Virus record (IMG/VR): IMGVR_UViG_3300010885_043927 | Length of the DNA: 64,000 bases | Direction: 5' to 3' (one strand) | From: an uncultured virus (IMG/VR IMGVR_UViG_3300010885_043927) | Lineage: Duplodnaviria; Heunggongvirae; Uroviricota; Caudoviricetes | In this document: positions 1 to 64,000 of the stretch, piece after piece | How positions within the stretch are numbered: position 1 is the first letter of the stretch | Layout: every line of letters starts with the position of its first letter | The notes under the pieces: generated by a model | Told to the model about the DNA's origin: nothing | The model's input: the letters and a program-made list of their open reading frames with translations, nothing else | Databases searched by the model: none | Translations under genes and position numbers: made by a program

Positions 1-68
1 ATATGATGGATACAGAATGGACAGATGAACAAGGTAAAGTAATAGTAGAACCATTAAAAGCAAAATAA
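1..68 (+). CDS. 3' end of an upstream gene, probably tail fibre-related
   Basis: Open frame MMDTEWTDEQGKVIVEPLKAK* ends at TAA 66-68; lies upstream of the tail module. Confidence 0.4.
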   Translation, partial: MMDTEWTDEQGKVIVEPLKAK

Positions 69-69
69 G

Positions 70-168
70 ATGACAAAAATATCCAATCAATATAGTTTAA
101 CCAATATACTAACGGCTGATTTAGCAAATAGTCGTTTAGGGATAAATAATGTTAGCCCTGCTTATTAA
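70..168 (+). pseudogene. Truncated tail-fibre-like gene start (32 aa)
   Basis: MTKISNQYSLTNILTADLANSRLGINNVSPAY then TAA TAA; RLGINxxSP resembles a fibre repeat. Confidence 0.35.
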
Positions 169-210
169 TAAAAATATAAGTACCTTGGATTGTTTTAGTA
201 AAATTTTATA

Positions 211-218
211 TATTTATA
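211..218 (+). promoter_or_regulatory. TATTTATA putative phage promoter (first of about 13 copies)
   Basis: TATTTAT(A) recurs intergenically 18-33 nt before start codons. Confidence 0.55.
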
Positions 219-243
219 TGTAAACAAAGTTATAAAGATTATT

Positions 244-741
244 ATGAAAAAAATATCGTTAAAATTATTTGAAATTTTAGATTTAAAAGCCGAACTTCAA
301 GGAGCTAAAAATCAAGAAACAGGTGAAGTACGTTTAGAAGGCTTACTAGCCCAAAAACTACCTATTACAACAGTAAAGTACTGGTTAGACAGTTTAGTTA
401 ATACTCTAGCTGAAGAAGAGAAGTCTATTGAGGCTGTTCGTCAAGAGTTAATCAAACAATACGGCAAGGAGAATGAGAATGGAGAATTATTTATTCCTGT
501 TGCACAACCTAAGAAAAACCCGGAAGATTCTACAGAACCTATGTACTACACTGAAGAGTATATAAAGTTTATGAATGAATATAACGAATTCTTAGTTTCT
601 AACGAAAAAGAAGTCTCTATTAAGGAAATTAAGTTAGAAGACTTAAAAGACGTTAATACTACCGATAACTATCCTTTAGTCTATAAGTACTTAGTTATTA
701 CCCCAATAGAAGAACCGTCTGCTGAGGTTACAGCAGAGTAA
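244..741 (+). CDS. Hypothetical acidic phage protein
   Basis: 165 aa ORF downstream of the promoter motif. Confidence 0.75.
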   Translation: MKKISLKLFEILDLKAELQGAKNQETGEVRLEGLLAQKLPITTVKYWLDSLVNTLAEEEKSIEAVRQELIKQYGKENENGELFIPVAQPKKNPEDSTEPMYYTEEYIKFMNEYNEFLVSNEKEVSIKEIKLEDLKDVNTTDNYPLVYKYLVITPIEEPSAEVTAE

Positions 742-764
742 TTATATTTATAAATAAAAATATT

Positions 765-968
765 ATGCAGTACATCGTAGTAATGGAATTTATTCCTGGA
801 GTTGATAATATTTGGGTGGCTAGATTGACACCTGAAGATCCTATTTACGAATATGCTACGTATGAAGAAGCAGAAGCTAAAGCAGCAGAATTACAAGCTG
901 CTGACGAGACTGGTCGCTTATACAAAGCAATCGAATTAAATGAGTCAAATCAAAATCTAACAGCATAG
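765..968 (+). CDS. Hypothetical protein
   Basis: 67 aa ORF preceded by TATTTATA at 745. Confidence 0.7.
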   Translation: MQYIVVMEFIPGVDNIWVARLTPEDPIYEYATYEEAEAKAAELQAADETGRLYKAIELNESNQNLTA

Positions 969-969
969 A

Positions 970-1242
970 ATGTCTACAGAAACTAAAGTTACGCCAGAAG
1001 AATTAGAACAATTAAAAACTTTCGAAATAAACTTTACTAAATCAGTATATGATTTAGGGCAAGTACATCTTCAAAAGTATATGGTTGAAAAGCAATTAAA
1101 GTCAATTGAAAATGAGATTAAAATTGCCGAACAACATATAAAAACGTTAAGTAAATCTGAGAAGGAATTTTCAGACAGCCTTATAGAAAAATACGGTGGT
1201 ACATCTGTAGACTTGGAGACAGGAATAATAGTACCTCAGTAA
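970..1242 (+). CDS. Hypothetical coiled-coil protein
   Basis: 90 aa ORF ending KYGGTSVDLETG; tightly packed. Confidence 0.7.
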   Translation: MSTETKVTPEELEQLKTFEINFTKSVYDLGQVHLQKYMVEKQLKSIENEIKIAEQHIKTLSKSEKEFSDSLIEKYGGTSVDLETGIIVPQ

Positions 1243-1292
1243 TCGGTTTTGCCATATTATAGTATATTTATAATAAGACAATTCAATTAGAC

Positions 1293-3026
1293 ATGGCAGA
1301 AACTTTAATATCTCCTGGGGTATTCTTAAATGAGAATGATACATCCCAAATTACTCAAGGACCTATTACAGTAGGGGCAGCAATCGTTGGCCCAACAGTT
1401 ATTGGTGTAGTAAACGAACCTACATTAGTAACTTCTTATTCAGATTATAAATCTAAATTTGGTGCTTTATTTACTAGCGGTGGTGCTAGTTTCGAATATT
1501 TGACTTCAATGGCTGCATTTAGCTACTTCCAACAAGGAGGAGAGTCATTATTAGTAACTAGAGTAGCTTCTGGTTCTTATAACTTTGCTACTGCTTCTTT
1601 AGGAGCTACAGCAGGAACAGCATTAACGTTAGAGACTAATTCTGAAGGGTTATCAATGAATAACGATTTCAGCGCTTCTTTAGGTGTAGTATCTGGTTCT
1701 TTGGTAAGTGGTTCAATTACTAATGTAAGATGGGAAGTAACAGCTGCCGACACTGGATCCGGACAATTTTCTATAATTGTAAGACGAGGTGACGATTACT
1801 CGGCTAATAAAACTGTATTAGAAACTTGGGCTGGATTGTCTTTAGACCCTAATTCAAATAACTACGTAGAATACGTTTTAGGTAATCAATTCACTGTACC
1901 TACAGTAGATGAATCAGGAAATTACTACTTAGCTACTAGCGGTTCATATAATAACAACAGTAGATATATTCATGTAAAGAGTGTTAATTTACCAACACCT
2001 AATTATTTAAATACCCAAGGACAGGTAGCAGTAGCAGCTTATACAGCTTCTATTCCTACAATAGGTTCTGGTTCAAATAACGGATGTTTTGGTGGAGCTA
2101 CTGGAACAGTAAGTGCTTCTATAAAATTATACGATAGAATTCCATCTACGACAGGTAACGATATACAAGGAGTAGCGGCTGCTGATTACAATGTAGCTAT
2201 TAGTTTGTTAGCTAATAAAGATGCTTATTCATTTAAAGTAATTTTTGCACCTGGTATTACTTTACAAAATGCTCCTTCTACAGTTAACTCATTAATATCG
2301 TTAGCTTCTAATAGAGGAGACGCAATAGCAGTAATAGATACTGTTGCTTATGGACAGACGATTAATTCTGCAACTGGACAATCTACATCAATAGATAATA
2401 GTTATGCAGCAACATATTGGCCTTGGGTTCAATTACGTTCTTCTGAGACAGGAAAACTATTCTTCTGCCCAGCATCTACAGTAATACCTGCAGCATACGA
2501 ATATAACGATAGAGTAGGACAAGAATGGTTTGCACCAGCTGGTCTTAACAGAGGTGGTTTACCAACAGTAATTCAACCAGAACGTAGATTATCTTCAGCA
2601 CAAAGAGATACTTTATACCAATCTAAAGTAAATCCAATCGCTTTATTCCCTGGTCAAGGATCAGTAATTTATGGTCAAAAGACATTACAATCTAAACCAT
2701 CTGCTCTAGACAGAGTAAATGTACGTAGATTGTTAATCGCTCTTAAGACTCAAATTAATCAAATCTCTCAGACTTTATTATTTGAACCGAATACTCAAGC
2801 AACAAGAAATAACTTCTTGAACCAAGTTAATCCATACTTACAGTACGTACAACAAAAACAAGGATTGTATGCATTTAAAGTAGTAATGGATGATACTAAC
2901 AATACACCTGATGTAATCGACAGAAACCAATTAGTAGGTGCAATTTATTTACAGCCAACTAAGACATCTGAGTATATCTTAATTGACTTCAATATTACAC
3001 CAACAGGTGCTACATTTGGTCAATAA
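1293..3026 (+). CDS. Contractile tail sheath protein
   Basis: SPGVF start; WFAPAGLNRG, GQKTLQ, RVNVRRLL, FEPN and IDRNQL sheath motifs. Confidence 0.95.
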   Translation: MAETLISPGVFLNENDTSQITQGPITVGAAIVGPTVIGVVNEPTLVTSYSDYKSKFGALFTSGGASFEYLTSMAAFSYFQQGGESLLVTRVASGSYNFATASLGATAGTALTLETNSEGLSMNNDFSASLGVVSGSLVSGSITNVRWEVTAADTGSGQFSIIVRRGDDYSANKTVLETWAGLSLDPNSNNYVEYVLGNQFTVPTVDESGNYYLATSGSYNNNSRYIHVKSVNLPTPNYLNTQGQVAVAAYTASIPTIGSGSNNGCFGGATGTVSASIKLYDRIPSTTGNDIQGVAAADYNVAISLLANKDAYSFKVIFAPGITLQNAPSTVNSLISLASNRGDAIAVIDTVAYGQTINSATGQSTSIDNSYAATYWPWVQLRSSETGKLFFCPASTVIPAAYEYNDRVGQEWFAPAGLNRGGLPTVIQPERRLSSAQRDTLYQSKVNPIALFPGQGSVIYGQKTLQSKPSALDRVNVRRLLIALKTQINQISQTLLFEPNTQATRNNFLNQVNPYLQYVQQKQGLYAFKVVMDDTNNTPDVIDRNQLVGAIYLQPTKTSEYILIDFNITPTGATFGQ

Positions 3027-3044
3027 GAATAAAAGAAAAGAAAA

Positions 3045-3476
3045 ATGAAAAACCAATCTAATATAAAAGTAAAAATTCCGAAGGCTCTTTTCGAATTATA
3101 TAAAAAAGGAAATAGCAAGATTGATAGCAAAGGTGTTTTAAAAGAAATGCTTAAAAATCAATTAAAAGGAATGCTTGAAGAAGCTACAGACCAGTCACCA
3201 GTAACTTTACAGAATACTGGCGATGAGACAAACCTTCAGAAAGCAATAGATAAAAATCCTACTATTAAACAATATTTAGGAAAGATTGGTTCAGCAAATG
3301 AATTAGACGGTGCATTGGAAACAATTACTTCTTATTTCGGGTTACAAAATATGCCAAAGACAACATTACTAGCTGCATTTAAAGCAGCATTAAATAATAA
3401 GGCTCCTGAGGATAGTAACATAACAACTAGTTTAAAAGAAGGAGTTAAAAAAGTTATAAGAATTAAGAAAAAGTAG
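3045..3476 (+). CDS. Hypothetical protein
   Basis: 143 aa ORF between sheath and tube. Confidence 0.65.
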   Translation: MKNQSNIKVKIPKALFELYKKGNSKIDSKGVLKEMLKNQLKGMLEEATDQSPVTLQNTGDETNLQKAIDKNPTIKQYLGKIGSANELDGALETITSYFGLQNMPKTTLLAAFKAALNNKAPEDSNITTSLKEGVKKVIRIKKK

Positions 3477-3496
3477 TAACTACGATATTTATTTAA

Positions 3497-3628
3497 AATC
3501 GCTTAATTGTAGTTTACAGACATATTCGGCGTTATAAAATTTTTAAATGTGAACATTGCGATAGAGAAATACAAGGCGCAAGTGCTTTTAAAAGGTTTCA
3601 CGGAAATAATTGTAAAAAATTAAAATAA
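3497..3628 (+). pseudogene. Start-less remnant of a homing-endonuclease C-terminal zinc finger
   Basis: Frame reads KCEHCDREIQGASAFKRFHGNNCKKLK* with no ATG after the stop at 3494. Confidence 0.5.
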
Positions 3629-3637
3629 AAGAAGACG

Positions 3638-4122
3638 ATGAGCGTTCTCGATCCAAATGAGATATTTTTCACTGCTTTTGAACCAAAAGTTAAAACAGAT
3701 TCATAATGTATATTGATGGAATTCCTTCATATATCATAAAGAAAGCTGCTTCACCGCAAATTCAATTTACTGATGTAAAGTTAGATCATATCAACATCTA
3801 TAGAAAGTTGAAAGGAAAAGGAGAATGGCAAGATATGTCATTAGCTTTATATGATCCGGTTACTCCTTCTGGAGCCCAAGCAGTAATGGAATGGGTTCGT
3901 CTAGGACACGAGTCTGTAACAGGACGTGATGTATACTCAGACTTTTACAAAAAAGATATTACTTTGAATACATTAGGACCAGTAGGTGATATTGTAGGTG
4001 AGTGGATTATCAAAGGAGCGTATGTAAAATCGGCTAACTTCGGTGAGTATGATTGGTCGAATGATCAGTACATCTCTATCGATTTAACGATAGCAATGGA
4101 TTATGCAATTTTAAACTTCTAA
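3638..4122 (+). CDS. Tail tube protein (T4 gp19-like); apparent 1-nt deletion near 3692
   Basis: MSVLDPNEIFFTAFEPKV joins NRFIMYIDG; YKKDITL..LGPVGD..EW tube motif. Confidence 0.9.
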
Positions 4123-4143
4123 TAGAATATAATTTTAACTTAG

Positions 4144-4171
4144 AATCCCTTGAAATCTCGAGGGATTTTTT
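4144..4171 (+). terminator. Intrinsic terminator
   Basis: AATCCCTTGA/TCGAGGGATT hairpin followed by a T-run. Confidence 0.75.
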
Positions 4172-4212
4172 GTTTTTTACATATTTATATATACAAACAG
4201 TTTTAACACGTT

Positions 4213-4980
4213 ATGACACAAGAATCAAAGTTCTCTTTCCCTACGGAAACAGTAAAATTACCATCACAAGGTTTAGTTTATAGCAAAGACAATCCATTAT
4301 CTTCTGGCGAAGTAGAAATCAAGTATATGACAGCCAAAGAAGAGGATATCTTAACTAATGCTAACTACATTAGAGCTAATACAGTTTTAGACAAATTACT
4401 TCAATCTTTAGTAGTTTCTAAGGTAAACATCGAAGAATTAATCGTAGAAGATAGAGATGCTCTTTTAGTAGCAGCTAGAATATTAGGCTACGGTAAAGAT
4501 TACTCTTTTAAATTTACTAGCCCTTCTACCGGTAAAGAAGAAACTATTACAGTTGATTTATCTACAGTAAAAGATAAGTTACTAGAAAAAGAGCAGTTAC
4601 TTAACGAAGGTAGTAACGAATTACAGTTTACTATTCCTAGTATCAATACAAAAGTAACATATAAATTTCTTACTGTAGCAGATGAAAAATCAGTAGAGAA
4701 AGAAATACTGGGACTACAAAAAATAAGCCCTTCTGGTTCTTTTGATATTACTACTAGATTAAAATTTATCATTACATCAGTAAACGGTGATAGAACTGCG
4801 GCCACTATTAGAGATTTCGTAGATAATCATCTACTGGCTAGGGCATCAAGAGAATTAAGAAAGCATATAAAAGATACAGCACCAGGAGTTCAATTAAAAT
4901 TTGATTACGTATCAGATGGCTATACAGAGGAGGGTATAGATATACCTTTAACTCTAAACTTTTTTTGGCCTGAGCTCTAG
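4213..4980 (+). CDS. Tail/baseplate assembly chaperone (T4 gp26-like)
   Basis: LPS.G and KYMTAKEEDIL motifs; lies between tube and tape measure. Confidence 0.7.
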   Translation: MTQESKFSFPTETVKLPSQGLVYSKDNPLSSGEVEIKYMTAKEEDILTNANYIRANTVLDKLLQSLVVSKVNIEELIVEDRDALLVAARILGYGKDYSFKFTSPSTGKEETITVDLSTVKDKLLEKEQLLNEGSNELQFTIPSINTKVTYKFLTVADEKSVEKEILGLQKISPSGSFDITTRLKFIITSVNGDRTAATIRDFVDNHLLARASRELRKHIKDTAPGVQLKFDYVSDGYTEEGIDIPLTLNFFWPEL

Positions 4981-5245
4981 TGATAGATTCGCTCTATTTA
5001 CAGAAATACATGAAATACTCTTTCATAGTAACGGAGGATATGATTATGCTGCTATTTATAGCATGCCAATCTGGCTTAGAAAGTTTACATTCAATAAGCT
5101 AAAAGAGCATTACGATTCCATTTCTGCTGAAAAAGAGAATATGATGATTAATGAGGAAAATCCTAACAGAACTGTTAGTAGACCCGATATTATGAAGAAT
5201 ATAGGTAAAGAAGCAACATACAGTGTGAAGGCGCCTAAAAAGTAG
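4958..5245 (+). CDS. Chaperone partner (gp51-like), probably reached by frameshift
   Basis: +1 frame open from 4958: FFGLSSSDRFALFTEIHEILFH...YSMPIWLRKF. Confidence 0.6.
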   Translation, partial: TFFGLSSSDRFALFTEIHEILFHSNGGYDYAAIYSMPIWLRKFTFNKLKEHYDSISAEKENMMINEENPNRTVSRPDIMKNIGKEATYSVKAPKK

Positions 5246-5254
5246 GCGCTTTTT
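5230..5254 (+). terminator. Intrinsic terminator-like hairpin
   Basis: GGCGCCTA-AAAAG-TAGGCGCT followed by TTTT. Confidence 0.65.
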
Positions 5255-5280
5255 CTATTTATAACATATAGTATTATTGA

Positions 5281-7832
5281 ATGGCAAAGCAAAATTTAGA
5301 TATAAATTTAGATACCCCGGAATTAAGAGCACAGATGATGTCATTAGCTGGCGTCTTAAAAGCCGGCTTATCTGATGCTATTCAGGAATCTTTCGATCCA
5401 GAAAGATTTAAATTGGTTACGAATGACATAGTAAACCTTACTAAGGAAACAGCTAGGTTTGCAGATAAAATTCTAGATAATCAGAATAAATTAAGATCTG
5501 GTGCTGCTAAACTTTCAGAGATTGAAAATCAGATTTTTACAGCTAAAAAACGACAAGATAACGTAAGTGCTGCATTAAATAGAATTACTCAAGCTAATTT
5601 AAATTTATCAAGAGAAGTAAACGATGCTATAAAAGAATCAGTAAATCTTGCCAAACAGGAAGTAAAAGAGTTAGAAAATCAAGCAGCTTTAGCTAGATTA
5701 ATAGAAATAAGGGTAGGTAGAACATCTGATCTTCTTAAAGGTATAACTAAAATACCGTTTGTAGGGCAGTTTGTTAAAGCAGAAGAAGCTTTAACAGCTA
5801 TGAATAAAAAAGCATTAGAGACTGATAATAGATTAAAGATAATAGCAGCTGGATTAGATAAATCTATAGGTGCTATTACTGACGCAGCAGCATTAAAAGT
5901 TTTTGGGTTAATAGCTACCTCTTTTAAACAGTTTGATACAGACGCTGCTAGTTTAGCTAGATCTATGAATATAACCTATGATACAGGTTTTAAATTCAGG
6001 GAACAGCTTTCTATGGCTGCGGATAAAAGCGGTCAAATTTATGCGACTGGTGCTAAGTATAGTAAATCTTTAATTGAGATGAATAGTGCCTTAGGTACTG
6101 CTTCCTCTTTTGATAAAGGTAGGATAGATTCTTATACTAAATTACGTGATGTAGCTAAATTTGAACCAGAAGTATTAGAAGACGTTAATACCGCTTCTTT
6201 ACTTAATAAAAAGACTTTAGACGATATTACTAAGAGTAGATTAGCTCAAATTAACCTAGTAAAGTTACAGACCGGAAGAATAATAAATGAAAGACAAGTA
6301 TTAAAAGATATAGCTAATACATCTAATGCAATTAAGATCAACTTTATTGGGAGTGATGCAGCTCTTGCGAAAGCAGCTGCTACAGCTAGAACAATGGGTA
6401 CAGATCTAAATAAGTTAGATAAAATAGCAGGAAGCTTTTTAAATTTTGAAACCTCTATTAGAAATCAAATGGAGGCTGAGTTAATAACTGGCCGAGAGTT
6501 AAATTTAGAAAAAGCTAGATATTACTCCTTAACTAATAATACTGTTGGTTTACAGCAAGAATTAAATAAGCTTAATATTACGGCAGATAGATACGGTAAA
6601 ATGAACCGTATTGCTCAAGAAGCTACAGCAGATGCATTGGGAATGTCTCGCGAAGAGATCTCTGAGATGTTAGTTAAACAACAAGCAATTACTAACCTAG
6701 GTGCTAAAGATTTAACTCAAGCGCGGGCAATTTTTAATGAAAATCTCAAAACGATGACTTTTGAGGAAGCTACTGCTAAATTAGGTGACGAAGCATTAGC
6801 TAGACAGTTTCAACAGCAGTCCTATCAAGAAAGGATATCGATGCTTGTTGATAAAATGTTATCGGCCTTTGATAAGTTAGCCCCTATATTAAAACCTATA
6901 GTAGGTGCATTTACAGCTATGGCAGAAATGCTTGCTAAATCTGAAAAAGTCCTAAAAGCTATTGTAGTTTTAGCTGGAGTATTACTGGCTAAGAAAGCAT
7001 ATAATTTTGGGGCAGGAATGTTAGGTGGGCTAGGTGGAGGCGGAGCTGCTGGAGGAGCTGTACCTGCTGGTGCTGGTAGATTAGCAGGTAGGTTAAGAAG
7101 CTCTACAACAGGACAGCTCTTACCTGGAACAACCCAAGGTGCAGGTGCAGGAGGAGGGGCTGCTGCAGGTGGTAGTATGTTTAGTTCTTTGAACCCTATG
7201 GCTGCTATCAAAGGATTCTTTACCCAACCAGGAGCTTTGAAATCTTTTTTAAGATCTGCCGGTAAAATTGGAGCAGTATCAGCATTATTCGAAGGTATAT
7301 TTGCAAGTTCCGATATTAAAGACATTTTAGCATCAGGAGGAGATAAAAGTAGAATTTATTCAGCAGTAGGTACTAGGGCAATAGCTGGGCTAGGAAGTGT
7401 ATTAGGAGGTGCTGCATTAGGAGCTTTACTAGCACCCATACCAGGCGGGGCTATAATAGGTGGTATAGCTGGTTCTTATGGAGGTTCGTGGTTAGGTAAT
7501 AAGATAGGTGAAGCTATAGGACCTGACGGCTTAGGAAAAGGTATAGTAGATACATTCTTTGGAGACGAAGCTAAAGCAGCAGGTTTAGCAACCGGAGGTC
7601 TTGTTACAAAAGGTGGATTAGCCCAAGTAGATACTGGAGAGGTTTATTTAGGAAAGAATAGCTTAGAGACAATGAAACTATTAGTAGAAGAGATGAGAGC
7701 AGTTAAACAAGCTATACTATCTACAGGAAATACTACGTTAGTAATAGATGGCCAAAAACTAGAACATCTGTAGCTAGAAATGTAGCAACAGGTTATGGAA
7801 ACTTACTTAACCCAGGAACTGTAGTTAGATAA
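5281..7832 (+). CDS. Tape measure protein; apparent 1-nt deletion near 7762
   Basis: Long helical Ala/Gly-rich ORF after the chaperone; shifted frame runs to TAA 7830-32, just before the next ATG. Confidence 0.85.
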
Positions 7833-7833
7833 T

Positions 7834-9825
7834 ATGCCATCTCAATTATTAACCCTTCAAACAGATTTAACTAGCCTGAAATACGGTCAGGATAGACCTG
7901 CGTATGGCTCTAGCGGTCAACCATTTATTCAATCACCTTTACCGCAAAATGCAACATCTGCTCAAAAAACTAAGTATGAGCTAATAAGAACTAGTATAGA
8001 TTTTCCTGTTCGAGGCGGTAGTACTTTATATAATGGATTAATAGTACCGTTAACAGCTGAAGAAGATAGAAAGAGAATAGAGAGATTTTTAAAAAGCGGT
8101 CCTAGAGGATTAGCATTTATACAAAAACAAGAACTATTACAATTAGCTAATCCTAAAACTGAAGTAGGTACTCAATTAAACGTAAATGCAGCAAATAATG
8201 CAGGTAACTTCCTAGAGACTTTAGTAGCTAGAGGAAACCTAAGTAATTTAGAAAATACTAGAATCTTTAATAACGGAACTAACTTATTAAAGCAAGTAGG
8301 GGCAATGGGTTCTGGAGCTCATTTCGATAGACACGGAACAGTTCCTGTAAACCCTTTCCAATCTACATATCAGTATGTTGTAAGTATGCAAAATGTAGAG
8401 AATGATAAGACCGGTAATAGGCTTAGAATTCTTTATGAGTTAAAAATTAACAATACAGGTAATGTACCTTTAGCAGGTACTCAATTACAGCAAAGTAATG
8501 TTAAATTAGAAACTATTAATGCTTTAGGTTTATCTAGAAATCCTAATCTATTATTTCAATACATAGGAGGTCCTAATTCTATAGCAGGAAACGGCTATAC
8601 TTACATTCGTAGATTAACCAATTCTACTGGACTTTTGCCTATAGGTGGTACTCTAGTAAATAATATTCCTCTTGCTGCATCACAGTTCGTAAGAAAACCT
8701 CTTTTAAGTAAAGACGATAGGTTAGTTAAATTTGTACAAGATATTTTTGTATCTGGCTCAGTAAAGACTGGTCAAGAGATGTACAAATATAATACTCCTA
8801 ACAGCACTACTAAAAAAGGCTCTACACAAGAATTAATAAAGAGATACGAAGATAATGTTGATAACGTTCAATACGATGGAACATCCTCTCCGTTTAGTTA
8901 TACGTTAAACTATAAGCAAATAATTGCTAAGGATACTACTTTTAAAGGAGCTATAAGATCTGATTTTAGATCAGAGTTACCTACAGGTTCTAATGTACCT
9001 AGTAGTTCTATAGATCACTATATAGATTTAAATAAAGGAATAGGTAATCCTGGTAGAAAAAGTATAAAAAGATCTAGCTATAACCTAGTGGGTAAAGCAG
9101 GTAACGATCAAGGTGTAGATACTTATAATATGCTTGATGTAGGAGTTAATCCTTTAGAGTTACCACAAGAACCTAAAGATTTAATTAACTTCTTAATTAC
9201 AGCTGTAGAGGTACAGCCTAGAACTCAACCAGATGGTACTAATTTTCACTCTACAGTTTTAGCTTTTAGAGCTTTTATAACAAACTTTAGAGATAACCAT
9301 AATGCAGATTATTCTTCACATAAGTATGTTGGTAGGGCAGAAAACTTCTATACATATCAAGGTGTAGACAGACAGATATCTTTAAGTTTTAAAATAGCAG
9401 CTCAATCTAGAGTTGAAATGAGACCGTTGTATAGAAAGCTAAATTATTTAGTATCTCAAGTATATCCTGCATATAGTGAATTAACATCAGGTGCCGGTAA
9501 TGGATTTATGAGAGCTCCATTAGTTAAAATGACTGTTGGGGATTATCTTTATGACCAACCGGGATTAATTAAGTCTTTAAATATTTCTGTAAATGACGAT
9601 TATCCTTGGGAAATAGTATTAGATAAAACAGGAGCAGGAGGAGCAGATGACGATATGTATCAGTTACCGCAAGTATTAGATATAGATATGACATTTATAC
9701 CTATTCATAATTTCTTACCTAGGAGATCTTTCTGGTTAAACGGACAAAATTATAACTTTGCTCCTTTTATAACACCTAATACAAGTTCTTCCGGTAGTGC
9801 ATCATCTAATATATTTGGAATTTAA
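7834..9825 (+). CDS. Baseplate/tail-tube initiator-like structural protein
   Basis: C-terminal FRAFI...YVGRAENFYTY.G..RQISLSF...P.VKMTVGD. Confidence 0.65.
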   Translation: MPSQLLTLQTDLTSLKYGQDRPAYGSSGQPFIQSPLPQNATSAQKTKYELIRTSIDFPVRGGSTLYNGLIVPLTAEEDRKRIERFLKSGPRGLAFIQKQELLQLANPKTEVGTQLNVNAANNAGNFLETLVARGNLSNLENTRIFNNGTNLLKQVGAMGSGAHFDRHGTVPVNPFQSTYQYVVSMQNVENDKTGNRLRILYELKINNTGNVPLAGTQLQQSNVKLETINALGLSRNPNLLFQYIGGPNSIAGNGYTYIRRLTNSTGLLPIGGTLVNNIPLAASQFVRKPLLSKDDRLVKFVQDIFVSGSVKTGQEMYKYNTPNSTTKKGSTQELIKRYEDNVDNVQYDGTSSPFSYTLNYKQIIAKDTTFKGAIRSDFRSELPTGSNVPSSSIDHYIDLNKGIGNPGRKSIKRSSYNLVGKAGNDQGVDTYNMLDVGVNPLELPQEPKDLINFLITAVEVQPRTQPDGTNFHSTVLAFRAFITNFRDNHNADYSSHKYVGRAENFYTYQGVDRQISLSFKIAAQSRVEMRPLYRKLNYLVSQVYPAYSELTSGAGNGFMRAPLVKMTVGDYLYDQPGLIKSLNISVNDDYPWEIVLDKTGAGGADDDMYQLPQVLDIDMTFIPIHNFLPRRSFWLNGQNYNFAPFITPNTSSSGSASSNIFGI

Positions 9826-9827
9826 TC

Positions 9828-10133
9828 ATGGCGACTATATACAGTAACTTAAAAATAACTTCAGGTAGCTTGGGTAAAAGGTATTATGTAAACGCAGTAT
9901 ATCCAACAGTCCCTGCATCAGAACAAGATGCATATATTATAGTAGGAATAGCTGATAGATTAGATTTAATTGCAACTGACTTTTACCAAGACCCTTCGTT
10001 ATGGTGGATAATAGCTTCTGCTAATGAATTAGACGGTAGTAGTCTATTCCCTCCAGTTGGTATGCAATTAAGAATTCCAATTAATACTGCAGAAATACTT
10101 TATGCTTTTGAAGCTTTAAACAAGTCTAGATAG
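9828..10133 (+). CDS. LysM-like baseplate wedge protein
   Basis: DRLDLIA..FY.DPSLWWIIA.AN...G.QLRIP. Confidence 0.8.
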   Translation: MATIYSNLKITSGSLGKRYYVNAVYPTVPASEQDAYIIVGIADRLDLIATDFYQDPSLWWIIASANELDGSSLFPPVGMQLRIPINTAEILYAFEALNKSR

Positions 10134-10134
10134 T

Positions 10135-13100
10135 ATGTCTACAAACACTAATTTAGTAGGTTCTCCTTTAGATAGTAATGTTATTGATCAAATATCCGCA
10201 AGAGCTAATTTAAATACTCAAAATGGATTTAGGGAGGATAACAGTGCTGTATTCAGAAGTAGAAAGAATGCTTATTTAAAGCTTACCTCATTTGTTGAAG
10301 TAACAGATTCGGCATTAGCAGCTACTTTAGGAGGTACAGGGACAGACATAGCTAAAAAATGGTGTTTATTTAACGGACTGCATAATACTAATGGAGTAGG
10401 TCAAAAACCATTAGGTATGGAAGGGTACGGAGTAGGAGGATTATTAGAACTAGGAGTTAGACCTATGCCCGGACTTACCTCAGCAACTATAGAAGCTGCA
10501 GGAACAGGTGGATCTATTCAAATAGCTACAGTAAAGGCAAAAGCATGGACTTTAGAGCAATTATCTTATTTAGATGTGCTTTATATGAGATTAGGTTTTT
10601 CAGTACTTTTAGAATGGGGTCATGGAACTTATGTAGATAATAAAGGTAACACACAGATAAGTGAAAGCCCTATCGATATATTTAATAAATCTACTTCTTA
10701 TACTAAAGAGATTATCTTATCTGAACTAGCAAAAAAGAGAAAAAGGAGTTACGGTAATTACGATGGAATGTTAGGATTAGTAACTAACTTTTCTTGGGAA
10801 CAAACAGTAGATGGAGGTTATGATATTACTTTAAGCCTTACTGGTATTGGTAGTATTATTGAATCTTTAAAAATCAACGGAACTGAAACTATACCTGACA
10901 TAGTACCTGCCGCAGCTCCAGGAGCAAATAGTCCTGCTATTTCTACAGTAGCAACAAAGAAAGTAAGTTCTTCTTTAGAGACCTTTTTATCTTTTACTAA
11001 AAATATAGCTTTACAAAATAAATCTCAGGCTGATTTTCGTAAGTATATGGAGTATACTTTTAAATTTGGTTTGAATCTACTTAGACAATCTAATTCTACT
11101 GCGACACAGTCAGACTTAGTAGAAGGATTCAAAAGAGGATTCAACGTAGAGTATATGGAAGATAAAACCGATGCTCCTTCTGTAGATTTCTCAACCCTTG
11201 CTACATACACTAAAGTAAACTTTGTTACAGGCCAAAATCAAAAATTAGATTTTGTTTACATACCACTCGGATTACTACTAGCCTACATAAATAATTCTTG
11301 TGTATTTTACGATAAACAAAAAAATAACGTAAGACCTATAATTTATATAGATTTTAATCCTGAGACTAACTTTTGTTTTAGAATGCCTCAGCAGTTTTCT
11401 ATAGATCCTAGAGTTTGTTTAGTAGATCTAGGCTGTACCGACGAGGACTTTAATATGTTATTTACCTCTAGGAATGTTAACCCTGCTACAATCCAGAACA
11501 AGTTTACCCAAGCTACAAATGATTTAACTAATAACGTCTATAATAATCAAGGGCTTGCTGAATACCAGGATTCTAAAGTAAAATCAGGTACTAGAGGTAA
11601 GCTAATGAATATATTAGTTAATGTAGATAAGGTTTTAGAAATAGCTGAAAGTTTAAGAGATACTAAAACTTCTAACGTCTATTTAGGTTCTTTTCTAAAA
11701 GAGCTACTTGGTCAAATTAGCAAAGCTTTAGGAAGTATAAATAACTTTACGATAGGGTATAATGATGTTTCTAACGTAATAAGGATTTACGACGACCAAT
11801 TAGTAGACTCTGATTCTGGTCCTGCAGCCAATAACCTACCTACTCTACCGATTTTCGGACTTTCTTATATAATGAGAAATTTCTCTTTAAAGACAGAAAC
11901 TAGTACTCGAATAGGTAGTTTACTAGCTATTACAGCTATGGCTGGGGAAAGACGTCCTGTTGCCGGTAACGAAGATGGATCAGCGTTTACTGCGTTAAAC
12001 AGTAGACTAAGGGATAGGTTAATGCCGGTAAGAGAATCAATTGTAACTGAAGCATCAGGTAGTTTAGAATCTACTAATTCAGAGAACATTGACGGTTTAA
12101 CGGATTCAGCTAATTTATTTAATAATCATATTAGAAATATTTATGCATTAACTGGATTTAACGTTGGTGACATAGAAACCTGTATTCAGTATTATCCTGA
12201 AACATTGAACAGTTTAAAAACTGAACTAGTAAATAAGAATGGAAATAATGTAGTAGAGGCAAACGATGTTACAGCAAGAGGTATACTTCCTCTAGCAGCT
12301 AATTTTACATTAGATGGATTAAGCGGTATAAAGTTATATCAAGCATTTATATTACCATTAGACAGATTACCTGCCCAATATAAAGAAGGTAATAAAACTA
12401 GAATAGGATTTACTGTATATGGGCTCTCTCATACTATAGAAAATCAAGAATGGGTCACAGCTGTACGTTCAATGATGATAAATATTCCGTTACAGACCGG
12501 ACGAGTATCTTCTAGTTTTAGACGTAAAGGAGGTAGAACACCTAGACCGGCTGGGGGCTCAGGAGCTCCCCAACCTCCTCCTAATGCTGTATCTTCTTTT
12601 AATTTTACTATACCTGTATCAAAACCTTACTTTTTCAGCAGTTTTATTTACCGGGCTCAAACTAAACAGTATAGAACTCCTGTTAATTTTAGGTCAGCAC
12701 ACGAAGGTATAGATATTATAGGCCCTAATTTAGGAAATGTAAATACAACATTAAGTAATATACTAGGGGGAAATGGAACTACAGGGGATATGATTTTTGC
12801 TATAGGAGACGGAACTGTTACTAGAGCAGGAGCTGTTTCGGGTTTTGGGTACGCAATCTTTATAAATCATGTAGTAAACAGTATTAACTATACTTCGGTA
12901 TACGGACATATGCCTTTAAAGAGTATTGAAGTAAACGTTAATGAGAAAGTTACTAAAGCCCAACATATAGCTTATATAGGAAACGAAGGAGCCTCTAAAG
13001 GATACCATTTACATTTTGAATTATGGGAAGGTGATTTTAAAACAGGTAAACTTCTAGACCCTGTAGATTATTTACCTTTCTTTCAATTAGACGGAGGTAA

Positions 13101-13143
13101 TGTAGCAAGTCAAGTAATGAACACTAAAATTCAATACAGTTAA
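10135..13143 (+). CDS. Baseplate hub-like protein with C-terminal M23 peptidase
   Basis: LLEWG hub-like N-terminus; HEGID, YGHM and GYHLHFE M23 motifs. Confidence 0.75.
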   Translation: MSTNTNLVGSPLDSNVIDQISARANLNTQNGFREDNSAVFRSRKNAYLKLTSFVEVTDSALAATLGGTGTDIAKKWCLFNGLHNTNGVGQKPLGMEGYGVGGLLELGVRPMPGLTSATIEAAGTGGSIQIATVKAKAWTLEQLSYLDVLYMRLGFSVLLEWGHGTYVDNKGNTQISESPIDIFNKSTSYTKEIILSELAKKRKRSYGNYDGMLGLVTNFSWEQTVDGGYDITLSLTGIGSIIESLKINGTETIPDIVPAAAPGANSPAISTVATKKVSSSLETFLSFTKNIALQNKSQADFRKYMEYTFKFGLNLLRQSNSTATQSDLVEGFKRGFNVEYMEDKTDAPSVDFSTLATYTKVNFVTGQNQKLDFVYIPLGLLLAYINNSCVFYDKQKNNVRPIIYIDFNPETNFCFRMPQQFSIDPRVCLVDLGCTDEDFNMLFTSRNVNPATIQNKFTQATNDLTNNVYNNQGLAEYQDSKVKSGTRGKLMNILVNVDKVLEIAESLRDTKTSNVYLGSFLKELLGQISKALGSINNFTIGYNDVSNVIRIYDDQLVDSDSGPAANNLPTLPIFGLSYIMRNFSLKTETSTRIGSLLAITAMAGERRPVAGNEDGSAFTALNSRLRDRLMPVRESIVTEASGSLESTNSENIDGLTDSANLFNNHIRNIYALTGFNVGDIETCIQYYPETLNSLKTELVNKNGNNVVEANDVTARGILPLAANFTLDGLSGIKLYQAFILPLDRLPAQYKEGNKTRIGFTVYGLSHTIENQEWVTAVRSMMINIPLQTGRVSSSFRRKGGRTPRPAGGSGAPQPPPNAVSSFNFTIPVSKPYFFSSFIYRAQTKQYRTPVNFRSAHEGIDIIGPNLGNVNTTLSNILGGNGTTGDMIFAIGDGTVTRAGAVSGFGYAIFINHVVNSINYTSVYGHMPLKSIEVNVNEKVTKAQHIAYIGNEGASKGYHLHFELWEGDFKTGKLLDPVDYLPFFQLDGGNVASQVMNTKIQYS

Positions 13144-13144
13144 A

Positions 13145-13795
13145 ATGAAATACTACCCATCTAGTAGAATCGTTACTGGTTATAAAACTAATGGTACTGA
13201 GTTTACAGTAGACGGAGTACCGTATACGGGACCTTACTACAAAACTTTTGATAATAAAGCCCTTGCAGGCTATAACCCTGTTGTCGGTTCAAACAAGCTA
13301 TTAGTACCGATTAAAATTTTAAACACAGGAACAGACTCAAGTGCCGGGAATACGTTTATTAACTCAGATATAACCGCTTTTAACGAATCAGCAGACTATC
13401 TAGCTAGTAGAAAAATTAACCCAGTTGATTTAGGTGAGTTTAAACAGCCAATACCTTATTATCCTAACCCTACTTTAAAAGACTACAGTAAAGGCTTTAT
13501 TATGAGGTATTTTTGCAAAAAACGAAATTTAGAAGGGGGAATAGTTGAAGTGAATAAAGAAACATTTTTATCTTTACAAGACGTAAGTAGCGAATATGAC
13601 TACATAGCTAACATAGCTATAGATCTCTTCTGGCAAATATCAGGACCATTAAATGATTACGTACAGACTAATGGTGTTAGGGTATCTGGAATAATTGATA
13701 CAAATAAACGATTAGTAGCGTCTAAGTCCATTAAGTTTAGAGGTTTAGAAGAGTTCATAGGAGGTAACTATACTAAATTTGCTAAACCTAGATAG
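13145..13795 (+). CDS. Hypothetical virion protein
   Basis: 216 aa ORF closing the tail operon. Confidence 0.7.
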   Translation: MKYYPSSRIVTGYKTNGTEFTVDGVPYTGPYYKTFDNKALAGYNPVVGSNKLLVPIKILNTGTDSSAGNTFINSDITAFNESADYLASRKINPVDLGEFKQPIPYYPNPTLKDYSKGFIMRYFCKKRNLEGGIVEVNKETFLSLQDVSSEYDYIANIAIDLFWQISGPLNDYVQTNGVRVSGIIDTNKRLVASKSIKFRGLEEFIGGNYTKFAKPR

Positions 13796-13807
13796 TTAAA
13801 GTTACTT

Positions 13808-13879
13808 TTACTAAATTAAGGTTTATGTTCAAAGGTTTTAAATTAATCGGTTATATTCTTACTAAATTAAGGTTCATGT
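13808..13879 (+). repeat. 21-bp direct repeat, each copy including an ATG
   Basis: TTACTAAATTAAGGTT(T/C)ATGT at 13808-13828 and 13859-13879. Confidence 0.8.
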
Positions 13880-15195
13880 ATTATATCGTTGAAACATCAG
13901 AACAGTTAGCTAAGTTAAAACCAAGTGAAGACTGTTTTATAGATATTATAACATTAAACGACAATTTCCATCCTGCTATTAATTCTATATCTGTTTTATA
14001 CTACCATAACAGACAGAAAGGCTATATTCTCCCAGTAAATCATTCCGAAGCATTAAGCTTACCTATTCTTGAAATACAAGCTTTTTTAGATAATCACGAC
14101 AGAGTATTCTGTTTAGATAGTAAACTTACCAGATACTATATTACTACAGATAACTTACAAGACCTTTCCCAGATAATGATAGATGAGATATCTAAGTTAC
14201 CTGATTTATATTGCGATACGAAAATACAAAGAGATCTTTATACTAGGCTTTACCACAAGAAGGACTTAAATAGAGTAATACCTATTTCTAAACTATATGA
14301 AAAATAAGAATGCCTTTATGAAAAAGTAAAGCCCTACATGAAGGAAGAAGGGACAGGTTCGGTAGTTAAGAGAATAGAGAAAGTATACAGAAGTATTGAA
14401 TGTAGAGGAATTAGAGTAGATGAAAAAATATTAGATAAGTACTTTGAAACTAAATGGAAGCCCTACTCTATCCACGATGGATTACTTTATTCTTATTACA
14501 ACCTACATAACATTACCGGTAGACCTACCAACTCATTTAATACAGTAAATTTTTTAGCATTAAATAAAGATAATGGCTGTAGAGAAGCATTCTTACCTAT
14601 TAATAATGCATTTGTAGAGTACGACTTTGAAGGATACCACCTTAAATTAATAAGTAAACTTATCCGGTTTGATTTCAACTCATCCGAATCTATACATACA
14701 GTTTTAGGTAGGATGTATTTCAACGTAGAGGAATTAACTTAAGATCAATACAAGCAGTCAAAAGAGCTTAGTTTTAAACAGATCTACGGGGGTATCTCCG
14801 ATGACTATAAGAATATACCATTCTTCAAAAAGATAAGCGCATTCATTGAGCAATTATGGGAGACGTATAGTTTAAATGGGTACCTTGACTTACCTACCGG
14901 TAGAAGATTGAGAAGTATAGAGGGAATGTATCCACAGAAGCTTTTTAATTATTATTTGCAAAATTGTGAAACAATTAGTAACCTGTTTTTACTAGAGAGT
15001 ATACAAGATTATTTGAAAGACAAGAAAAGTTTTATAACTTTAGTGGTGTATGATTCTATTCTTATTGATTTTAATTTTGAAGACGGAAAGGAAGTTTTAA
15101 CGACGATTAAAGATATCATATACAAAAAAGGCTTAACTAGTAAAGTTAAGTACGGCTCAAATTATAACTCTCTTAGAAAAACAAACTATTTATGA
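13876..15195 (+). CDS. Short divergent family A DNA polymerase-like protein; in-frame TAA at 14305 and 14740
   Basis: Three track ORFs share one frame; TGRP, EYDFEGYH, KELSFKQIYG, NYYLQ, VVYDSIL. Confidence 0.75.
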
Positions 15196-15626
15196 TAGTA
15201 GAAAAAGAATTCACGTTACAGGAAATTATGAACAAACTGTTCTGTACTTTCTCCCCAAAAGAAGATTTAGATTCAATACTAGAAGGGATAAAGAGCCATT
15301 ACACTATATTATACGATAAAGTATTCGTTTTAGAGTCACCAGATTCAGACGAGTTTTTATGTACGTATAATATTGACCCAAATAATTCCAGTTTCAAGAT
15401 ATTACCTAATACAATCCTTTTGCATCGTAAAAAGGAAACTAATACTCTGTACACCATTAACGCACTTAATCTTTTGATTAAAGAATTAAACGGTGGTGTT
15501 TTAGATCCAAATTATCGTATAGTTTGGCCAGACTTCAAAAATACAGTTCTACTAACACAAGGTCCGGATTTAAGAAAAATCCATACTAAAGTGCACAGTA
15601 TAGTAGAAGCTACTGTAAAAGCTTAG
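15192..15626 (+). CDS. Hypothetical protein coupled to the Pol-like gene
   Basis: ATGA overlap; HRKKETNTLYTINALN. Confidence 0.75.
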   Translation: MIVEKEFTLQEIMNKLFCTFSPKEDLDSILEGIKSHYTILYDKVFVLESPDSDEFLCTYNIDPNNSSFKILPNTILLHRKKETNTLYTINALNLLIKELNGGVLDPNYRIVWPDFKNTVLLTQGPDLRKIHTKVHSIVEATVKA

Positions 15627-15657
15627 TATATTTAGTTTTACATTTAAATAATTAGTT

Positions 15658-16473
15658 ATGGATTTATCACAAATCAAATCAAAGCTGTCTTCCTTGCAGA
15701 CAAGACAAACAGGCCCAAAGAACGATTTAGCAAAAATTATCTGGAAGCCATCTGTTGGTAAACATTCTATTAGAATGATACCTTCTATGTACGATAAAGC
15801 TAACCCTTTTAAAGAGATTACTTTTCATTACGGGGTAGGCGCAAAGACTATGATATCTTTGCAGAATTTCGGCGAAAAAGACCCTATAGTTGAATTCGCT
15901 AATGAGTTACGTAAAGCCAGTGACCAAGATAGTCGCGATTTAGCTAAAAAACTTAGCCCTAAAATGCGGGTATTTGCACCTATTGTTGTAAGAGGAGAAG
16001 AAGATAAAGGAGTAAGGTTATGGGAATTCGGTAAAGAAGTCTACATGGAATTACTTTCTATCGCTGAAGACGAAGACGTACAAGACTATACTGACCCAGT
16101 AACAGGTAGAGACTTAACTATCGACACTGTAGGCCCAGATCAATCAGGTAGATCGTTTAATAAGACGACCGTCAGGGTACGTACAAAGACAACAGCCTTG
16201 TCAGAGAACTCTCAAGAAGTTCAAAGATGGATGACTGAGCAACCAGAACCTTTAACCTTGTTTAAAAAGCATTCATACGATGAAATGAAGTCTGCTTTAC
16301 TTAGCTGGTTAAATCCTGATGATACTACTACAGCAACAGTTACATCTGAACCTGAAGTAGAAGCACCTAAGACTAGTTACACTTTAGATGTAAAAGCAAA
16401 GAAAGCAGATATTGATGCTGATTTTGCTACTTTATTTGGTGAGGCACCAAACAGTGAAGGTGCACCGTTTTAA
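15658..16473 (+). CDS. Single-stranded DNA-binding protein (T4 gp32-like)
   Basis: WKP..GKH.IR, LWEFGKEVY, D.TDP..GRDL and acidic tail. Confidence 0.8.
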   Translation: MDLSQIKSKLSSLQTRQTGPKNDLAKIIWKPSVGKHSIRMIPSMYDKANPFKEITFHYGVGAKTMISLQNFGEKDPIVEFANELRKASDQDSRDLAKKLSPKMRVFAPIVVRGEEDKGVRLWEFGKEVYMELLSIAEDEDVQDYTDPVTGRDLTIDTVGPDQSGRSFNKTTVRVRTKTTALSENSQEVQRWMTEQPEPLTLFKKHSYDEMKSALLSWLNPDDTTTATVTSEPEVEAPKTSYTLDVKAKKADIDADFATLFGEAPNSEGAPF

Positions 16474-16489
16474 TTAACTAAAATCAACT

Positions 16490-17626
16490 ATGTCGAATCA
16501 AATATTAGGAAGCGAATTCCGAGAGGATAGTGAGTCCGCGGAAGTCAACGAAAAGAAGCAAGGTAAGAAATCTCTTAACGCTGCTGTTTCGGAAGCCATA
16601 AAAGGGCCATTTAATCTAGATAGGTTTAAGAAGACAAAGAATCTCTCTTCTTCTTCCGTAAAGTTTAAAGAGCAATTATGGATTCCAATATCTAAAGCTT
16701 TCCAAGAAGCATTATCTATACCAGGAATTCCGAAAGGTCATATTACCCTATTAAGAGGTCATTCAGATACCGGGAAGACTACTGCATTATTAGAAGGAGC
16801 AGTTTCTGCTCAGAAAATGGGTATTTTACCTGTGTTTATCATTACGGAAATGAAATGGTCTTGGGAACATGCTAAGACTATGGGATTACTTTTTGATGAG
16901 GTTTTAGACGAGAATGGAGCTGTAATTGACTATAATGGATTTTTTATCTATGCAGATAGAGAAAAATTAAATACGATAGAAGATGTATCTGCTTTTGTAT
17001 TAGATCTTTTAGACGAGCAGAAAAAAGGAAACTTGCCTTATGAATTATGCTTCTTCTGGGATAGCGTAGGTAGTATTCCCTGTAGGTTATCAGTTGAATC
17101 TAATAAGAATAATAACGAATGGAATGCTGGAGCAATGTCTCAGCAATTTGGTAACTTCGTTAATCAGAAAATTGTTTTATCTAGAAAAGAAAACCAACCT
17201 TATACAAATACATTTGTAGCTATTAATAAGGTATGGGTAGCTAAAGCAGAAACAGTAATGTCACAACCTAAAATGAAAAACAAAGGAGGTGATACAATGT
17301 ACTTTGATGCTTCTTTAATTATTACTTTTGGGAATGTAACTAGTAGCGGTACAAATAAGATAAAAGCTACTAAGAACGGTAAGGACGTAGAGTTTGCAAA
17401 ACGTACCAAGATTAGTTGTGATAAGAACCACGTAACGGGTATAACTACTCTGAATAAAGTAATTATGACTATTCACGGATTTATCCCTGATACACCTTCT
17501 GCACTTAATAACTACAAGAAGGCACATTCAAAAGAGTGGTTAGGAGTCTTAGGTTCTGAAGATTTTGATATAGTAGTAGAGACAGAAGAAGAAAGCAGAG
17601 ATATTTTCGATACATCAGATGAATAA
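16490..17626 (+). CDS. uvsX: RecA/UvsX-like recombinase
   Basis: Walker A GHSDTGKT; FFWDSVG; KGG..M.F.AS. Confidence 0.85.
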   Translation: MSNQILGSEFREDSESAEVNEKKQGKKSLNAAVSEAIKGPFNLDRFKKTKNLSSSSVKFKEQLWIPISKAFQEALSIPGIPKGHITLLRGHSDTGKTTALLEGAVSAQKMGILPVFIITEMKWSWEHAKTMGLLFDEVLDENGAVIDYNGFFIYADREKLNTIEDVSAFVLDLLDEQKKGNLPYELCFFWDSVGSIPCRLSVESNKNNNEWNAGAMSQQFGNFVNQKIVLSRKENQPYTNTFVAINKVWVAKAETVMSQPKMKNKGGDTMYFDASLIITFGNVTSSGTNKIKATKNGKDVEFAKRTKISCDKNHVTGITTLNKVIMTIHGFIPDTPSALNNYKKAHSKEWLGVLGSEDFDIVVETEEESRDIFDTSDE

Positions 17627-18662
17627 ACGCTATGCAGATATTATAGCTAATCTCAAAGAAGAAAAAGAGACAGATATTCATATTAATGACAATGTATTAA
17701 TTGTAGATTCTCTAAATACTTTTTTAAGAAACTTTGTAGTGATACACCATTTAAACCCTGCCGGTAACCATATCGGCGGGTTAACTGGGTTTTTAAAATC
17801 GTTAGGGTATATTATTAGGTTAACAGCTCCAACAAGAGTTATTCTTGCATTTGATGGAATTGGTGGTAGTACTAATAAAAGATATCTTTATCCTGATTAC
17901 AAAGCTAATAGAACTACTAAGAGAATTACTAACTGGGATGGATTTGATTCTAAAGACGAAGAAGCAGAATCTATAACAAATCAAATAATTAGACTAATAT
18001 CTTACCTTCAATGCCTTCCTGTTGATTTAATTATTATAGATAAAATAGAAGCAGATGACGTAATAGGTTATATAGCTAAAAAGCTACCCAAGAAAGTAAC
18101 CATAATGTCTTCTGATAAAGATTATATTCAGTTAATAGACGAGAATATTACAGTATACTCACCTGTTAAGAAAAAATTCTACTACCCAGAAACAGTAAAA
18201 GAAGAATTCGGGGTAGAAGCTGTTAATTACCTGAATTATAAAATTTTAATGGGGGATGATTCTGACAATGTACCAGGAGTGCGAGGTATAGGTAAGAAAA
18301 CGATTCTCTCTTTGTTTCCCGGGTTATCTAATAAAAGACGTATGAGTCTTAACGAATTGCTAGATATAAGCGAGAATCAAAGGAATGAGAAGAGAGCATA
18401 CGAAAATATCGTTAATTTTAAACATCAATTAATCGTTAACGAGAAACTAATGGATTTACATAATCCAAACATTCCGGATGATGCATTAGAAGAAATCAAC
18501 GAAATGCTTATTACCCCAAACCAATTATTGAATAAGAAAGCTTTTTTATATCTTTACAAAGAAGATAAGTTAGAAAATTCGATACCAAATACAGAGATGT
18601 GGTTATTTGATAATTTTAATAAGTTACAGCATTACAAATTAGACTATGAGCAAAACACTTAA
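17619..18662 (+). CDS. 5'-3' exonuclease / flap endonuclease (phage RNase H)
   Basis: YPDYKANR, EADDVIG, SSDKDYIQL, GDDSDNVPGV.GIG.KT. Confidence 0.92.
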   Translation: MNKRYADIIANLKEEKETDIHINDNVLIVDSLNTFLRNFVVIHHLNPAGNHIGGLTGFLKSLGYIIRLTAPTRVILAFDGIGGSTNKRYLYPDYKANRTTKRITNWDGFDSKDEEAESITNQIIRLISYLQCLPVDLIIIDKIEADDVIGYIAKKLPKKVTIMSSDKDYIQLIDENITVYSPVKKKFYYPETVKEEFGVEAVNYLNYKILMGDDSDNVPGVRGIGKKTILSLFPGLSNKRRMSLNELLDISENQRNEKRAYENIVNFKHQLIVNEKLMDLHNPNIPDDALEEINEMLITPNQLLNKKAFLYLYKEDKLENSIPNTEMWLFDNFNKLQHYKLDYEQNT

Positions 18663-20033
18663 TCAATTATCAGCTTACGGGGTAGGTTTCCAGGTAAAGG
18701 TTCTTAACTCTCTATTAAAAAATAAAGAATTTCTTATTAACATTAACGATATTTTAGAAGCGGAATCTTTTATAATCCCGCTCATAAATGGATAGTAGAA
18801 GAAACCCTTTTATTTTATACTCTATACCATACTACACCTTCTTTAGATTTTTTAAGCGTAGAGGTAAAAAAAATTGAGAATGAAGTTTTACGAGTTTCTA
18901 TTGTAGAACAATTAAAAGAAGCCTATAAAATTACTAATGACGATAAAGAGTTCGTTGAACAAGAGTTTGCTAATTTTTGTAGAAACCAACAGCTGAAAAA
19001 AGCTCTATTTTTATCAGTAGAATTATACTAGAAAGGTGATATAGATAGCATTTGGGGTCTAATGGATAAAACCAGAAAGGCTGGTACTGAAAAAAATATA
19101 GGGCACGAGTATAACATTGATATAGAAAGCCGTTATAGGATAGAAGAACGTTCTCCTATACCTACTGGTTGGTCTATTATAGACGAGCTTCTAGGAGGAG
19201 GATTAGGATCAGGAGATTTAGGTTTAATTTTCGGTAATCCTGGAGGTGGTAAATCTTGGTGTTTAGTAGCTATAGGGGCTATGGCAGTAAAGTTAGGGTA
19301 TAACGTTATATATTATACTTTAGAATTATCAGAAACCTATGTAGGAAAACGTTTTGATGCATGTTTTACAGGTATTGATACTGATAAGGTTGCTTTTAAT
19401 AGAGAGAGCGTAGAAAAAGTAGTTACAGGATTACCAGGAAAGCTTATAGTTAAAGAATATTCACCCGGCAAAGTAGGAATATCTACTTTAGAATCTCATA
19501 TTCAAAAATGTACTGATTTAGGAAACAAACCAGATTTAGTACTAATTGACTACGTTGATTTACTTAGATCTAAAAAGACAAATAGAGAGAAGAAAGACGA
19601 AATAGATGATGTCTATACAGCAACTAAAGGATTAGCTAGAGATTTAAAAATTCCTATTTGGACTGTTTCACAGGTAAATAGAATGGGTGCAAAGGATGAT
19701 ATAATAGAAGCAGATAAAGCAGCAGGTTCATACGATAAAATTATGATTGCTGATTTTGCTTTATCTTTATCTAGAAAACGTCAAGATAAAGTTAACGGAA
19801 CCGGACGTATACATTTAATGAAGAACAGGTACGGAATGGACGGAATGACTTACTCAGCTAAAATCAATACAAGCATTGGTCATATTGAAATAAGTACAAG
19901 TGAATTAGACGATTCAATGTTTAGTCCTCCTGGCTCTCCTCAACAAACATCGGGGAGTAACTCTTTTGCTAACTTTAGTAGAGATGATAGGGAGGTATTA
20001 AGTAAAAAATTCTTTGAGTTAAGTTCATTATAA
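18646..20033 (+). CDS. dnaB: DnaB-like replicative helicase; deletion near 18771 and TAG at 19029
   Basis: GNPGGGKS, IDYVDLL, SQVNR and KNRYG; N-terminal half continues upstream. Confidence 0.88.
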
Positions 20034-20068
20034 TTGACAAACTTATATTTATCTAAAAGAGGCTATCT

Positions 20069-20311
20069 ATGAACATTTTAGAACTATTTAAATCATCTTC
20101 CAAGAATTCAAATACCGCACCAGGTAAGGCATCAAAAAATTCTGCTAGTTCTTACATTAAAGCCCTGTTTCAATCTAAAAATAAAGGTGTATTGGTTAAT
20201 ACAGCAGGTAGGGAAACTCCATATAGTTTACCCCACAACGACCTAGCTAAATTCCAGTCTAAGTACGATCTACCTAAACCACCAGTAAAGTACACAGATT
20301 CCATTAAGTAA
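20069..20311 (+). CDS. Small basic hypothetical protein
   Basis: 80 aa ORF after TATTTATC at 20046. Confidence 0.6.
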   Translation: MNILELFKSSSKNSNTAPGKASKNSASSYIKALFQSKNKGVLVNTAGRETPYSLPHNDLAKFQSKYDLPKPPVKYTDSIK

Positions 20312-20342
20312 GTAAAATTTTTTTTAAATAATTCTATTTTAG

Positions 20343-20373
20343 TTGTCTAATTTAGTCGTATTTTCTATCTTTA
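20343..20373 (+). promoter_or_regulatory. Bacteroidota sigma-A-like promoter
   Basis: TTG-N20-TATCTTTA upstream of nrdB. Confidence 0.5.
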
Positions 20374-20392
20374 AAAAATAAATCTTTTAACT

Positions 20393-21376
20393 ATGAGTTT
20401 AATCGAAGAACGAGTTGTCTATAAGCCTTTTGAGTATCCTAAGGCATATGATTACTGGTTAAAACAGCAGCAAGCACATTGGCTTCATACTGAAGTGCCG
20501 ATGTCCCAAGATATAACAGATTGGAATTCAAATTTAAAAGATAACGAAAAGAACGTTATAGGAGGAATTTTAAAAGGCTTTGCCCAGACGGAAACTGTAG
20601 TTAATGATTATTGGACTGGGTTAGTAACAAAATGGTTTAGAAAGCCGGAAGTCATTATGATGGCTACTACCTTTGGTTCCTTTGAAACTATTCATGCTGA
20701 AGCATATTCTCTTTTAAACGAACAATTAGGCTTAGATAACTTTGATGAGTTTATGGAAGATGAAGCAACAAAAGCTAAAATACAGTCTTTAATGAATGTT
20801 GCAAGTAGTCATGATGGTAAAAAAGACTGGCATGAAATTGCTAAATCTCTAGCTATCTTTTCAGCATTTACAGAAGGAGTAAACTTATTTTCTTCTTTCG
20901 CTGTTTTACTCTCTTTTAAGATGAGAAATAAACTTAAAGGAGTAGGCCAAATAGTAGAATGGTCAGTAAGAGACGAATCATTACATTCAGAAGCTGGTTG
21001 TTGGTTATTTAGAGAGCTTGTTGGTGAAAATCCTAAACTACTTTCACCTATATTAATAGACGAAATAGAGACTGCTGCTAGACTAGCTATTAAATTGGAA
21101 TTCGATTTTATCGATAAAGTTTTTGAAATGGGCGATTTAGAGAATTTATCTAAGGAAGACTTAAAAAACTTTATTAAACATAGAGTAAATACTAAGATGG
21201 GAGATTTAGGTTTAAAACCTTTAATACCTTCTAGCGAAATAGATAAAGGAGCATTAAAGACTATGAAATGGTTTGATGCTGTTATAGCTGGTAAACAGCA
21301 AACAGACTTTTTTGCGAATAGAGTAACAAATTATTCAAAAGGTCATATGTCGTGGGACTCTTCTGCTGTTTTCTAA
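20393..21376 (+). CDS. nrdB: Ribonucleotide reductase class I beta subunit
   Basis: ETIHAEAY, EGVNLFSSF, RDESLH, DFFANRVTNY. Confidence 0.96.
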   Translation: MSLIEERVVYKPFEYPKAYDYWLKQQQAHWLHTEVPMSQDITDWNSNLKDNEKNVIGGILKGFAQTETVVNDYWTGLVTKWFRKPEVIMMATTFGSFETIHAEAYSLLNEQLGLDNFDEFMEDEATKAKIQSLMNVASSHDGKKDWHEIAKSLAIFSAFTEGVNLFSSFAVLLSFKMRNKLKGVGQIVEWSVRDESLHSEAGCWLFRELVGENPKLLSPILIDEIETAARLAIKLEFDFIDKVFEMGDLENLSKEDLKNFIKHRVNTKMGDLGLKPLIPSSEIDKGALKTMKWFDAVIAGKQQTDFFANRVTNYSKGHMSWDSSAVF

Positions 21377-21419
21377 CTAAGCTAGTAAGAGATACTACTA
21401 AAAGTTATTATATAGATAT

Positions 21420-21506
21420 GGAGAGTCGTAGCTTCAATTGTAGATAAAATATCAACCAAAGCTTACGGTAGTAGGTACTACGACCTCGAAAGCCTAAGCT
21501 TTTTTT
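21420..21506 (+). ncRNA. Putative structured leader RNA of the endonuclease gene
   Basis: GTCGTAG/CTACGAC and AAAGCTTA/TAAGCTTT complementary pairs, interleaved. Confidence 0.45.
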
Positions 21507-21509
21507 ATT

Positions 21510-22136
21510 ATGAAAACAGGAATAGTTTACAAATGGACCAATAACCTCAATGGAAAGTGGTATATTGGATCACATAAAGGAACAGCTGGAGACAAGTATA
21601 CCGCTAGCGGTACAGATATTAAGAAAGCATTTAGGGAGCATGGACTCGTTAATTTTGCTAGAGAAATTCTATATGAGGGAATCTATTTTAGGGAAAAGGA
21701 ATCAGAAATATTAACTGAAGTGAAAGCAATGCAGAATCCAGATAGCTATAATAAGAAAAACTTAGCAACAGGATTTGCAATAGGTGAAGAAAATCCTACA
21801 AAAAGAGTAGAAGTACGAGCTAAGATATCAAAAGCACTGAAAGGTAAGACTTGGGAGGAACTATTAGGAGTAAAGGGGGCAGTAGAAAGGAGAGAGAAGC
21901 AGAGTGATTCGCTAAAGGGAACGAAAACAGGAATTAATAATCCTGCAAAAAGATTAGAGGTAAGAGCAGCAATTTCAGCGACACTAAAAGGAAGAAAGCC
22001 ATCTTGGACCGGAAAGCCAAAACCTCCAGAACAATTAGCAAGGCAATTTATTACTAAATACTGTAAAAATTTTTCGGAAACTGAACAGAATAAGATATTT
22101 ACAAAAAAAGTAGAACAGTACAAAAATAAAATTTAA
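21510..22136 (+). mobile_element. Free-standing GIY-YIG homing endonuclease with NUMOD3-like repeats
   Basis: GIVY...WYIGSH; repeated NP.KR.EVRA.IS..LKG. Confidence 0.88.
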
Positions 22137-23851
22137 TGAATACTATACTAGACATATACGGATGGGAAGCTGGAAAAGATTATCCTGAATAGATGAATGA
22201 AATATCTTTAGCCACTATATCAAAAGACTATCTACTTCCACTTGAGACTCCAAAGAAGGCTTATAAGAGAGTATCTGATGCAGTAGCTATGAGATTAGAT
22301 CGTCCGGACCTGGCTGCTAAGTTTTATAAGTATATGTGGAAAGGATGGTTATGTCTAGCCTCTCCAGTACTAGCTAATACAGGTACGGATAGAGGCTTAC
22401 CTATTTCATGTTTTGGTATAGATACACCAGATTCTATAAGAGGTATAGGTTTAACTAACGCTGAGTTAATGAAACTAACCTCAGTTGGTGGTGGGGTAGG
22501 TATTAGTTTATCTAGAATTAGAGGAAGAGGAATTAAAATAGGTAAAGAAGGATTAGGTCAGTCAGAAGGTGTTGTACCTTGGGCTAAGATTTATGATTCT
22601 ACTATTATAGCTACTAATCAAGGAACTGTACGTAGAGGTGCATCATCGGTTAATCTAGATATTAATCACCCAGATATAAAGGAGTTTTTGCAGATTAGGC
22701 GACCTAAAGGAGACCCCAATCGTCAATGTTTAAATTTACACCAATGCGTTGTAGTAGATGATAAATTTATGCTTAAGTTAGAGCATAGAGATCCAGAAGC
22801 TATGGAGTTGTGGATAGAAATTTTAAAAACTAGAATAGAGACAGGTGAGCCTTTCGTAATGTATAAGGATAACGTTAATAAAGTAAATCCTCCTGCTTAT
22901 GTAAAGAATAACCTAGATGTTACTATGACTAACATCTGTACTGAAATTGCTTTACATACCGACGAAGAACATAGCTTTATTTGCTGCTTATCATCTGTTA
23001 ACTTAGCAAAGTATGACGAATGGAAAGATTCTGATTTAATTGAAACTTCTATTTACTTCCTTGATGGAGTATTAGAAGAATTCCTAGCTAAAACTAACGG
23101 TAAAGAATCAATGATTAGAACTCATAGATCAGCTAAGAAAGGACGAGAATTAGGATTAGGAGTCTTAGGATGGCATACATTCTTACAATCTAAAGAAATT
23201 CCTTTCTTATCGATAGCTTCTACCTCTTATACAAATACTATTTTCTCTCAGATAAAATCTCAAGCAGAAGCAGCTTCAAGAAAGTTAGCTAACGAATACG
23301 GAGAGCCTGTTTGGTGTAAAGGTACAGGTATGAGAAACTCGCATCTAATAGCTATCGCACCTACATTATCTAATGCTACAATCTCAGGAGGAGTATCTGC
23401 AGGTATTGAACCTGTAATAGCTAATATTTACACTTTTAATGGACCTAAAGGTACTTTTATCAGACGTAATGATGAATTATCTAAGTACTTAGAGAACAGA
23501 GGGCATAATACTGAAGAGGTATGGGATCAGATTATGAAAGATAGAGGATCTATAGCTAATCTACCTGAAGAGGTTATGCCTGCAGATGATAAAGAAGTTT
23601 TTTTAACCGCAGTAGAAATAAACCAGCTAGGCCTTGTTGAGCAGGCAGCTGTAAGGCAGAGGTATATAGACCAAGCTCAATCACTAAATTTGTTCTTTGA
23701 TCCAACAGATAATCCTAGATTTATTAATTTAGTACATCAAACAGCTTGGAAATTAGGAGTTAAAACGTTATATTATATAAGGACCGATTCGGTTATTAAC
23801 GGTGATATTGGAAGTAGAACTTCTGAAGACTGTTTAAGCTGTGGTGGTTAA
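22136..23851 (+). CDS. nrdA: Ribonucleotide reductase class I alpha subunit, no ATP cone; TAG at 22190
   Basis: PISCF, NICTEI, IAPT, KTLYY and terminal CLSC; in-frame start overlaps the previous stop (TAATG). Confidence 0.95.
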
Positions 23852-23868
23852 ACTTTAAAACTAACAAA

Positions 23869-24315
23869 ATGAGCAAATTTGAGTTATCGGTAAACTACCA
23901 AAAAGGTAGATCAGGAGAAATTAATGTTATAGCAGAAATGACAACAAGAGGCTATGAGATTAAAGACTATACGAACGATTTTGATACTTTCAAGCATAAG
24001 CAGTTGAAAGGATATGATATTGAATATTATAATGCAGTTACCAAGGAATGGGATAGGGCCGATATAAAAACTAATGTGAGAAATGGTTTTACTTTTTTAG
24101 AAGTAGAAAAATCTCCTTCAGGAATGCCAGGATGGTTTTATACCTCCCAGGCTGATAAAATTTTAACTTATGATATTGAAAATAATAAATGCTACGAATA
24201 CTCTCTTAAAGAAATGAGAAATTACGTTCAAGGAAGAGAGCTTAAAAGAGTAGGTAGAAATAAGGATTTATACTGTCTGCCAGTAAAAAGTTCAGTAATT
24301 AGAGAGTTATTCTAA
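23869..24315 (+). CDS. PD-(D/E)XK nuclease-like protein
   Basis: G..GE, GYD, DIKT...FLE...GWF..S.AD pattern. Confidence 0.55.
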   Translation: MSKFELSVNYQKGRSGEINVIAEMTTRGYEIKDYTNDFDTFKHKQLKGYDIEYYNAVTKEWDRADIKTNVRNGFTFLEVEKSPSGMPGWFYTSQADKILTYDIENNKCYEYSLKEMRNYVQGRELKRVGRNKDLYCLPVKSSVIRELF

Positions 24316-24356
24316 TCGGTTACCGGGACTAATCGATCAATAAAATAATACGTCTT
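24315..24356 (+). ncRNA. Putative pseudoknotted leader upstream of queC
   Basis: 8-bp stem ATCGGTTA/TAATCGAT; loop GGGAC can pair with downstream GTCTT. Confidence 0.4.
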
Positions 24357-24376
24357 AATTTTATAAATAAAGTTAT

Positions 24377-25266
24377 ATGTTTAGTACAAAAAAAGCAGTT
24401 TTATCACTCAGCGGAGGGATGGATTCCTCTACTTTATTACTTCATTTATTAGCTAACGGCTATGAAGTTACCGCATTAGGGTTTGATTACGGTCAAAAAC
24501 ACCGTGTTGAATTAGACCGGGCTAAATCTTTAGTAGAATACATTAATACAAATCCTATGAGAATTACTCATACTGACCATGTATTCGGTGGATTTGAAGA
24601 AGCATATCCTATAGTAAAACATCAAATCATTAAATTAGATGGATTACAAAACTTACTACATTCTGCTTTAGTTACAGGAGGTGATGAAGTTCCAAGGACA
24701 TTATGAGCAAGACAACATGAAAGAAACTGTCGTACCTAATCGTAATAAGATTTTCGCTTCTTTAATTCAAGCCGCTGCATTATCTGTAGCAACTAAAGGC
24801 GATAAGCAAGAAGTAGCTATCGCAATGGGTATTCACGCTGGAGATCATGCTATTTACCCTGACTGTCGTCAAGAGTTTCGTGATGCTGATTTTGAGGCAT
24901 TTAAAGTAGGTAATTGGGATTCAATTAGTATACCACTATACTCCGTATCTAGAAGTAAGCAAATTTGAAATTTTAGAAGATGGGTTAGTAGCTTGTGAGA
25001 AATTAGGTTTAAATTTTAATGAGGTATATAAACGTACTAATACATCTTATAAGCCAATTTTTATACAAGATCAACCTACAAGTGAAGGATGGAAGATAGG
25101 TAACTGGTATTCTGATTATAAATCAGCAGCATAAGTAGAACGTATAGAAGCATTTATTCGTTTAGGACGTCCAGATCCGGTGGCATATGCAGATGAAACA
25201 GGACCTGTTAGCTGGGATGTAGCTAGAGCATCAGTAGAGAAAGTACTAGCCGAATATGCGAAGTAA
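24377..25266 (+). CDS. queC: 7-cyano-7-deazaguanine synthase; shifts near 24694 and 24923, TAA at 25132
   Basis: SGGMDS, FDYGQKH, TVVPNRN, YPDCR, ERIEAF. Confidence 0.92.
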
Positions 25267-25270
25267 GTAT

Positions 25271-26056
25271 ATGAGAAGACCTTTAGTATCTCACGAAATT
25301 CCTAAGCAGTTATTCAGTGAGCATGATAAAATTAGTGATTACCCTTATGTATTAGGTCATTTACTTAATAAGGATAAGGAGTATGCAGACTTTTATAAAA
25401 ATAAACTAGCATCATCTTCTTATTCTATTTTAGATAATTCTGCTTTTGAATTAGGTGAGTCTATACCATTAGAAGAATTAGCTGAATTATGTAATGAGTA
25501 TAAACCAACACATTTGGTTTTACCTGATAAGGTTAATGACTATAGAGTTACATTAGATAATGCAAAGGAGTATTTAGCTAAGTATAAAGTTAAAGACCAA
25601 AAGTATATGGGAGTATGCCAAGGAGATACTTTTGACGAAATTTATAGCTGTATGTCCTATTTTCTAAGTGAAGATATAGACATTATAGCTTTACCTTTTG
25701 ACTTAATAGAAAAGTCTGATTATGTTACCGTAAGATTCAGATTTTTACAATGGTGGTATAAGCATAAATTTAAACTGCATGAGGCTATAGCATTAAAAAT
25801 TCATTTACTAGGTACTCTAAACCCAGTTGAATTTGAATTATTTAAAGGGCAGTCCGTAGCTGATTACATCTACTCTATAGATACTAGTTCTCCTATTATT
25901 AACGGATGGGTAGGTAATGAGTTTACAGAACATGGCTTACTAGCACCAAAACCTAGTTTAAAACTTGCAGATAATTTAGATACTAAATTAGAAAAAGAAC
26001 AAATAGAATTAATTTATAAAAACGTAAAAACTTTTAAGAACTATGTCAAGTGGTAA
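25271..26056 (+). CDS. dpdA: TGT-fold guanine transglycosylase-like protein (DpdA family)
   Basis: ILDNSAFE, LVLPD, GVCQG, IHLLG and SIDTS in TGT motif order; sits between queC and queF. Confidence 0.7.
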   Translation: MRRPLVSHEIPKQLFSEHDKISDYPYVLGHLLNKDKEYADFYKNKLASSSYSILDNSAFELGESIPLEELAELCNEYKPTHLVLPDKVNDYRVTLDNAKEYLAKYKVKDQKYMGVCQGDTFDEIYSCMSYFLSEDIDIIALPFDLIEKSDYVTVRFRFLQWWYKHKFKLHEAIALKIHLLGTLNPVEFELFKGQSVADYIYSIDTSSPIINGWVGNEFTEHGLLAPKPSLKLADNLDTKLEKEQIELIYKNVKTFKNYVKW

Positions 26057-26963
26057 TATGAATGAATTTGCTAGTAAGTCTCTAGGTTCAGAGAACTCCT
26101 ATGCAATTTATACTGATAAATTCGATGCATCATTATTAAATCCAATGCCAAGGGCAGCAGCCAGAGGTGATTGGGGTATTACCGGAAATGAGTTTGTAGG
26201 TTATGATGTTTGGCATTGTCATGAAGCTACGTTTTTGTTAAATAATGGCTTACCAGTAGCAGGAACGTTAAAAATTATTTGTCCGGCTAATTCAGAATTT
26301 ATGGTTGAATCAAAAAGCTTTAAATTATATTTAAATTCTTTTGATATGTGTAAGATGGGCTCTACTTTTGAAGAAGCTATAGAGAATTATGAGAATCAAG
26401 TCATACTAGATATAAGCAAATGTATTGGTGCAGACGTCGAGGTGAAGTTTTTTAGTTCTGGAGAAGATAAAATATATGAAAGAGACCCAGGTGAAGGATA
26501 TCGAGATTTATATAAGTCGGTTAGTCTAGCTGAATTACAGAATTTAGTAATAACAGATTATAACTCTCAAGAATCGTATAATATTATTATTGACGATGAT
26601 CCGCTAGGAGAGGTTAACAAATCTTTTACTAATGTTCTTCGTTCTAGATGTAGACATACAAAGCAAAAAGATACAGGTGCTGCTTATTTTAAAATTATAA
26701 CTAAAAGAGGTTCGGTATACGGTAAGGAATTATTAAAATTAGTTATATCTTTAAGAGAAGTAAATGAATTCCATGAATTCTGCTGTGAAAAGTTATACTT
26801 GGAAATAATGAAAAACCCTTTAGTCCATGAATGTTCAGTTATGTTATTATACGCTAGACGTGGTTCATTAGATATTAATCCAGTCAGGGCATCATCTACT
26901 ATGTTAATCTCTTATGCATTAAAAAATGTTGGATTTTATACTAAAAAAGCACAAGGACAATAG
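26043..26963 (+). CDS. queF: PreQ0 reductase, bimodular type
   Basis: VESKSFKLYLNSF, SRCRHTKQKD, FHEFCCE, YARRGSLDINP. Confidence 0.92.
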   Translation: MSSGNMNEFASKSLGSENSYAIYTDKFDASLLNPMPRAAARGDWGITGNEFVGYDVWHCHEATFLLNNGLPVAGTLKIICPANSEFMVESKSFKLYLNSFDMCKMGSTFEEAIENYENQVILDISKCIGADVEVKFFSSGEDKIYERDPGEGYRDLYKSVSLAELQNLVITDYNSQESYNIIIDDDPLGEVNKSFTNVLRSRCRHTKQKDTGAAYFKIITKRGSVYGKELLKLVISLREVNEFHEFCCEKLYLEIMKNPLVHECSVMLLYARRGSLDINPVRASSTMLISYALKNVGFYTKKAQGQ

Positions 26964-26964
26964 A

Positions 26965-27558
26965 ATGAAAGTTTCTAAATGGGCAGTATTTGTATCACAA
27001 ACAGGTTCGGAAGTAGTAGAAGTATGCAATGCATTAAATATAACTCCTGGATATTTGTTAACTAATAACTTTAATAAATTATCTGCTAATTCCTTAAAAT
27101 TTTTCAAGAAAAATAATGTAGAAATAGTTAAACTGCCTTTTAGGCCTACAGAAGAGAGTTATCATAGTGAAATTTTAAATAATTGTAATTTAATAACGTT
27201 ACACGGATATCTCAGAATTTTACCTGCATCTTTTATCAAGAACTTTAAAGGAAGTATCTACAACGGCCATCCTGGTTTAATTAGTTCATATCCGGAATTA
27301 AAAGGTAAAGACCCACAAATTAAGGCATGGTAAGGTAAGTATAGAGAGGTCGGTTCGGTAGTTCATAAAGTAACAGAAGGAGTAGATGAGGGGGATATAG
27401 TAATGCAATGCAGTACTAGTAATATAGCTAGATCCTTAGATAGTATGTATGATATTCTAAAAAGTACATCATTTACTTGTTGGATTACTTTTTTACTTAA
27501 ATCAAAATTACTACCTTTAGGAAAAGAGACCGTAGAAAATTTAGAATTCGAAGTATGA
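26965..27558 (+). CDS. PurN-like formyltransferase (DpdN-like); TAA at 27331
   Basis: SQTGS, LHGYLRIL, NGHPGLI..YP; after the stop, GSVVHKVTEGVDEG. Confidence 0.85.
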
Positions 27559-28063
27559 AAATCTTATTAGGAAGTCATGGTGTAGGTAAGAGTACGTTGT
27601 TAAAAGCTGTTAGTGAAAAATTTGCTAACTATTATGTAACAGACGGGTTTTCTAGACCTGTATTTAAGATAGCTAAGCAGTTAGACTTCTCTGATTACGA
27701 AAAGCAATTAGTAATCAATGAGTTATCGACTTGGGCTTATAAAATTACCTTTCCCATAAGTACGTGATCTCGACTAGAAGTATTGTAGACTGTATTTTGT
27801 ATACCCAAATTATTAATCCTACGATGGATACATCGGAGATGGTTAAGTTGTTTGACCAAACACAGGAACAGGTAGAACATTTTTTTTATATTCCTATTGA
27901 ATTCGGATTTGTTTACGACCCGGATAGACTTAACGAGGAGTTACAAAATAAAGTAGACGCTGTTATAGTAAGCTTTATGGAAAAACATATACCGACTGAA
28001 AAAATTATTAAAGTAACAGGGTCAGTTGAGGAGAGATTAGATATAATAAGTAAATACCTTTAA
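27555..28063 (+). CDS. P-loop nucleotide kinase-like protein; 1-nt deletion near 27741
   Basis: GSHGVGKST, RSIVDCILY, TGSVEERL. Confidence 0.75.
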
Positions 28064-28072
28064 TTTAAAATT

Positions 28073-28537
28073 ATGGCAAAGTTTATTTCAACAAAGCTGT
28101 TTGACGGATACAGTACTATTTTCCGTCAGTGGAGAGCCGAAGGCACTCATTGTAAATTTATACATGGATATGGTATATCTTTTCGTTTATGGTTTGAAGG
28201 AGATTTAGATGAGCGAAATTGGGTATGGGATTTTGGCGGCATGAAAAGAGCTAAAGGTACTATAGATGGTAAGAATCCTAAAGAGTGGATGGACTATATG
28301 TTTGACCATACTTGTTTAGTAGCAGAAGACGATCCAGGTATAAATGGGTACAAAACTATGGACGGTCTAGGAGTAATACAGTTAAGACTACTCCCGGATG
28401 TAGGTGCAGAGAAATTCGCTGAGTTTATTTATAGCAAGGTTAATCCTTTTGTTATAGAAGAGACCTCAGGAAGAGTCCAAGTTACAAAAGTAGAATTCTT
28501 TGAAAACGATAGAAATTCAGCAATATACATTCCTTAA
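28073..28537 (+). CDS. queD: 6-carboxytetrahydropterin synthase
   Basis: HCKFIHGY, WVWDFG, FDHT, GAE. Confidence 0.9.
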   Translation: MAKFISTKLFDGYSTIFRQWRAEGTHCKFIHGYGISFRLWFEGDLDERNWVWDFGGMKRAKGTIDGKNPKEWMDYMFDHTCLVAEDDPGINGYKTMDGLGVIQLRLLPDVGAEKFAEFIYSKVNPFVIEETSGRVQVTKVEFFENDRNSAIYIP

Positions 28538-28541
28538 TTCG

Positions 28542-28730
28542 ATGAAAAAATTACCTTTCCTAGCTTATGTTATTTTAATTCTTGCCTCAACATTTATTCC
28601 TTATGTTATTATTTCCTTTATAAATTGGGATTTAAATATAGCTAATTGGTCTATTTGGTGGAGAGTTCTTTTAGCTATTTGGGCTTTAGCCATTACCAAC
28701 TCAGTCTACAAAAAAATTAACAACGAATAA
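28542..28730 (+). CDS. Small two-TM membrane protein
   Basis: MKKLPFLAYVILIL...; two hydrophobic segments. Confidence 0.6.
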   Translation: MKKLPFLAYVILILASTFIPYVIISFINWDLNIANWSIWWRVLLAIWALAITNSVYKKINNE

Positions 28731-28731
28731 T

Positions 28732-29586
28732 ATGTCTACTATAGATCCTAACAAATTATTAATAAGTTCTGACTTCTACTCAGTACAGGGCGAAGGAAAA
28801 TCTACAGGAGTACCTTCTTACTTTATCCGTTTAGGTTTGTGTAACTTGACTTGTGGTATGTCTACTAGATTTTTAAAGAACTTAATTAACGGCAAAGAAC
28901 TTGCCGATGGTGAAATCTTTAAAGGAGATTTAGAATTAGAAGGTAAAGCAACATGGACTTGTGATAGTACTTCACAATGGGCATGGAGAGGGGAAAATAA
29001 AGACTTCCAATACTTAATAGATACTTGGAAAGAGCAAGGTATCTACGATGATATTTTAAATGGAACTATCCATTTAATTTGGACAGGTGGAGAACCCGCA
29101 ATGAAAAAACATCAAGAAGCTATTATAAACTTTATTGACTACTGGGCAAAGTACGAATCCTATAGTAATGGTTTATTAAAAGTAGATTTTCTTGTTTATA
29201 ATGAAATTGAAACTAACGGTACTGTAGAATTTTCACCGGATATGTTCGTACGGCTAACTCAAATTAATTGCTCTCCTAAATTAGAGAACTCAGGTATGAC
29301 TGTAAAGCAGCGTATTAAGCCAGAAGTTATAGAGCAGATAATGAAGCATCAAAACTATCAATTTAAGTTTGTTATCTCTAATGAAGAAGATGTTAAAGAA
29401 GTATTCCGCGATTTCGTTGAGCCATTTAACATTCCTTTAAAGAATGTAGTTTGTATGCCAGGTCTAGACAGTCAGGATGATTTTCATGAGCGTACTCAAT
29501 TTGTATTGGAAATGGCTAAGAAATATAAATTTACAGGCTTGACTCGTTTGCACATTTCAGCTTGGGATCGCATACTTAATGTATAA
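28732..29586 (+). CDS. queE: 7-carboxy-7-deazaguanine synthase (radical SAM)
   Basis: FYSVQGEG, CNLTC...CDS, TGGEP, IETNGT, SPKL, RLH. Confidence 0.92.
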   Translation: MSTIDPNKLLISSDFYSVQGEGKSTGVPSYFIRLGLCNLTCGMSTRFLKNLINGKELADGEIFKGDLELEGKATWTCDSTSQWAWRGENKDFQYLIDTWKEQGIYDDILNGTIHLIWTGGEPAMKKHQEAIINFIDYWAKYESYSNGLLKVDFLVYNEIETNGTVEFSPDMFVRLTQINCSPKLENSGMTVKQRIKPEVIEQIMKHQNYQFKFVISNEEDVKEVFRDFVEPFNIPLKNVVCMPGLDSQDDFHERTQFVLEMAKKYKFTGLTRLHISAWDRILNV

Positions 29587-30008
29587 TGGAAACACCAGAT
29601 AAAATTCACCTGTCATGGTCGGGAGTAGAGGAGTACATATATGCTATCGAAAAATGGGTATTGTTAAATAAAAATTTGAAGTATGTTACAGGTCCTGCTA
29701 GAGGTGGATTAATACCGGCAGTACTCCTATAACATAAGCTTGGTATAGAATTTTTATCTGTAGAAGATGCTATAATGTTAAAGGAAGACATTAGGGCTAA
29801 GACATTGCTTATTGATGACATATGCGATTCTGGTCAAACTTTTGTAGATTTTCATTACTGTGGATTTACTACTGCAAGCCTACTTTGGAGAACTAATTCT
29901 AAATATATTCCAGAATATTATGCAGAGTCAATTGATTCTAATGCATGGATAGTTTTCCCTTGGGAAAATAAAGATTCAGAAACTATACAAGATTATTTAA
30001 AAAAGTAA
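29586..30008 (+). CDS. Purine-type phosphoribosyltransferase; TAA at 29730
   Basis: ARGGLIPAV, LLIDDICDSGQT PRPP loop, WIVFPWE. Confidence 0.88.
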
Positions 30009-30029
30009 TAACTTTACTTTCGGTTATGT

Positions 30030-30060
30030 AGTGTCGTAGCACCACTTAAAAACAAACACA
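30030..30060 (+). ncRNA. PreQ1-I riboswitch-like aptamer
   Basis: AGTG-TCGTAGCAC-CACT-TAAAAACAAACACA, ending 1 nt before the folE ATG. Confidence 0.55.
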
Positions 30061-30061
30061 A

Positions 30062-30772
30062 ATGTCAAAAAAATTTATTGAAGGAACTGAACTAGTTCAA
30101 GCAGGATTCGCTAATGGTATATCAACGCAATTGGCAGCCAAACAAGCAATTAACGGCCCTGAAGCTCGTTTAACTGATTTAGATAAGCAAATAATTATCG
30201 AAGATGCTGCTGAAGCGTTCGGTTGGTTCTTATCTGCTTTAGGATGTGATTGGGAAAACGATCCAAACTCATCCGAAACTCCTCATCGAGTAGCTAAAGC
30301 CTACGTTAATCATTTATGGGCTGGTCGTTATGAACCTTTAGATAAAGTTACTGCATTCCCTAGCGATGGATATACAGGAATCGTTTTTGAGGGCGGTATT
30401 CCACTGGTTTCTATGTGTAGTCATCATCACGGCTTAATAAAAGGTAAAGTACATATAGCATATATTGCTTCTGAAAACGGTAGGGTAGTAGGCTTATCAA
30501 AGCTTAATAGAATCGTTGAGAACTTTGGGAGACGAGGCGCTATCCAAGAGCAGTTAACAGTAGCTATTCACAATGCAGTAAATAAAATCTGCGAAGGGAA
30601 TCAAGGTGTAGCCGTTTTGATCGAAGCGACTCATGCATGTGTTTCCTGCAGGGGTGTCAAACATCACGGAGCATCCATGAAAACAGCAAAACTATCAGGA
30701 TGCTTCTTAGATGAAGATTCAGCAAGAGCAGAATTCTATGAGTTTACGAGAAGTTATAAAATTTCTGAGTAG
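30062..30772 (+). CDS. folE: GTP cyclohydrolase I
   Basis: ETPHRVAK, SMCSHH, GLSKLNR, IQEQLT, HACVSCRG. Confidence 0.96.
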   Translation: MSKKFIEGTELVQAGFANGISTQLAAKQAINGPEARLTDLDKQIIIEDAAEAFGWFLSALGCDWENDPNSSETPHRVAKAYVNHLWAGRYEPLDKVTAFPSDGYTGIVFEGGIPLVSMCSHHHGLIKGKVHIAYIASENGRVVGLSKLNRIVENFGRRGAIQEQLTVAIHNAVNKICEGNQGVAVLIEATHACVSCRGVKHHGASMKTAKLSGCFLDEDSARAEFYEFTRSYKISE

Positions 30773-30816
30773 GTTTTCGTTTTGTGTGTTAACACCACTA
30801 TTTATATAGAAAGAAA

Positions 30817-31461
30817 GTGATGGTAACATGCAATATATGTAAAGTTAAATTTAAGAAAGTTACTAATACTCATTTAAGGGATAAACACGGGTTAGAGTTG
30901 GCTGAATATTTAAGGCTGTTTCCAAACGCAAAAATGACTTCTAGAGAAACAGTAGAAGCAATTTCAAAATTTAGCAAAGGTAAATCCTATATCGAAAGGT
31001 ATGGAGAAGAGAAAGCAATAAAGTTAATTGAAACTAGAAAACTTACCGCGTATAAACAGTTCGAAAATGTAGAACAGAGAGTACTAAGGAGATCGAAAAT
31101 TTGGAAAGGTTATAAAGACATATCAGGTGATATGTGGCGAGTTATTCAAAACGGAGCTAAAAGTAGGAATTTAGAATTTTCAGTTAAAATAGAAGAGATC
31201 TGGGAATTATTTGAAAAACAAAGAGGAATATGTGCATTGTCAGGTTTCGATATAGTTTTGGACGTATCTTTAGGTAGTTTAAATAAAAACGGATATCAAA
31301 AAAATACGGCGTCTTTAGATAGGATAGACAGTACTAAAGGTTACATTACTGGTAACGTACAATGGGTTCATAAGGATATTAATAAATTAAAGTCTAATTG
31401 GACTGAAGAGTATTTCTTAGAAATGTGTTCATCTGTTGCGCTTTATAAAACTAAAAATTAA
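30817..31461 (+). mobile_element. HNH-type homing endonuclease
   Basis: N-terminal CxxC/H finger; CALSG and SLDRIDS.KGY..GNVQWV...N..K. Confidence 0.8.
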
Positions 31462-31465
31462 GCAA

Positions 31466-32011
31466 ATGTTAAACGCCGAACAAATAATAGAAAAAGGTAT
31501 ACTTAAGTTAGAGGATAGCAAAGGTAAACCAGCACAAGTAGGTTACGACTTATCAGTTAAGTCGATTAATGCTATAGGTAATGTCAATTGGAATATTTCT
31601 GACCCGAGACATTACATTTCTAATCAACCGCAGATAGGTTTTATTTTTAAAGATAAGACTGAGTTGAATGTATACAGACCTGTTGAGACCAAGAAGATAG
31701 AAGGTAAAGAAGGTTATTTACTTTACGAAGGAGTGTATGATATTACGTTTTGGGAAGGGTGCAAAATACCTTCTAATCTAGCAGGTTTTATTCGTCAAAG
31801 ATCTTCTTTATTAAGGAATGGAGCTGTAATGCATAGTTCTGTTTTTGACCCTGGTTTCGAAACATCGAACATGGGATGTATTCTCACAGTTAACTGTACG
31901 CTATTTATAGAGTGTGATGCTAGAGTTGCTCAAATTTACTTTCACCATTGCGATGAAGTAGCTGTAGAGAATCTTTACAACGGACAATTTCAATACGATA
32001 GACAGAGATAA
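31466..32011 (+). CDS. dCTP deaminase / trimeric dUTPase family protein
   Basis: GYDL, RSSL.RNG, DPGFE, RVAQI, YNGQFQ. Confidence 0.85.
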   Translation: MLNAEQIIEKGILKLEDSKGKPAQVGYDLSVKSINAIGNVNWNISDPRHYISNQPQIGFIFKDKTELNVYRPVETKKIEGKEGYLLYEGVYDITFWEGCKIPSNLAGFIRQRSSLLRNGAVMHSSVFDPGFETSNMGCILTVNCTLFIECDARVAQIYFHHCDEVAVENLYNGQFQYDRQR

Positions 32012-32013
32012 TA

Positions 32014-32337
32014 ATGAACGATTTTGATTCTACTAAACCTTCTACTGGCTTTGGAGATTCTATAGCAAAAGTAACTAACTTTCTAGGAATAGATAGATTA
32101 GCTGATGCTGTAGCTAAGTTAGCAGGAGCTGAAGGTTGTGGATGTAAGGAACGTAGGGAGTATCTAAACGAGTTATTTCCATACGAAGAAACTACTCGTC
32201 AAGTAAGATTTTTAAAAGATGCCATTATAGAAGGAGTGCAGTATAGAGTAGGTAACACAGTTTTAGTTAAAAAAGGAACATCGTTACATCCTAGGTTAAT
32301 ACTACTTGCTAAAGATGGTATTTTAGAAGAAGTGTAG
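32014..32337 (+). CDS. Hypothetical protein
   Basis: GFGD.IAKVT...GCGCKERRE.LN. Confidence 0.7.
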   Translation: MNDFDSTKPSTGFGDSIAKVTNFLGIDRLADAVAKLAGAEGCGCKERREYLNELFPYEETTRQVRFLKDAIIEGVQYRVGNTVLVKKGTSLHPRLILLAKDGILEEV

Positions 32338-32368
32338 TTGTTTTTTTAAATATTTCAATCTATATTTA
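32338..32368 (+). promoter_or_regulatory. Bacteroidota sigma-A-like promoter
   Basis: TTG-N20-TATATTTA; unusually close to the ATG. Confidence 0.35.
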
Positions 32369-32371
32369 GAC

Positions 32372-34687
32372 ATGATAGAGAAGAAGTATTATACCGTTAC
32401 TGATAGAGCTACTCTTGAACTTTTAGTTCAGCATATAAAAGAGAGTGAGTATATCGCATACGATACCGAGACCAATAGTCTTAATGTCCGTAAAGGAAAG
32501 ATTATTGGTTTCTCTGTGTCTGGTGATGAAGGTATAGGTTTCTATATGCCTACTATGGTATGGGATAGAAACAAGGAAGAGTTAGTTGAGTGTGAAATAG
32601 ATGGTCACGGCTGTCATGCATTAGCTAAGAAAACCTTAAGTTTACTTCACGGTAAGAAGTTAATTATGCATAATGCTTCTTTTGACGGTCGTTTTACTAA
32701 AAACTTCTACGGTGAAGATTTAATTCCTTCCTTACATGCAGATACGGCTTTATTAGTTCATACGGTAAAGGAAGAAGGAGCTTTTGGTTTTGGTGGTAAA
32801 CCTTTTGGTCTCAAGGAAATTGCTATTATGGTACAGAGAGAGATAGGTTTAGATATTGAGACTAAAGCTAACGAAGAGCAGTTAATACTAAAAGAGAATA
32901 TTAAACGTAACGGTGGGTCTATTACTAAGACTAATTACGAAATCTATAAAGCAGACTTACATATATTATCAGAATATGCTGCAGCTGATACAGACTTAAC
33001 TTTAAGAATATTTAATCACTTCTCTAAAGTATTAATAGAAGAGAATTTAGTAGATTTCTTTTACGTAGATGAGGTAATGCCTATCTACAAAGAAGTAACT
33101 ATACCAATGGAGGAGTTTGGAGTAAAGGTAGACCTAGATTTATTGCAGAAAACTAAAATAGATATAGAGGCAGATTTATTAAAGCATAGTAAGTTAGTTG
33201 CAGAAGAATTATTAAAAATTGACGATGTAAGAGCTTGGGTTATCCAGACCGCTGTTGCGAGTTATCCTTGCAATAACAAAGGTACTTACGCTCAAAAACT
33301 ATGTGACTTAGAAGGCATTGACCTACCTAAATCAGATAAATCTAATAAGTATGTTTTAAATAAAGCTTCATTACTAACTTTACCAGAATCTGCTATAAAG
33401 GATTTTTTAATATCTGGTGATGAGAAATTCTTACCTCAAAACACTAGATTAAAAGTTAGCTTAGAGTTATGGAAAGAGGAGAATGAAGGTAAGTTTTTTA
33501 ATATTCAATCTAAAGACCAATTAGGCAAAATAGCTTTTGATGTTCTTGGGGTAACACCATTATCAACAACAACAAAAGGAAAAGCTCAATTCGATGATGA
33601 TATGATTGAATCGATATCTAAAGACCATCCTTGGGCTGAGAATTTACGTATATATAATAAGCTTCTTAAAGTAAAGTCAACTTACGTAGATAGGTTTTTC
33701 GACAGACACGAAGATGGTAGGTACTACTTTTACTTTAAGCAAAACGGAACTGTATCAGGAAGGTATGGTTCTGATATGCAACAGTTACCTAAACCTAAAG
33801 AGGATGGAGAAGCTGCACCTATAATAGTTCATTATAATAATGTAGTAAGGGCATTCTTAATAGCAGAAGAAGGTCGAATACTTATCGATTGTGACTACGA
33901 ATCTTTAGAACCTCACTGCTTTGCTTCGGTAACTGGTGATGAAAATCTAAGAGAGATCTTTAATAAGAACCATGATTTTTATTCTACTGTAGCTATTCGT
34001 ACTGAAAAACTAGAAGGAGTTAGTGCTGATAAGAAAGCAGATAACTTTTTAAAGAAAGTAGACCCGGTTAAACGTAATAAAGCTAAAGCTTACTCATTAG
34101 GTATTGCATACGGTATGGAATCGTTTGCTCTGAGTAAGACGTTAGAGATCAGTCAAAAAGAAGCAGACGTACTTGTACAAGGTTATTTAGATGGATTCCC
34201 AGACTTAAAACGTTGGAGAGAAGAGTCTAGAAAGTTTGTTAAAGAGCATGGTTATATTAGTAATAAGGTAGGACGTATTCGTCATTTACCTTCTGTTAAA
34301 AAAATTCACGACTTAATGGGTGATGCTATTTTAGATTGGAGAGCTAGAAAAGATTTAGAAGACCAATATGGAAGAGAGCAAGTAACTAATGTTTACAGAG
34401 ATTATCGTAACGGATTAAACAACTGTTTAAATTACCAATTACAGAGTTTAGCTGCCGCCGTAGTTAACCGAGCTGCTGTAGCTATTAATAGAGAGTTAAT
34501 AAAGAGAGGTATAGATGGACGTGTACAGGCTCAAGTGCATGACCAGTTAGTAGTAAACGTACCTGAAGAGTACGCACATGAAGTAGCCGAATTCGTTCAA
34601 GACTTAATGGAAAACACTACTAAGCTAGAAGGGGTAACATTAAAAGCACCTCCTGCAATTGCGAAAAATTTTAGAGATGGGCACTAG
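32372..34687 (+). CDS. polA: Family A DNA polymerase with 3'-5' exonuclease
   Basis: DTET, HNASFD, YAAAD; DYESLE, RNKAKAYSLGIAYG, QVHD. Confidence 0.96.
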   Translation: MIEKKYYTVTDRATLELLVQHIKESEYIAYDTETNSLNVRKGKIIGFSVSGDEGIGFYMPTMVWDRNKEELVECEIDGHGCHALAKKTLSLLHGKKLIMHNASFDGRFTKNFYGEDLIPSLHADTALLVHTVKEEGAFGFGGKPFGLKEIAIMVQREIGLDIETKANEEQLILKENIKRNGGSITKTNYEIYKADLHILSEYAAADTDLTLRIFNHFSKVLIEENLVDFFYVDEVMPIYKEVTIPMEEFGVKVDLDLLQKTKIDIEADLLKHSKLVAEELLKIDDVRAWVIQTAVASYPCNNKGTYAQKLCDLEGIDLPKSDKSNKYVLNKASLLTLPESAIKDFLISGDEKFLPQNTRLKVSLELWKEENEGKFFNIQSKDQLGKIAFDVLGVTPLSTTTKGKAQFDDDMIESISKDHPWAENLRIYNKLLKVKSTYVDRFFDRHEDGRYYFYFKQNGTVSGRYGSDMQQLPKPKEDGEAAPIIVHYNNVVRAFLIAEEGRILIDCDYESLEPHCFASVTGDENLREIFNKNHDFYSTVAIRTEKLEGVSADKKADNFLKKVDPVKRNKAKAYSLGIAYGMESFALSKTLEISQKEADVLVQGYLDGFPDLKRWREESRKFVKEHGYISNKVGRIRHLPSVKKIHDLMGDAILDWRARKDLEDQYGREQVTNVYRDYRNGLNNCLNYQLQSLAAAVVNRAAVAINRELIKRGIDGRVQAQVHDQLVVNVPEEYAHEVAEFVQDLMENTTKLEGVTLKAPPAIAKNFRDGH

Positions 34688-34730
34688 TTTAGTTAAATTT
34701 TATATATTTATATAAAAGATATAAGTAGTT

Positions 34731-34925
34731 ATGTTTAAATCTCAATTCGTTAACTTTAACGATAGGTTGTATATCCTGAAAAAAATAATCAGACAAGATT
34801 TAAACGCAGACGTTGAATACTGGAAAGACCGATTAGGGGCAGACACAGTTCTCTTGAAAGAAGGACAGATGTATTTTTTAGAAATAGTACCAGATATCGA
34901 TTATACAGAAACATTAAACAATTAA
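34731..34925 (+). CDS. Hypothetical protein
   Basis: 64 aa ORF after TATTTATA at 34705. Confidence 0.65.
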   Translation: MFKSQFVNFNDRLYILKKIIRQDLNADVEYWKDRLGADTVLLKEGQMYFLEIVPDIDYTETLNN

Positions 34926-34928
34926 TAT

Positions 34929-35234
34929 ATGTCAGAACAAGTAGTTTCGTCAATTACCCCATTGAACGGTAATGTTATTTTAAAACCTGTTGAAGAGTCG
35001 GAAATGACTTACGGGAATATCGTTTTACCTGATATGGGTAAAGAGAGACCTGAAATGGGAGTAGTAGTATCGTCCAGCCCTTCATATAACTGGAATTTAG
35101 GAGAAAGCGTAGCTTCTATTTTAATACCTGGAGATAAGGTACTAATACCGAAAATGGCAGCTATGAAAGTAAGCGTAGAAGGAGAAGATTATATTATCAT
35201 TAAAGAATCAGAAATTTTAGGAGTTATAAAATAA
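34929..35234 (+). CDS. groES: Co-chaperonin GroES
   Basis: PLNGNVILK, GNIVLPD, GDKVL, ESEILGVI. Confidence 0.92.
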   Translation: MSEQVVSSITPLNGNVILKPVEESEMTYGNIVLPDMGKERPEMGVVVSSSPSYNWNLGESVASILIPGDKVLIPKMAAMKVSVEGEDYIIIKESEILGVIK

Positions 35235-35238
35235 AAAT

Positions 35239-36880
35239 ATGTCAACAATATCATTATCAGGAACCGAATTAAAATCAAAGCTTTTATCGGGTATTCAAAA
35301 ATTAAATCACTCAGTTAGTTCAACATTAGGACCTTCAGGTAGAACTGTTCTTATAGATGATTCAACTTCAGGTATACGTGTAACTAAAGACGGTGTATCA
35401 GTTGCAAAGGCTTTTGCTAAATTAGAAGATGAAATCGAGAACATAGGAGCTCAGTTAGTAAAGCAAGTAGCTATTAAATCGGCTAATGAAGCTGGTGACG
35501 GTACAACAACATCTACGTTACTGACAACAGTAATGGTACAAGAGGGTTTAAAACTTATTACTCAAGGAACTAATCCGGTAGAAATTAAAAAAGGTATAGA
35601 CAAGTATGTAAAGCTTGTTGTAGCTGAGTTAAAGAAAGCTTCATTAAGTATAGATTCTGAAGATCAAATACGTCAAGTAGCTGTAATCTCAGGTAACAAC
35701 GATGAAGAAATAGGAGACTTAATATCTTCTGCATTAGATGCTGTAGGACGTGATGGGTTAGTTTCGTTAGAAGAATCTAAATCTGGAGAAACTCAATTAG
35801 AGATTGTAGAGGGTATGCAATTCGATAAAGGATATAAATCTCCTTATTTTGTTACAAATAACAATACTATGCAAGCGGTTTTAGAAGATGCGTATATTTT
35901 TATGTACGATGGTAACATTTCTACTGCTGCGGAGCTTCTACAAGTTCTTACTAAAGCAAATGCCGAGAATAAAGCGCTTCTTCTCGTTGCTCATGATTTC
36001 GGTGACGAAGCATTAGCTGTTCTTATTGTTAATAAAATGCGAGGCATTGCTAAAGTAGTAGCTGTTAAAGCACCTGATTTTGGTGAAAGACGTACTCTAC
36101 TTTTAGAAGATATGGCTGTCTTGACAGGAGGACAAGTTCTTTCAAAAGAAAAAGGTATTAAGTTAGATAAACTACCAGCTAATCAATTAGATCAGTTTTT
36201 AGGTAAAGCCAGAACAGTTACGGTAGATAAAGAGTCAACAACTATAGTAGACGGCCATGGGGAAGAAGAAGATATTAAAGTACGAGCTGAAGAAATTAAA
36301 GAGCAGATAGATAAAGCTACTTCTAATTTCGAAAAAGAAAAGCTTCAAGAACGTTTAGGAAAGTTAATTGGAGGTGTTGCTGTCATTTCTGTAGGAGGTA
36401 ATAGTGAGATCGAAATTAAAGAAAAGAAAGACCGAGTAGAAGATGCATTGTTTGCAACTAAAGCAGCTTTAGCAGAAGGAACTGTCGAGGGTGGAGGAAT
36501 AGCATTAATCAAAGCATTTAATATCATTGAGGAGAACACGAAAGACGTAGTCTCATTTGAAGATACTCTTGCTAAAGCAATTATAAAATCTGCTTGCTAT
36601 GCACCATTCCAGAAAATATTAAAATTCTGGTGAAGATAATCCATATAAGTTTTTGTATGAGGTTCTTACTTCAACAGAAAAAAATGCTACTTTAAATGTT
36701 AAAACAAGATTAGTAGTTGATGCAAGAGAAGCAGGAATTATCGATCCAGTAAAGGTAACACGGTTAGCTTTAGAAAATGCCTCTTCCGTAGCAGGTACGA
36801 TCCTTACAACGGAATCTGTAATCTTTGAGAAAAAAGATGAAAAAGAGGAGGAAAATTCTAATATGCAGGTAGGTTACTAG
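35239..36880 (+). CDS. groEL: Chaperonin GroEL; shift near 36621
   Basis: [25 protein letters not shown]-terminal [16 protein letters not shown] in the next frame. Confidence 0.95.
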
Positions 36881-36967
36881 TAATTATAATAGAGCAAAGT
36901 TAACTGTATAGTAGGTTTTATTTTAAAGGGTAATTATATTTACAGGTAAACTAAACAGAAATGTATT

Positions 36968-37306
36968 ATGTTTGAGTTAAATAAACTATTAGTTACACTT
37001 GGTATAATAGCAGGAACATCGAATGCTAATGTCGAAATGAATTTTTATAGGCAGAAACTATCTACAGAAATCACAAACGAGCAGAAATACCTTTCAGAGC
37101 TTAAGACTGTTGATTACCAAAAAATGTGGACAGAAGTATCTGTTGATGATAAAGCTAAAAAAACAGTAGAGTCATCAAAATTACATGAAAGGGAAATAAT
37201 GGCCAAAGGTAGATTAAAAGAGACAAGACAAAAAATAAAGGTTCTAAAATCTATTATTGAAAAAGATTCACTAGATAGGATTATCCCTACTGAGGTAAAT
37301 CTTTGA
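36968..37306 (+). CDS. Hypothetical protein with N-terminal hydrophobic segment
   Basis: 112 aa ORF, coiled-coil-like. Confidence 0.6.
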   Translation: MFELNKLLVTLGIIAGTSNANVEMNFYRQKLSTEITNEQKYLSELKTVDYQKMWTEVSVDDKAKKTVESSKLHEREIMAKGRLKETRQKIKVLKSIIEKDSLDRIIPTEVNL

Positions 37307-37327
37307 TATTTATACTAAAACATAATT

Positions 37328-37746
37328 ATGAAAAAATTATTATTTATTCTTTAATTCTATGCTCAAGCTTAGTAGCTAACGCACAGGAATTCTTTGGTTC
37401 CGCTACTAATAAAAGCGGTGACGGCTATTTAACAGCTGGGTACGTAAAAAAAGGATGGGGTATTTACACTGGGTTTTTATACAATGAAGATCCGATGATA
37501 AGTACTAAAACTGGTAGCTTCGGAAGCAGCATGAAACTAGGCGTAATAAGAATGTTCTCAGGAGAAAGATTAATGCTAGGAGCAGGTATACAGCCACAAG
37601 GAGGGGTTACAAAGCCTAATGTTTGGGTAGGGTATGCACCATTGAAATCGGAAGGTTTAAAGATTTGGGTTATAGGAAACTTAGTAGGAAGTAGCTTTAC
37701 TCCTGGTCTTGGTTTAACTTATAAACTAGAAAAGATAGTTTTTTAA
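37328..37746 (+). CDS. Small outer-membrane beta-barrel-like protein; 1-nt deletion near 37350
   Basis: MKKLLFIL joins LILCSSLVANAQ (signal peptide); alternating Gly/aromatic strands; terminal Phe. Confidence 0.6.
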
Positions 37747-37802
37747 TTTTTGCTTTTTTTAATTTTAGTAACATAATAGGGGCTAGTCCCCTTTTGTGTT
37801 AT

Positions 37803-37908
37803 TAGGTTGATTGGAATGTATCCTTTAACTGTAGAAAGGGCGGATACGACCGGTAAGAAACGCCAATCGTAAAAGTAGATGTCCACGCACCCATCTTCTA
37901 CTTTCCTA
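37803..37908 (+). ncRNA. Unassigned multi-stem RNA
   Basis: TAGG/CCTA, GATTGG/CCAATC, GTATCC/GGATAC and AAAGTAGA/TCTACTTT helices; strand assumed from neighbours. Confidence 0.55.
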
Positions 37909-37915
37909 TACTTAC

Positions 37916-38073
37916 TGTAGTGTGGCGGAACTGGCCTACGCATCCTCCTGTCTCGGGGACGTGGAACAACTGATAAAGACAAAATACAATCGGGATATCA
38001 CCCGGTGGAGGTTGACCATCAATCATGTTTTGTTCCTAAAGTCCACTTGGTGGTTCCAATCCATCTACTACAG
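37916..38073 (+). tRNA. tRNA-Asp(GTC)-like RNA with an 89-nt variable region
   Basis: Acceptor TGTAGTG/TACTACA + G; D arm; TCCTC-CTGTCTC-GGGGA; T arm GGTGG-TTCCAAT-CCATC. Confidence 0.7.
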
Positions 38074-38075
38074 CA

Positions 38076-38207
38076 GACTCTCATCTAGGGTTGTGCCGAG
38101 AACTGATGAGGCTGGTTAGACGACACAAACGTGCTGAACCAGGGTTAGGAGCGCCCAATTAGACACTCCTTCATAAAGAGTACCGACGATAAAAAGTAAA
38201 GCTCTTT
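38076..38207 (+). ncRNA. Unassigned structured RNA between the tRNAs
   Basis: CTCATC/GATGAG, TTGTG.CG/CG.CACAA, AGGAG/CTCCT, AAAGAGT/GCTCTTT. Confidence 0.4.
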
Positions 38208-38213
38208 AATTAT

Positions 38214-38285
38214 GGACTTGTAGCTCAGAGGTAGAGCAAATGACTCATAATCATTAGGACGGGGTATCGTAATCCTCCGGGTCCA
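38214..38285 (+). tRNA. tRNA with CAT anticodon (Met or Ile2)
   Basis: GGACTTG/CGGGTCC, GCTC/GAGC, AATGA-CTCATAA-TCATT; atypical T arm. Confidence 0.85.
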
Positions 38286-38287
38286 CT

Positions 38288-38598
38288 ACACCACCGTTCT
38301 TTGACATATAGGAGAAAATTAATCATGGATATTTTATCATTCATTTTAGGGATTGCATTAGTTGTGGTTATCGGATTATCGATAGTTGCAGTTATATCTT
38401 TCGTTAAGGTAAGAAAAATAGAAAAAGAAATGGAGCATTTGATTTCAGACATTTTCCAGAAATTAGAAAGGGATTTGTCTGATACGCATCGAAGAATCGA
38501 TGAACTAGAAAATAACGTCTTCTCTCAAATGGATTCGAGATTAGATAAATTAGAAAATAAATTTATAACTAAAAAATAAAGTTAATTAACGGTGGTGT
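38288..38598. repeat. 11-bp perfect inverted repeat flanking one ORF
   Basis: ACACCACCGTT (38288-98) and AACGGTGGTGT (38588-98). Confidence 0.8.
38325..38579 (+). CDS. Membrane-anchored coiled-coil protein
   Basis: AGGAG upstream; MDILSFILGIALVVVIGL TM followed by heptads. Confidence 0.75.
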   Translation: MDILSFILGIALVVVIGLSIVAVISFVKVRKIEKEMEHLISDIFQKLERDLSDTHRRIDELENNVFSQMDSRLDKLENKFITKK

Positions 38599-38616
38599 TT
38601 TTAACTATGTAATATA

Positions 38617-39033
38617 ATGGAGAATAAAATAAAACTGTACCTAGACGATATTAGAACACCTTTAGATAAAGAATGGGAAGTTGTAAGAACCTTCGAAGAA
38701 TTAGTTAAACATATTCAGCAAGTAGGTTTAGAAAACTACGATGTAATATCTTTAGATCACGACTTAGGAGACTCAGCTATTCAAGAGTACATTTTAAATG
38801 GATCGCCTAACTATACCTTAGATTATAATAATATCTTGGAAAAAACAGGAATGGACTGTGCTAGGTTTTTAGTAGCAGAAAGTATGTCCACAAGTATTCC
38901 ATTACCTCAAATTTACATACATTCAGCTAACCCTATTGGTTCTGCTAATATGATGGGTTATGTTAACAATTATTTAAAAAATCAAAAATTACCGCAGACC
39001 TGTATTCGGGTAAGAATAAAGCTTTCTATGTAG
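38617..39033 (+). CDS. Receiver-like domain protein (cyclic-phosphate-processing type)
   Basis: LYLDDIRTP, ISLDHDLG, TGMD, HSANPIG. Confidence 0.7.
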   Translation: MENKIKLYLDDIRTPLDKEWEVVRTFEELVKHIQQVGLENYDVISLDHDLGDSAIQEYILNGSPNYTLDYNNILEKTGMDCARFLVAESMSTSIPLPQIYIHSANPIGSANMMGYVNNYLKNQKLPQTCIRVRIKLSM

Positions 39034-39064
39034 TTGCTTTTTATAAGCAAATTAAATACATTTA
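39034..39064 (+). promoter_or_regulatory. Bacteroidota sigma-A-like promoter
   Basis: TTG-N20-TACATTTA. Confidence 0.5.
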
Positions 39065-39084
39065 GTTTTAAAATAAAGCTAAAT

Positions 39085-39312
39085 ATGTCAAGTACTCCAA
39101 AATTAAACATTTCATTAGACAAGACGACTCCTATCGTTTGTGAAGAATGCGGTAACAGTATATTTCAAGAAGGAACATTACTACGAAAAGCATCTAAGAT
39201 TCTAATAGGGTCTCACCAAGATGCCTTAGTGCCGATACCTGTATTTGTATGCAGTAAGTGTAGCCATGTAAACGATGAATTCATGCCGGGAGAACTAAGA
39301 AAAACAACATAG
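39085..39312 (+). CDS. Zinc-ribbon protein
   Basis: CEECG...CSKC; start MSSTPKL. Confidence 0.75.
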   Translation: MSSTPKLNISLDKTTPIVCEECGNSIFQEGTLLRKASKILIGSHQDALVPIPVFVCSKCSHVNDEFMPGELRKTT

Positions 39313-39313
39313 T

Positions 39314-39529
39314 ATGAAACGTAAAGACTTTTTAGCATCACTGGGATTACTAGCAGGAGCCGCATTTGTGCCTAACTCAAAACCTAAAAAACTATCTTTA
39401 GCAAAGCACACAAGTAATGCTGATATGAGTATTGGAGTAAATGGAGTAGAACGTATGCGAATATATTCTAATGGTAATATAAGTCTAGCAACTACTTCAC
39501 CAAATTATAAATTAACAATAAACAACTAA
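39314..39529 (+). CDS. Small protein with Tat-like signal and one fibre-like repeat
   Basis: MKRKDFLASLGLLAGAA; ERMRIYSNGNI...TTSPNYKL. Confidence 0.6.
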   Translation: MKRKDFLASLGLLAGAAFVPNSKPKKLSLAKHTSNADMSIGVNGVERMRIYSNGNISLATTSPNYKLTINN

Positions 39530-39533
39530 AAGT

Positions 39534-39761
39534 ATGGTAAATTATTTCACAGTACGCGTAGAATTCGAAGCTTTTGACGAGCGTGGTAAATTAAAAAAAC
39601 AAAAGTATTCATACTTAGTAGATGCAATGTCCGTAACAGAAGCCGAGGTACGTATAACGCAATTTTTAATAAAAAGTGGAGCTAGTGATTTTGAAGTTAA
39701 AGCAGCTTCAAAAGCTAATATCGTAGCTGTTGTTTCACAGGATGATTCTAAAGCAGTATAA
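39534..39761 (+). CDS. DUF4494-like protein
   Basis: YLVDAMSVTEAE.RI motif. Confidence 0.7.
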   Translation: MVNYFTVRVEFEAFDERGKLKKQKYSYLVDAMSVTEAEVRITQFLIKSGASDFEVKAASKANIVAVVSQDDSKAV

Positions 39762-39766
39762 TTCTA

Positions 39767-40269
39767 ATGTACTATAGTTTGAAGCAATTTTTTAAGAGAA
39801 TTTATAACCTCTACAGATGGTTTCCAATCATATGGAAAGACCAAGACTGGGACCAGCACTACATCTATGAGATTTTTAAATTCAAATTAAAGAATCAAGC
39901 TGAACATATAGGAGGCAATAATCGTCATCTAATGCAAAACGAGATGCTGAGATTATGCTTTTATGTTGTAGGTTAATGGATAAAGTTAACAACGAAGATT
40001 ATATTAATGAATCCCATGAATGTCAGCAAGCTGAGTTTAATGTAGAGGATAATGGGTACTTAAAGGTAAAAGTTTTACATGAAGACTATACAGAGTTTTT
40101 TAAGAAATATAGAAAATCTCGTAAGCAAGTTATGTCTATGAAAAAACCTATAGTAAATACTGATACAGATTTCGGAGTAGCTTTATCAATTGGCATTTTA
40201 AATCATAACAGAGCTAAAAAATTACTATTCTCTATATTGGAGAAAAATATTAGTTCATGGTGGGATTAA
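39767..40269 (+). CDS. Hypothetical phage protein; 1-nt deletion near 39931
   Basis: WFPIIWKDQDWD start and SWWD end; two track ORFs join. Confidence 0.7.
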
Positions 40270-40300
40270 GTATATCAATATAAAGTATTAAATATCGAAG

Positions 40301-40331
40301 AAAAGGCCTGCAGTAGCAGGCTTTTTTTTTT
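40301..40331 (+). terminator. Intrinsic terminator
   Basis: GGCCTGC-AGTA-GCAGGCT followed by a long T-run. Confidence 0.88.
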
Positions 40332-40379
40332 ATTTTAGAAAGTTTCTAAGTAACTATTCTATTTATATTCGACCTAACT

Positions 40380-40883
40380 ATGAATATGAAATTATTAGTT
40401 GCTTTTTTATTAAGTATAATACCCCTTTGTTCTATTCAAGCACAAAGTAATCCTAAAAGTCTTTTTATTAACAAGGTGGACAACAAAGTAGTTGTTGGAC
40501 CTTTAGCAGGTAATTTTAAATTAACCTTTGGAGTAAAAAATATATTAGAAGAATTAGTATCTGAAAGTTACTCTTTATCATCTAATAAAGAAGAAGCTGA
40601 CTACTCAATAGAAGTAGAGGTAATCTATTTAGATGTTGAACAAGTTAACTCTAACCTATCAGTATTTCACAAGGACGTAAATTCAGTTATAATAACTTTA
40701 AAAGGGCAATTAGTTCAAAAAGGTAAAGTACTTCGTACTAAGACCGCTACAGAAAAGTCATCAGAAATTTCAATGTCTACTTTATTGATTTCTGAAGCCG
40801 GAGGTTTTAATCAACAATCACTTCGTAATGCTTTAAAAAAGGCATCGGTTTCCTTAGTCACTAAACTACTAGACAAACTATGA
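40380..40883 (+). CDS. Secreted protein resembling the downstream CsgG-like protein
   Basis: Signal peptide; FGVKNILEELV and FNQQSLRNALKKA echo LGVTNIVVEFL and FNQSTIGTTTKKA. Confidence 0.6.
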   Translation: MNMKLLVAFLLSIIPLCSIQAQSNPKSLFINKVDNKVVVGPLAGNFKLTFGVKNILEELVSESYSLSSNKEEADYSIEVEVIYLDVEQVNSNLSVFHKDVNSVIITLKGQLVQKGKVLRTKTATEKSSEISMSTLLISEAGGFNQQSLRNALKKASVSLVTKLLDKL

Positions 40884-42682
40884 AAAAATTTTTAGTCTTA
40901 CTATTAACCTTGGTAAGTTTAACTGCATTTGCTCAAGAACCTAAAATTAGGTTATCTTCTGATTCCACGAAAATTAATGTTGGTGGTACAACTATCATGA
41001 AAGGTGATGAGTTTTTTGTTCCTGTTCAATTAAATGGAAACGGCAATACAACTGCTCGTTCTCTTTATTTTGATTTCGAATTTCAAAATACAGCCTTTGA
41101 TTTTATAAGTGTGGCTCATACTGGCACTGGAGGAAATGGTGGAGTATTGCCAGCAGGATCATAAATTACAATAAGTAATTATACATACCCAGGTTATTCT
41201 TTTGCTGGAAATGCAAATAATACGACAGCAAATGGTAATACTAACTACAACAATGCTGGTTACAATTATACTCAAGGTGGTCCTAAAACTATTATTCGTG
41301 TTTATTTAAACTGGGCTTCTAATTCACCTCTACCTTATAATGCTTATAGTGATGTACTGAGACTCCGCTTTAGATTAAAATCAACAGCAGTAGGTGATAC
41401 ATGGAATCCAATTAAAATGAACTTTGCTGCATCATTTAACCAAAACGGCTCATCAGGTGCTGCAATAAACGAAATTCCATTAACTAACGTAATTACATTA
41501 AATCCATTAGCTAAAAAATTCTTTTATGCTAAATTAGATTTAAATGGAAATATTAATCCAGCTCATGTTAAAGTTGGTTTTTTAAAAGCAGACAATACAG
41601 GTCCATTATTTGATGTTACAGCAGATGGTAAGGTAAATGTTATTGATACTTTGATAACAGCTAATACAGCATATAAGATTATGACATTCATTAATATGGA
41701 TCAATTACCGGGCATAATGAATTCCGCGGTATCAGTATCTGATTATACAACAGCTGATGCTGAATTTATAACTCAAAACTTAGATAAAACATATGGTAAT
41801 CAAAGTATTAAAACTGGTATGGGATATTGGGCAGCTGATGTTAATAGAAGTGACAGTTTTGATGGTGGTGATTTAACTAGATTATATGCACAAGCAGTTG
41901 GTGTAAATCAATTAATTACAATACCTTCTGGATATGTTCAAGGAAGTGGAGGGCATATGAGTGTACCTACATTCAAAGCAGCACATTTTGATGGATTGAC
42001 ACCTTCAAATTGGAAAACTGATGCACCAAAAACATCACAAGCTGTATTTGAATATACATCTCCTGCAACATCAGGAAATCCACTTACTATAGACATTAAA
42101 TATGTTTTACCTGGTGATGTAAATCGTTCACATTCTTCACAAGTAGTTCAGAACGGTAATATACAGACAAATGCTATTCCGTCATTAAAAAGAAGTATAG
42201 CTAATAAATTATATGCTTCCGGTCCTAGTATGAATCGTAGTGAAGCATTTATTAACACACCTCAAAATGTACCTTCAATTAGTGTTAGTTTAAAAAATAC
42301 TACAGTGACATCTAATACTATAGAAATTCCGGTTAATATCGACGGAGCTAATATTTCTGCTTTACAATTTGAATTTAAATACGACTCTTCTAAAATTAAA
42401 TTTGAAAGTATGAAATCTACATTACCTGAAACATGGCAAATTTTTGCTAATAATGTAACAGGTACAATAAAATTTGGTGGAGTAGATAAAGATTTTAAAA
42501 CTCCTATAAAAGGTTCTCTTACTCCTTTTGTTTTAAAGTTCTCTACTATTAACAACGGATTAGATATAAACTCCTTAATAAAAGTGACTCCTGCTATGGA
42601 TGCAGCAGATAATAAAGGTTCTCAATTAGGTATAAATCTAAATACAGATTCAATAAAATTAACTGGATATAACAATTTTTAA
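40880..42682 (+). CDS. Secreted cohesin/dockerin-like surface protein; TAA at 41162
   Basis: Signal peptide; frame stays open across the stop; ADVNRSDSFDGGDL; IPVNI..ISALQFEFKYDSSKIKF. Confidence 0.65.
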
Positions 42683-42684
42683 CT

Positions 42685-43053
42685 ATGAAAAACTTATTAA
42701 TATTAGGAGTACTAGTTTCATCTCTATTTATAATAGGATGCTCAGATGTAGATGTGTTAACAGAGCCAAGTATTAATTTAGGCGCTACTTCTAAATCTAC
42801 AGGTATCATAAGTATAAATTCAGTTGGTGGAAAGGTTACGGTTCAATACGCAGTTACTGCTGGAGCAAAATATTCTGTTCAAGTTTATAAATTTGCTGCT
42901 TCTGAACCAAGTAAGACTTTACCTTTAACTGCTGAAGAACAAATTGTAACAAAGATATACGATTTTACAGATTTGGAAGATGGACTTTACGATCTTACCT
43001 TAACAGACGTATCCGGAGTATCAGTTAAAAAACCATTAGTAATTAAAAGATAA
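42685..43053 (+). CDS. Lipoprotein with T9SS CTD-like domain
   Basis: Lipobox IIGC; DFTDLEDGLYDLTL...KKPLVIKR. Confidence 0.6.
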   Translation: MKNLLILGVLVSSLFIIGCSDVDVLTEPSINLGATSKSTGIISINSVGGKVTVQYAVTAGAKYSVQVYKFAASEPSKTLPLTAEEQIVTKIYDFTDLEDGLYDLTLTDVSGVSVKKPLVIKR

Positions 43054-43057
43054 GATA

Positions 43058-43366
43058 ATGTCAGAAGAAAATAATGATGGAACTTGGTCAGGATTGATCA
43101 AAACAGCAGTAGCTACAGGAGGAACTCTTATAGTAGGTGCTGGTACTTGGTTGGCATCACATATATTCGGTGGTGAAAAAGAAGCAGAATCAGCACAACC
43201 AGCAGCTGTTACTGCTCCTGCCCCGGTAATTAATATTACTACTAATAACTCTCAACAACAAGCAGCCGGTGGCGGAACTAAGGTTATTGAGAGAGTAGTG
43301 GAAAAACCTGCTAAACCTAAAGCAAAGACAGAAAAGGAAGCTTTGAAAGAAGAACCAAAGTGGTAA
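43058..43366 (+). CDS. Single-TM protein
   Basis: Hydrophobic segment followed by an Ala/Pro/Gln linker. Confidence 0.7.
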   Translation: MSEENNDGTWSGLIKTAVATGGTLIVGAGTWLASHIFGGEKEAESAQPAAVTAPAPVINITTNNSQQQAAGGGTKVIERVVEKPAKPKAKTEKEALKEEPKW

Positions 43367-43383
43367 TTAAAAAAGTATAAAAT

Positions 43384-43959
43384 ATGTTACAGTCTAATGC
43401 AACAGGGTTTAAAGACCTGTTAAATCAAATGATGACAAGAAGATGGCTTATTACAGCTATGGTTCTTGGTGGTTTTATGTTTATTATAGGTGGTATCTTT
43501 CTAGCTATAGTTAAAGGTACTACTATAGAAGGTGAATGGAAAGAGTTATTACTACTATTGTTAGGAGCATTTATCGGATCATATGGAAAGATTATTGATT
43601 ACTGGTTCTCTGATACTGAAAAAGATAAAATGTTGGTTCAAAAAATGGATGAGGAAGATGGAATTTCTTTATCTAACACAGCTGGAGGGGATGCCGCTAC
43701 CCCTGCTTCAACTCCGATTATTCCTGAAGCATTTACCAATGCGATTACTGATTCTACAGCTAAGAAGTCAGAGGGAAAGAAAGGTGTGGAGGTTGATGAA
43801 GACGGAGATGGAACTATGGATGGTTTGGATTTTGACGGTGATGGTAAGATAGATGAATACTTTGAACATCGTCAATGTGACCATGTATGGGGTGACTCGG
43901 ACGGGGATGGAGATGAGGAATGTTTAAAATGTGGAAAAATTAAGGATAATATAGATTAA
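43384..43959 (+). CDS. Two-TM protein with DxDGDG loops and a Cys/His cluster
   Basis: DEDGDG, DFDGDG, DSDGDG; CDH...CLKC. Confidence 0.75.
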   Translation: MLQSNATGFKDLLNQMMTRRWLITAMVLGGFMFIIGGIFLAIVKGTTIEGEWKELLLLLLGAFIGSYGKIIDYWFSDTEKDKMLVQKMDEEDGISLSNTAGGDAATPASTPIIPEAFTNAITDSTAKKSEGKKGVEVDEDGDGTMDGLDFDGDGKIDEYFEHRQCDHVWGDSDGDGDEECLKCGKIKDNID

Positions 43960-43966
43960 TAATAAA

Positions 43967-44119
43967 ATGAATAAGTTATATAAAATATTTTCGAATTTGG
44001 TTTTGGCTTGGATCTTTGTTGCTTTAGCATTCCAATCGTATTTTGTATACTTACATTTTACAGACCAAAACTTAAAAGCTAAGCAGATATCGGCCATAAT
44101 CTCTAAACAACCTTGGTAA
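43967..44119 (+). CDS. Small membrane protein (50 aa, absent from the ORF track)
   Basis: MNKLYKIFSNLVLAWIFVALAF...; stop overlaps the next ATG (TAATG). Confidence 0.6.
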   Translation: MNKLYKIFSNLVLAWIFVALAFQSYFVYLHFTDQNLKAKQISAIISKQPW

Positions 44120-44418
44120 TGGAAATTTTAAAAAAATTTATGGATGGTGCTAATTCTTTATTAGCTGATGAAAAAGGAGCTGTATCATCTAAAAGATTTG
44201 TTGGCTTGTTAGCTGCACTTACATTATGTATTACTATGTACTCTAATTCTTTTTCTGAAGCACATATTGCTCCTGCTGACTCTTTAGTTAATGCGGTAGC
44301 ATTATTAGCGTTCGGGGCTTTAGGTTTATCTTCTGTAGATAAATTTACTGGAATGAAAGATAAGGTAGCTAAGGCAACTAAGCCTGTACAAAATGATACT
44401 GATGAATCATATGACTAA
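44119..44418 (+). CDS. Small two-TM membrane protein (holin-like topology)
   Basis: SSKRFVG then two hydrophobic helices. Confidence 0.65.
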   Translation: MEILKKFMDGANSLLADEKGAVSSKRFVGLLAALTLCITMYSNSFSEAHIAPADSLVNAVALLAFGALGLSSVDKFTGMKDKVAKATKPVQNDTDESYD

Positions 44419-45127
44419 AATTTGGTTTTTACTTTTTACTTTACTATCTTTACCGGCAGTAAGTCAGGTAGTTGGTTCAACAAAGACAGAAGCATATCAA
44501 GCTTCCTTTGAAAAAAAAATCAATATCGACTCTCTAATGAATTACGATGGACCAACGATTCCAGTACAGTTACTTCAGTTAGGTATAAACGAAGAAGTTT
44601 ATGCCGCATATCCCGAATTAAAAGACAAAAGAGTAGGATTAGGGGTTACAAATATTGTTGTGGAGTTTTTGGAAGAGACGGGAAGATTTACTTTTACAGA
44701 AGATAAAGCAGAGATCAAAAATCGAATGGTTAAGCAGTTTCAAGCTAGCCAATCAGGTATAACAGAGAATAAATTAGACGGAAGAGGTAAGATAAAACTT
44801 GCTAGATACTTTGTCTATATTGAGGTTTATGATTTTAGCGTCAGTGAAGACGAAACAGTAAATCTCAAAAATGGAGTTAAAAACACTGTAGTAACTAGAA
44901 TGGGCCTACAGGTTAAATTTGTCGATGCAGAAACCGGGGAATACTTTACAGGTTCAGGTTTAGGGGAAGCTAAGACAGTTAGAGAGCTTACTTTAATGAA
45001 TGATGATAACTTTTCAGAAGTTAAATTTAATCAGTCTACTATAGGTACGACTACAAAAAAAGCTTTAGAAATTGCATCATCTAGAATCCTTGTAAGAATG
45101 ATTAAGAAACGTATTTTTAAAAATTAA
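44393..45127 (+). CDS. CsgG/HfaB-like protein
   Basis: Signal peptide; L.ETGRF, VYDFS, LQVKFVDAETGE...G.G pattern. Confidence 0.7.
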   Translation: MILMNHMTKIWFLLFTLLSLPAVSQVVGSTKTEAYQASFEKKINIDSLMNYDGPTIPVQLLQLGINEEVYAAYPELKDKRVGLGVTNIVVEFLEETGRFTFTEDKAEIKNRMVKQFQASQSGITENKLDGRGKIKLARYFVYIEVYDFSVSEDETVNLKNGVKNTVVTRMGLQVKFVDAETGEYFTGSGLGEAKTVRELTLMNDDNFSEVKFNQSTIGTTTKKALEIASSRILVRMIKKRIFKN

Positions 45128-45138
45128 ACAATAATTTT

Positions 45139-45468
45139 ATGTTAACAGTTATAATCGTATTGGCATTAGCAGTTTCGGGATACTTCCTTTATAAGAAGTA
45201 TAAGACATCAACTAACTCAGAAGAGATTCTGGTAAAAGAAGTTTTAAAGAATATTGATTCTAGACCTCCTTTACCGGACGTACCCGCGGAACCTTCATCT
45301 AGTTTAGAAGAGGTAGTAGTACAGGATCCACAACTTACTGTAGTAGGTAGTACTGAGCCAGTAATACCGGAAGAGGTACCAGCAGCTATTACAGAAGCAG
45401 CTGCTGAAGAAGCAAAAGATATGAAGTTACTAAAAAAGAAAAAACGTCGATATTATACTAAAAAGTAA
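45139..45468 (+). CDS. Membrane-anchored acidic protein with basic tail
   Basis: N-terminal TM; Pro/Glu-rich; KKKKRRYYTKK. Confidence 0.7.
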   Translation: MLTVIIVLALAVSGYFLYKKYKTSTNSEEILVKEVLKNIDSRPPLPDVPAEPSSSLEEVVVQDPQLTVVGSTEPVIPEEVPAAITEAAAEEAKDMKLLKKKKRRYYTKK

Positions 45469-46934
45469 TGAAATATGTATTAACGGTTCTGTTAATCATA
45501 TGTACGTTTACCCTTAAATCTCAAGTTTTAACAACTACGATTTTAGACCCTTGTGACGGAAAAATCACAACTGTGACTGTGCCTTTAGTTAATGGTGCAG
45601 TCACCATTGTTTATAGAGGAGCCTATAGAGTAGTAACTGCCGATGATATTACAACAGGAGCATTACAAGCCTGGATAGCAACTATGTCAGTTATAATACC
45701 TTGCCCTCAACAACAGACAGTAGTAACTAATGTTATTAATAATGCTGTAACTGCTGCTGTTAACGCCGCTTCATCTGCTGCTTCTACCGCCGCTACAGCA
45801 GCTGCCTCTTCTGCAGCAACAGCCGCTTCATCTGCAGCTAGCTCAGCTGCCTCAAGTGCATCATCGGCCGCAGCCTCAAGTGCCAGTTCAGCTGCTTCTT
45901 CTAGTGCTAGTTCAGCAGCATCCTCTACAGCTAGTTCAGCAGCAGCTTCTACACCTACTCCTTCCACAACATCTACTCCAGCTCCAGCAGCTAGTTCTAC
46001 TCCTTCTAGTTCATCTAGTAGTGGAGGAAGTAGTAGCTCATCAGGAGGAGGTAGTTCATCTAGCAGTTCTGAGACTAAAACAGAGACTAAGACTGAAACT
46101 AAAACGGAATCTAAATCCGAAAGTAAATCTGAATCGAAAGAAGAAAGTAAGTCTGAATCTAAATCAGAAAGTAAAAAGGAAGAAAAGAAAGAAGAATCTA
46201 AAGAAGAAAAAAAAGAAGAGAAGAAAGAAGAAAAAAAAGAAGAGAAGAAAGAAGAGAAGAAGGAAGAGAAGAAGGGTGAGAAAAAACAAGCAGTAAGACT
46301 TAATCCTATAATGGTATCTTCGGACTTAACTGTAGCTCAGGCCGACAGGAATAAGTTTACTACAATGCTTGCATTAGGTTATTCTAAATCATCTATGACA
46401 GGTCAATCTAGTTGGGGTGTAAGTGCAATAATTTGGTCAGACCTACAGCAATTTGCATTATCAGGTAGAACTACATTGATGAATTTTAAAGATGGTAAAC
46501 TAAAAAGTATAGGTAATTATTCCATTACAGGAGCGTATGTTGCTAATACTAAAATGTTAATAGGAGGTTATACCTATATTAAGCCAACTAAAAAAATAGG
46601 CGTTGTAGGAGCTAACTTTGGACTTATAGGATTAGCCTTACCTGAATCTTATTCTTTTGTAAAATCACTTACTGGCTTCTGGACCAAACCAGTTCAACTT
46701 ACCCCTAGGCATTCTATTTCTCCAGGAGTATTTGTTATGTCTGCTCCTGTATCCTACAGTACTAGTTCCGGTTGGAATCTCTCAGATGCATTTTCGGTAA
46801 TGGGTGGGGTTGGGTATAACTTAAGAATATCTAAAAAGTTCTCTATAGCCTGCGATTATAAATTAAACGTATCTTCTGTTCCAGGTACCCCTGCCTTAAG
46901 TTTCATGCTTATAGGCTCAAAAATAATGCTTTAA
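45468..46934 (+). CDS. Secreted protein with low-complexity stalk and C-terminal beta-barrel-like domain
   Basis: Signal peptide; Ala/Ser, TETK, SESK and EEKK tracts; about 200 aa of amphipathic strands. Confidence 0.7.
   Translation: MKYVLTVLLIICTFTLKSQVLTTTILDPCDGKITTVTVPLVNGAVTIVYRGAYRVVTADDITTGALQAWIATMSVIIPCPQQQTVVTNVINNAVTAAVNAASSAASTAATAAASSAATAASSAASSAASSASSAAASSASSAASSSASSAASSTASSAAASTPTPSTTSTPAPAASSTPSSSSSSGGSSSSSGGGSSSSSSETKTETKTETKTESKSESKSESKEESKSESKSESKKEEKKEESKEEKKEEKKEEKKEEKKEEKKEEKKGEKKQAVRLNPIMVSSDLTVAQADRNKFTTMLALGYSKSSMTGQSSWGVSAIIWSDLQQFALSGRTTLMNFKDGKLKSIGNYSITGAYVANTKMLIGGYTYIKPTKKIGVVGANFGLIGLALPESYSFVKSLTGFWTKPVQLTPRHSISPGVFVMSAPVSYSTSSGWNLSDAFSVMGGVGYNLRISKKFSIACDYKLNVSSVPGTPALSFMLIGSKIML
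45760..46275 (+). repeat. Coding low-complexity tandem repeats
   Basis: ASSA codon repeats and GAAGARAARAAA 12-mers. Confidence 0.85.
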
Positions 46935-46937
46935 AGT

Positions 46938-46967
46938 TTGCTCATAAATTTTTATTAATTACCTTTA
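46938..46967 (+). promoter_or_regulatory. Bacteroidota sigma-A-like promoter
   Basis: TTG-N19-TACCTTTA. Confidence 0.55.
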
Positions 46968-47005
46968 ATGTAATTAAGGTTACGTTATAATAATTTAAAA
47001 TTTAT

Positions 47006-47209
47006 ATGAGCGAAGACTTCAAATACGATTCAGTAGTGTTATCTGTAATTGAGCAGATAAAAGCTAGAGCAAGAAAAGGTAAAGAAAAGTACAACACAGA
47101 TCTAGACAGACAAGATCTATCTACATTAGATTGGATTCAACATGCACAAGAAGAGTTGTTAGACGGAATTCTTTATTTAGAAAAGCTAAAGCAGAGTGCA
47201 AATGAGTAA
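47006..47209 (+). CDS. Small all-alpha protein, MazG-like acidic motif
   Basis: KYNTDLDR...WIQHAQEELLDGILYLEKL. Confidence 0.55.
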   Translation: MSEDFKYDSVVLSVIEQIKARARKGKEKYNTDLDRQDLSTLDWIQHAQEELLDGILYLEKLKQSANE

Positions 47210-48071
47210 ATCTGTATCCTACTCACAATACTCTCTGTTTCGTCAATGCTCCCATCAATGGTATCTTACGTATGTTAAAGGTCTTAGGGAATTCAAACCA
47301 AGTATTCATTTAACTTTTGGAACTAGTTTTCATGAAACACTTCAACATTATCTCCAAGTTATGTTTGAAAAAACAGGAAAGGAGGCAGATGAAATAGAAC
47401 TAGACTCGTACCTTAAGGAAAGGTTAGTAGAAAACTACAAGCAAGCTATAACCAATGGAGTACATTTTTCAACTCCTCAAGAACTATCTGAGTTTCATTC
47501 AGATGGAGTTGCTATACTTTCATTCTTTAAGAAGAATAGAGCTGAGTATTTTAGTAAGAAAAATACTAAGTTAGAAGGTATCGAAATTCCTATTAGTACA
47601 TCTGCTAGTACTGAAATACAGAATATTACCGTCAAAGGTTTTATAGATTTTGTTCTTTATAGTGAACTAGCAGATAGGTATACTATTTACGATATTAAAA
47701 CATCTACAAGAGGATGGGGGGATAAGGAGAAGAAAGATCAAACAAAAATTAATCAAATTCTATTATATAAGAAATACTTCAGCCTTCTAAAGAATGTACC
47801 GGAAGATAAGATTGACGTAGTTTTCTTTATTGTAAAAAGGAAAGTACCGGAGGTTAGCGAATATCCTATTAAACGAATACAGGAATTCAAACCTGCTAAT
47901 GGAACTAAGAAAGTTAAAGACGCTTATGAGGATTTCTCTGAATTTATAAATGAAGTGTTTACTAAAGATGGAGAATATATAGAACAGGAGTACAAAAAGA
48001 ACCCGACTAAGCTTTGTCACTGGTGTCCATTTGATAACAAACCCGACCTTTGTGATAAAAAAATAAATTAA
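47202..48071 (+). CDS. PD-(D/E)XK exonuclease (RecB/Cas4-like)
   Basis: SYSQ...C, GTSFHE, KGFID, YDIKTS, QILLY, CHWCPF...C. Confidence 0.85.
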   Translation: MSKSVSYSQYSLFRQCSHQWYLTYVKGLREFKPSIHLTFGTSFHETLQHYLQVMFEKTGKEADEIELDSYLKERLVENYKQAITNGVHFSTPQELSEFHSDGVAILSFFKKNRAEYFSKKNTKLEGIEIPISTSASTEIQNITVKGFIDFVLYSELADRYTIYDIKTSTRGWGDKEKKDQTKINQILLYKKYFSLLKNVPEDKIDVVFFIVKRKVPEVSEYPIKRIQEFKPANGTKKVKDAYEDFSEFINEVFTKDGEYIEQEYKKNPTKLCHWCPFDNKPDLCDKKIN

Positions 48072-48119
48072 TTGGAGTGTTTAGTATATATTCATATATT
48101 TATTATAAATAAATAAATT

Positions 48120-48320
48120 ATGGCAAATATTAATCAACAGCTAACATCTGTTAAAGTTGACAAAAAGCTATTCGATGAATTCAAAGTATTGTGTGTAAGA
48201 ACTAAGTTTTCGCTACAAAAATTAACCGACAGAGGGTTACATTTATACATCACAGACGAGACATTCAGAGGAATGCTACATAGTCATTTTAACACAGAAT
48301 TTTCAGGAAGTTTAAAATAA
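48120..48320 (+). CDS. Ribbon-helix-helix-like small protein
   Basis: LTSVKVDKKLFDEFK..C....SLQKL. Confidence 0.55.
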   Translation: MANINQQLTSVKVDKKLFDEFKVLCVRTKFSLQKLTDRGLHLYITDETFRGMLHSHFNTEFSGSLK

Positions 48321-48326
48321 GTATTA

Positions 48327-49778
48327 ATGAAAGAAGGTTACATTGTAAAAGAAGAAAGAAAAAAAATTCTTCTGTTATGCGACGATATTAGAATGCATTC
48401 AGGAATAGCTACTATGGCTAGAGAAATAGTAGTAGGTACATCACATAGGTTTAACTGGGTAAATGTAGCTGCAGGTATAGATCACCCTGAGCATGGTAAG
48501 AAGTTAGATTTGAGTGGTGAAACTAACAAGTATAACGGTATAGAAGACGCTAATGTCATTATTTACCCTCATAACGGGTACGGCAGTCCAGAATCTATTA
48601 GACAGCTTATATCGATAGAAAAACCTGACGCTATTATGATCTTCACAGATCCTAGATATTGGATATGGTTATTCCAAATCGAAAATGAAATCAGGAAAAA
48701 AATACCGTTAGTCTATTTAAACATCTGGGATGATTATCCGGCACCACTTTACAATGAGCCTTATTATGAATCTTGTGATGCTCTAATGGCTATATCGAAG
48801 CAGACTTTAAATATTAATAAATTAGTATTAGGTGATAAAGCTAAAGACAAAGTGCTACGTTATGTTCCTCATGGGATAAACGATAAACATTTCTTTCCTA
48901 TAGATTCTTCTATGGAAAAGGAAAACATTGATCTCTCCAAGTTTAGACACCATATATTAGAAGGTAAAAGCTATAATTTCGTACTGCTTTATAATGCTAG
49001 AAATATTAGAAGAAAATGTGTAAGTGATCTAATAGCTGCTTATTCGATTTTCTGCGATAAGATAGGTAAAGAGAAAGCTAGTAAATGTCTTTTATTATTA
49101 CATACTCAAGCTGTAGATGAAAACGGAACTGACCTTCCTGAAGTAATAGATCTCTTATGTGATCCAGAGTACGTAAATGTAAAGATATCAGAACATAGAT
49201 TAGGTATAGAAGAAATTAATTTCCTGTATAATTTATGTGATGTTGTTGCTTTACCTTCTTCTAACGAAGGATGGGGTTTAAGTTTGACTGAAGGTATGAT
49301 GGCGGGTAAACCTATCATAGCTACAGTAACAGGAGGTATGCAAGATCAAATGAGATTTACTAATGAAAAAGGTAATTGGATAGATTTTGATAGTGAATTC
49401 TGTTCTAATCACTTCGGAACTTATACAGATGCAGGTGAATGGGCATTCCCAGTCTTTCCTACTAACACTAGTATTGTCGGTTCTGTTCCTACTCCATATA
49501 TCTTTGACGATAGATCCGATTTTAGAGACATAGCTAAAAAAATTGAGGAAGTTTATATTATTAAAACTCAGGACCCAGATCGTTTAAAGTCAATTGGCGT
49601 AAAAGCTAGAGAATGGGTTACATCTAATGAGTCAATGATGTCTTCTACTAATATGTGTAAAAATGTTATAAGTACTTTAGAAGAGACTTTCACAACTTTT
49701 AAACCTAGAAAAAGATATCAACTTTTAAAAATAGAAGATAAAAAAAGAAGAGCTATAAAGCACAAATTGATATATTAA
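48327..49778 (+). CDS. GT-B (GT4-like) glycosyltransferase
   Basis: VPHGI, RNIRRK, PSSNEGWGLSLTEGM..GKPII. Confidence 0.9.
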   Translation: MKEGYIVKEERKKILLLCDDIRMHSGIATMAREIVVGTSHRFNWVNVAAGIDHPEHGKKLDLSGETNKYNGIEDANVIIYPHNGYGSPESIRQLISIEKPDAIMIFTDPRYWIWLFQIENEIRKKIPLVYLNIWDDYPAPLYNEPYYESCDALMAISKQTLNINKLVLGDKAKDKVLRYVPHGINDKHFFPIDSSMEKENIDLSKFRHHILEGKSYNFVLLYNARNIRRKCVSDLIAAYSIFCDKIGKEKASKCLLLLHTQAVDENGTDLPEVIDLLCDPEYVNVKISEHRLGIEEINFLYNLCDVVALPSSNEGWGLSLTEGMMAGKPIIATVTGGMQDQMRFTNEKGNWIDFDSEFCSNHFGTYTDAGEWAFPVFPTNTSIVGSVPTPYIFDDRSDFRDIAKKIEEVYIIKTQDPDRLKSIGVKAREWVTSNESMMSSTNMCKNVISTLEETFTTFKPRKRYQLLKIEDKKRRAIKHKLIY

Positions 49779-49779
49779 A

Positions 49780-51060
49780 ATGAATAAACCGTTATGTTAT
49801 ATTTCCTGCCCAATTGACTCCTACTCTGGGTACGGACAAAGAAGTAGAGACTTTGTAAGAGCTCTTTATAATCTTAAAAAAGATGAATGGGAAATTAGAG
49901 TTTTATCTCAAAGATGGGGTGCTACTCCTTGGGGATATTTAGAAGACAATATAGATGACTGGGGATGGATATTAGATAAAGTAGACTTAGGGTTAGGTTT
50001 AAATGTACCTCGTCAACCGGATTATTGGTTTATGATAACTGTTCCTAACGAATTTACGCCATTAGGTAGAGTTTATAATGTAGGTGTTACAGCGGGAGTT
50101 GAAACAGATATTTGTGACCCTAGTTTAATTGAGGGTATTAATAAGATGAATTTAACTTTAGTATCATCCGAATTTGCTAAGACAACATTTACTAATAGCG
50201 TTTTTAAAGAGAAGAGTAGTGGTAAACCTTTACAGTTAGAAAAACCTGTTGAAGTATTATTTGAAGGCTTAGATCTATCTAAGTACTTTTATATTAGCCC
50301 TAAAGAGTACCCTAAGACAGATTTAACTACTGAGTTAAATTCTATTAAAGAAGATTTTTGTTTTCTATTTGTAGGACACTGGCTACAGGGAGAGTTAGGT
50401 CATGATAGAAAAAATGTAGGGTACATGCTGAAAAGCTTCTTAACTACATTCCGTAATGTAAAGACGAAACCTGCATTAATTATTAAGACAGCAGTTGGGG
50501 GTTCTTCTATAATGGATAGGGATGAAATAGAGAAAAGAATTCAAAAAATTCGAAAAGAAGTTAAAGGAGATATGCCAAATATTTACCTTCTTCATGGCGA
50601 ATTAGAAGATAAAGATATAAATTTACTATATAATCATCCTAAAGTTAAAGCAATGGTAAGTTTAACTAAAGGAGAAGGATTTGGAAGACCTCTTTTAGAG
50701 TTTACTAGATCTAAAAAACCTATAGCAGCTTCAGGATGGTCAGGGTTATTAGATTTTTTACCTAAAGAAAAAGCTTATTTAATAGGAGGTAAGGTAGATA
50801 AAGTTCACCGATCAGCAGTAAGTAAAGGATTAATAATTCAAGAAGCTAGATGGTTTTACCCTGACGAAATGGAGGTAGTGAAAATGTGGAATATGATTTA
50901 TAAAAACTATGCAACGTTTTTACCTTTAGCTTCAGAATTAGCATTAGAAAATAAGGAAAAGTTTTCTATGGATAAAATGGAAGAGAAATTGAGAGAGTTA
51001 ATAGATAAAAATTTTATAAAAATATCACCTTTAAAATTACCAACACTAAAAAGAATATAA
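49780..51060 (+). CDS. GT-B (GT4-like) glycosyltransferase
   Basis: SGYG, DRKN, KGEGFGRPLLE. Confidence 0.88.
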   Translation: MNKPLCYISCPIDSYSGYGQRSRDFVRALYNLKKDEWEIRVLSQRWGATPWGYLEDNIDDWGWILDKVDLGLGLNVPRQPDYWFMITVPNEFTPLGRVYNVGVTAGVETDICDPSLIEGINKMNLTLVSSEFAKTTFTNSVFKEKSSGKPLQLEKPVEVLFEGLDLSKYFYISPKEYPKTDLTTELNSIKEDFCFLFVGHWLQGELGHDRKNVGYMLKSFLTTFRNVKTKPALIIKTAVGGSSIMDRDEIEKRIQKIRKEVKGDMPNIYLLHGELEDKDINLLYNHPKVKAMVSLTKGEGFGRPLLEFTRSKKPIAASGWSGLLDFLPKEKAYLIGGKVDKVHRSAVSKGLIIQEARWFYPDEMEVVKMWNMIYKNYATFLPLASELALENKEKFSMDKMEEKLRELIDKNFIKISPLKLPTLKRI

Positions 51061-51061
51061 A

Positions 51062-51502
51062 ATGTCTGATGAATTAATTACCTGCCCACTATGTGGTTCT
51101 GATGCATGTTACTCTACTCCATTAAATGAAACTAAAAACAGTTATAGTTGCTTTGGATGTGGTTTTATTGGAAATGATTTTATTGTAGAAGGAGAATACG
51201 ATGTAGAGCAATATGAAGCAGAGCTTCCTCTTCTTTACAAGGATTTAAAAAAAGTAGACAGTAAAGGAAGAGTATGGTATCCTAACGCAATTAATATTTC
51301 TGATAAAGGAACTGTATTTGCCAGCGGTAGAACAGCAGATAATTGGGGTTGGACTGCAATAAAAGTTCGTCCTTTAACTGATGAAGAAAAAGAACAACTA
51401 TCTAATAAGGATATTGATCATAAATCAGACAGCACAACATTAAAGAATTTTGGTAAAGACTTTATAGAGTCGTTAGATTATTTAGGTTATTTTGATTTAT
51501 AG
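51062..51502 (+). CDS. Zinc-finger hypothetical protein
   Basis: CPLCG...CFGCG. Confidence 0.7.
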   Translation: MSDELITCPLCGSDACYSTPLNETKNSYSCFGCGFIGNDFIVEGEYDVEQYEAELPLLYKDLKKVDSKGRVWYPNAINISDKGTVFASGRTADNWGWTAIKVRPLTDEEKEQLSNKDIDHKSDSTTLKNFGKDFIESLDYLGYFDL

Positions 51503-51504
51503 TT

Positions 51505-52134
51505 ATGGCAACAATAAGTTATGTAGTTACTGCATGTAACGAGCATGTAGAATTAGAAAGGTTACTAGATCAACTCAACGAGTATATCGATTCAGAAGAT
51601 GAAGTACTAGTTCAGTTAGATACAAGATGTACTACAGAAGTTAAAAGCGTTTCTGAAAAGTACAATACAGGCTCAAGATACGAGTATCATAGAATTCATT
51701 GCGATTTAAATATGGACTTCGCAGCATTTAAAAATAATGCTATGGATTTTTGTAGTAGAGACTATTTAGTCTTTATTGATGCAGACGAGTATTTAACAGA
51801 AACATTCTTCTCTACTATTAAATTTGTACTAGAATCCAACCCTGATGTAGATTGTATATCAATCCCAAGAGTTAATATAGTCGAAGGTTTAACTGAAAAG
51901 CATATTAAAGACTGGTGTTGGGGAGTAAATGATAAAGGATGGGTTAACTGGCCAGACTATCAATCCAGAATTTGTAAAAATAGATCAGGTATAAAATGGG
52001 TAGGTAAAGTTCATGAAAGACTCACCAACTGGAATAACGGTAGTCATTTACCTCCATTAGAGGAGTGGGCTTTACAGCATCATAAGACTATAGATAGACA
52101 AGAGAGGCAAAACAGTAGTTATGATCAAATGTAA
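51505..52134 (+). CDS. GT2 glycosyltransferase
   Basis: ACNE, FIDADE, PDYQ.R, VHE. Confidence 0.9.
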   Translation: MATISYVVTACNEHVELERLLDQLNEYIDSEDEVLVQLDTRCTTEVKSVSEKYNTGSRYEYHRIHCDLNMDFAAFKNNAMDFCSRDYLVFIDADEYLTETFFSTIKFVLESNPDVDCISIPRVNIVEGLTEKHIKDWCWGVNDKGWVNWPDYQSRICKNRSGIKWVGKVHERLTNWNNGSHLPPLEEWALQHHKTIDRQERQNSSYDQM

Positions 52135-52817
52135 TGAAGGTAGTTGTATTAGGAGGTACAGGGTTACTAGGTAATGAACTTCAAAAAATAGATAAAGATC
52201 TAATATGTTTTGGTAAAGATGTTAATATAACTGATTTCCAAAAACTATATGAAAAATTAATGTCAATCAGACCTGATATTATTATAAATGCAGCTGCTGA
52301 AATAAATTCAATAGACATAGGAGAAAATCCATACAAAGCAATCAACACTAATATAATAGGAGCTGCTAATGTTACTAAGTATTGTCTAGATGCAAAAATA
52401 AGACTAGCTTATATAAGTACCGATTACATTTATAATTGGGAACATGGTAATAATAAAGAATCAGATAAGGTATTACCTTTTAATGAATATGCTTGGACTA
52501 AATTAGGAGGAGAGTGTTCTAGCAGACTAGTAGAAAATAGTTGTATAATAAGGACAAACTTTGGTTCACCTAAATTTCCATATGATCAAGCTTATTCTAA
52601 TCTTAGGACAAGTAAAGACTATGTAGATATTATAGCTCCAAAAATTTTAAAGGTAGCAAAGAGTAACATACAAGGAGTTATTAACATAGGGACAGAAAGT
52701 AAAACCATGTTAGAGTTTGCCAGAAGGCGGAACCCGGAAGTAAAAGATGCCAGTTTTCCTTACGAAAGAGATTTTAGTTTGAACACAGAATTTTATGACA
52801 GAATATTCAATAATTAA
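52134..52817 (+). CDS. RmlD-like NDP-sugar reductase
   Basis: GGTGLLG, IINAAA, ISTDYIY, YAWTK. Confidence 0.85.
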   Translation: MKVVVLGGTGLLGNELQKIDKDLICFGKDVNITDFQKLYEKLMSIRPDIIINAAAEINSIDIGENPYKAINTNIIGAANVTKYCLDAKIRLAYISTDYIYNWEHGNNKESDKVLPFNEYAWTKLGGECSSRLVENSCIIRTNFGSPKFPYDQAYSNLRTSKDYVDIIAPKILKVAKSNIQGVINIGTESKTMLEFARRRNPEVKDASFPYERDFSLNTEFYDRIFNN

Positions 52818-54039
52818 AGCTTGCCCTATAACGGACAGTACTGAAAGATTATTTTATTTTAATCTAGGAAATTTTCCATTGGTTAATAATCTCAATGAAA
52901 GTAGAGAAGATTCTCTTAACTGTAAGAGGTTCCCTCTCGAGGTTACTTACTATCCTTCCTCTGGACTTTCTGCATTGACACATGCTGTTAACGGAGAGTT
53001 ATTATTTTGTAATTACTTATTTAAATCCGGAGTAAATATACCTTACATTGAACATTGCAAGAATATGTTTACCCACATTAATAAGTATGTTAGGTTAGCT
53101 GATAATGATGCAGTTGTTGATATCGGCGGTAATGATGGAACTTTACTCTCTGCGTTTAAATCTGTATCAGATGTACCGTTAAAGTGTTTGAATATAGACC
53201 CATCAAGAAACCTAGCGGAACTAAGTCAACAAAAGGGTATTTCAGTATTAGTAGATTTCTTCTCAGCTAAAGTTGCTAAACTAATACCTAAAGTAAAAAT
53301 TATTACTTCCACAAATGTCTTTCAGCATTTATTAGATATTAATTCCTTTGTCGAGGGTATTGAATTACTTTTAAGAGATGATGGGATTTGGGTACTAGAG
53401 TTTCCTTATTGGATTCACGACATGGTTACTAATCAATTCGATCAGATTTACCATGAGCATGTTTACTATTATTCTATAACTCCTTTAACTAAGTTATTAA
53501 AGAAACATGGATTACGAATAGTAAATGTAGAGAAGCAAGTAATCCATGGAGGTACTTTGAGAGTAACAATAGTTAAGGAAAATTCTAAATTAAAGGAAGA
53601 CGGAACTGTTAGTGAATTCTTACAAAGAGAAAAAGCTTATGATCTTAAATACTATACTGAATGGGGTGATACAATAAATACTCATTTAGATCTAGCTAAG
53701 AATTATTTACGTAACCTGAAAGATAAAGGGATGAGCATAGCAGCATTTGGAGCAGCAGCTAAAGGTTGTATATTTCTTAATAGTATCAGAGCAGATAATA
53801 ACCTGATAGATTTTATTATAGACGATACAGATATCAAGCAAGGAAAGTATATGCCAGGAACAGGCATAGAAATAGTTTCAAGAGATATTTTAGAAATACA
53901 TAAGGTAGATTATATGCTTATTTTAGCTCATAATTTTGCTGATCATATAGTAGAGTCATTTAAAGACGAAGTTAATTTTACAGGAAACTTTATTACTCTA
54001 TTACCAAATTTTAAAATATACGATAATGACAGAAATTGA
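52795..54039 (+). CDS. NDP-sugar C-methyltransferase
   Basis: DIGGNDG, FDQIYHEH, HGGTLR, GAAAKG, KQGKYMPG. Confidence 0.9.
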   Translation: MTEYSIIKACPITDSTERLFYFNLGNFPLVNNLNESREDSLNCKRFPLEVTYYPSSGLSALTHAVNGELLFCNYLFKSGVNIPYIEHCKNMFTHINKYVRLADNDAVVDIGGNDGTLLSAFKSVSDVPLKCLNIDPSRNLAELSQQKGISVLVDFFSAKVAKLIPKVKIITSTNVFQHLLDINSFVEGIELLLRDDGIWVLEFPYWIHDMVTNQFDQIYHEHVYYYSITPLTKLLKKHGLRIVNVEKQVIHGGTLRVTIVKENSKLKEDGTVSEFLQREKAYDLKYYTEWGDTINTHLDLAKNYLRNLKDKGMSIAAFGAAAKGCIFLNSIRADNNLIDFIIDDTDIKQGKYMPGTGIEIVSRDILEIHKVDYMLILAHNFADHIVESFKDEVNFTGNFITLLPNFKIYDNDRN

Positions 54040-54571
54040 TTTACTAGATCAACCTAGAATGTACTATGAAAGTGCAGAAAGAGAACAAAATGTATGCAGA
54101 GGATTAGTTCCTTTAATTGAGAAAGCAACAACAAAAGACAGTATCATAGCTGAAGTAGGATCTTTTGCAGGTGTATCATCAGAAGTATTTGCTAGAAGTG
54201 TTAAGCAAATTTACTGTGTAGATTTATGGTCTACTTATGCCGAGATAGGAGACCCGACAATTTTAATTGAAGGAGAGAGACGATTTGACGCTTTTATGAA
54301 ACGTTATAAAAATGTGACTAAGGTAAAAAAAGATAGCGTAGAAGCTTCTTTAGATTTTGAGGATGGTTTTTTTGACTTTGTCTACTTAGATGCATTCCAT
54401 GAAGTAGATACAGTAAAGAGAGAAATTAAAGCATGGCTTCCTAAAATTAAAGCTGGAGGATATATTGGCGGTCATGATTCATGTATGTGGCAAGTAAGAC
54501 AGGCAATAACAGAAGAGTTAGGAAATAGTTACGAAACATTTAAAGACACATCTTGGTTAGTCAAATTATAA
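54026..54571 (+). CDS. Class I SAM methyltransferase
   Basis: EVGSFAGVS, DFVYLDAFH, GGYIGGHD. Confidence 0.85.
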   Translation: MTEIDLLDQPRMYYESAEREQNVCRGLVPLIEKATTKDSIIAEVGSFAGVSSEVFARSVKQIYCVDLWSTYAEIGDPTILIEGERRFDAFMKRYKNVTKVKKDSVEASLDFEDGFFDFVYLDAFHEVDTVKREIKAWLPKIKAGGYIGGHDSCMWQVRQAITEELGNSYETFKDTSWLVKL

Positions 54572-54572
54572 T

Positions 54573-55202
54573 ATGGATCAATTAACACAATTAGGCCTTC
54601 AGTACGGTACTGATAAAGCTACTAATCATCAATTTACTAATTTCTACCATAACTATCTCCAAGATATGAGAGAAGATGCTAGGTGGATTATGGAAATTGG
54701 GGTATTAAGTAACTCTAGCTTACGTATGTGGGAGGATTACTTCCCTAACGCTACTATAGTAGGAGTAGATAATCAAGATAAGTTTCAATACGAAGAAGAT
54801 AGGATAAAAATCTTCTTAGCTGATCAAGGAAATAATATCGAATTGCAAGGAGTAATAGATGATACTTCGATACACTATGATCTTATCCTAGACGATGGTT
54901 CCCATTTAATACCTCATCAGCAAACTACCCTAGGGTACTTATTTAAATTTGTTAAACCAGGTGGATACTTTATAGTAGAAGATTTACATACTTCTCATTT
55001 TGATTTATTTCCAGACTGGTATGATGCTTCGGTAGATGTAACTACATTAAAAATGTTAGAGTTATTAAAAGAAGGTACTTTGTATACTCAATATATGAGT
55101 GAAGAGGAAGCTGCTTACTTAAAAGAGAATACTGACTTTGTAGAGATCTTCTATAGAGATGGAGGAAGAGATAGTATTACTGCTATTATTAAAAAGAAAT
55201 GA
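54573..55202 (+). CDS. Sugar O-methyltransferase-like protein
   Basis: YGTDK, EIGV, ILDDGSH, PGGYFIVED. Confidence 0.85.
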   Translation: MDQLTQLGLQYGTDKATNHQFTNFYHNYLQDMREDARWIMEIGVLSNSSLRMWEDYFPNATIVGVDNQDKFQYEEDRIKIFLADQGNNIELQGVIDDTSIHYDLILDDGSHLIPHQQTTLGYLFKFVKPGGYFIVEDLHTSHFDLFPDWYDASVDVTTLKMLELLKEGTLYTQYMSEEEAAYLKENTDFVEIFYRDGGRDSITAIIKKK

Positions 55203-56068
55203 TATTCTTTAGAATTATAGATGATAAGCTATATAGCGGGGGAGAAGTACCTAGACTAGGTTTCAACAAAATCTCTCCTATATCTGAATTCAGTAAAGAA
55301 ATCTTTATTATATTTAGAACTTGTCATGGGATAGGGGACTGGGGTATAGTATCAGCTATGCCTCGTCTTATTAAAGAGAAGTATCCAAACGCTAAAGTAG
55401 CTTATCCTAGTAGAGAATTACTAAGTAAGTTATTTAATCCATCTCAATGGGGAAATTGGAATGATCCTTTTTTAAATCCTGGATTAATATTTAAGAATAA
55501 TCCTTATATTGATGGAGTAGTAGATAGTATTCCTGGAGAAGTATTTACAGATCATTATAGAGTATACGACGAAGATAACATTTATATACCTCTTCCAGAA
55601 CAGATGTTAAAGGTATACGGGTTTCAAGATTCTGAAATTGAAGATTCATGCCCTGAGTTATACTTTGATTATCAAGAGGAAATAGAGAGGTTAACTATAA
55701 CTGAAGGAGCAAAGTATGGCTGTCTTCTTATACCTAATAAACCTGAAGAAATAAATGTTAATAGAGAGGAATATTTTTCTAAAATACTTGGCATTTTACA
55801 GGAGTATAACTTACCTTTATATTACTACAGTTCGATTCCAATAAATGAAACACCCTTTGAGAAATATTGCACGTTAGGAGATCTAAGTAAGTTGGGAGAC
55901 ATAAGACTCCAAACAAACATTAGGTGTAATGCAGTATTCAATGTAGGATTTATATCAGGAGTAATGGACATAGTAGCCAGGTATAGTAAGGTTTATACTA
56001 TCGCTACTCCTAGCTTAGAAGACATATCATCAAACGGTAACTATATTAAATGTGAAACCTACATATAA
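55199..56068 (+). CDS. GT9-like glycosyltransferase
   Basis: GIGD...MPR.IKEKYP, NNPYID, G..SG.. Confidence 0.65.
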   Translation: MIFFRIIDDKLYSGGEVPRLGFNKISPISEFSKEIFIIFRTCHGIGDWGIVSAMPRLIKEKYPNAKVAYPSRELLSKLFNPSQWGNWNDPFLNPGLIFKNNPYIDGVVDSIPGEVFTDHYRVYDEDNIYIPLPEQMLKVYGFQDSEIEDSCPELYFDYQEEIERLTITEGAKYGCLLIPNKPEEINVNREEYFSKILGILQEYNLPLYYYSSIPINETPFEKYCTLGDLSKLGDIRLQTNIRCNAVFNVGFISGVMDIVARYSKVYTIATPSLEDISSNGNYIKCETYI

Positions 56069-56741
56069 CTTAACAATATCGATAGACGATAACCATCCAG
56101 AAACTGGTTGGGGTGTAGAAGGAGATAGGCAAATGGGAATGCTAGATTCTTTAAACAAAGAGTTCGGAGCCAAGTTTACATTATTTATTCCTTCAAATTA
56201 TCATATGAACTATCCTATTTCTCAATATAAGGACTGGATCGATTGGATGGTTTCAAAAGGATATTTCGAACTAGCAGCACATGGTCACTTCCATGAGACA
56301 CCTGATAGAAACTTATACGGAGAATGCGAATTTGCTTTCCTACAAAACGAAAGAGATATTACAGATAGAATAGCTATAATGAATTCAGAATGGCAGAAAG
56401 TAAATTACAAACCTGTTGGCTGGAGGAACCCAGGCTGGCTTTGCTCGCAACAATCTCAATTACAATTAAAGCATAATTTCCATTGGGCTGCAGTTCATTA
56501 CGAACATAATCATGGAATGGAATGGAACCCATGTAAAATGGTATTTGGAGCTGATGGAATAAACGAAAACGATATTAACCAGCATGGTAATAATAATATA
56601 ATGTTTCAGAGTCATATAGCTGGAGATTGGAATAAAAATGTTTGGAATGAAGATAACTATGATAATCTTCGAACCTGGCTTATTAATCTGACTACAGAAT
56701 GTAATATTAAATTTAAAACAATAAGCGATTTATTCTTATGA
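56052..56741 (+). CDS. Polysaccharide deacetylase-like protein
   Basis: IDD, TLFIP, ELAAHGHFH, GWRNPGW. Confidence 0.75.
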   Translation: MKPTYNLTISIDDNHPETGWGVEGDRQMGMLDSLNKEFGAKFTLFIPSNYHMNYPISQYKDWIDWMVSKGYFELAAHGHFHETPDRNLYGECEFAFLQNERDITDRIAIMNSEWQKVNYKPVGWRNPGWLCSQQSQLQLKHNFHWAAVHYEHNHGMEWNPCKMVFGADGINENDINQHGNNNIMFQSHIAGDWNKNVWNEDNYDNLRTWLINLTTECNIKFKTISDLFL

Positions 56742-57562
56742 AGTACATTTGTGGTGATTCTTTTAGAGATAAAGCAGGTACAGTTCTAGATTTCGTTTAT
56801 AGAGGTATAGATGGTAAATTAGATCTACCTCAAGAGTTAGTAGGTAGGTTAGAACATAATGATATTATGTTTTATGAAAGAGGAGATAACGGAATCTTTT
56901 TCGCTGCTACTCATTTAGTTAATGTAGCAGGATTAGATTATACTGAAGGGAGAACTTTGATTACTCATAACAGTGATAACGAAGTTATTGCTCCTATAGC
57001 TGACTGTACAAAATGGTTTTCACAAAATGGTAACTTCGAAGGTGTTATACCTATTCCTATTGGTATAGAAAATCAACGCTTTTGTAAATGGCCTCTATTC
57101 GACGAATTAAGAGCTAACCCAGGACACAAGACTATATTACATTACTTAAATGTACATCCAGGTAGTAATCCTTTAGAAAGAAATAAATGTATAGATGTAG
57201 CTAAGAACGTCGGGATAGAAAATGATTTCTATTTAGATACATCTACTACAGCCAATTACTTCTCTACCCAGACAACATATCTTAAAAAGCTTCAAAGCTC
57301 CTGTTTTGTTTTATCCCCGAATGGTAACGGTATAGATTGCCATCGTACATGGGAGGCCTTATACATGAATGCAATTCCGGTAGTAACAAAGAGTTATGTA
57401 ACCACACAACTAGCTAAGTATTTTCCGTTGCTTATAATAGATGATTGGAAAGATTTTAATCCACGATTACTAACAGAAGCTTTTTATCATAGTATGTGGG
57501 GCTCATTTAATCAACGTAATTTAGATTTTGACTATTACTGGGAACTAATTAACAAAGAATGA
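56738..57562 (+). CDS. Exostosin/GT47-like glycosyltransferase
   Basis: FVLSPNGNGIDCHRTWEALY..AIPVV. Confidence 0.8.
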   Translation: MKYICGDSFRDKAGTVLDFVYRGIDGKLDLPQELVGRLEHNDIMFYERGDNGIFFAATHLVNVAGLDYTEGRTLITHNSDNEVIAPIADCTKWFSQNGNFEGVIPIPIGIENQRFCKWPLFDELRANPGHKTILHYLNVHPGSNPLERNKCIDVAKNVGIENDFYLDTSTTANYFSTQTTYLKKLQSSCFVLSPNGNGIDCHRTWEALYMNAIPVVTKSYVTTQLAKYFPLLIIDDWKDFNPRLLTEAFYHSMWGSFNQRNLDFDYYWELINKE

Positions 57563-58512
57563 ATATAGCATTTTTTACAGAAGGTAACTATATCGGAAAA
57601 ATTACTCGTGAGTTCGATAATTCTAGAGTAGACCTGGCTTGGCAAATAGCTTTAGAAGCTTTTCATTTGCCTTTAATGCAAGAATGGCCAAAGGATTTAC
57701 CTAAGTTCGATTTAGGTATTTGGATTATTCCTAAGAAGAATATAGAATATTGTATGTCAAAGAATTCTTTAGAGAAGATAAGTACGATATGTAAGAAGGT
57801 AGCTATTATGCAGGAAGGACCTAGCTGGTTTTTCCAAGACTATCCTTTAGACCAACAGGTTTGGTTCTACAATACGTTATGCTCTGTAGATATTTTATTT
57901 GCTCATAACTATCAAGATATGAAATATTTAAGAGGGTTAACTAATCATAGTGATGTTCGTATTTTAAAATCGACAATGATAGAAGCATCCTTAGACAGTT
58001 CTAAATTAATACCTAGTGAAAAAAGAGATGGAGTTATAATTGGAGGAAACTTTGTTAAGTGGTACGGAGGGTTTGACTCTTTTATAGTTGCTAGTCAGTA
58101 CTTCCCTACTGTGTATGCTACCTCAATGGGAAGAAGACAGCCAGGAGAAGAGCAGTTAGTTATTCATATTCCTTATACTAATTGGACAAATTGGATTTAT
58201 GAACTGAGTAAATTTAAATATGCTATTCATTTAATGCCTACACAAGCTGCTGGTACTTTCGCTCTTAATTGCGCATATTTAGGCATACCTAATATTGGCT
58301 ATTATGGTTTAGATACTCAAGAAGTTTTACACCCTAACTTAACAGTAGAGATGGGAGACATAGAAGCAGCTAAGAGTAGAATGCAAATGCTAGTTACTGA
58401 TGAAGATTTTTATAAAGACCAATCTGAAATAGCTAAAACAAATTATAATAACATTTACAACGAAGAGAGTTTTAAAATACATTTTTATGATAAGTTTAAT
58501 ATCGCCGAGTAG
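57559..58512 (+). CDS. Putative GT-B glycosyltransferase
   Basis: GTFALNCAYLGIP.IG motif; cluster context. Confidence 0.6.
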   Translation: MNIAFFTEGNYIGKITREFDNSRVDLAWQIALEAFHLPLMQEWPKDLPKFDLGIWIIPKKNIEYCMSKNSLEKISTICKKVAIMQEGPSWFFQDYPLDQQVWFYNTLCSVDILFAHNYQDMKYLRGLTNHSDVRILKSTMIEASLDSSKLIPSEKRDGVIIGGNFVKWYGGFDSFIVASQYFPTVYATSMGRRQPGEEQLVIHIPYTNWTNWIYELSKFKYAIHLMPTQAAGTFALNCAYLGIPNIGYYGLDTQEVLHPNLTVEMGDIEAAKSRMQMLVTDEDFYKDQSEIAKTNYNNIYNEESFKIHFYDKFNIAE

Positions 58513-59668
58513 AAATAATCTAAAGTACCTTAAATGGGCTTATGCTTCTGTAAGGAAGAATGCTCCTGCTTCTGTAGAGTATTGTGTAGCAGATGATTTT
58601 AGTAATGACGGTACTTGGGAATGGTGTAAAGAGAGGATGGAAGTAGATCCTTACTTCAAAGCTATTCGTAATGAAGGTCCTACTCGTTTAGGTCATACTA
58701 TCTTATACGATACATTAATCAACGAAGTAGCTACTAATGACATAGTAGGGATCTTCCATGCTGATATGTATATGACTCCTCGTACTGTCGAGAAGATTGT
58801 TGATACAGTAAGATCTAAACATATAGTATCATTAACTCGTATAGAGCCACCTTTACATCCTCCTGGACCAGAGAAAGTATTAATGGATTTTAAAACAGAA
58901 CCAGAAGACTTTCCTGAAGAAGAGTTTTTAAAATGGTATGAAGAATATCAACCTGGAGTAGAACATAAGACTACCGAAGGTATCTTTGCTCCTTGGTTTT
59001 TGTTAAAAGAAGACTTCCAAGCAATAGGTGGTCACGACCCATTATATGCTCCTCAATCAAAAGAGGATAGTTATATCTTTAATCGTTTCTTGTTAGCAGG
59101 TTATTCATTCGTTCAGGTATGGGATGCTGCTATCTATCATATGACTTGTAGAGGAAGTAGGTTTAATCCTACATTAACTACTCCTGGTAAGAATTCTGAT
59201 GAGTGGGAAAAACAAAATGCTAGGTCTACTAGAAACTTTATTCGTAAATGGGGACATTTTGTTAAGCATGATGAGTTTTTAATGCCTATTGTACCTCATA
59301 AATATGACATAGGTTTTGTAATTAAGAATATTACTTTGCAATCCATGACATTACTTGAACCATGGTGTAGTACTTTATACTCTGATGATGAAATGGGAGT
59401 ACTAGAAGCTGAATATTGTGGATTAGAGCAACCAAACACTAAGTTTAATCTCAAAAACAAACTTAAGGTTACCAAATACAGCCAACCTAATAATCAGATA
59501 GTTGTAGAATTTGATGCTGCTAAGTTAGATCAGTCAGGCTTTAACATTATAACTCAGTTACCTGAGATATTAGCAGAGTCCGGGGAAATAGGTACATTCG
59601 AAGTTGGTATTTTTAAAATCAATATTTATGCTTTAGATACATATGAGCATGAATTGATTAACTTGTAA
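58487..59668 (+). CDS. GT2 glycosyltransferase
   Basis: ADDFSNDGT, HADM, IGGHD, KEDS. Confidence 0.88.
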   Translation: MISLISPSRNNLKYLKWAYASVRKNAPASVEYCVADDFSNDGTWEWCKERMEVDPYFKAIRNEGPTRLGHTILYDTLINEVATNDIVGIFHADMYMTPRTVEKIVDTVRSKHIVSLTRIEPPLHPPGPEKVLMDFKTEPEDFPEEEFLKWYEEYQPGVEHKTTEGIFAPWFLLKEDFQAIGGHDPLYAPQSKEDSYIFNRFLLAGYSFVQVWDAAIYHMTCRGSRFNPTLTTPGKNSDEWEKQNARSTRNFIRKWGHFVKHDEFLMPIVPHKYDIGFVIKNITLQSMTLLEPWCSTLYSDDEMGVLEAEYCGLEQPNTKFNLKNKLKVTKYSQPNNQIVVEFDAAKLDQSGFNIITQLPEILAESGEIGTFEVGIFKINIYALDTYEHELINL

Positions 59669-59690
59669 CTATTTATATAAAAAGACAGAC

Positions 59691-60011
59691 ATGGCATCAA
59701 TAGTACCTAAGCCTTTATACAAAGCTACATTAGGAGGAGAAGAATTTAATGTTGTATTCGATACAAATATTAACCCCACAAAAAGAGGAGTTAAGATTCG
59801 ATTTGAACCTACTAATCAGAACATAGATATACGTAAACTAAGTACTCAAGCTGATCAAATAGCAGTGGCTCTTCAAAAAAGATTTGCAGACTTTAATTTA
59901 CTAATTGAAAGAGATACGGAGGTAAAAGATCCTATGGTTATAGGCTTTATAATGCCTCTAAGTTCTGTATCTGAATTTATAATGAAAAAAGTTCTTAAAG
60001 GAGGAGAGTAA
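59691..60011 (+). CDS. Hypothetical protein
   Basis: 106 aa ORF after TATTTATA at 59670. Confidence 0.7.
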   Translation: MASIVPKPLYKATLGGEEFNVVFDTNINPTKRGVKIRFEPTNQNIDIRKLSTQADQIAVALQKRFADFNLLIERDTEVKDPMVIGFIMPLSSVSEFIMKKVLKGGE

Positions 60012-60379
60012 TGGCAAAGCAAACTAGAATAAGTAGAAAGATCCCTATTTTAAATGTATTCCCTATAAACGAGAATACTAGAAAAACTATTCTAGAAGAC
60101 GATAAAGTAAGACAATTTGTTATAGCAGAGACATTCAGATCGATAAAAGATGCTTATGCCTCTAAAAAGAAAGTTGCGACTCTATTTAGTTTAAATGGTA
60201 AAGAAGTTTTTTACGGTATAGATAAAAAGGATTGGGCACAAGCGTTAAATAGTTGTATCGATTTTCATATTAAAGCAGATGATTTTGAAATATGTATGGA
60301 AATTTCGACTTTACTAGATAAATTAAATACTAAAAAAGTAAATGACAAGGTTACAAGATCCAATAAAGGAGACAGTTGA
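60011..60379 (+). CDS. Hypothetical protein with UVR-like helical end
   Basis: W..AL......DDFEIC.EI. Confidence 0.65.
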   Translation: MAKQTRISRKIPILNVFPINENTRKTILEDDKVRQFVIAETFRSIKDAYASKKKVATLFSLNGKEVFYGIDKKDWAQALNSCIDFHIKADDFEICMEISTLLDKLNTKKVNDKVTRSNKGDS

Positions 60380-60761
60380 TTCTATATTAAATGTAGATAG
60401 TACTAAGGTAGTTATAAATAAAAAACGAATTCCTAGAAAGGAGCTGTTTACAGCTATAGTTACTAATATAGAAAAAGTTGCTAATAGGTCTAATTTAGCA
60501 TTTTTAGATCTTAACCTAGACCTGTCTACATTCGAAGATGCATATTACGCTATCATAGACGGTTTAATACTAATGCACTTTGGGTACAAATGTGGAGAGA
60601 TAATTTCGTTCTATATAAATGAAAGAACTGTTGACGAAGAAGTAACAGGATGTAAATTTGAGGACGCTGACGGAAATACTATTGAACTTAAAAACGCAGA
60701 AGACCTCTGGAATTATTTAATTTTCCTTAACCCTAAACTATTAGATGAAGAAGAAAGGTAG
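60342..60761 (+). CDS. Hypothetical protein
   Basis: 139 aa ORF overlapping both neighbours. Confidence 0.65.
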   Translation: MTRLQDPIKETVDSILNVDSTKVVINKKRIPRKELFTAIVTNIEKVANRSNLAFLDLNLDLSTFEDAYYAIIDGLILMHFGYKCGEIISFYINERTVDEEVTGCKFEDADGNTIELKNAEDLWNYLIFLNPKLLDEEER

Positions 60762-61392
60762 GACAGCAGCTAATCTAACAGAGCAGCAAATTAAATATGC
60801 TATGGGTCGTACTTTGAGTAATAGAGCGGCAGCAAGAGTATTAAATGTTGGGTACTATACTTATAGGCATTATGCTCGTTTATACTTCGATGTTAAAGAA
60901 GGTAAAACTCTTTTCGAAGTACATAAAAATGCTTCAGGGAAAGGAATAAAGAAATTTTTTGAAGATAGTAGAGAGCCGAAATTGACAGACCTATTAAAAG
61001 AAGGTATGTATCTAGAATCTTACAGCATAGATAAGCTTAAGGCTAGGTTAATTTACGAAGGAATAGTTGAATGTAAATGCAATAGATGCGGCTTTAACGA
61101 AACAAGAGTTCTAGATCATAAAGCTCCTTTGTTATTAAATTACAGAGATGGTAACAAGACTAACTGGACTTTAGATAATTTAGAGTTTTTATGTTATAAT
61201 TGTTATTTCTTGTTCATAGGGGATTTTTTATCGAAGAAACAAGAGAAGAGTATAGAAGACTTTGGGGCTCCTTCTTTAAGAGTACAGGAGCAAGAATGGG
61301 AGTTAGACGATTATTACCTAGAACATTTTAGAAGTCTGGGATTAGTTGACAGAGAAAAAGAAGAAGGATCAGAATTTATAAGCAAATTTTAA
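60745..61392 (+). CDS. HTH plus degenerate HNH zinc-finger protein
   Basis: SNRAAARVLNV; CNRCG; NYRDGNKTN..LDNLEFLCYNC. Confidence 0.65.
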   Translation: MKKKGRTAANLTEQQIKYAMGRTLSNRAAARVLNVGYYTYRHYARLYFDVKEGKTLFEVHKNASGKGIKKFFEDSREPKLTDLLKEGMYLESYSIDKLKARLIYEGIVECKCNRCGFNETRVLDHKAPLLLNYRDGNKTNWTLDNLEFLCYNCYFLFIGDFLSKKQEKSIEDFGAPSLRVQEQEWELDDYYLEHFRSLGLVDREKEEGSEFISKF

Positions 61393-61692
61393 ATGGTATT
61401 TCAAGCATATTCTTTTGATGACTTTAAAGATAGAATAAGTAATGGTGAAACAGTAATATGTAACTACATGCTTAAAGCTATTAGGAAAGGTTTATTAAAG
61501 AATTATAAAAGAGTAAAAGTATTTGCTTTTTAAGTAAATGATCAACCTGGAGTAAGATTTGATTTCTTTTTAGATAAAGAGCAGTGGTCTTTTACTTTAG
61601 AGGGAATTTTAGATGCATATACTAGAGACGAGTTATATGAACAATGTAAGGAGGTATATGATTTAATACATCAAGAAAAAAATAGAATTTAG
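61393..61692 (+). CDS. Hypothetical protein similar to 60011-60379; TAA at 61531
   Basis: Frame open on both sides of the stop; W..TL......DELYEQC.EV. Confidence 0.6.
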
Positions 61693-61693
61693 T

Positions 61694-61723
61694 TTGCTTT
61701 TTAAATTTATTATAATACCTTTA
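61694..61723 (+). promoter_or_regulatory. Bacteroidota sigma-A-like promoter
   Basis: TTG-N19-TACCTTTA. Confidence 0.55.
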
Positions 61724-61747
61724 CATCACACTTAAAAATAAATGGTT

Positions 61748-61873
61748 ATGAAAAATTTAAAATTGAATGAAACACTCACATACATTTTCGATATTTATAT
61801 CGGATGGTTCTTTGTAAACGGTCGCAAACAACAAGCTTATTGGGAATCAATGAAGCAAAAATATTCTAAATGA
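61748..61873 (+). CDS. Small hypothetical protein (41 aa)
   Basis: Contains GWFFVNGRK; ATGA overlap with the next gene. Confidence 0.55.
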   Translation: MKNLKLNETLTYIFDIYIGWFFVNGRKQQAYWESMKQKYSK

Positions 61874-62499
61874 ATTTAATTGTCTCTCTTACTTTTTTAA
61901 TTTTACAGTATGTACAGCTTAATGACGTAGTAGTTCTACCACATAAAGCATATACTATTCATTATAGTAAAAGCAAGAACTATCCTGTTAAGGTAGAATG
62001 GTGGCTTACTAAAGAAATGTTAAGCTGTGTAAAAAAAGTACCGAGAACTGATAAATTTATCCAAGACCCATTATTTGTAACCGGAACTAATCTTCAAGAT
62101 AGCTATACAGGTTCAGGATTCGATAGGGGTCATAATTATAATGCTGCTGATGCTGCTTGCGACCCTGTTAGTATGAGAGAGAGTTTCTACTTTTCGAATA
62201 TGACTGCTCAGTATCCGTCTCTTAACAGAGGTGATTGGAAATCTTTAGAAGAGTATACCCGTAATTTAGCATTAGAGAAAGACTCCATAAGAGTTATATG
62301 CGGCTCTTCTGGTGAGCTTAAGAAGATAGGAACTGTTTCTGTCCCTATTTCTTGCTGGAAAATTATTTATATTAAAAAAGAGAAAAGAGTTATAGCGTTT
62401 ATTTTTTCAAATAATCAGTCTAGACCAGATGGTTTCGAAAATAATAAAGTGCCTGTAGAGGCAGTAAAAGCATTAGCTGAAATAAGAATAGATATATAG
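61870..62499 (+). CDS. DNA/RNA non-specific endonuclease (NucA family)
   Basis: YTGSGFDRGH, SNMTAQ..SLNRG.W..LE. Confidence 0.92.
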   Translation: MNLIVSLTFLILQYVQLNDVVVLPHKAYTIHYSKSKNYPVKVEWWLTKEMLSCVKKVPRTDKFIQDPLFVTGTNLQDSYTGSGFDRGHNYNAADAACDPVSMRESFYFSNMTAQYPSLNRGDWKSLEEYTRNLALEKDSIRVICGSSGELKKIGTVSVPISCWKIIYIKKEKRVIAFIFSNNQSRPDGFENNKVPVEAVKALAEIRIDI

Positions 62500-62551
62500 T
62501 TTGTTTTAAAAAATTATAAAGTTAAATTAAGGTTATAAAATATAAAAGGTT

Positions 62552-62953
62552 ATGTTATCAAGATATAAAAAAAGATTAGCAGTTTGGTATTCACGATCAT
62601 TAACACCGCTAGTTACCAGCGACAAATACTCTGCTGATAAAATATTAATCAGTACCGCATCTTCAATATTCAGAATAGCAGTTAAAGATCCTTCTGCTAA
62701 GTTACTATATTCACCCATAGAAAGTAAACGAATTATTAAGCTAGAAAACAAGGGCATGTTTATCGTCTTATCTAGTTATGTTATAGAAATAACAAATCAT
62801 AATTTTAGTTATCATTTAGAATTAGGTCAAGTTATGGTTAAGCTACATAAAATGTTTGACACCAAGCTTAGAGAACTAGTAGACAGTGAAGAAGCTCAGT
62901 TCAAGGATCAGAGAAGTGTTGGACTTTTATCGGTTTTAGATATATTAAAATAA
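62552..62953 (+). CDS. Hypothetical protein
   Basis: 133 aa ORF. Confidence 0.65.
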   Translation: MLSRYKKRLAVWYSRSLTPLVTSDKYSADKILISTASSIFRIAVKDPSAKLLYSPIESKRIIKLENKGMFIVLSSYVIEITNHNFSYHLELGQVMVKLHKMFDTKLRELVDSEEAQFKDQRSVGLLSVLDILK

Positions 62954-62989
62954 ACAGCAATTGGTAATTAATTTAACTTTCTAATTAGT

Positions 62990-63415
62990 ATGAAAACTTT
63001 AATAAATAAGATAAAATTAGTAATAGGTAAATTATTATTCAAAAACAGCATTATAGCAAATTCATCTATAAGCAGTATAGAACCTATAAAATCAGAACAG
63101 CAATTAGTTACTAGCATTATGAATAATTTTAATTTTAATAAGGTTCATAAAGCTATGACTGCTTTAAAATGGAAATGGGCAACAACAAACGGTTCTGAAA
63201 TACCAACTGTAGTTGAATTGAGACGTAAGGCTAAAAAAGAACTCCTTACTGCAATTACATACGCTAAGTCTAAAAAACATAACAATACAGAAGATATACC
63301 TCTTGTACTAGAATCGGGAGGTTTTAAAGTAATTGCATTTGTTAATAAAGAGTATACTAAAATTGAGATTTTAGAGCTTCAATTTATAGTAGAAAAATGG
63401 TACGAAGAAAATTAA
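62990..63415 (+). CDS. Hypothetical phage protein
   Basis: FNFNKVHKAM..L.WKW...SGGF. Confidence 0.7.
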   Translation: MKTLINKIKLVIGKLLFKNSIIANSSISSIEPIKSEQQLVTSIMNNFNFNKVHKAMTALKWKWATTNGSEIPTVVELRRKAKKELLTAITYAKSKKHNNTEDIPLVLESGGFKVIAFVNKEYTKIEILELQFIVEKWYEEN

Positions 63416-63427
63416 TTAAATTATAAT

Positions 63428-63784
63428 ATGAAACTAATAATCGCTATTATCACAGTAGTTACTTTATTATCAGCAGTTTTGTGGACGGCTACTTATAGAA
63501 AAGTTAGTCCGGAATCTATGCCGGCGTCTCCAGTATGTAAAGATGATTCGTTACAAAATGTGATAGACTCATTAACTACCGAACACGAAATACAAAGAGA
63601 AGGATGGGAAAATAAAGAAAAACGATATGAAAGTATTATATTTCATTATCAGTATGGGTTAGGCTACATTAAGGATTATGACCCAGCTACATATAAGAAA
63701 ATAGTTAGAATAGCTATGTTAAGAGAAGATTTTAGTTATGATGTAGAAAAAGATTTCAAAGAGCAAGTTAGACTAGATAGATAA
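63428..63784 (+). CDS. Hypothetical protein with N-terminal TM/signal
   Basis: 118 aa ORF. Confidence 0.65.
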   Translation: MKLIIAIITVVTLLSAVLWTATYRKVSPESMPASPVCKDDSLQNVIDSLTTEHEIQREGWENKEKRYESIIFHYQYGLGYIKDYDPATYKKIVRIAMLREDFSYDVEKDFKEQVRLDR

Positions 63785-63785
63785 T

Positions 63786-64000
63786 ATGGCAACAGCAACT
63801 CTAACGTTCGATTTAAACGACCCAGAAGATAAACAAGCACATTTAAGAGCTATCATGTCATTGGATTTAGTACTAATGATGTGGAAATATGACCAGCATT
63901 TACGATCGGAATATAAACATGGCGGTAATGAAGGAGCATATGAGTACAGAGAGAAATTTATTCAAATGATGAATGAATATAATATCGATTTAGACAAATT
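63786..64000 (+). CDS. Hypothetical protein running off the window end
   Basis: MATATLTFDLNDPED... open to the end. Confidence 0.65.
   Translation, partial: MATATLTFDLNDPEDKQAHLRAIMSLDLVLMMWKYDQHLRSEYKHGGNEGAYEYREKFIQMMNEYNIDLDK

Follow-up and report, generated by a model that had tools for sequence, protein, structure and literature searches.

A purine phosphoribosyltransferase and a P-loop kinase in a phage deazaguanine gene cluster: guanine recycling or a nucleotide-level route

Gene organization of the cluster

Why should a phage gene cluster for deazaguanine synthesis include a purine phosphoribosyltransferase (PRTase) and a P-loop kinase? The published model of this modification needs neither enzyme, as the original prediction on this locus had pointed out, and the 2023 paper (PMC10516641) mentions no kinase and no PRTase. 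The window analysed here is a 64,000-nucleotide stretch of an uncultured Caudoviricetes virus (IMG/VR record IMGVR_UViG_3300010885_043927) of freshwater source. The two genes are interleaved with the que genes as predicted, all on the + strand, in the order QueC-DpdA3-QueF-DpdN-kinase-QueD-QueE-PRTase-FolE-dUTPase-like-PolA, with the ribonucleotide reductase (RNR) genes upstream and the dUTPase/dCTP-deaminase (DCD)-like and PolA genes downstream (Table 1). Both proposed translational couplings were also found, ATGA at 27555-27558 (DpdN stop and kinase start) and TAATG at 29584-29588 (QueE stop and PRTase start). The upstream half of the cluster, comprising QueC, DpdA3, QueF and the PurN-like formyltransferase DpdN, lies outside the region first described.

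Table 1. Genes of the cluster and its flanks (L004, an IMG/VR contig 95-97% identical to the window; immuto, the closest relative)
Feature	Position	Strand	Evidence
Ribonucleotide reductase small subunit (beta)	20393..21376	+	PF00268 E 2e-65; 82% identity to immuto homologue
Ribonucleotide reductase large subunit (alpha)	22148..23851 (ORF called from 22193)	+	PF02867 E 2e-100; 81% identity to immuto NrdA
QueC (7-cyano-7-deazaguanine synthase)	24377..25266	+	PF06508/TIGR00364 on fragments; intact 297 aa in L004
DpdA3-type TGT-like transglycosylase, 266 aa	25256..26056	+	32-33% identity to immuto DpdA and CP220 homologue
QueF (preQ0 reductase, bimodular type)	26043..26963	+	PF14819 E 4e-26; TIGR03138 E 9e-51 (below curated cut-off); 39% identity to immuto QueF
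DpdN-like PurN-family formyltransferase	26965..27558	+	42.5% identity to immuto DpdN across in-frame stop
P-loop nucleoside/nucleotide kinase, AAA_28 / NadR-RNK-like, 169 aa intact	27555..28063	+	AAA_28, structure comparison
QueD (6-carboxytetrahydropterin synthase)	28073..28537	+	PF01242 E 1e-12; phrog_2389 E 8e-36; 69% identity to immuto QueD
QueE (radical-SAM 7-carboxy-7-deazaguanine synthase)	28732..29586	+	phrog_2076 E 2e-39; QueE NCBIfam models E 8e-12 and weaker
XGPRT-type purine phosphoribosyltransferase, 140 aa intact	29586..30008	+	PDB 1VDM E 1e-11; family alignment
FolE (GTP cyclohydrolase I)	30062..30772	+	PF01227 E 9e-43; 78% identity to immuto FolE
HNH homing-endonuclease-like insertion, outside pathway	30817..31461	+	phrog_3322, phrog_3118; absent from L004
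dUTPase / dCTP-deaminase-family NTP pyrophosphatase (predicted)	31436..32011	+	PF22769 E 6e-11; PRK02253 E 6e-24 (below cut-off)
Conserved 107-aa protein	32014..32337	+	family beside PRTase or dUTPase-like gene in 7 loci; no Pfam match; Atlas matches viral hypotheticals only
Family A DNA polymerase with 3'-5' exonuclease (PolA)	32372..34687	+	PF00476 E 7e-62, PF01612; 62.6% identity to immuto PolA

Several reading frames of this record are interrupted. A 1-nt deletion after 27740 splits the kinase into two ORFs, 27555-27767 (with the Walker A motif GSHGVGKS) and 27764-28063, and a TAA at 29730-29732 (TCA in L004 and in the sequencing runs below) interrupts the PRTase in frame. Decay of the two genes into pseudogenes would account for such breaks. 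However, the same kind of break is present in QueC (2-nt deletions after 24693 and 24922, plus TAA at 25132), DpdN (TAA at 27331, GAA in L004 and the runs), RNR-alpha (TAG at 22190, TGG in L004), DnaB and GroEL; from 13.8 to 40 kb the count is 7 stops in frame and roughly 6 small deletions. All the genes broken here are intact in L004, including DpdN (197 aa, PF00551 E 2e-14), and Logan contigs from four metagenome runs (X1-X4) read in open frame at each break within 24300-30100, X1-X3 being near-identical to the window apart from the breaks. The runs differ from the window by 25133 A>C, 27331 T>G, 29731 A>C, two additional nucleotides after 24693 and after 24922, and one after 27740. Since L004 is intact and the four runs read open, the breaks are record-specific and non-biological; pseudogene decay, extremely improbable for this phage, is refuted for the population sampled.

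Identity and distribution of the PRTase and the kinase

The PRTase contains the PRPP motif LLIDDICDSGQT and matches cellular purine PRTases (PDB 1VDM, E 1e-11; E. coli XGPRT, E 3e-4; Sulfolobus GpT as well), its hood motif WIVFPWE being identical in the Pyrococcus enzyme. In an alignment of 32 relatives, taken from protein databases irrespective of genomic context, 19 residues are invariant, including RGG, DDIxDxGxT and WxxxPWE. By its sequence the protein is thus classified as XGPRT-type, with the pocket motifs of the cellular XGPRT-type enzymes. QueC and QueF are present in some of the loci that carry it and lacking in others, and the invariance of the pocket across clusters with different end products suggests one common substrate.

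Relatives of this PRTase are encoded in at least 496 viral loci. Where 8 kb was available on both sides, QueE was present in 27/27 and DpdA3 in 22/27 loci, and the PRTase starts less than 1 kb from FolE in 53 of 62, indicating a linkage to the deazaguanine cluster far beyond chance. A search of 50,697 phage records gave 27 matches, 23 of them in the three lineages for which full replacement of G is reported (Table 1 of PMC10516641); among isolated phages the gene is nearly confined to such lineages, and no match came from the Mycobacterium, Vibrio, Escherichia, Rhizobium and Pseudomonas phages that account for the bulk of the 242 QueC-bearing records. The co-occurrence check proposed at the outset was therefore positive, the PRTase family being a signature of DpdA3-type clusters. 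The gene is nonetheless facultative: it was detected in 14 of 25 full-flank DpdA3-anchored loci, the other 11 lacking it within 10 kb, and one complete genome of 163 kb with terminal repeats encodes DpdA3, QueF, DpdN and the kinase but no such PRTase.

The kinase belongs to the surroundings of Pfam AAA_28 (L004 copy, E 2e-5 and 25.3 bits against a cut-off of 27; immuto copy, 50.6 bits). Its predicted structure (pLDDT 83) is best matched by the ribosylnicotinamide kinase (RNK) domain of NadR (PDB 8X7F, 6GYE; Pfam AAA_28), with a VIA Z of 15.1 (rmsd 2.9 over 161 residues) as against 12.6-12.7 for TMPKs, and only with NadR RNK did a profile alignment cover most of the protein. The two share Walker A and a P..E...DDG.R block. 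The sequence similarity is, however, marginal (E 0.03), the TMPK and dNK folds score just 2-3 Z units lower, and the phage protein is a stand-alone 169-aa kinase without the NMN adenylyltransferase domain, encoded amid DpdA3/DpdN and QueF. Judging from the model, its fold appears closest to NadR RNK, nearer to a nucleoside kinase than to an NMP kinase. It is present in 25/25 full-flank QueF-type DpdA3 loci and in just 7 of 80 PRTase loci, and so goes with QueF and not with the PRTase; at least 7 loci with DpdN and QueF are without it. Unrelated DNMK-type kinases adjoin the PRTase near RNR in phiST (PRTase, DNMK-like, unknown, RNR) and in Brevundimonas phage MaInes (consecutive genes RNR, DNMK, FolE, PRTase). 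The repeated occurrence of nucleotide kinases from two unrelated families beside the PRTase is in favour of the original prediction; the fold and the distribution of the kinase present here speak against it.

DpdA3, its neighbours and related systems

The AlphaFold model of DpdA3 (pLDDT 92.9) gave as best Foldseek match the bacterial DpdA 7UI4 (E 7e-7), followed by TGTs, and its invariant D60, D91 and D209 correspond to the Asp triad that does not vary in DpdA/TGT (PMC10164549). A DpdA-like gene was found in nearly all clusters. With the bacterial DpdA/DpdB DNA preQ0 insertase (PDB 7UI4; PMC10164549) DpdA3 shares the TIM-barrel TGT fold and a predicted exchange of guanine for deazaguanine. At 266 aa it is shorter than the 7UI4 chain of 413 residues, and it has no conserved Cys; a DpdB-like ParB-family ATPase is absent, the adjacent P-loop protein having a small-molecule kinase fold. 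Less than 0.1% of G is modified in the bacterial system as against 100% in DpdA3 phages, DNA modification by DpdA3 in E. coli could not be shown, and ADG nucleoside was reported in the cytoplasm of CP220-infected cells (PMC10516641). DpdN matches PurN structures, with N-x-H and D conserved, and the substrate of the PurN family is a ribonucleotide (PMC10516641). The dUTPase-like protein has as best solved match PDB 9w59, a 'probable dUTPase' (E 2.5e-10). Its gene takes the slot held elsewhere by a MazG/PRA-PH-like gene, the two never occurring together in 80 PRTase-anchored loci; one or the other NTP pyrophosphatase lies less than 2 kb after the PRTase in 47/49 loci. Among loci with full flanks, it is present in 21 of 27 anchored on the PRTase and 20 of 25 anchored on DpdA3. 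The HHpred call for the phiST pyrophosphatase gene is dUTPase (PMC10516641).

Immuto shares the gene set FolE, QueD, QueE, QueC, QueF, DpdA3, DpdN, PRTase, AAA_28 kinase, PolA and GroES/EL, with identities that fall to 36.5% for the PRTase and 32% for DpdA3. The order is rearranged, QueC-DpdA3-QueF-DpdN-kinase here preceding QueD-QueE-PRTase-FolE, the dUTPase/DCD-like gene stands in place of the immuto MazG/PRA-PH-like gene, two homing endonucleases are inserted, and the modification of this phage is predicted from its genes. A purine-type PRTase likewise stands among FolE, QueD and QueE genes in the tubercidin and toyocamycin clusters (TubE and ToyH), where TubE converts CDG and PRPP to the ribonucleotide (PMC6112128). 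TubE, of 194 aa, belongs to Streptomyces secondary metabolism, whereas the phage enzyme is described as a 140-aa XGPRT/archaeal-GPT-like protein, and the DpdA-like transglycosylase of the phage clusters is missing from the antibiotic clusters (bioRxiv 10.64898/2026.04.15.718813).

Exchange on DNA or at the nucleotide level

As a tentative best explanation, read from the gene content, the cluster would make 7-(formylamino)methyl-7-deazaguanine to replace G, with exchange at the DNA level, the PRTase as guanine recycler and the kinase as accessory. FolE, QueD, QueE and QueC would convert GTP to preQ0, QueF would reduce it to preQ1 and DpdN would yield formyl-preQ1; DpdA3 would then swap guanine for deazaguanine after replication, on the DNA itself, as the published model has it, freeing one guanine per exchange. 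The PRTase, most likely a guanine (6-oxopurine) recycler, would form GMP from guanine and PRPP, and GMP, raised to GTP, would return to FolE, encoded by the neighbouring gene, closing a loop of base synthesis and base exchange. The kinase, a small-molecule kinase of NadR-RNK/TMPK fold, would serve the preQ1 branch. It is from the observed gene identities, conservation and linkage that we infer the substrate of each enzyme, the site of exchange (DNA or nucleotide) and the loop.

In agreement with guanine recycling, immuto carries the same gene set including PRTase and kinase, and all its G is replaced by fdPreQ1 (Table 1 of PMC10516641). The PRTase is facultative and therefore resembles an accessory salvage gene; its concentration in the lineages with complete replacement, which would release the most guanine, and its position next to FolE, a GTP consumer, support the same reading. 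So do the DpdA/TGT fold and Asp triad of DpdA3, its presence in most full-flank PRTase loci, the near-universal DpdA-like gene, and PRTase pocket motifs that are those of cellular purine enzymes and do not vary between clusters. Against this explanation, the kinase, constant in QueF-type loci and coupled to DpdN, is left without a role if exchange takes place on DNA only, and we know of no precedent for complete replacement via post-replicative base exchange. The DNMK-type kinases of phiST and MaInes and the NTP pyrophosphatase after the PRTase also speak against it, as do the E. coli DNA test and the CP220 nucleoside (PMC10516641) and the existence of a deazaguanine-specific PRTase, the CDG-specific TubE (PMC6112128). 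We would put exchange on DNA with salvage at somewhat below an even chance, and likewise a nucleotide-level route of some kind.

In one such route, unlikely though a serious candidate, DpdA3 would act before replication on dGMP or deoxyguanosine, not on DNA: the dUTPase-like or MazG-like enzyme would make dGMP from dGTP, the kinase would phosphorylate the modified (cationic) deoxynucleoside or deoxynucleotide, PolA would incorporate the dNTP, and the PRTase would return the freed guanine through GMP and GTP to FolE. Every conserved part is thereby used. The near-universal DpdA3 and optional PRTase, the frequency of NTP pyrophosphatases in full-flank loci, the DNMK-type dNMP kinases, the short DpdA3 without conserved Cys and the adjoining DNA polymerase and RNR are all in agreement with it, and so is a kinase that is nearest to NadR RNK, a cationic-nucleoside kinase, and present only where QueF makes cationic preQ1. 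To our knowledge, however, no TGT-family enzyme uses a mononucleotide, and the kinase may just as well be a genuine NR kinase. Complete replacement, the cytoplasmic ADG nucleoside and the failed E. coli test also favour this route, but the NTP pyrophosphatases may be plain dUTPases, as the 9w59 match and the phiST call suggest (PMC10516641). The original prediction had instead the PRTase joining a deazaguanine base (CDG, preQ1 or formyl-preQ1) to PRPP, like TubE and ToyH, the kinase giving the diphosphate, the phage RNR reducing it and PolA incorporating the dNTP, with DpdA3 patching only residual G. The experimentally shown CDG:PRPP transferase activity of TubE in a FolE/QueD/QueE cluster (PMC6112128), the coupling of the PRTase to QueE amid the que genes, the phiST gene order, which parallels the reaction order, the MaInes series and the ribonucleotide substrate of the PurN family (PMC10516641) point to this scheme. 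We nevertheless regard it as improbable: the complete genome without PRTase indicates that the enzyme is not obligatory, as do the 11 DpdA3 loci, the universal DpdA-like gene would be left nearly functionless, the invariant residues would allow only a common substrate such as CDG, and the kinase tracks QueF and resembles a nucleoside kinase more than an NMP kinase. The pre-replicative interpretation as a whole is partly supported by the co-occurrence, but the data agree at least as well with guanine salvage, the alternative named in the original prediction itself. The conserved PRTase-kinase pairing may mean that the modified base becomes a nucleotide before replication, and the sequence by itself fits this and guanine recycling about equally well.

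Auxiliary metabolism untied to the modification is also regarded as improbable; here the PRTase would perform general purine salvage, an NR kinase would boost NAD supply for the NADPH-dependent QueF, and the pyrophosphatase would be an ordinary dUTPase. RNR, polymerase and nucleotide genes often cluster in large phages, the AAA_28-type kinase, which co-occurs with QueF, the only NADPH user, has both its best structural match and its sole near-full-length alignment in NadR RNK, and the dUTPase-like protein best matches a dUTPase. Yet the PRTase is almost limited to deazaguanine clusters (QueE in all full-flank loci; most phage records in full-replacement lineages), NAD is not made by NR kinase alone, and DpdN-QueF loci without the kinase exist.

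The T4 hmC pathway comprises a dCTPase, a dCMP hydroxymethylase and the gp1 dNMP kinase. PurZ, MazZ and DatZ constitute the Z-genome pathway of S-2L (PMC8342488). Both resemble the present cluster in having an NTP pyrophosphatase, a nucleotide kinase, RNR and a phage polymerase beside the modification genes and in complete replacement, here in relatives, whereas modified-dNMP synthesis and dGTPase activity are here at most putative. Unlike in T4, the kinase is NadR-RNK-like, not gp1-like, gp1-like DNMK genes being those of phiST and MaInes. The idea of a modified dGTP is not new: a 2019 proposal for Campylobacter phages, cited in PMC6884629, already had such a route.

Organization of the cluster and breaks in the record

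The window comes from a large tailed phage with a GC content of 30-38%, and carries genes for the tail sheath, the baseplate, a replication module, ribonucleotide reductase (RNR), a deazaguanine cluster, PolA, GroES/EL and a block of sugar transferases. The genes were mapped by Pfam, PHROG and NCBIfam scans and by tblastn with the proteins of immuto, the closest relative phage (PolA 62.6% identical). The preQ0 pathway genes FolE, QueD, QueE and QueC were all detected (Pfam, NCBIfam and PHROG matches), and the branch toward fdPreQ1, the modified base of immuto, is complete with QueF and the PurN-like formyltransferase DpdN. In immuto, the relative for which it was measured, all G is replaced by this base, 7-(formylamino)methyl-7-deazaguanine (PMC10516641, Table 1). 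The cluster belongs to the known immuto/DpdA3 kind, and it had no megablast match among phage records. The translational coupling noted in the original prediction was found as described, ATGA joining DpdN to the kinase and TAATG joining QueE to the PRTase. The cluster proposed there is real, and its upstream half, including the transglycosylase and the formyltransferase, has to be added to the 27555-34687 segment.

Coordinates of the cluster genes, their neighbours and the breaks in the window
Feature	Position	Strand	Remarks
RNR-beta	20393-21376	+	Pfam/PHROG/NCBIfam/tblastn map
GIY-YIG/NUMOD3 endonuclease	21510-22136		between RNR subunit genes
RNR-alpha	ends 23851	+	
Protein without assigned function	23869-24315		
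QueC	24377-25266	+	
DpdA3	25256-26056	+	
QueF	26043-26963	+	PF14819 E 4e-26
DpdN (PurN-like)	26965-27558	+	42.5% identical to immuto DpdN; PF00551 E 2e-14 on intact copy
P-loop kinase	27555-28063	+	
QueD	28073-28537	+	
Protein without assigned function	28500-28730		
QueE	28732-29586	+	
PRTase	29586-30008	+	
FolE	30062-30772	+	
HNH endonuclease	30817-31461	+	between FolE and dUTPase-like gene
dUTPase/DCD-like gene	31436-32011	+	
107-aa protein	32014-32337	+	no Pfam match
PolA	32372-34687	+	
Stops	14305, 14740, 19029, 22190, 25132, 27331, 29730		
Deletions	near 18772, 24694, 24923, 27741, 36621, about 39950		1-2 nt

Both endonuclease genes are missing from L004, an IMG/VR contig that shares 95-97% identity with the window, which suggests recent insertions of homing endonucleases. 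The 107-aa protein recurs in 7 loci (the window, L011, L013, L014, L027, L031 and L062), in each directly after either the PRTase or the dUTPase-like gene. Searches of the ESM Atlas with this protein and with a 148-aa protein without assigned function returned viral hypotheticals only.

Several genes are broken in the record. The kinase is read as two ORFs in different frames, PRTase and DpdN each contain an in-frame TAA, and QueC has two frameshifts and one stop; DnaB, RNR-alpha, a PolA-like gene and GroEL are likewise damaged. Between 13.8 and 40 kb, the stops number 7 and the small deletions about 6. Some 9 kb of comparable coding sequence past 40 kb showed none of these breaks. All the damaged genes are intact in L004. 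Three freshwater runs, the source sample possibly among them, gave Logan contigs that differ from window 24300-30100 by only 4-5 letters and 5 gap letters. These differences coincide with the breaks (25133 A>C, 27331 T>G and 29731 A>C; insertions of two letters after 24693, two after 24922 and one after 27740), the one exception being a missense difference, 26914 A>C. A contig from a fourth run, a more distant relative, reads the breaks in the same way, and the reading is thus unbroken at every break of this segment in the contigs of all four runs. Pseudogenes are excluded by the intact L004 genes and the run contigs. Stop-codon recoding or a suppressor tRNA is also excluded, because the frame shifts at breaks, TAA terminates most of the genes, and the sole tRNA is that for Met. 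Since the breaks are confined to the record, the intact L004 proteins were used in all further analysis.

Almost every record-specific stop or deletion falls on a G or C (window 13800-40300). Each of the seven events in the comparison with the run contigs involves G or C, in a region with 32.7% GC; for the five single-base events alone, the chance of G or C in all is about 0.004 by our own arithmetic. Six of the stops were compared with L004: five correspond to G:C to T:A changes and one to a change of G to A. If the record was assembled from long reads of native DNA, these G-restricted miscalls could be the footprint of a modified G.

PRTase, pyrophosphatase and kinases as companions of DpdA3

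The intact PRTase is a protein of 140 aa with the PRPP-binding loop motif LLIDDICDSGQT, defined as two acidic residues, a hydrophobic residue and D-S/T-G-x-T. Among solved purine PRTases, it aligned with the Pyrococcus enzyme 1VDM (E 1e-11), which has the same WIVFPWE motif, with E. coli XGPRT (E 3e-4), and with Sulfolobus GpT-2 and GpT-1 (GpT E 4e-8). The PF00156 score was 19.2 bits, against a cut-off of 26.3. By motif and homology, the protein is a type I 6-oxopurine PRTase of the XGPRT or archaeal GPT type, with guanine, xanthine or hypoxanthine as the predicted substrate. The family consists of proteins of 130-140 aa (538 matches at E <= 1e-5), with 19 invariant residues in an alignment of 32 sequences, and its members are encoded in at least 496 IMG/VR stretches.

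The neighbourhood was analyzed with local HMMs for the best 80 of these loci, many of which end at a contig edge. The genes detected were QueE (65 loci), FolE (63), QueD (52), MazG/PRA-PH-like (50), QueC (43) and DpdA3 (43), and tblastn gave similar counts. In the 27 loci that extend for at least 8 kb to either side of the PRTase, FolE was found in 23, QueD in 22, QueC in 21, and a MazG-like or dUTPase-like gene in 21. All 27 carry QueE and 22 carry DpdA3. The PRTase starts less than 1 kb from FolE in 53 of 62 loci, and a MazG-like gene lies no more than 2 kb after the PRTase in 47 of 49. MazG-like and dUTPase-like genes were never found together in the best 80 loci. The dUTPase-like protein matched best, among solved structures, a probable dUTPase; a MazG-like representative gave no meaningful match to solved structures. 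A family B polymerase adjoins most PRTase clusters.

Two distant clusters with the PRTase were also found (L045:7828-12614 and L080:6953-12461). In the former, a GATase-QueC fusion and a gene of the dCMP-deaminase family lie on either side of the PRTase.

In 50,697 phage records, the PRTase was detected 27 times, in the Campylobacter CP220-like group (14), the Cellulophaga phiST group (5), immuto (4), Brevundimonas phages (2) and others (2). Of the 27, 23 belong to the three lineages in which, according to PMC10516641, every G is replaced by a 7-deazaguanine. The tie between the PRTase and DpdA3-type systems of complete replacement is solid. A QueC homologue is present in 242 records, mostly of Mycobacterium, Vibrio, Escherichia, Rhizobium and Pseudomonas phages. 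Three inspected clusters of the DpdA1/2 type carry no annotated PRTase, kinase or MazG. The PRTase was found in 14 of 25 DpdA3-anchored loci with full flanks, and nowhere in a complete 163-kb genome with terminal repeats that encodes DpdA3, QueF, DpdN and the kinase.

The intact kinase (169 aa) carries a Walker A motif. Its family splits into two subfamilies with only about 25% mutual identity, both of which keep R34, R75, D79, E116, D122 and R125 without exception. Against PF13521 (AAA_28), the L004 kinase gave E 2e-5 over positions 3-164 of 164 (25.3 bits, cut-off 27), and the immuto kinase scored above the cut-off with 50.6 bits; most homologues carry a precomputed PF13521 match. No match of the L004 kinase to PF02223 or PF21448 was detected at E <= 1, and that of the immuto kinase to PF02223 was below the cut-off (E 0.004). 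The two kinase fragments in the window matched phrog_2107, 'thymidylate kinase' (E 4e-6 and 2.5e-4). Using an AlphaFold model (pLDDT 83), Foldseek ranked thymidylate kinases first by E-value, while the exhaustive VIA search gave the RNK domain of NadR as best (Z 15.1 for 8X7F and 13.3 for 6GYE), followed by TMPKs (12.6-12.7) and deoxyguanosine kinase (12.1). When the family profile was compared with solved chains, only the NadR RNK aligned over most of the protein, with a marginal E of 0.03. These structural and profile matches mark it as a small-molecule kinase of the TMPK/dNK/RNK fold, nearer to a nucleoside kinase.

The distribution of this kinase tracks QueF rather than the PRTase. Of the 80 PRTase loci, the 7 that encode QueF and DpdN, and no others, carry it. 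It is also present in every one of the 25 DpdA3-anchored loci with full flanks, among which QueF types are over-represented. Three loci (L121, L124 and L150) carry DpdA3, kinase and QueF without DpdN, predicting unformylated preQ1, and at least 7 shorter loci (L131, L137, L140, L146, L152, L158 and L169) carry DpdA3, DpdN and QueF without the kinase. Kinase and formyltransferase are thus modules independent of each other.

A kinase of an unrelated family, DNMK, the T4 gp1-type dNMP kinase, is found in other clusters. Brevundimonas phage MaInes has, in this order, QueE, an unannotated gene, DpdA3 (hhalign 95.5%), polymerase, an unannotated gene, RNR-beta, RNR-alpha, DNMK (PF21448, E 1e-11), FolE and PRTase. 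In phiST, the 'hypothetical protein' gp065 (L087:9425-10033), directly 3' of the PRTase, has a P-loop and a DNMK-like match below the cut-off (E 3e-5), followed by one unannotated gene and the RNR large subunit. In hundreds of uncultured phages, DpdA3 clusters thus have as conserved partners an XGPRT-type PRTase, an NTP pyrophosphatase and nucleotide or nucleoside kinases of two unrelated families; the 2023 paper makes no mention of them (PMC10516641).

DpdA3 and its relatives

DpdA3, the TGT-like transglycosylase, is 32-33% identical to immuto DpdA and to the CP220 homologue. Its model (pLDDT 92.9) gave DpdA of PDB 7UI4, a DNA preQ0 insertase, as the best match (E 7e-7), followed by TGTs. It is much shorter (266 aa against 413 residues in the 7UI4 chain). 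Residues D60, D91, D209, Q122 and H183-x-L185-G186 are invariant, the three Asp corresponding in number and spacing to Asp95, Asp130 and Asp256 of DpdA (PMC10164549), and no conserved Cys was found in the family. The computed data fit an action of DpdA3 on either DNA or nucleotide. Its charge and pI do not discriminate and were dropped as a sign against DNA binding, the median pI being 5.8 against 6.0-8.0 for phage DpdAs of lineages that are reported to modify DNA.

PRTase clusters without DpdA were also sought. Five long contigs gave no match to the A2 profile or PF01702 (positive control, 5/5). Because these contigs are only 41-85% complete, and two have an unannotated neighbour with QG, HxxG and SxDS motifs (hhalign probability <2%), absence of DpdA is not claimed. 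Such a neighbour, of 294-338 aa, occurs in L045 and L080, and may represent a further divergent DpdA subfamily.

Exchange on DNA or synthesis of a modified dNTP

As to the way in which 100% replacement is reached, a modified-dGTP route was put forward for Campylobacter phages by Crippen et al. in 2019 (cited through PMC6884629 and PMC10516641). It was set aside in the text of the 2023 paper solely on the finding of the distant TGT homologue DpdA3, itself not validated, tests of DpdA3 in E. coli having failed; the same paper describes ADG nucleoside in CP220-infected cells (PMC10516641). The published model does without PRTase and kinase, as had been noted in the original prediction: the words 'kinase', 'phosphoribosyltransferase' and 'PRPP' are lacking from the main text, and in one supplement 'phosphoribosyl' occurs only as an HHpred match to PRA-PH (PMC10516641). 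For the dI-containing Fletcherviruses, synthesis of dITP was assumed (PMC13091555). No later paper settling the pre- or post-replicative question was found in the literature searched, which lacks most subscription journals.

We lean toward exchange at the DNA level, at somewhat less than an even chance, in which the PRTase would recycle the released guanine into GTP for FolE. This is favoured by the XGPRT-like invariant pocket, the adjacency to FolE, the optional presence of the PRTase and the near-universal presence of DpdA3, but it leaves no role for the kinases or the linked pyrophosphatase. Every conserved part would be used, and the 100% replacement would fit, if DpdA3 instead performed the exchange on a nucleotide or nucleoside, the product being phosphorylated by the kinase and incorporated by PolA while guanine is once more recycled through the PRTase; no protein of the TGT fold is known to have such an activity, and we consider this rather unlikely. 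The main route of the original prediction, from PRTase through kinase and RNR to a dNTP for PolA, has a biochemical precedent in TubE, a PRPP transferase shown to be specific for the deazaguanine base CDG (PMC6112128). The PRTase sits inside a FolE/QueD/QueE cluster, a trait of the TubE/ToyH-like context, and the gene orders of phiST and MaInes agree with such a route, but the complete genome without PRTase, a DpdA3 left idle and a kinase tracking QueF make it improbable. A part in generic metabolism is no less doubtful.

Some pre-replicative route to complete G replacement in DpdA3 phages is nevertheless a serious possibility, falling a little short of an even bet. The small, Zn-less DpdA3 would then act as a transglycosylase on deoxynucleotide or deoxynucleoside, or the PRTase as a TubE-like deazaguanine PRTase; the product would be phosphorylated by the cluster kinase and incorporated by the phage polymerase, the dGTP pool would be drained by a dUTPase-like or MazG-like enzyme, and freed guanine would return to FolE by way of the PRTase. 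The original hypothesis is thus reasonable and partly anticipated in print, and the sequence favours neither side. The question is now reducible to enzyme assays and nucleotide pools in the cultivable immuto. A nucleotide-level route, if true, would be a new way to a non-canonical dNTP and a new activity of the TGT fold; otherwise, a guanine-recycling loop would account for how a genome-wide exchange of bases is affordable.

Outside the cluster, window 48327-59668 carries glycosyltransferases, an RmlD/epimerase-like gene and C-methyltransferases, a long block in common with immuto genes 90-102 that may act on a virion protein or on DNA. Phage GroES and GroEL are encoded at 34929-36880, GroEL being split by a 2-nt deletion in the record, and both families are found with many PRTase loci. 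A 138-aa protein (38617-39033) contains a cREC_REC domain, the cyclic-phosphate processing receiver (E 6e-23).

Follow-up and report, generated by a model that had tools for sequence, protein, structure and literature searches.

A miniature preQ1-class-I-like aptamer candidate on the folE start codon of an uncultured phage and its relatives

The folE leader and its surroundings

Is the short hairpin that stands immediately before the folE start codon of an uncultured tailed phage a metabolite sensor encoded by the virus itself? The stretch of DNA analysed here (the window, 64,000 nucleotides of the IMG/VR record IMGVR_UViG_3300010885_043927) holds on its plus strand a 236-aa ORF for the GTP cyclohydrolase I folE (30062..30772; Pfam GTP_cyclohydroI 9.3e-43). 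A preliminary description of the sequence had reported a stem AGTG/CACT, a 9-nt loop and an A-rich tail leading to the folE AUG, and all of them are present at 30030-30062. We consider it about 75% probable that 30030-30056 is a miniature preQ1-class-I, type-II-like aptamer serving as a translational OFF switch on the folE mRNA, the pseudoknot, the ligand and the OFF direction being the putative elements of this reading.

At the DNA level, AGTG (30030-30033) is followed by the loop TCGTAGCAC (30034-30042), CACT (30043-30046), the tail TAAAAACAAACACAA (30047-30061) and the ATG at 30062. All parts lie on the plus strand. The P1 5' strand AGUG (30030..30033) has its partner in the P1 3' strand CACU (30043..30046), of which C30043 takes part in the invariant closing G-C pair, the would-be floor of the pocket. 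In the 9-nt loop UCGUAGCAC (30034..30042), U30034 and C30035 constitute L1, G30036-G30039 is the candidate 5' strand of P2, C30040 and A30041 constitute L2, and C30042 is the putative ligand-reading base. The A-rich tail UAAAAA (30047..30052) corresponds to L3. Its family consensus is [A/U]UAAAAA; the window copy is one base shorter, which the R1 model alignment presents as one deletion relative to the family. The candidate P2 3' strand CAAA (30053..30056) stands in place of the family's CAC, and in it C30053 may pair with G30039 and A30056 with U30037. The spacer CACAA (30057..30061), which has no Shine-Dalgarno (SD) sequence, connects the aptamer to the start codon. The core thus described measures about 28 nt, and its 3' end is 5-8 nt away from the folE AUG with no SD sequence between. 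A terminator reading of the window leader was rejected, as there is no terminator-like site within 29900-30150. A promoter box, TTCNTATATT, was also tried and dropped; it is not enriched in the window (2 found vs. 2.8 expected).

The gene under the putative control of this leader belongs to a neighbourhood of 7-deazaguanine genes. A QueC-like piece at 24377 and a formyltransferase-like gene at 26926 are part of the window's phage 7-deazaguanine cluster. A QueF-like nitrile reductase, the enzyme that converts preQ0 to preQ1, is encoded at 26043..26963 (plus strand; Pfam QueF_N 4e-26), queD at 28073-28537 (plus strand; PTPS 9.9e-13), and queE at 28732-29586 (plus strand; phrog_2076 QueE-like 2.4e-39). 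The neighbourhood also includes a dCTP-deaminase-like gene and a family A DNA polymerase. Among isolates, the nearest are Flavobacterium phage vB_FspM_immuto, whose FolE is 78.4% identical, and Cellulophaga phages. Reading of the region upstream of the window's queD revealed no second copy of the motif, and the R1 model found no second match over the 64 kb.

Significance of the window copy

The RNA segment 30015-30080 has as its minimum-energy structure a different hairpin (-4.8 kcal/mol, z 0.70), and an equal or better fold is reached by 153 of 200 shuffles. The window hairpin by itself is no more than chance. Taken together with its relatives, the window motif is far more than chance. The exact loop-plus-tail pattern is found once in the window against 0.00 expected. 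The covariance model R1, for which 44 unique phage copies were used, scores 30030-30063 at 43.9 bits (E 6.6e-7), the next best place in the 64 kb having 11.4 bits.

An Infernal scan with the Rfam preQ1 model, which the preliminary description had named as a check, turned out negative even at E<=10. At the gathering level, the Rfam scan of the window reports tRNA only and no preQ1 family; the Rfam preQ1 families have no match at E<=10 in segments of 301 nt and 51 nt that span the motif. RF00522, whose gathering threshold is 39 bits, matches neither the motif in the nearest viral record nor the bacterial copies of the Thalassospira, Vibrio and Marinomonas sets, at that threshold or at E<=10, and a cmscan of all 4227 Rfam families at E<=10 gave no match to preQ1-II (RF01054) or preQ1-III (RF02680). 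The positive control of the RF00522 search, the B. subtilis preQ1 riboswitch, was detected. Since bacterial queC/queD leaders with the same core are missed too, the failure of Rfam weakens the membership in the class and not a preQ1-switch-like action.

Distribution among phages

The folE leader of Flavobacterium phage immuto reads GGAG/TCGTAGAAC/CTCC and then ATAAAAAC (as RNA, GGAG/UCGUAGAAC/CUCC plus an A-rich tail). Compared with the window, loop and tail are retained, and two stem pairs have changed in both partners. In Cellulophaga phiST-type phages the folE leader is 15 nt long and lacks the motif. Comparison of phage folE leaders, another check named at the outset, was extended to 58 FolE-relative loci from viral contigs, 57 of which include the start region; besides immuto, the motif precedes folE in 8 of these 57, with the stems AGUG, GGAG, GGUG and UAAG, and it is absent from the other 49 folE leaders. 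Of five relatives without the motif before folE, three have a single copy some 3 kb upstream, where a small ORF follows it.

Viral contigs were also scanned with a stem-blind pattern, in which nothing but the loop, the closing pair and the A run was specified. At least 128 stretches matched. Among the 128 matches listed, a full 4-bp stem in register is present in 68, three pairs in 11, two pairs in 37 and one pair in 12; the matches with one to three stem pairs look like chance matches. An AUG is located within 40 nt in 66 of the 68 full-stem matches listed. One of the 66 (L170) was excluded as chance-like, leaving 65 copies. By hand count among the matches listed, these are distributed over 53 contigs, 12 of which have two copies 2.4-5.4 kb apart, and FolE-type N-termini lie downstream of 22 of the 65.

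At the non-folE loci that were scanned with Pfam, QueD (PTPS, 1e-8 to 6e-16) and/or QueE (radical SAM) is gene 1-3 downstream in 13 of 15; in the remaining two (L116 and L117) neither was identified within the DNA available. A small ORF is the first gene in 9 of those 13 loci. Such ORFs are of several kinds, none with a curated Pfam match. The 160-kb immuto genome has one R1 match, at folE, so that no second copy before queD is seen by the R1 scan in this genome either, and contigs G003 and G004 have two R1 matches each, one before the queD operon and one before folE. The motif is confined to folE, queD-queE and queC leaders. Intact QueF and QueC are encoded by five of five large motif-bearing contigs; therefore, the carriers can make preQ1. 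In immuto DNA, formyl-preQ1 replaces G, according to the available text of 10.1101/2023.04.13.536721.

Bacterial copies

Bacterial genomes were scanned with a stricter pattern than the viral contigs. The scan returned 43 loci, 34 of them with a full stem. In 26 Thalassospira/Rhodospirillales genomes, CCTG/TCGTAGCAC/CAGG followed by TTAAAAACACG is located 17-26 nt before queC. The one locus of the Thalassospira set that was scanned with Pfam (L203) has QueC (4.7e-60) and then queD (1.7e-33). Four Vibrio and two Marinomonas genomes contain the same core, then a further hairpin, then queD-queE; at one locus (L219) a terminator-like hairpin with a T run begins 3 nt after the core. Two of the 34 full-stem loci are on one 5.9-kb phage-like contig.

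The expression platform joined to the core is the start codon in phages, an SD-type leader in Thalassospira and a terminator in Vibrio, and the genes that follow are always 7-deazaguanine genes. A single core combined with several platforms in one pathway is a modular arrangement of the kind riboswitches usually show, and a shared protein would hardly account for it. The motif is a conserved element with a covarying stem, and it is used with different expression platforms.

The core is rare in bacteria. The R2 model did not find the motif in 151 sampled Bacteroidota genomes (about 49 first-look candidates scored per genome), so the sample holds no host precedent. In 151 sampled Gammaproteobacteria it found the positive control only, again with about 49 first-look candidates scored per genome, and RF00522 has no match in the same number of sampled Gammaproteobacteria.

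Stem covariation and loop conservation

Two alignments were analysed, A2 with 44 unique phage copies and A3 with 42 unique phage and bacterial cores. RNAalifold predicts for the family the same 4-bp helix with a 9-nt loop at a consensus energy of -1.86 kcal/mol, which suggests that the stability of the hairpin is marginal. P1 is 100% paired in A2 and A3. In A3 (n=42), pair 1 is AU in 21, GC in 10, CG in 6 and UA in 5 copies; pair 2 is GC in 35, CG in 6 and AU in 1; pair 3 is UA in 34 and AU in 8. Pair 4, the closing pair, is G-C in 44 of 44 copies in A2 and in 42 of 42 in A3. Across phage and bacterial copies, three of the four pairs therefore covary and the closing G-C stays constant; independent covariation events are few, since only rows with full stems entered the alignment and AGUG/CACU is common to most of them. 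When the partner strand is slid by one column, pairing falls to 39-47%, and no shuffle reaches the observed score.

The 4-bp stem and the 9-nt loop had initially been listed as weak points of the window copy. They turn out to be constant features of the whole subfamily and not defects of this copy. P1 is 4 bp long in all 44 phage copies and in all bacterial copies, and the bases flanking it are U.U, C.U, C.A or G.A, hence there is no canonical fifth pair. In the 44 and 42 unique copies, the loop positions U5, A9, A12 and C13 never vary, and conservation is at least 90% at C6, G7 and G10. The dinucleotide AC directly 5' of the P1 3' strand is invariant in A2 and A3, a variant found later (L257) having CC. 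A run of at least five A starts 0-3 nt after P1 in 44 of 44 copies. Of the features that the preliminary description had singled out, the closing G-C, the first loop U and the last loop C are thus conserved in both sets of 44 and 42 unique copies, and the A-rich tail in the set of 44. The tail is predicted to dock on P1 and could line its minor groove.

The pseudoknot helix P2

Conservation across the family helps to choose among the P2 pairings that can be drawn in the window. The tertiary pairs G30039-C30057 and U30037-A30060, proposed from the window alone, are drawable and are not kept in relatives; the closest relative (L006) has T at the position of C30057. That register is not the conserved one. 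The family-conserved tail C comes directly after the A run, which in the window is C30053, and it points to G30039-C30053 and possibly U30037-A30056, a register that resembles that of the Thermoanaerobacter tengcongensis (Tte) aptamer.

In 40 of 43 copies the loop G could pair with the tail C that follows the A run. One copy (L016) shows, by eye, a double change of this ceiling pair, with A in the loop and U in the tail; being single, it makes the covariation of the ceiling pair minimal. Loop base 8 and the fourth tail base are paired in 20 of 34 unique copies. In copies with a variant base 8, pairing is retained for G8 with C or U (2/2) and for C8 with G (1/1), and it is absent for A8 with A (0/3). 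These counts lend weak support to P2 and suggest that U30037-A30056 is possibly its second pair in the window. A pair between G7 and the third tail base (G-C in 31 of 44 copies, G-U in 3 of 44) was also considered. It was dropped in favour of the Tte-like register because a variant with loop UCACAG and tail CACG (L258) breaks this pairing.

Comparison with known preQ1 riboswitches

The type II preQ1-I riboswitches (the translational Tte, the transcriptional B. subtilis queC, RF00522) consist, like the motif, of a hairpin and an A-rich tail of the sort seen in H-type pseudoknots. What defines type II is an AC in front of the P1 3' strand; in Tte, G5-C16 forms the floor of the pocket, with A-amino kissing from L3, C7.G11-C30 forms its ceiling, and P2 is canonical in only two of its four steps (PMC11625349). 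The Tte aptamer comprises P1 CUGGG/CCCAG, the loop UCGCAGUAAC and the tail UUAACAAAACAAGG, and the Bsu aptamer a 12-nt loop and the tail AUAAAAAACUAAGG; a 5-bp P1, a 2-nt L1 and a 4-step P2 are common to both (PMC10639078). The available text of PMC10622847 gives P1 of all three described class I types as 5-6 bp.

Compared by eye, and with the numbering shifted by one, the motif keeps G4-C14, U5, C6, G7, A9, G10, A12 and C13. It has AC before the P1 3' strand, the closing G-C as the floor, U-C as L1, and a loop G and a tail C available for the ceiling. The loop UCGUAGCAC can be aligned, also by eye, with the Tte loop UCGCAGUAAC, its L2 being one base shorter. Like type II, the motif sits before 7-deazaguanine/queuosine genes and has both translational and terminator use. 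The differences are in size, sequence and setting. P1 of the motif is 4 bp vs. 5, L2 is 2 nt vs. 3-5, and L3 is 6-7 nt vs. 8-9, a shorter tail that fits the shorter helix. Unlike type II, the motif has no SD sequence in P2, gives no RF00522 score at E<=10, is mainly phage-borne, and serves a pathway for the modification of DNA instead of tRNA queuosine.

Type III (Escherichia coli, PDB 8fza) has compactness in common with the motif. The available text of PMC10622847 describes it as the smallest natural aptamer, in which the specificity base lies in an AC, L2 is short and an A-rich L3 docks on P1. In type III the loop is pyrimidine-rich, UU follows the P1 5' strand, the linker is variable and an AAGG SD is buried in P2; this type is found almost only in Pseudomonadota (PMC11625349). 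In the motif, by contrast, P1 is followed by UC, the loop is rich in purines (GUAG) and there is no SD. Because its P1 of 4 bp and its L2 and L3 are shorter than in all types, the motif is placed as a variant acting in the manner of type II, not as a demonstrated member.

In a full-text literature search, no publication describing a preQ1 riboswitch of a phage turned up. The word 'phage' is absent from the 2024 review of the preQ1 family (PMC11625349), and the word 'riboswitch' is absent from the available text of the paper on phage 7-deazaguanine derivatives (10.1101/2023.04.13.536721). A possible preQ1 riboswitch before the que cluster of Streptococcus phage Dp-1 was looked for and dropped; Rfam has none in bases 1-5000 at E<=0.1.

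Proposed mechanism

That the SD-less folE start carries a preQ1-class-I-like aptamer in a phage that makes 7-deazaguanine DNA, as was first suggested from the window alone, is the reading best supported by the conservation, the compensatory stem changes, the linkage to que and folE genes and the pocket positions of Tte type II; binding, the pseudoknot and the direction of control are its putative parts. The 4-bp helix AGUG/CACU would bear the loop UCGUAGCAC. At high levels of the free 7-deazaguanine base, this base would stack on the closing pair G30033-C30043 and be read by C30042. The best candidate for the ligand is preQ1, with preQ0 or a close derivative as a possibility. Adenines 30048-30052 of the tail would then occupy the minor groove of the helix, and C30053 would pair with G30039 above the ligand, closing an H-type pseudoknot. 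The 3' edge of this knot, 5-8 nt from the AUG, would fall within the landing zone of the ribosome.

Bacteroidetes mRNAs lack SD sequences, and initiation in them is tuned by mRNA structure and upstream adenines, according to the available text of PMC6847099. The likely hosts are Bacteroidota, in which ribosomes would ignore SD sequences and need an open A-rich leader. If such a leader is folded away in hosts of this kind, the translation of folE should drop, and less GTP should enter the pathway. The outcome would be end-product feedback on the DNA-modification pathway.

A wider interpretation seems to us only slightly better than an even bet. According to it, the motif represents a separate fourth subtype within class I, carried mainly by phages, and its core of about 28 nt is the smallest natural riboswitch aptamer. 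One or two copies in Flavobacteriia-type phages would feed back on the base that replaces G, in an SD-free manner, by folding away the A-rich leader, and the element would be shared, probably horizontally, with a few marine proteobacteria.

If these proposals are true, a metabolite sensor encoded by a virus controls DNA hypermodification, an anti-restriction trait, unlike the host-style control of tRNA modification. The lower size limit of natural ligand-binding RNA would then be below that of the 30-34-nt preQ1-I aptamers, and the element would be a useful minimal model for RNA-ligand recognition and engineering. It would also be the first worked example of a riboswitch gating translation where ribosomes ignore SD sequences. 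The current Rfam preQ1 model misses the whole set of queuosine-linked leaders in phages, Thalassospira, Vibrio and Marinomonas.

Alternative explanations

An RNA with the same fold and role may bind a ligand other than preQ1, such as preQ0, CDG, formyl-preQ1 or another intermediate of the pathway. This is unlikely in our estimation. Such a ligand would suit an L2 and a helix that are shorter than in any characterised preQ1-I aptamer, a final DNA base that in the closest isolate is formyl-preQ1 (by the available text of the source cited above), and a set of controlled genes (folE, queD and queE) that all act upstream of preQ0. However, the specificity C, the U of L1 and the floor and ceiling pairs are those of the preQ1-binding type II. 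QueF is encoded by all five large carrier contigs, and ordinary queuosine genes follow the bacterial copies; both argue for preQ1.

The hairpin may instead be a translational operator for a protein that regulates 7-deazaguanine genes, with no small molecule involved. AGUG UCGUAGCAC CACU is identical across many otherwise diverged contigs, as expected for sequence-specific recognition, the hairpin is too weak for stable folding alone, and small unrelated ORFs lie downstream of many copies. However, three unrelated platforms in alpha- and gamma-proteobacteria and in Bacteroidota-type phages would need one shared protein, and none is seen; the small ORFs belong to several unrelated families with no Pfam match. 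The conserved positions, moreover, coincide with the preQ1 pocket. We regard a protein operator as quite improbable and prefer the riboswitch reading.

A leader element that senses nothing (acting in mRNA stability or as a promoter-proximal element), or a chance resemblance to preQ1-I, is very improbable: the lack of an Rfam match, the marginal thermodynamics and a TTCTTATATT-like box seen by eye 10-20 nt upstream in many relatives speak for it, but the box is absent before the window copy, the stem covaries, and the motif is limited to the operons of one pathway with one or two copies per genome and also stands before bacterial queC and queD.

Gene breaks in the window and public contigs

Several genes of the window are broken. 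In-frame stops and frameshifts are seen in QueC, the formyltransferase, a thymidylate-kinase-like gene and a phosphoribosyltransferase. Public contigs that contain the window stretch originate from freshwater metagenomes, and no RNA run was found to contain it. In contigs of four runs, two of which may be the source sample, other or extra letters occur exactly at the broken sites of the window. Because the public contigs differ there, the breaks are attributed to record errors or rare variants and not to decay of the pathway. One contig of run X1 covers 24300-30100 and differs from the window by only 5 substitutions and 5 gap letters. All five listed substitutions are at broken sites; therefore, the motif is unchanged in the X1 contig.

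Gene Integrity in the 7-Deazaguanine Cluster

Several genes of the 7-deazaguanine cluster are broken in the window sequence. In-frame TAA stops interrupt the phosphoribosyltransferase gene (29730–29732) and the gene of the DpdN-like formyltransferase (27331–27333), and frameshifts are found in QueC (24377–25250) and in a thymidylate-kinase-like gene (27555–28063). These stops and frameshifts are absent from public reads, since the Logan contigs of four sequencing runs that match the window (X1, X2, X4, and X6) differ from it at those places. The contigs carry G at base 27331 and C at bases 29731, 25133, 26914, and 27741, and they contain two extra letters after 24693, two after 24922, and one after 27740. 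The stops and frameshifts of the window thus look like errors of the IMG/VR record. In run X1, at a loose end at window position 30004, one contig aligns with the final part of the phosphoribosyltransferase gene before running into a folE leader of the Flavobacterium phage immuto type, with a GGAG stem; therefore, two folE-leader variants coexist in one sample. A homing-endonuclease-like ORF (21510–22136; phrog_314, 1.7e-22) sits between the genes for the small and large ribonucleotide reductase subunits, and a second, HNH/endonuclease VII-like ORF (30817–31461) lies immediately 3′ of folE.

Transcription of folE

Many related phage contigs, among the matches listed (pattern-scan matches L066–L193 and FolE-relative loci L005–L061), carry a TTC(T/G/A)TATATT-like box just 5′ of the hairpin. 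A possible phage promoter, this box also precedes folE genes without the motif; its distance to the hairpin or to folE is 10–25 nt. The folE leader of the window has no such box, nor is the box enriched in the window (2 found vs. 2.8 expected). In the window, folE may therefore be co-transcribed with the gene upstream.

Sequences Downstream of the Proposed Aptamer and Diverged Copies

Bacterial loci of Vibrio and Marinomonas contain further hairpins 3′ of the aptamer (L219, 1529–1600; likewise L206, L214, L230, L231, and L232). A terminator scan of L219 revealed, after the aptamer, a hairpin with a T run that resembles a terminator. It is followed by a second conserved hairpin (GUGCUGCAUUGU...ACAAUGCAC), which extends up to the start of queD. 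The arrangement looks like a two-stage expression platform.

In queD-queE operons, the first ORF 3′ of the motif is usually small, 67–108 aa (L074, L080, L107, L130, L068, L070, L071, L095, and L126). No curated Pfam match exists for any of these small ORFs, whose N-termini fall into several different kinds, an ELY(D/N)R(D/E)-like motif being common to several of them.

Five copies of the motif have diverged. L016 (viral contig G002, 112949–112982) has the loop UUUUAACAC and a tail ending in AAAAAUUA, while the loops of L011 and L017 are UUGAAGCAC and UCGAAGAAC, respectively. Two variants found later have the loops UCGUAGCCC, with CC replacing AC (L257), and UCACAGCAC (L258). These copies may be decaying switches or switches of altered specificity.
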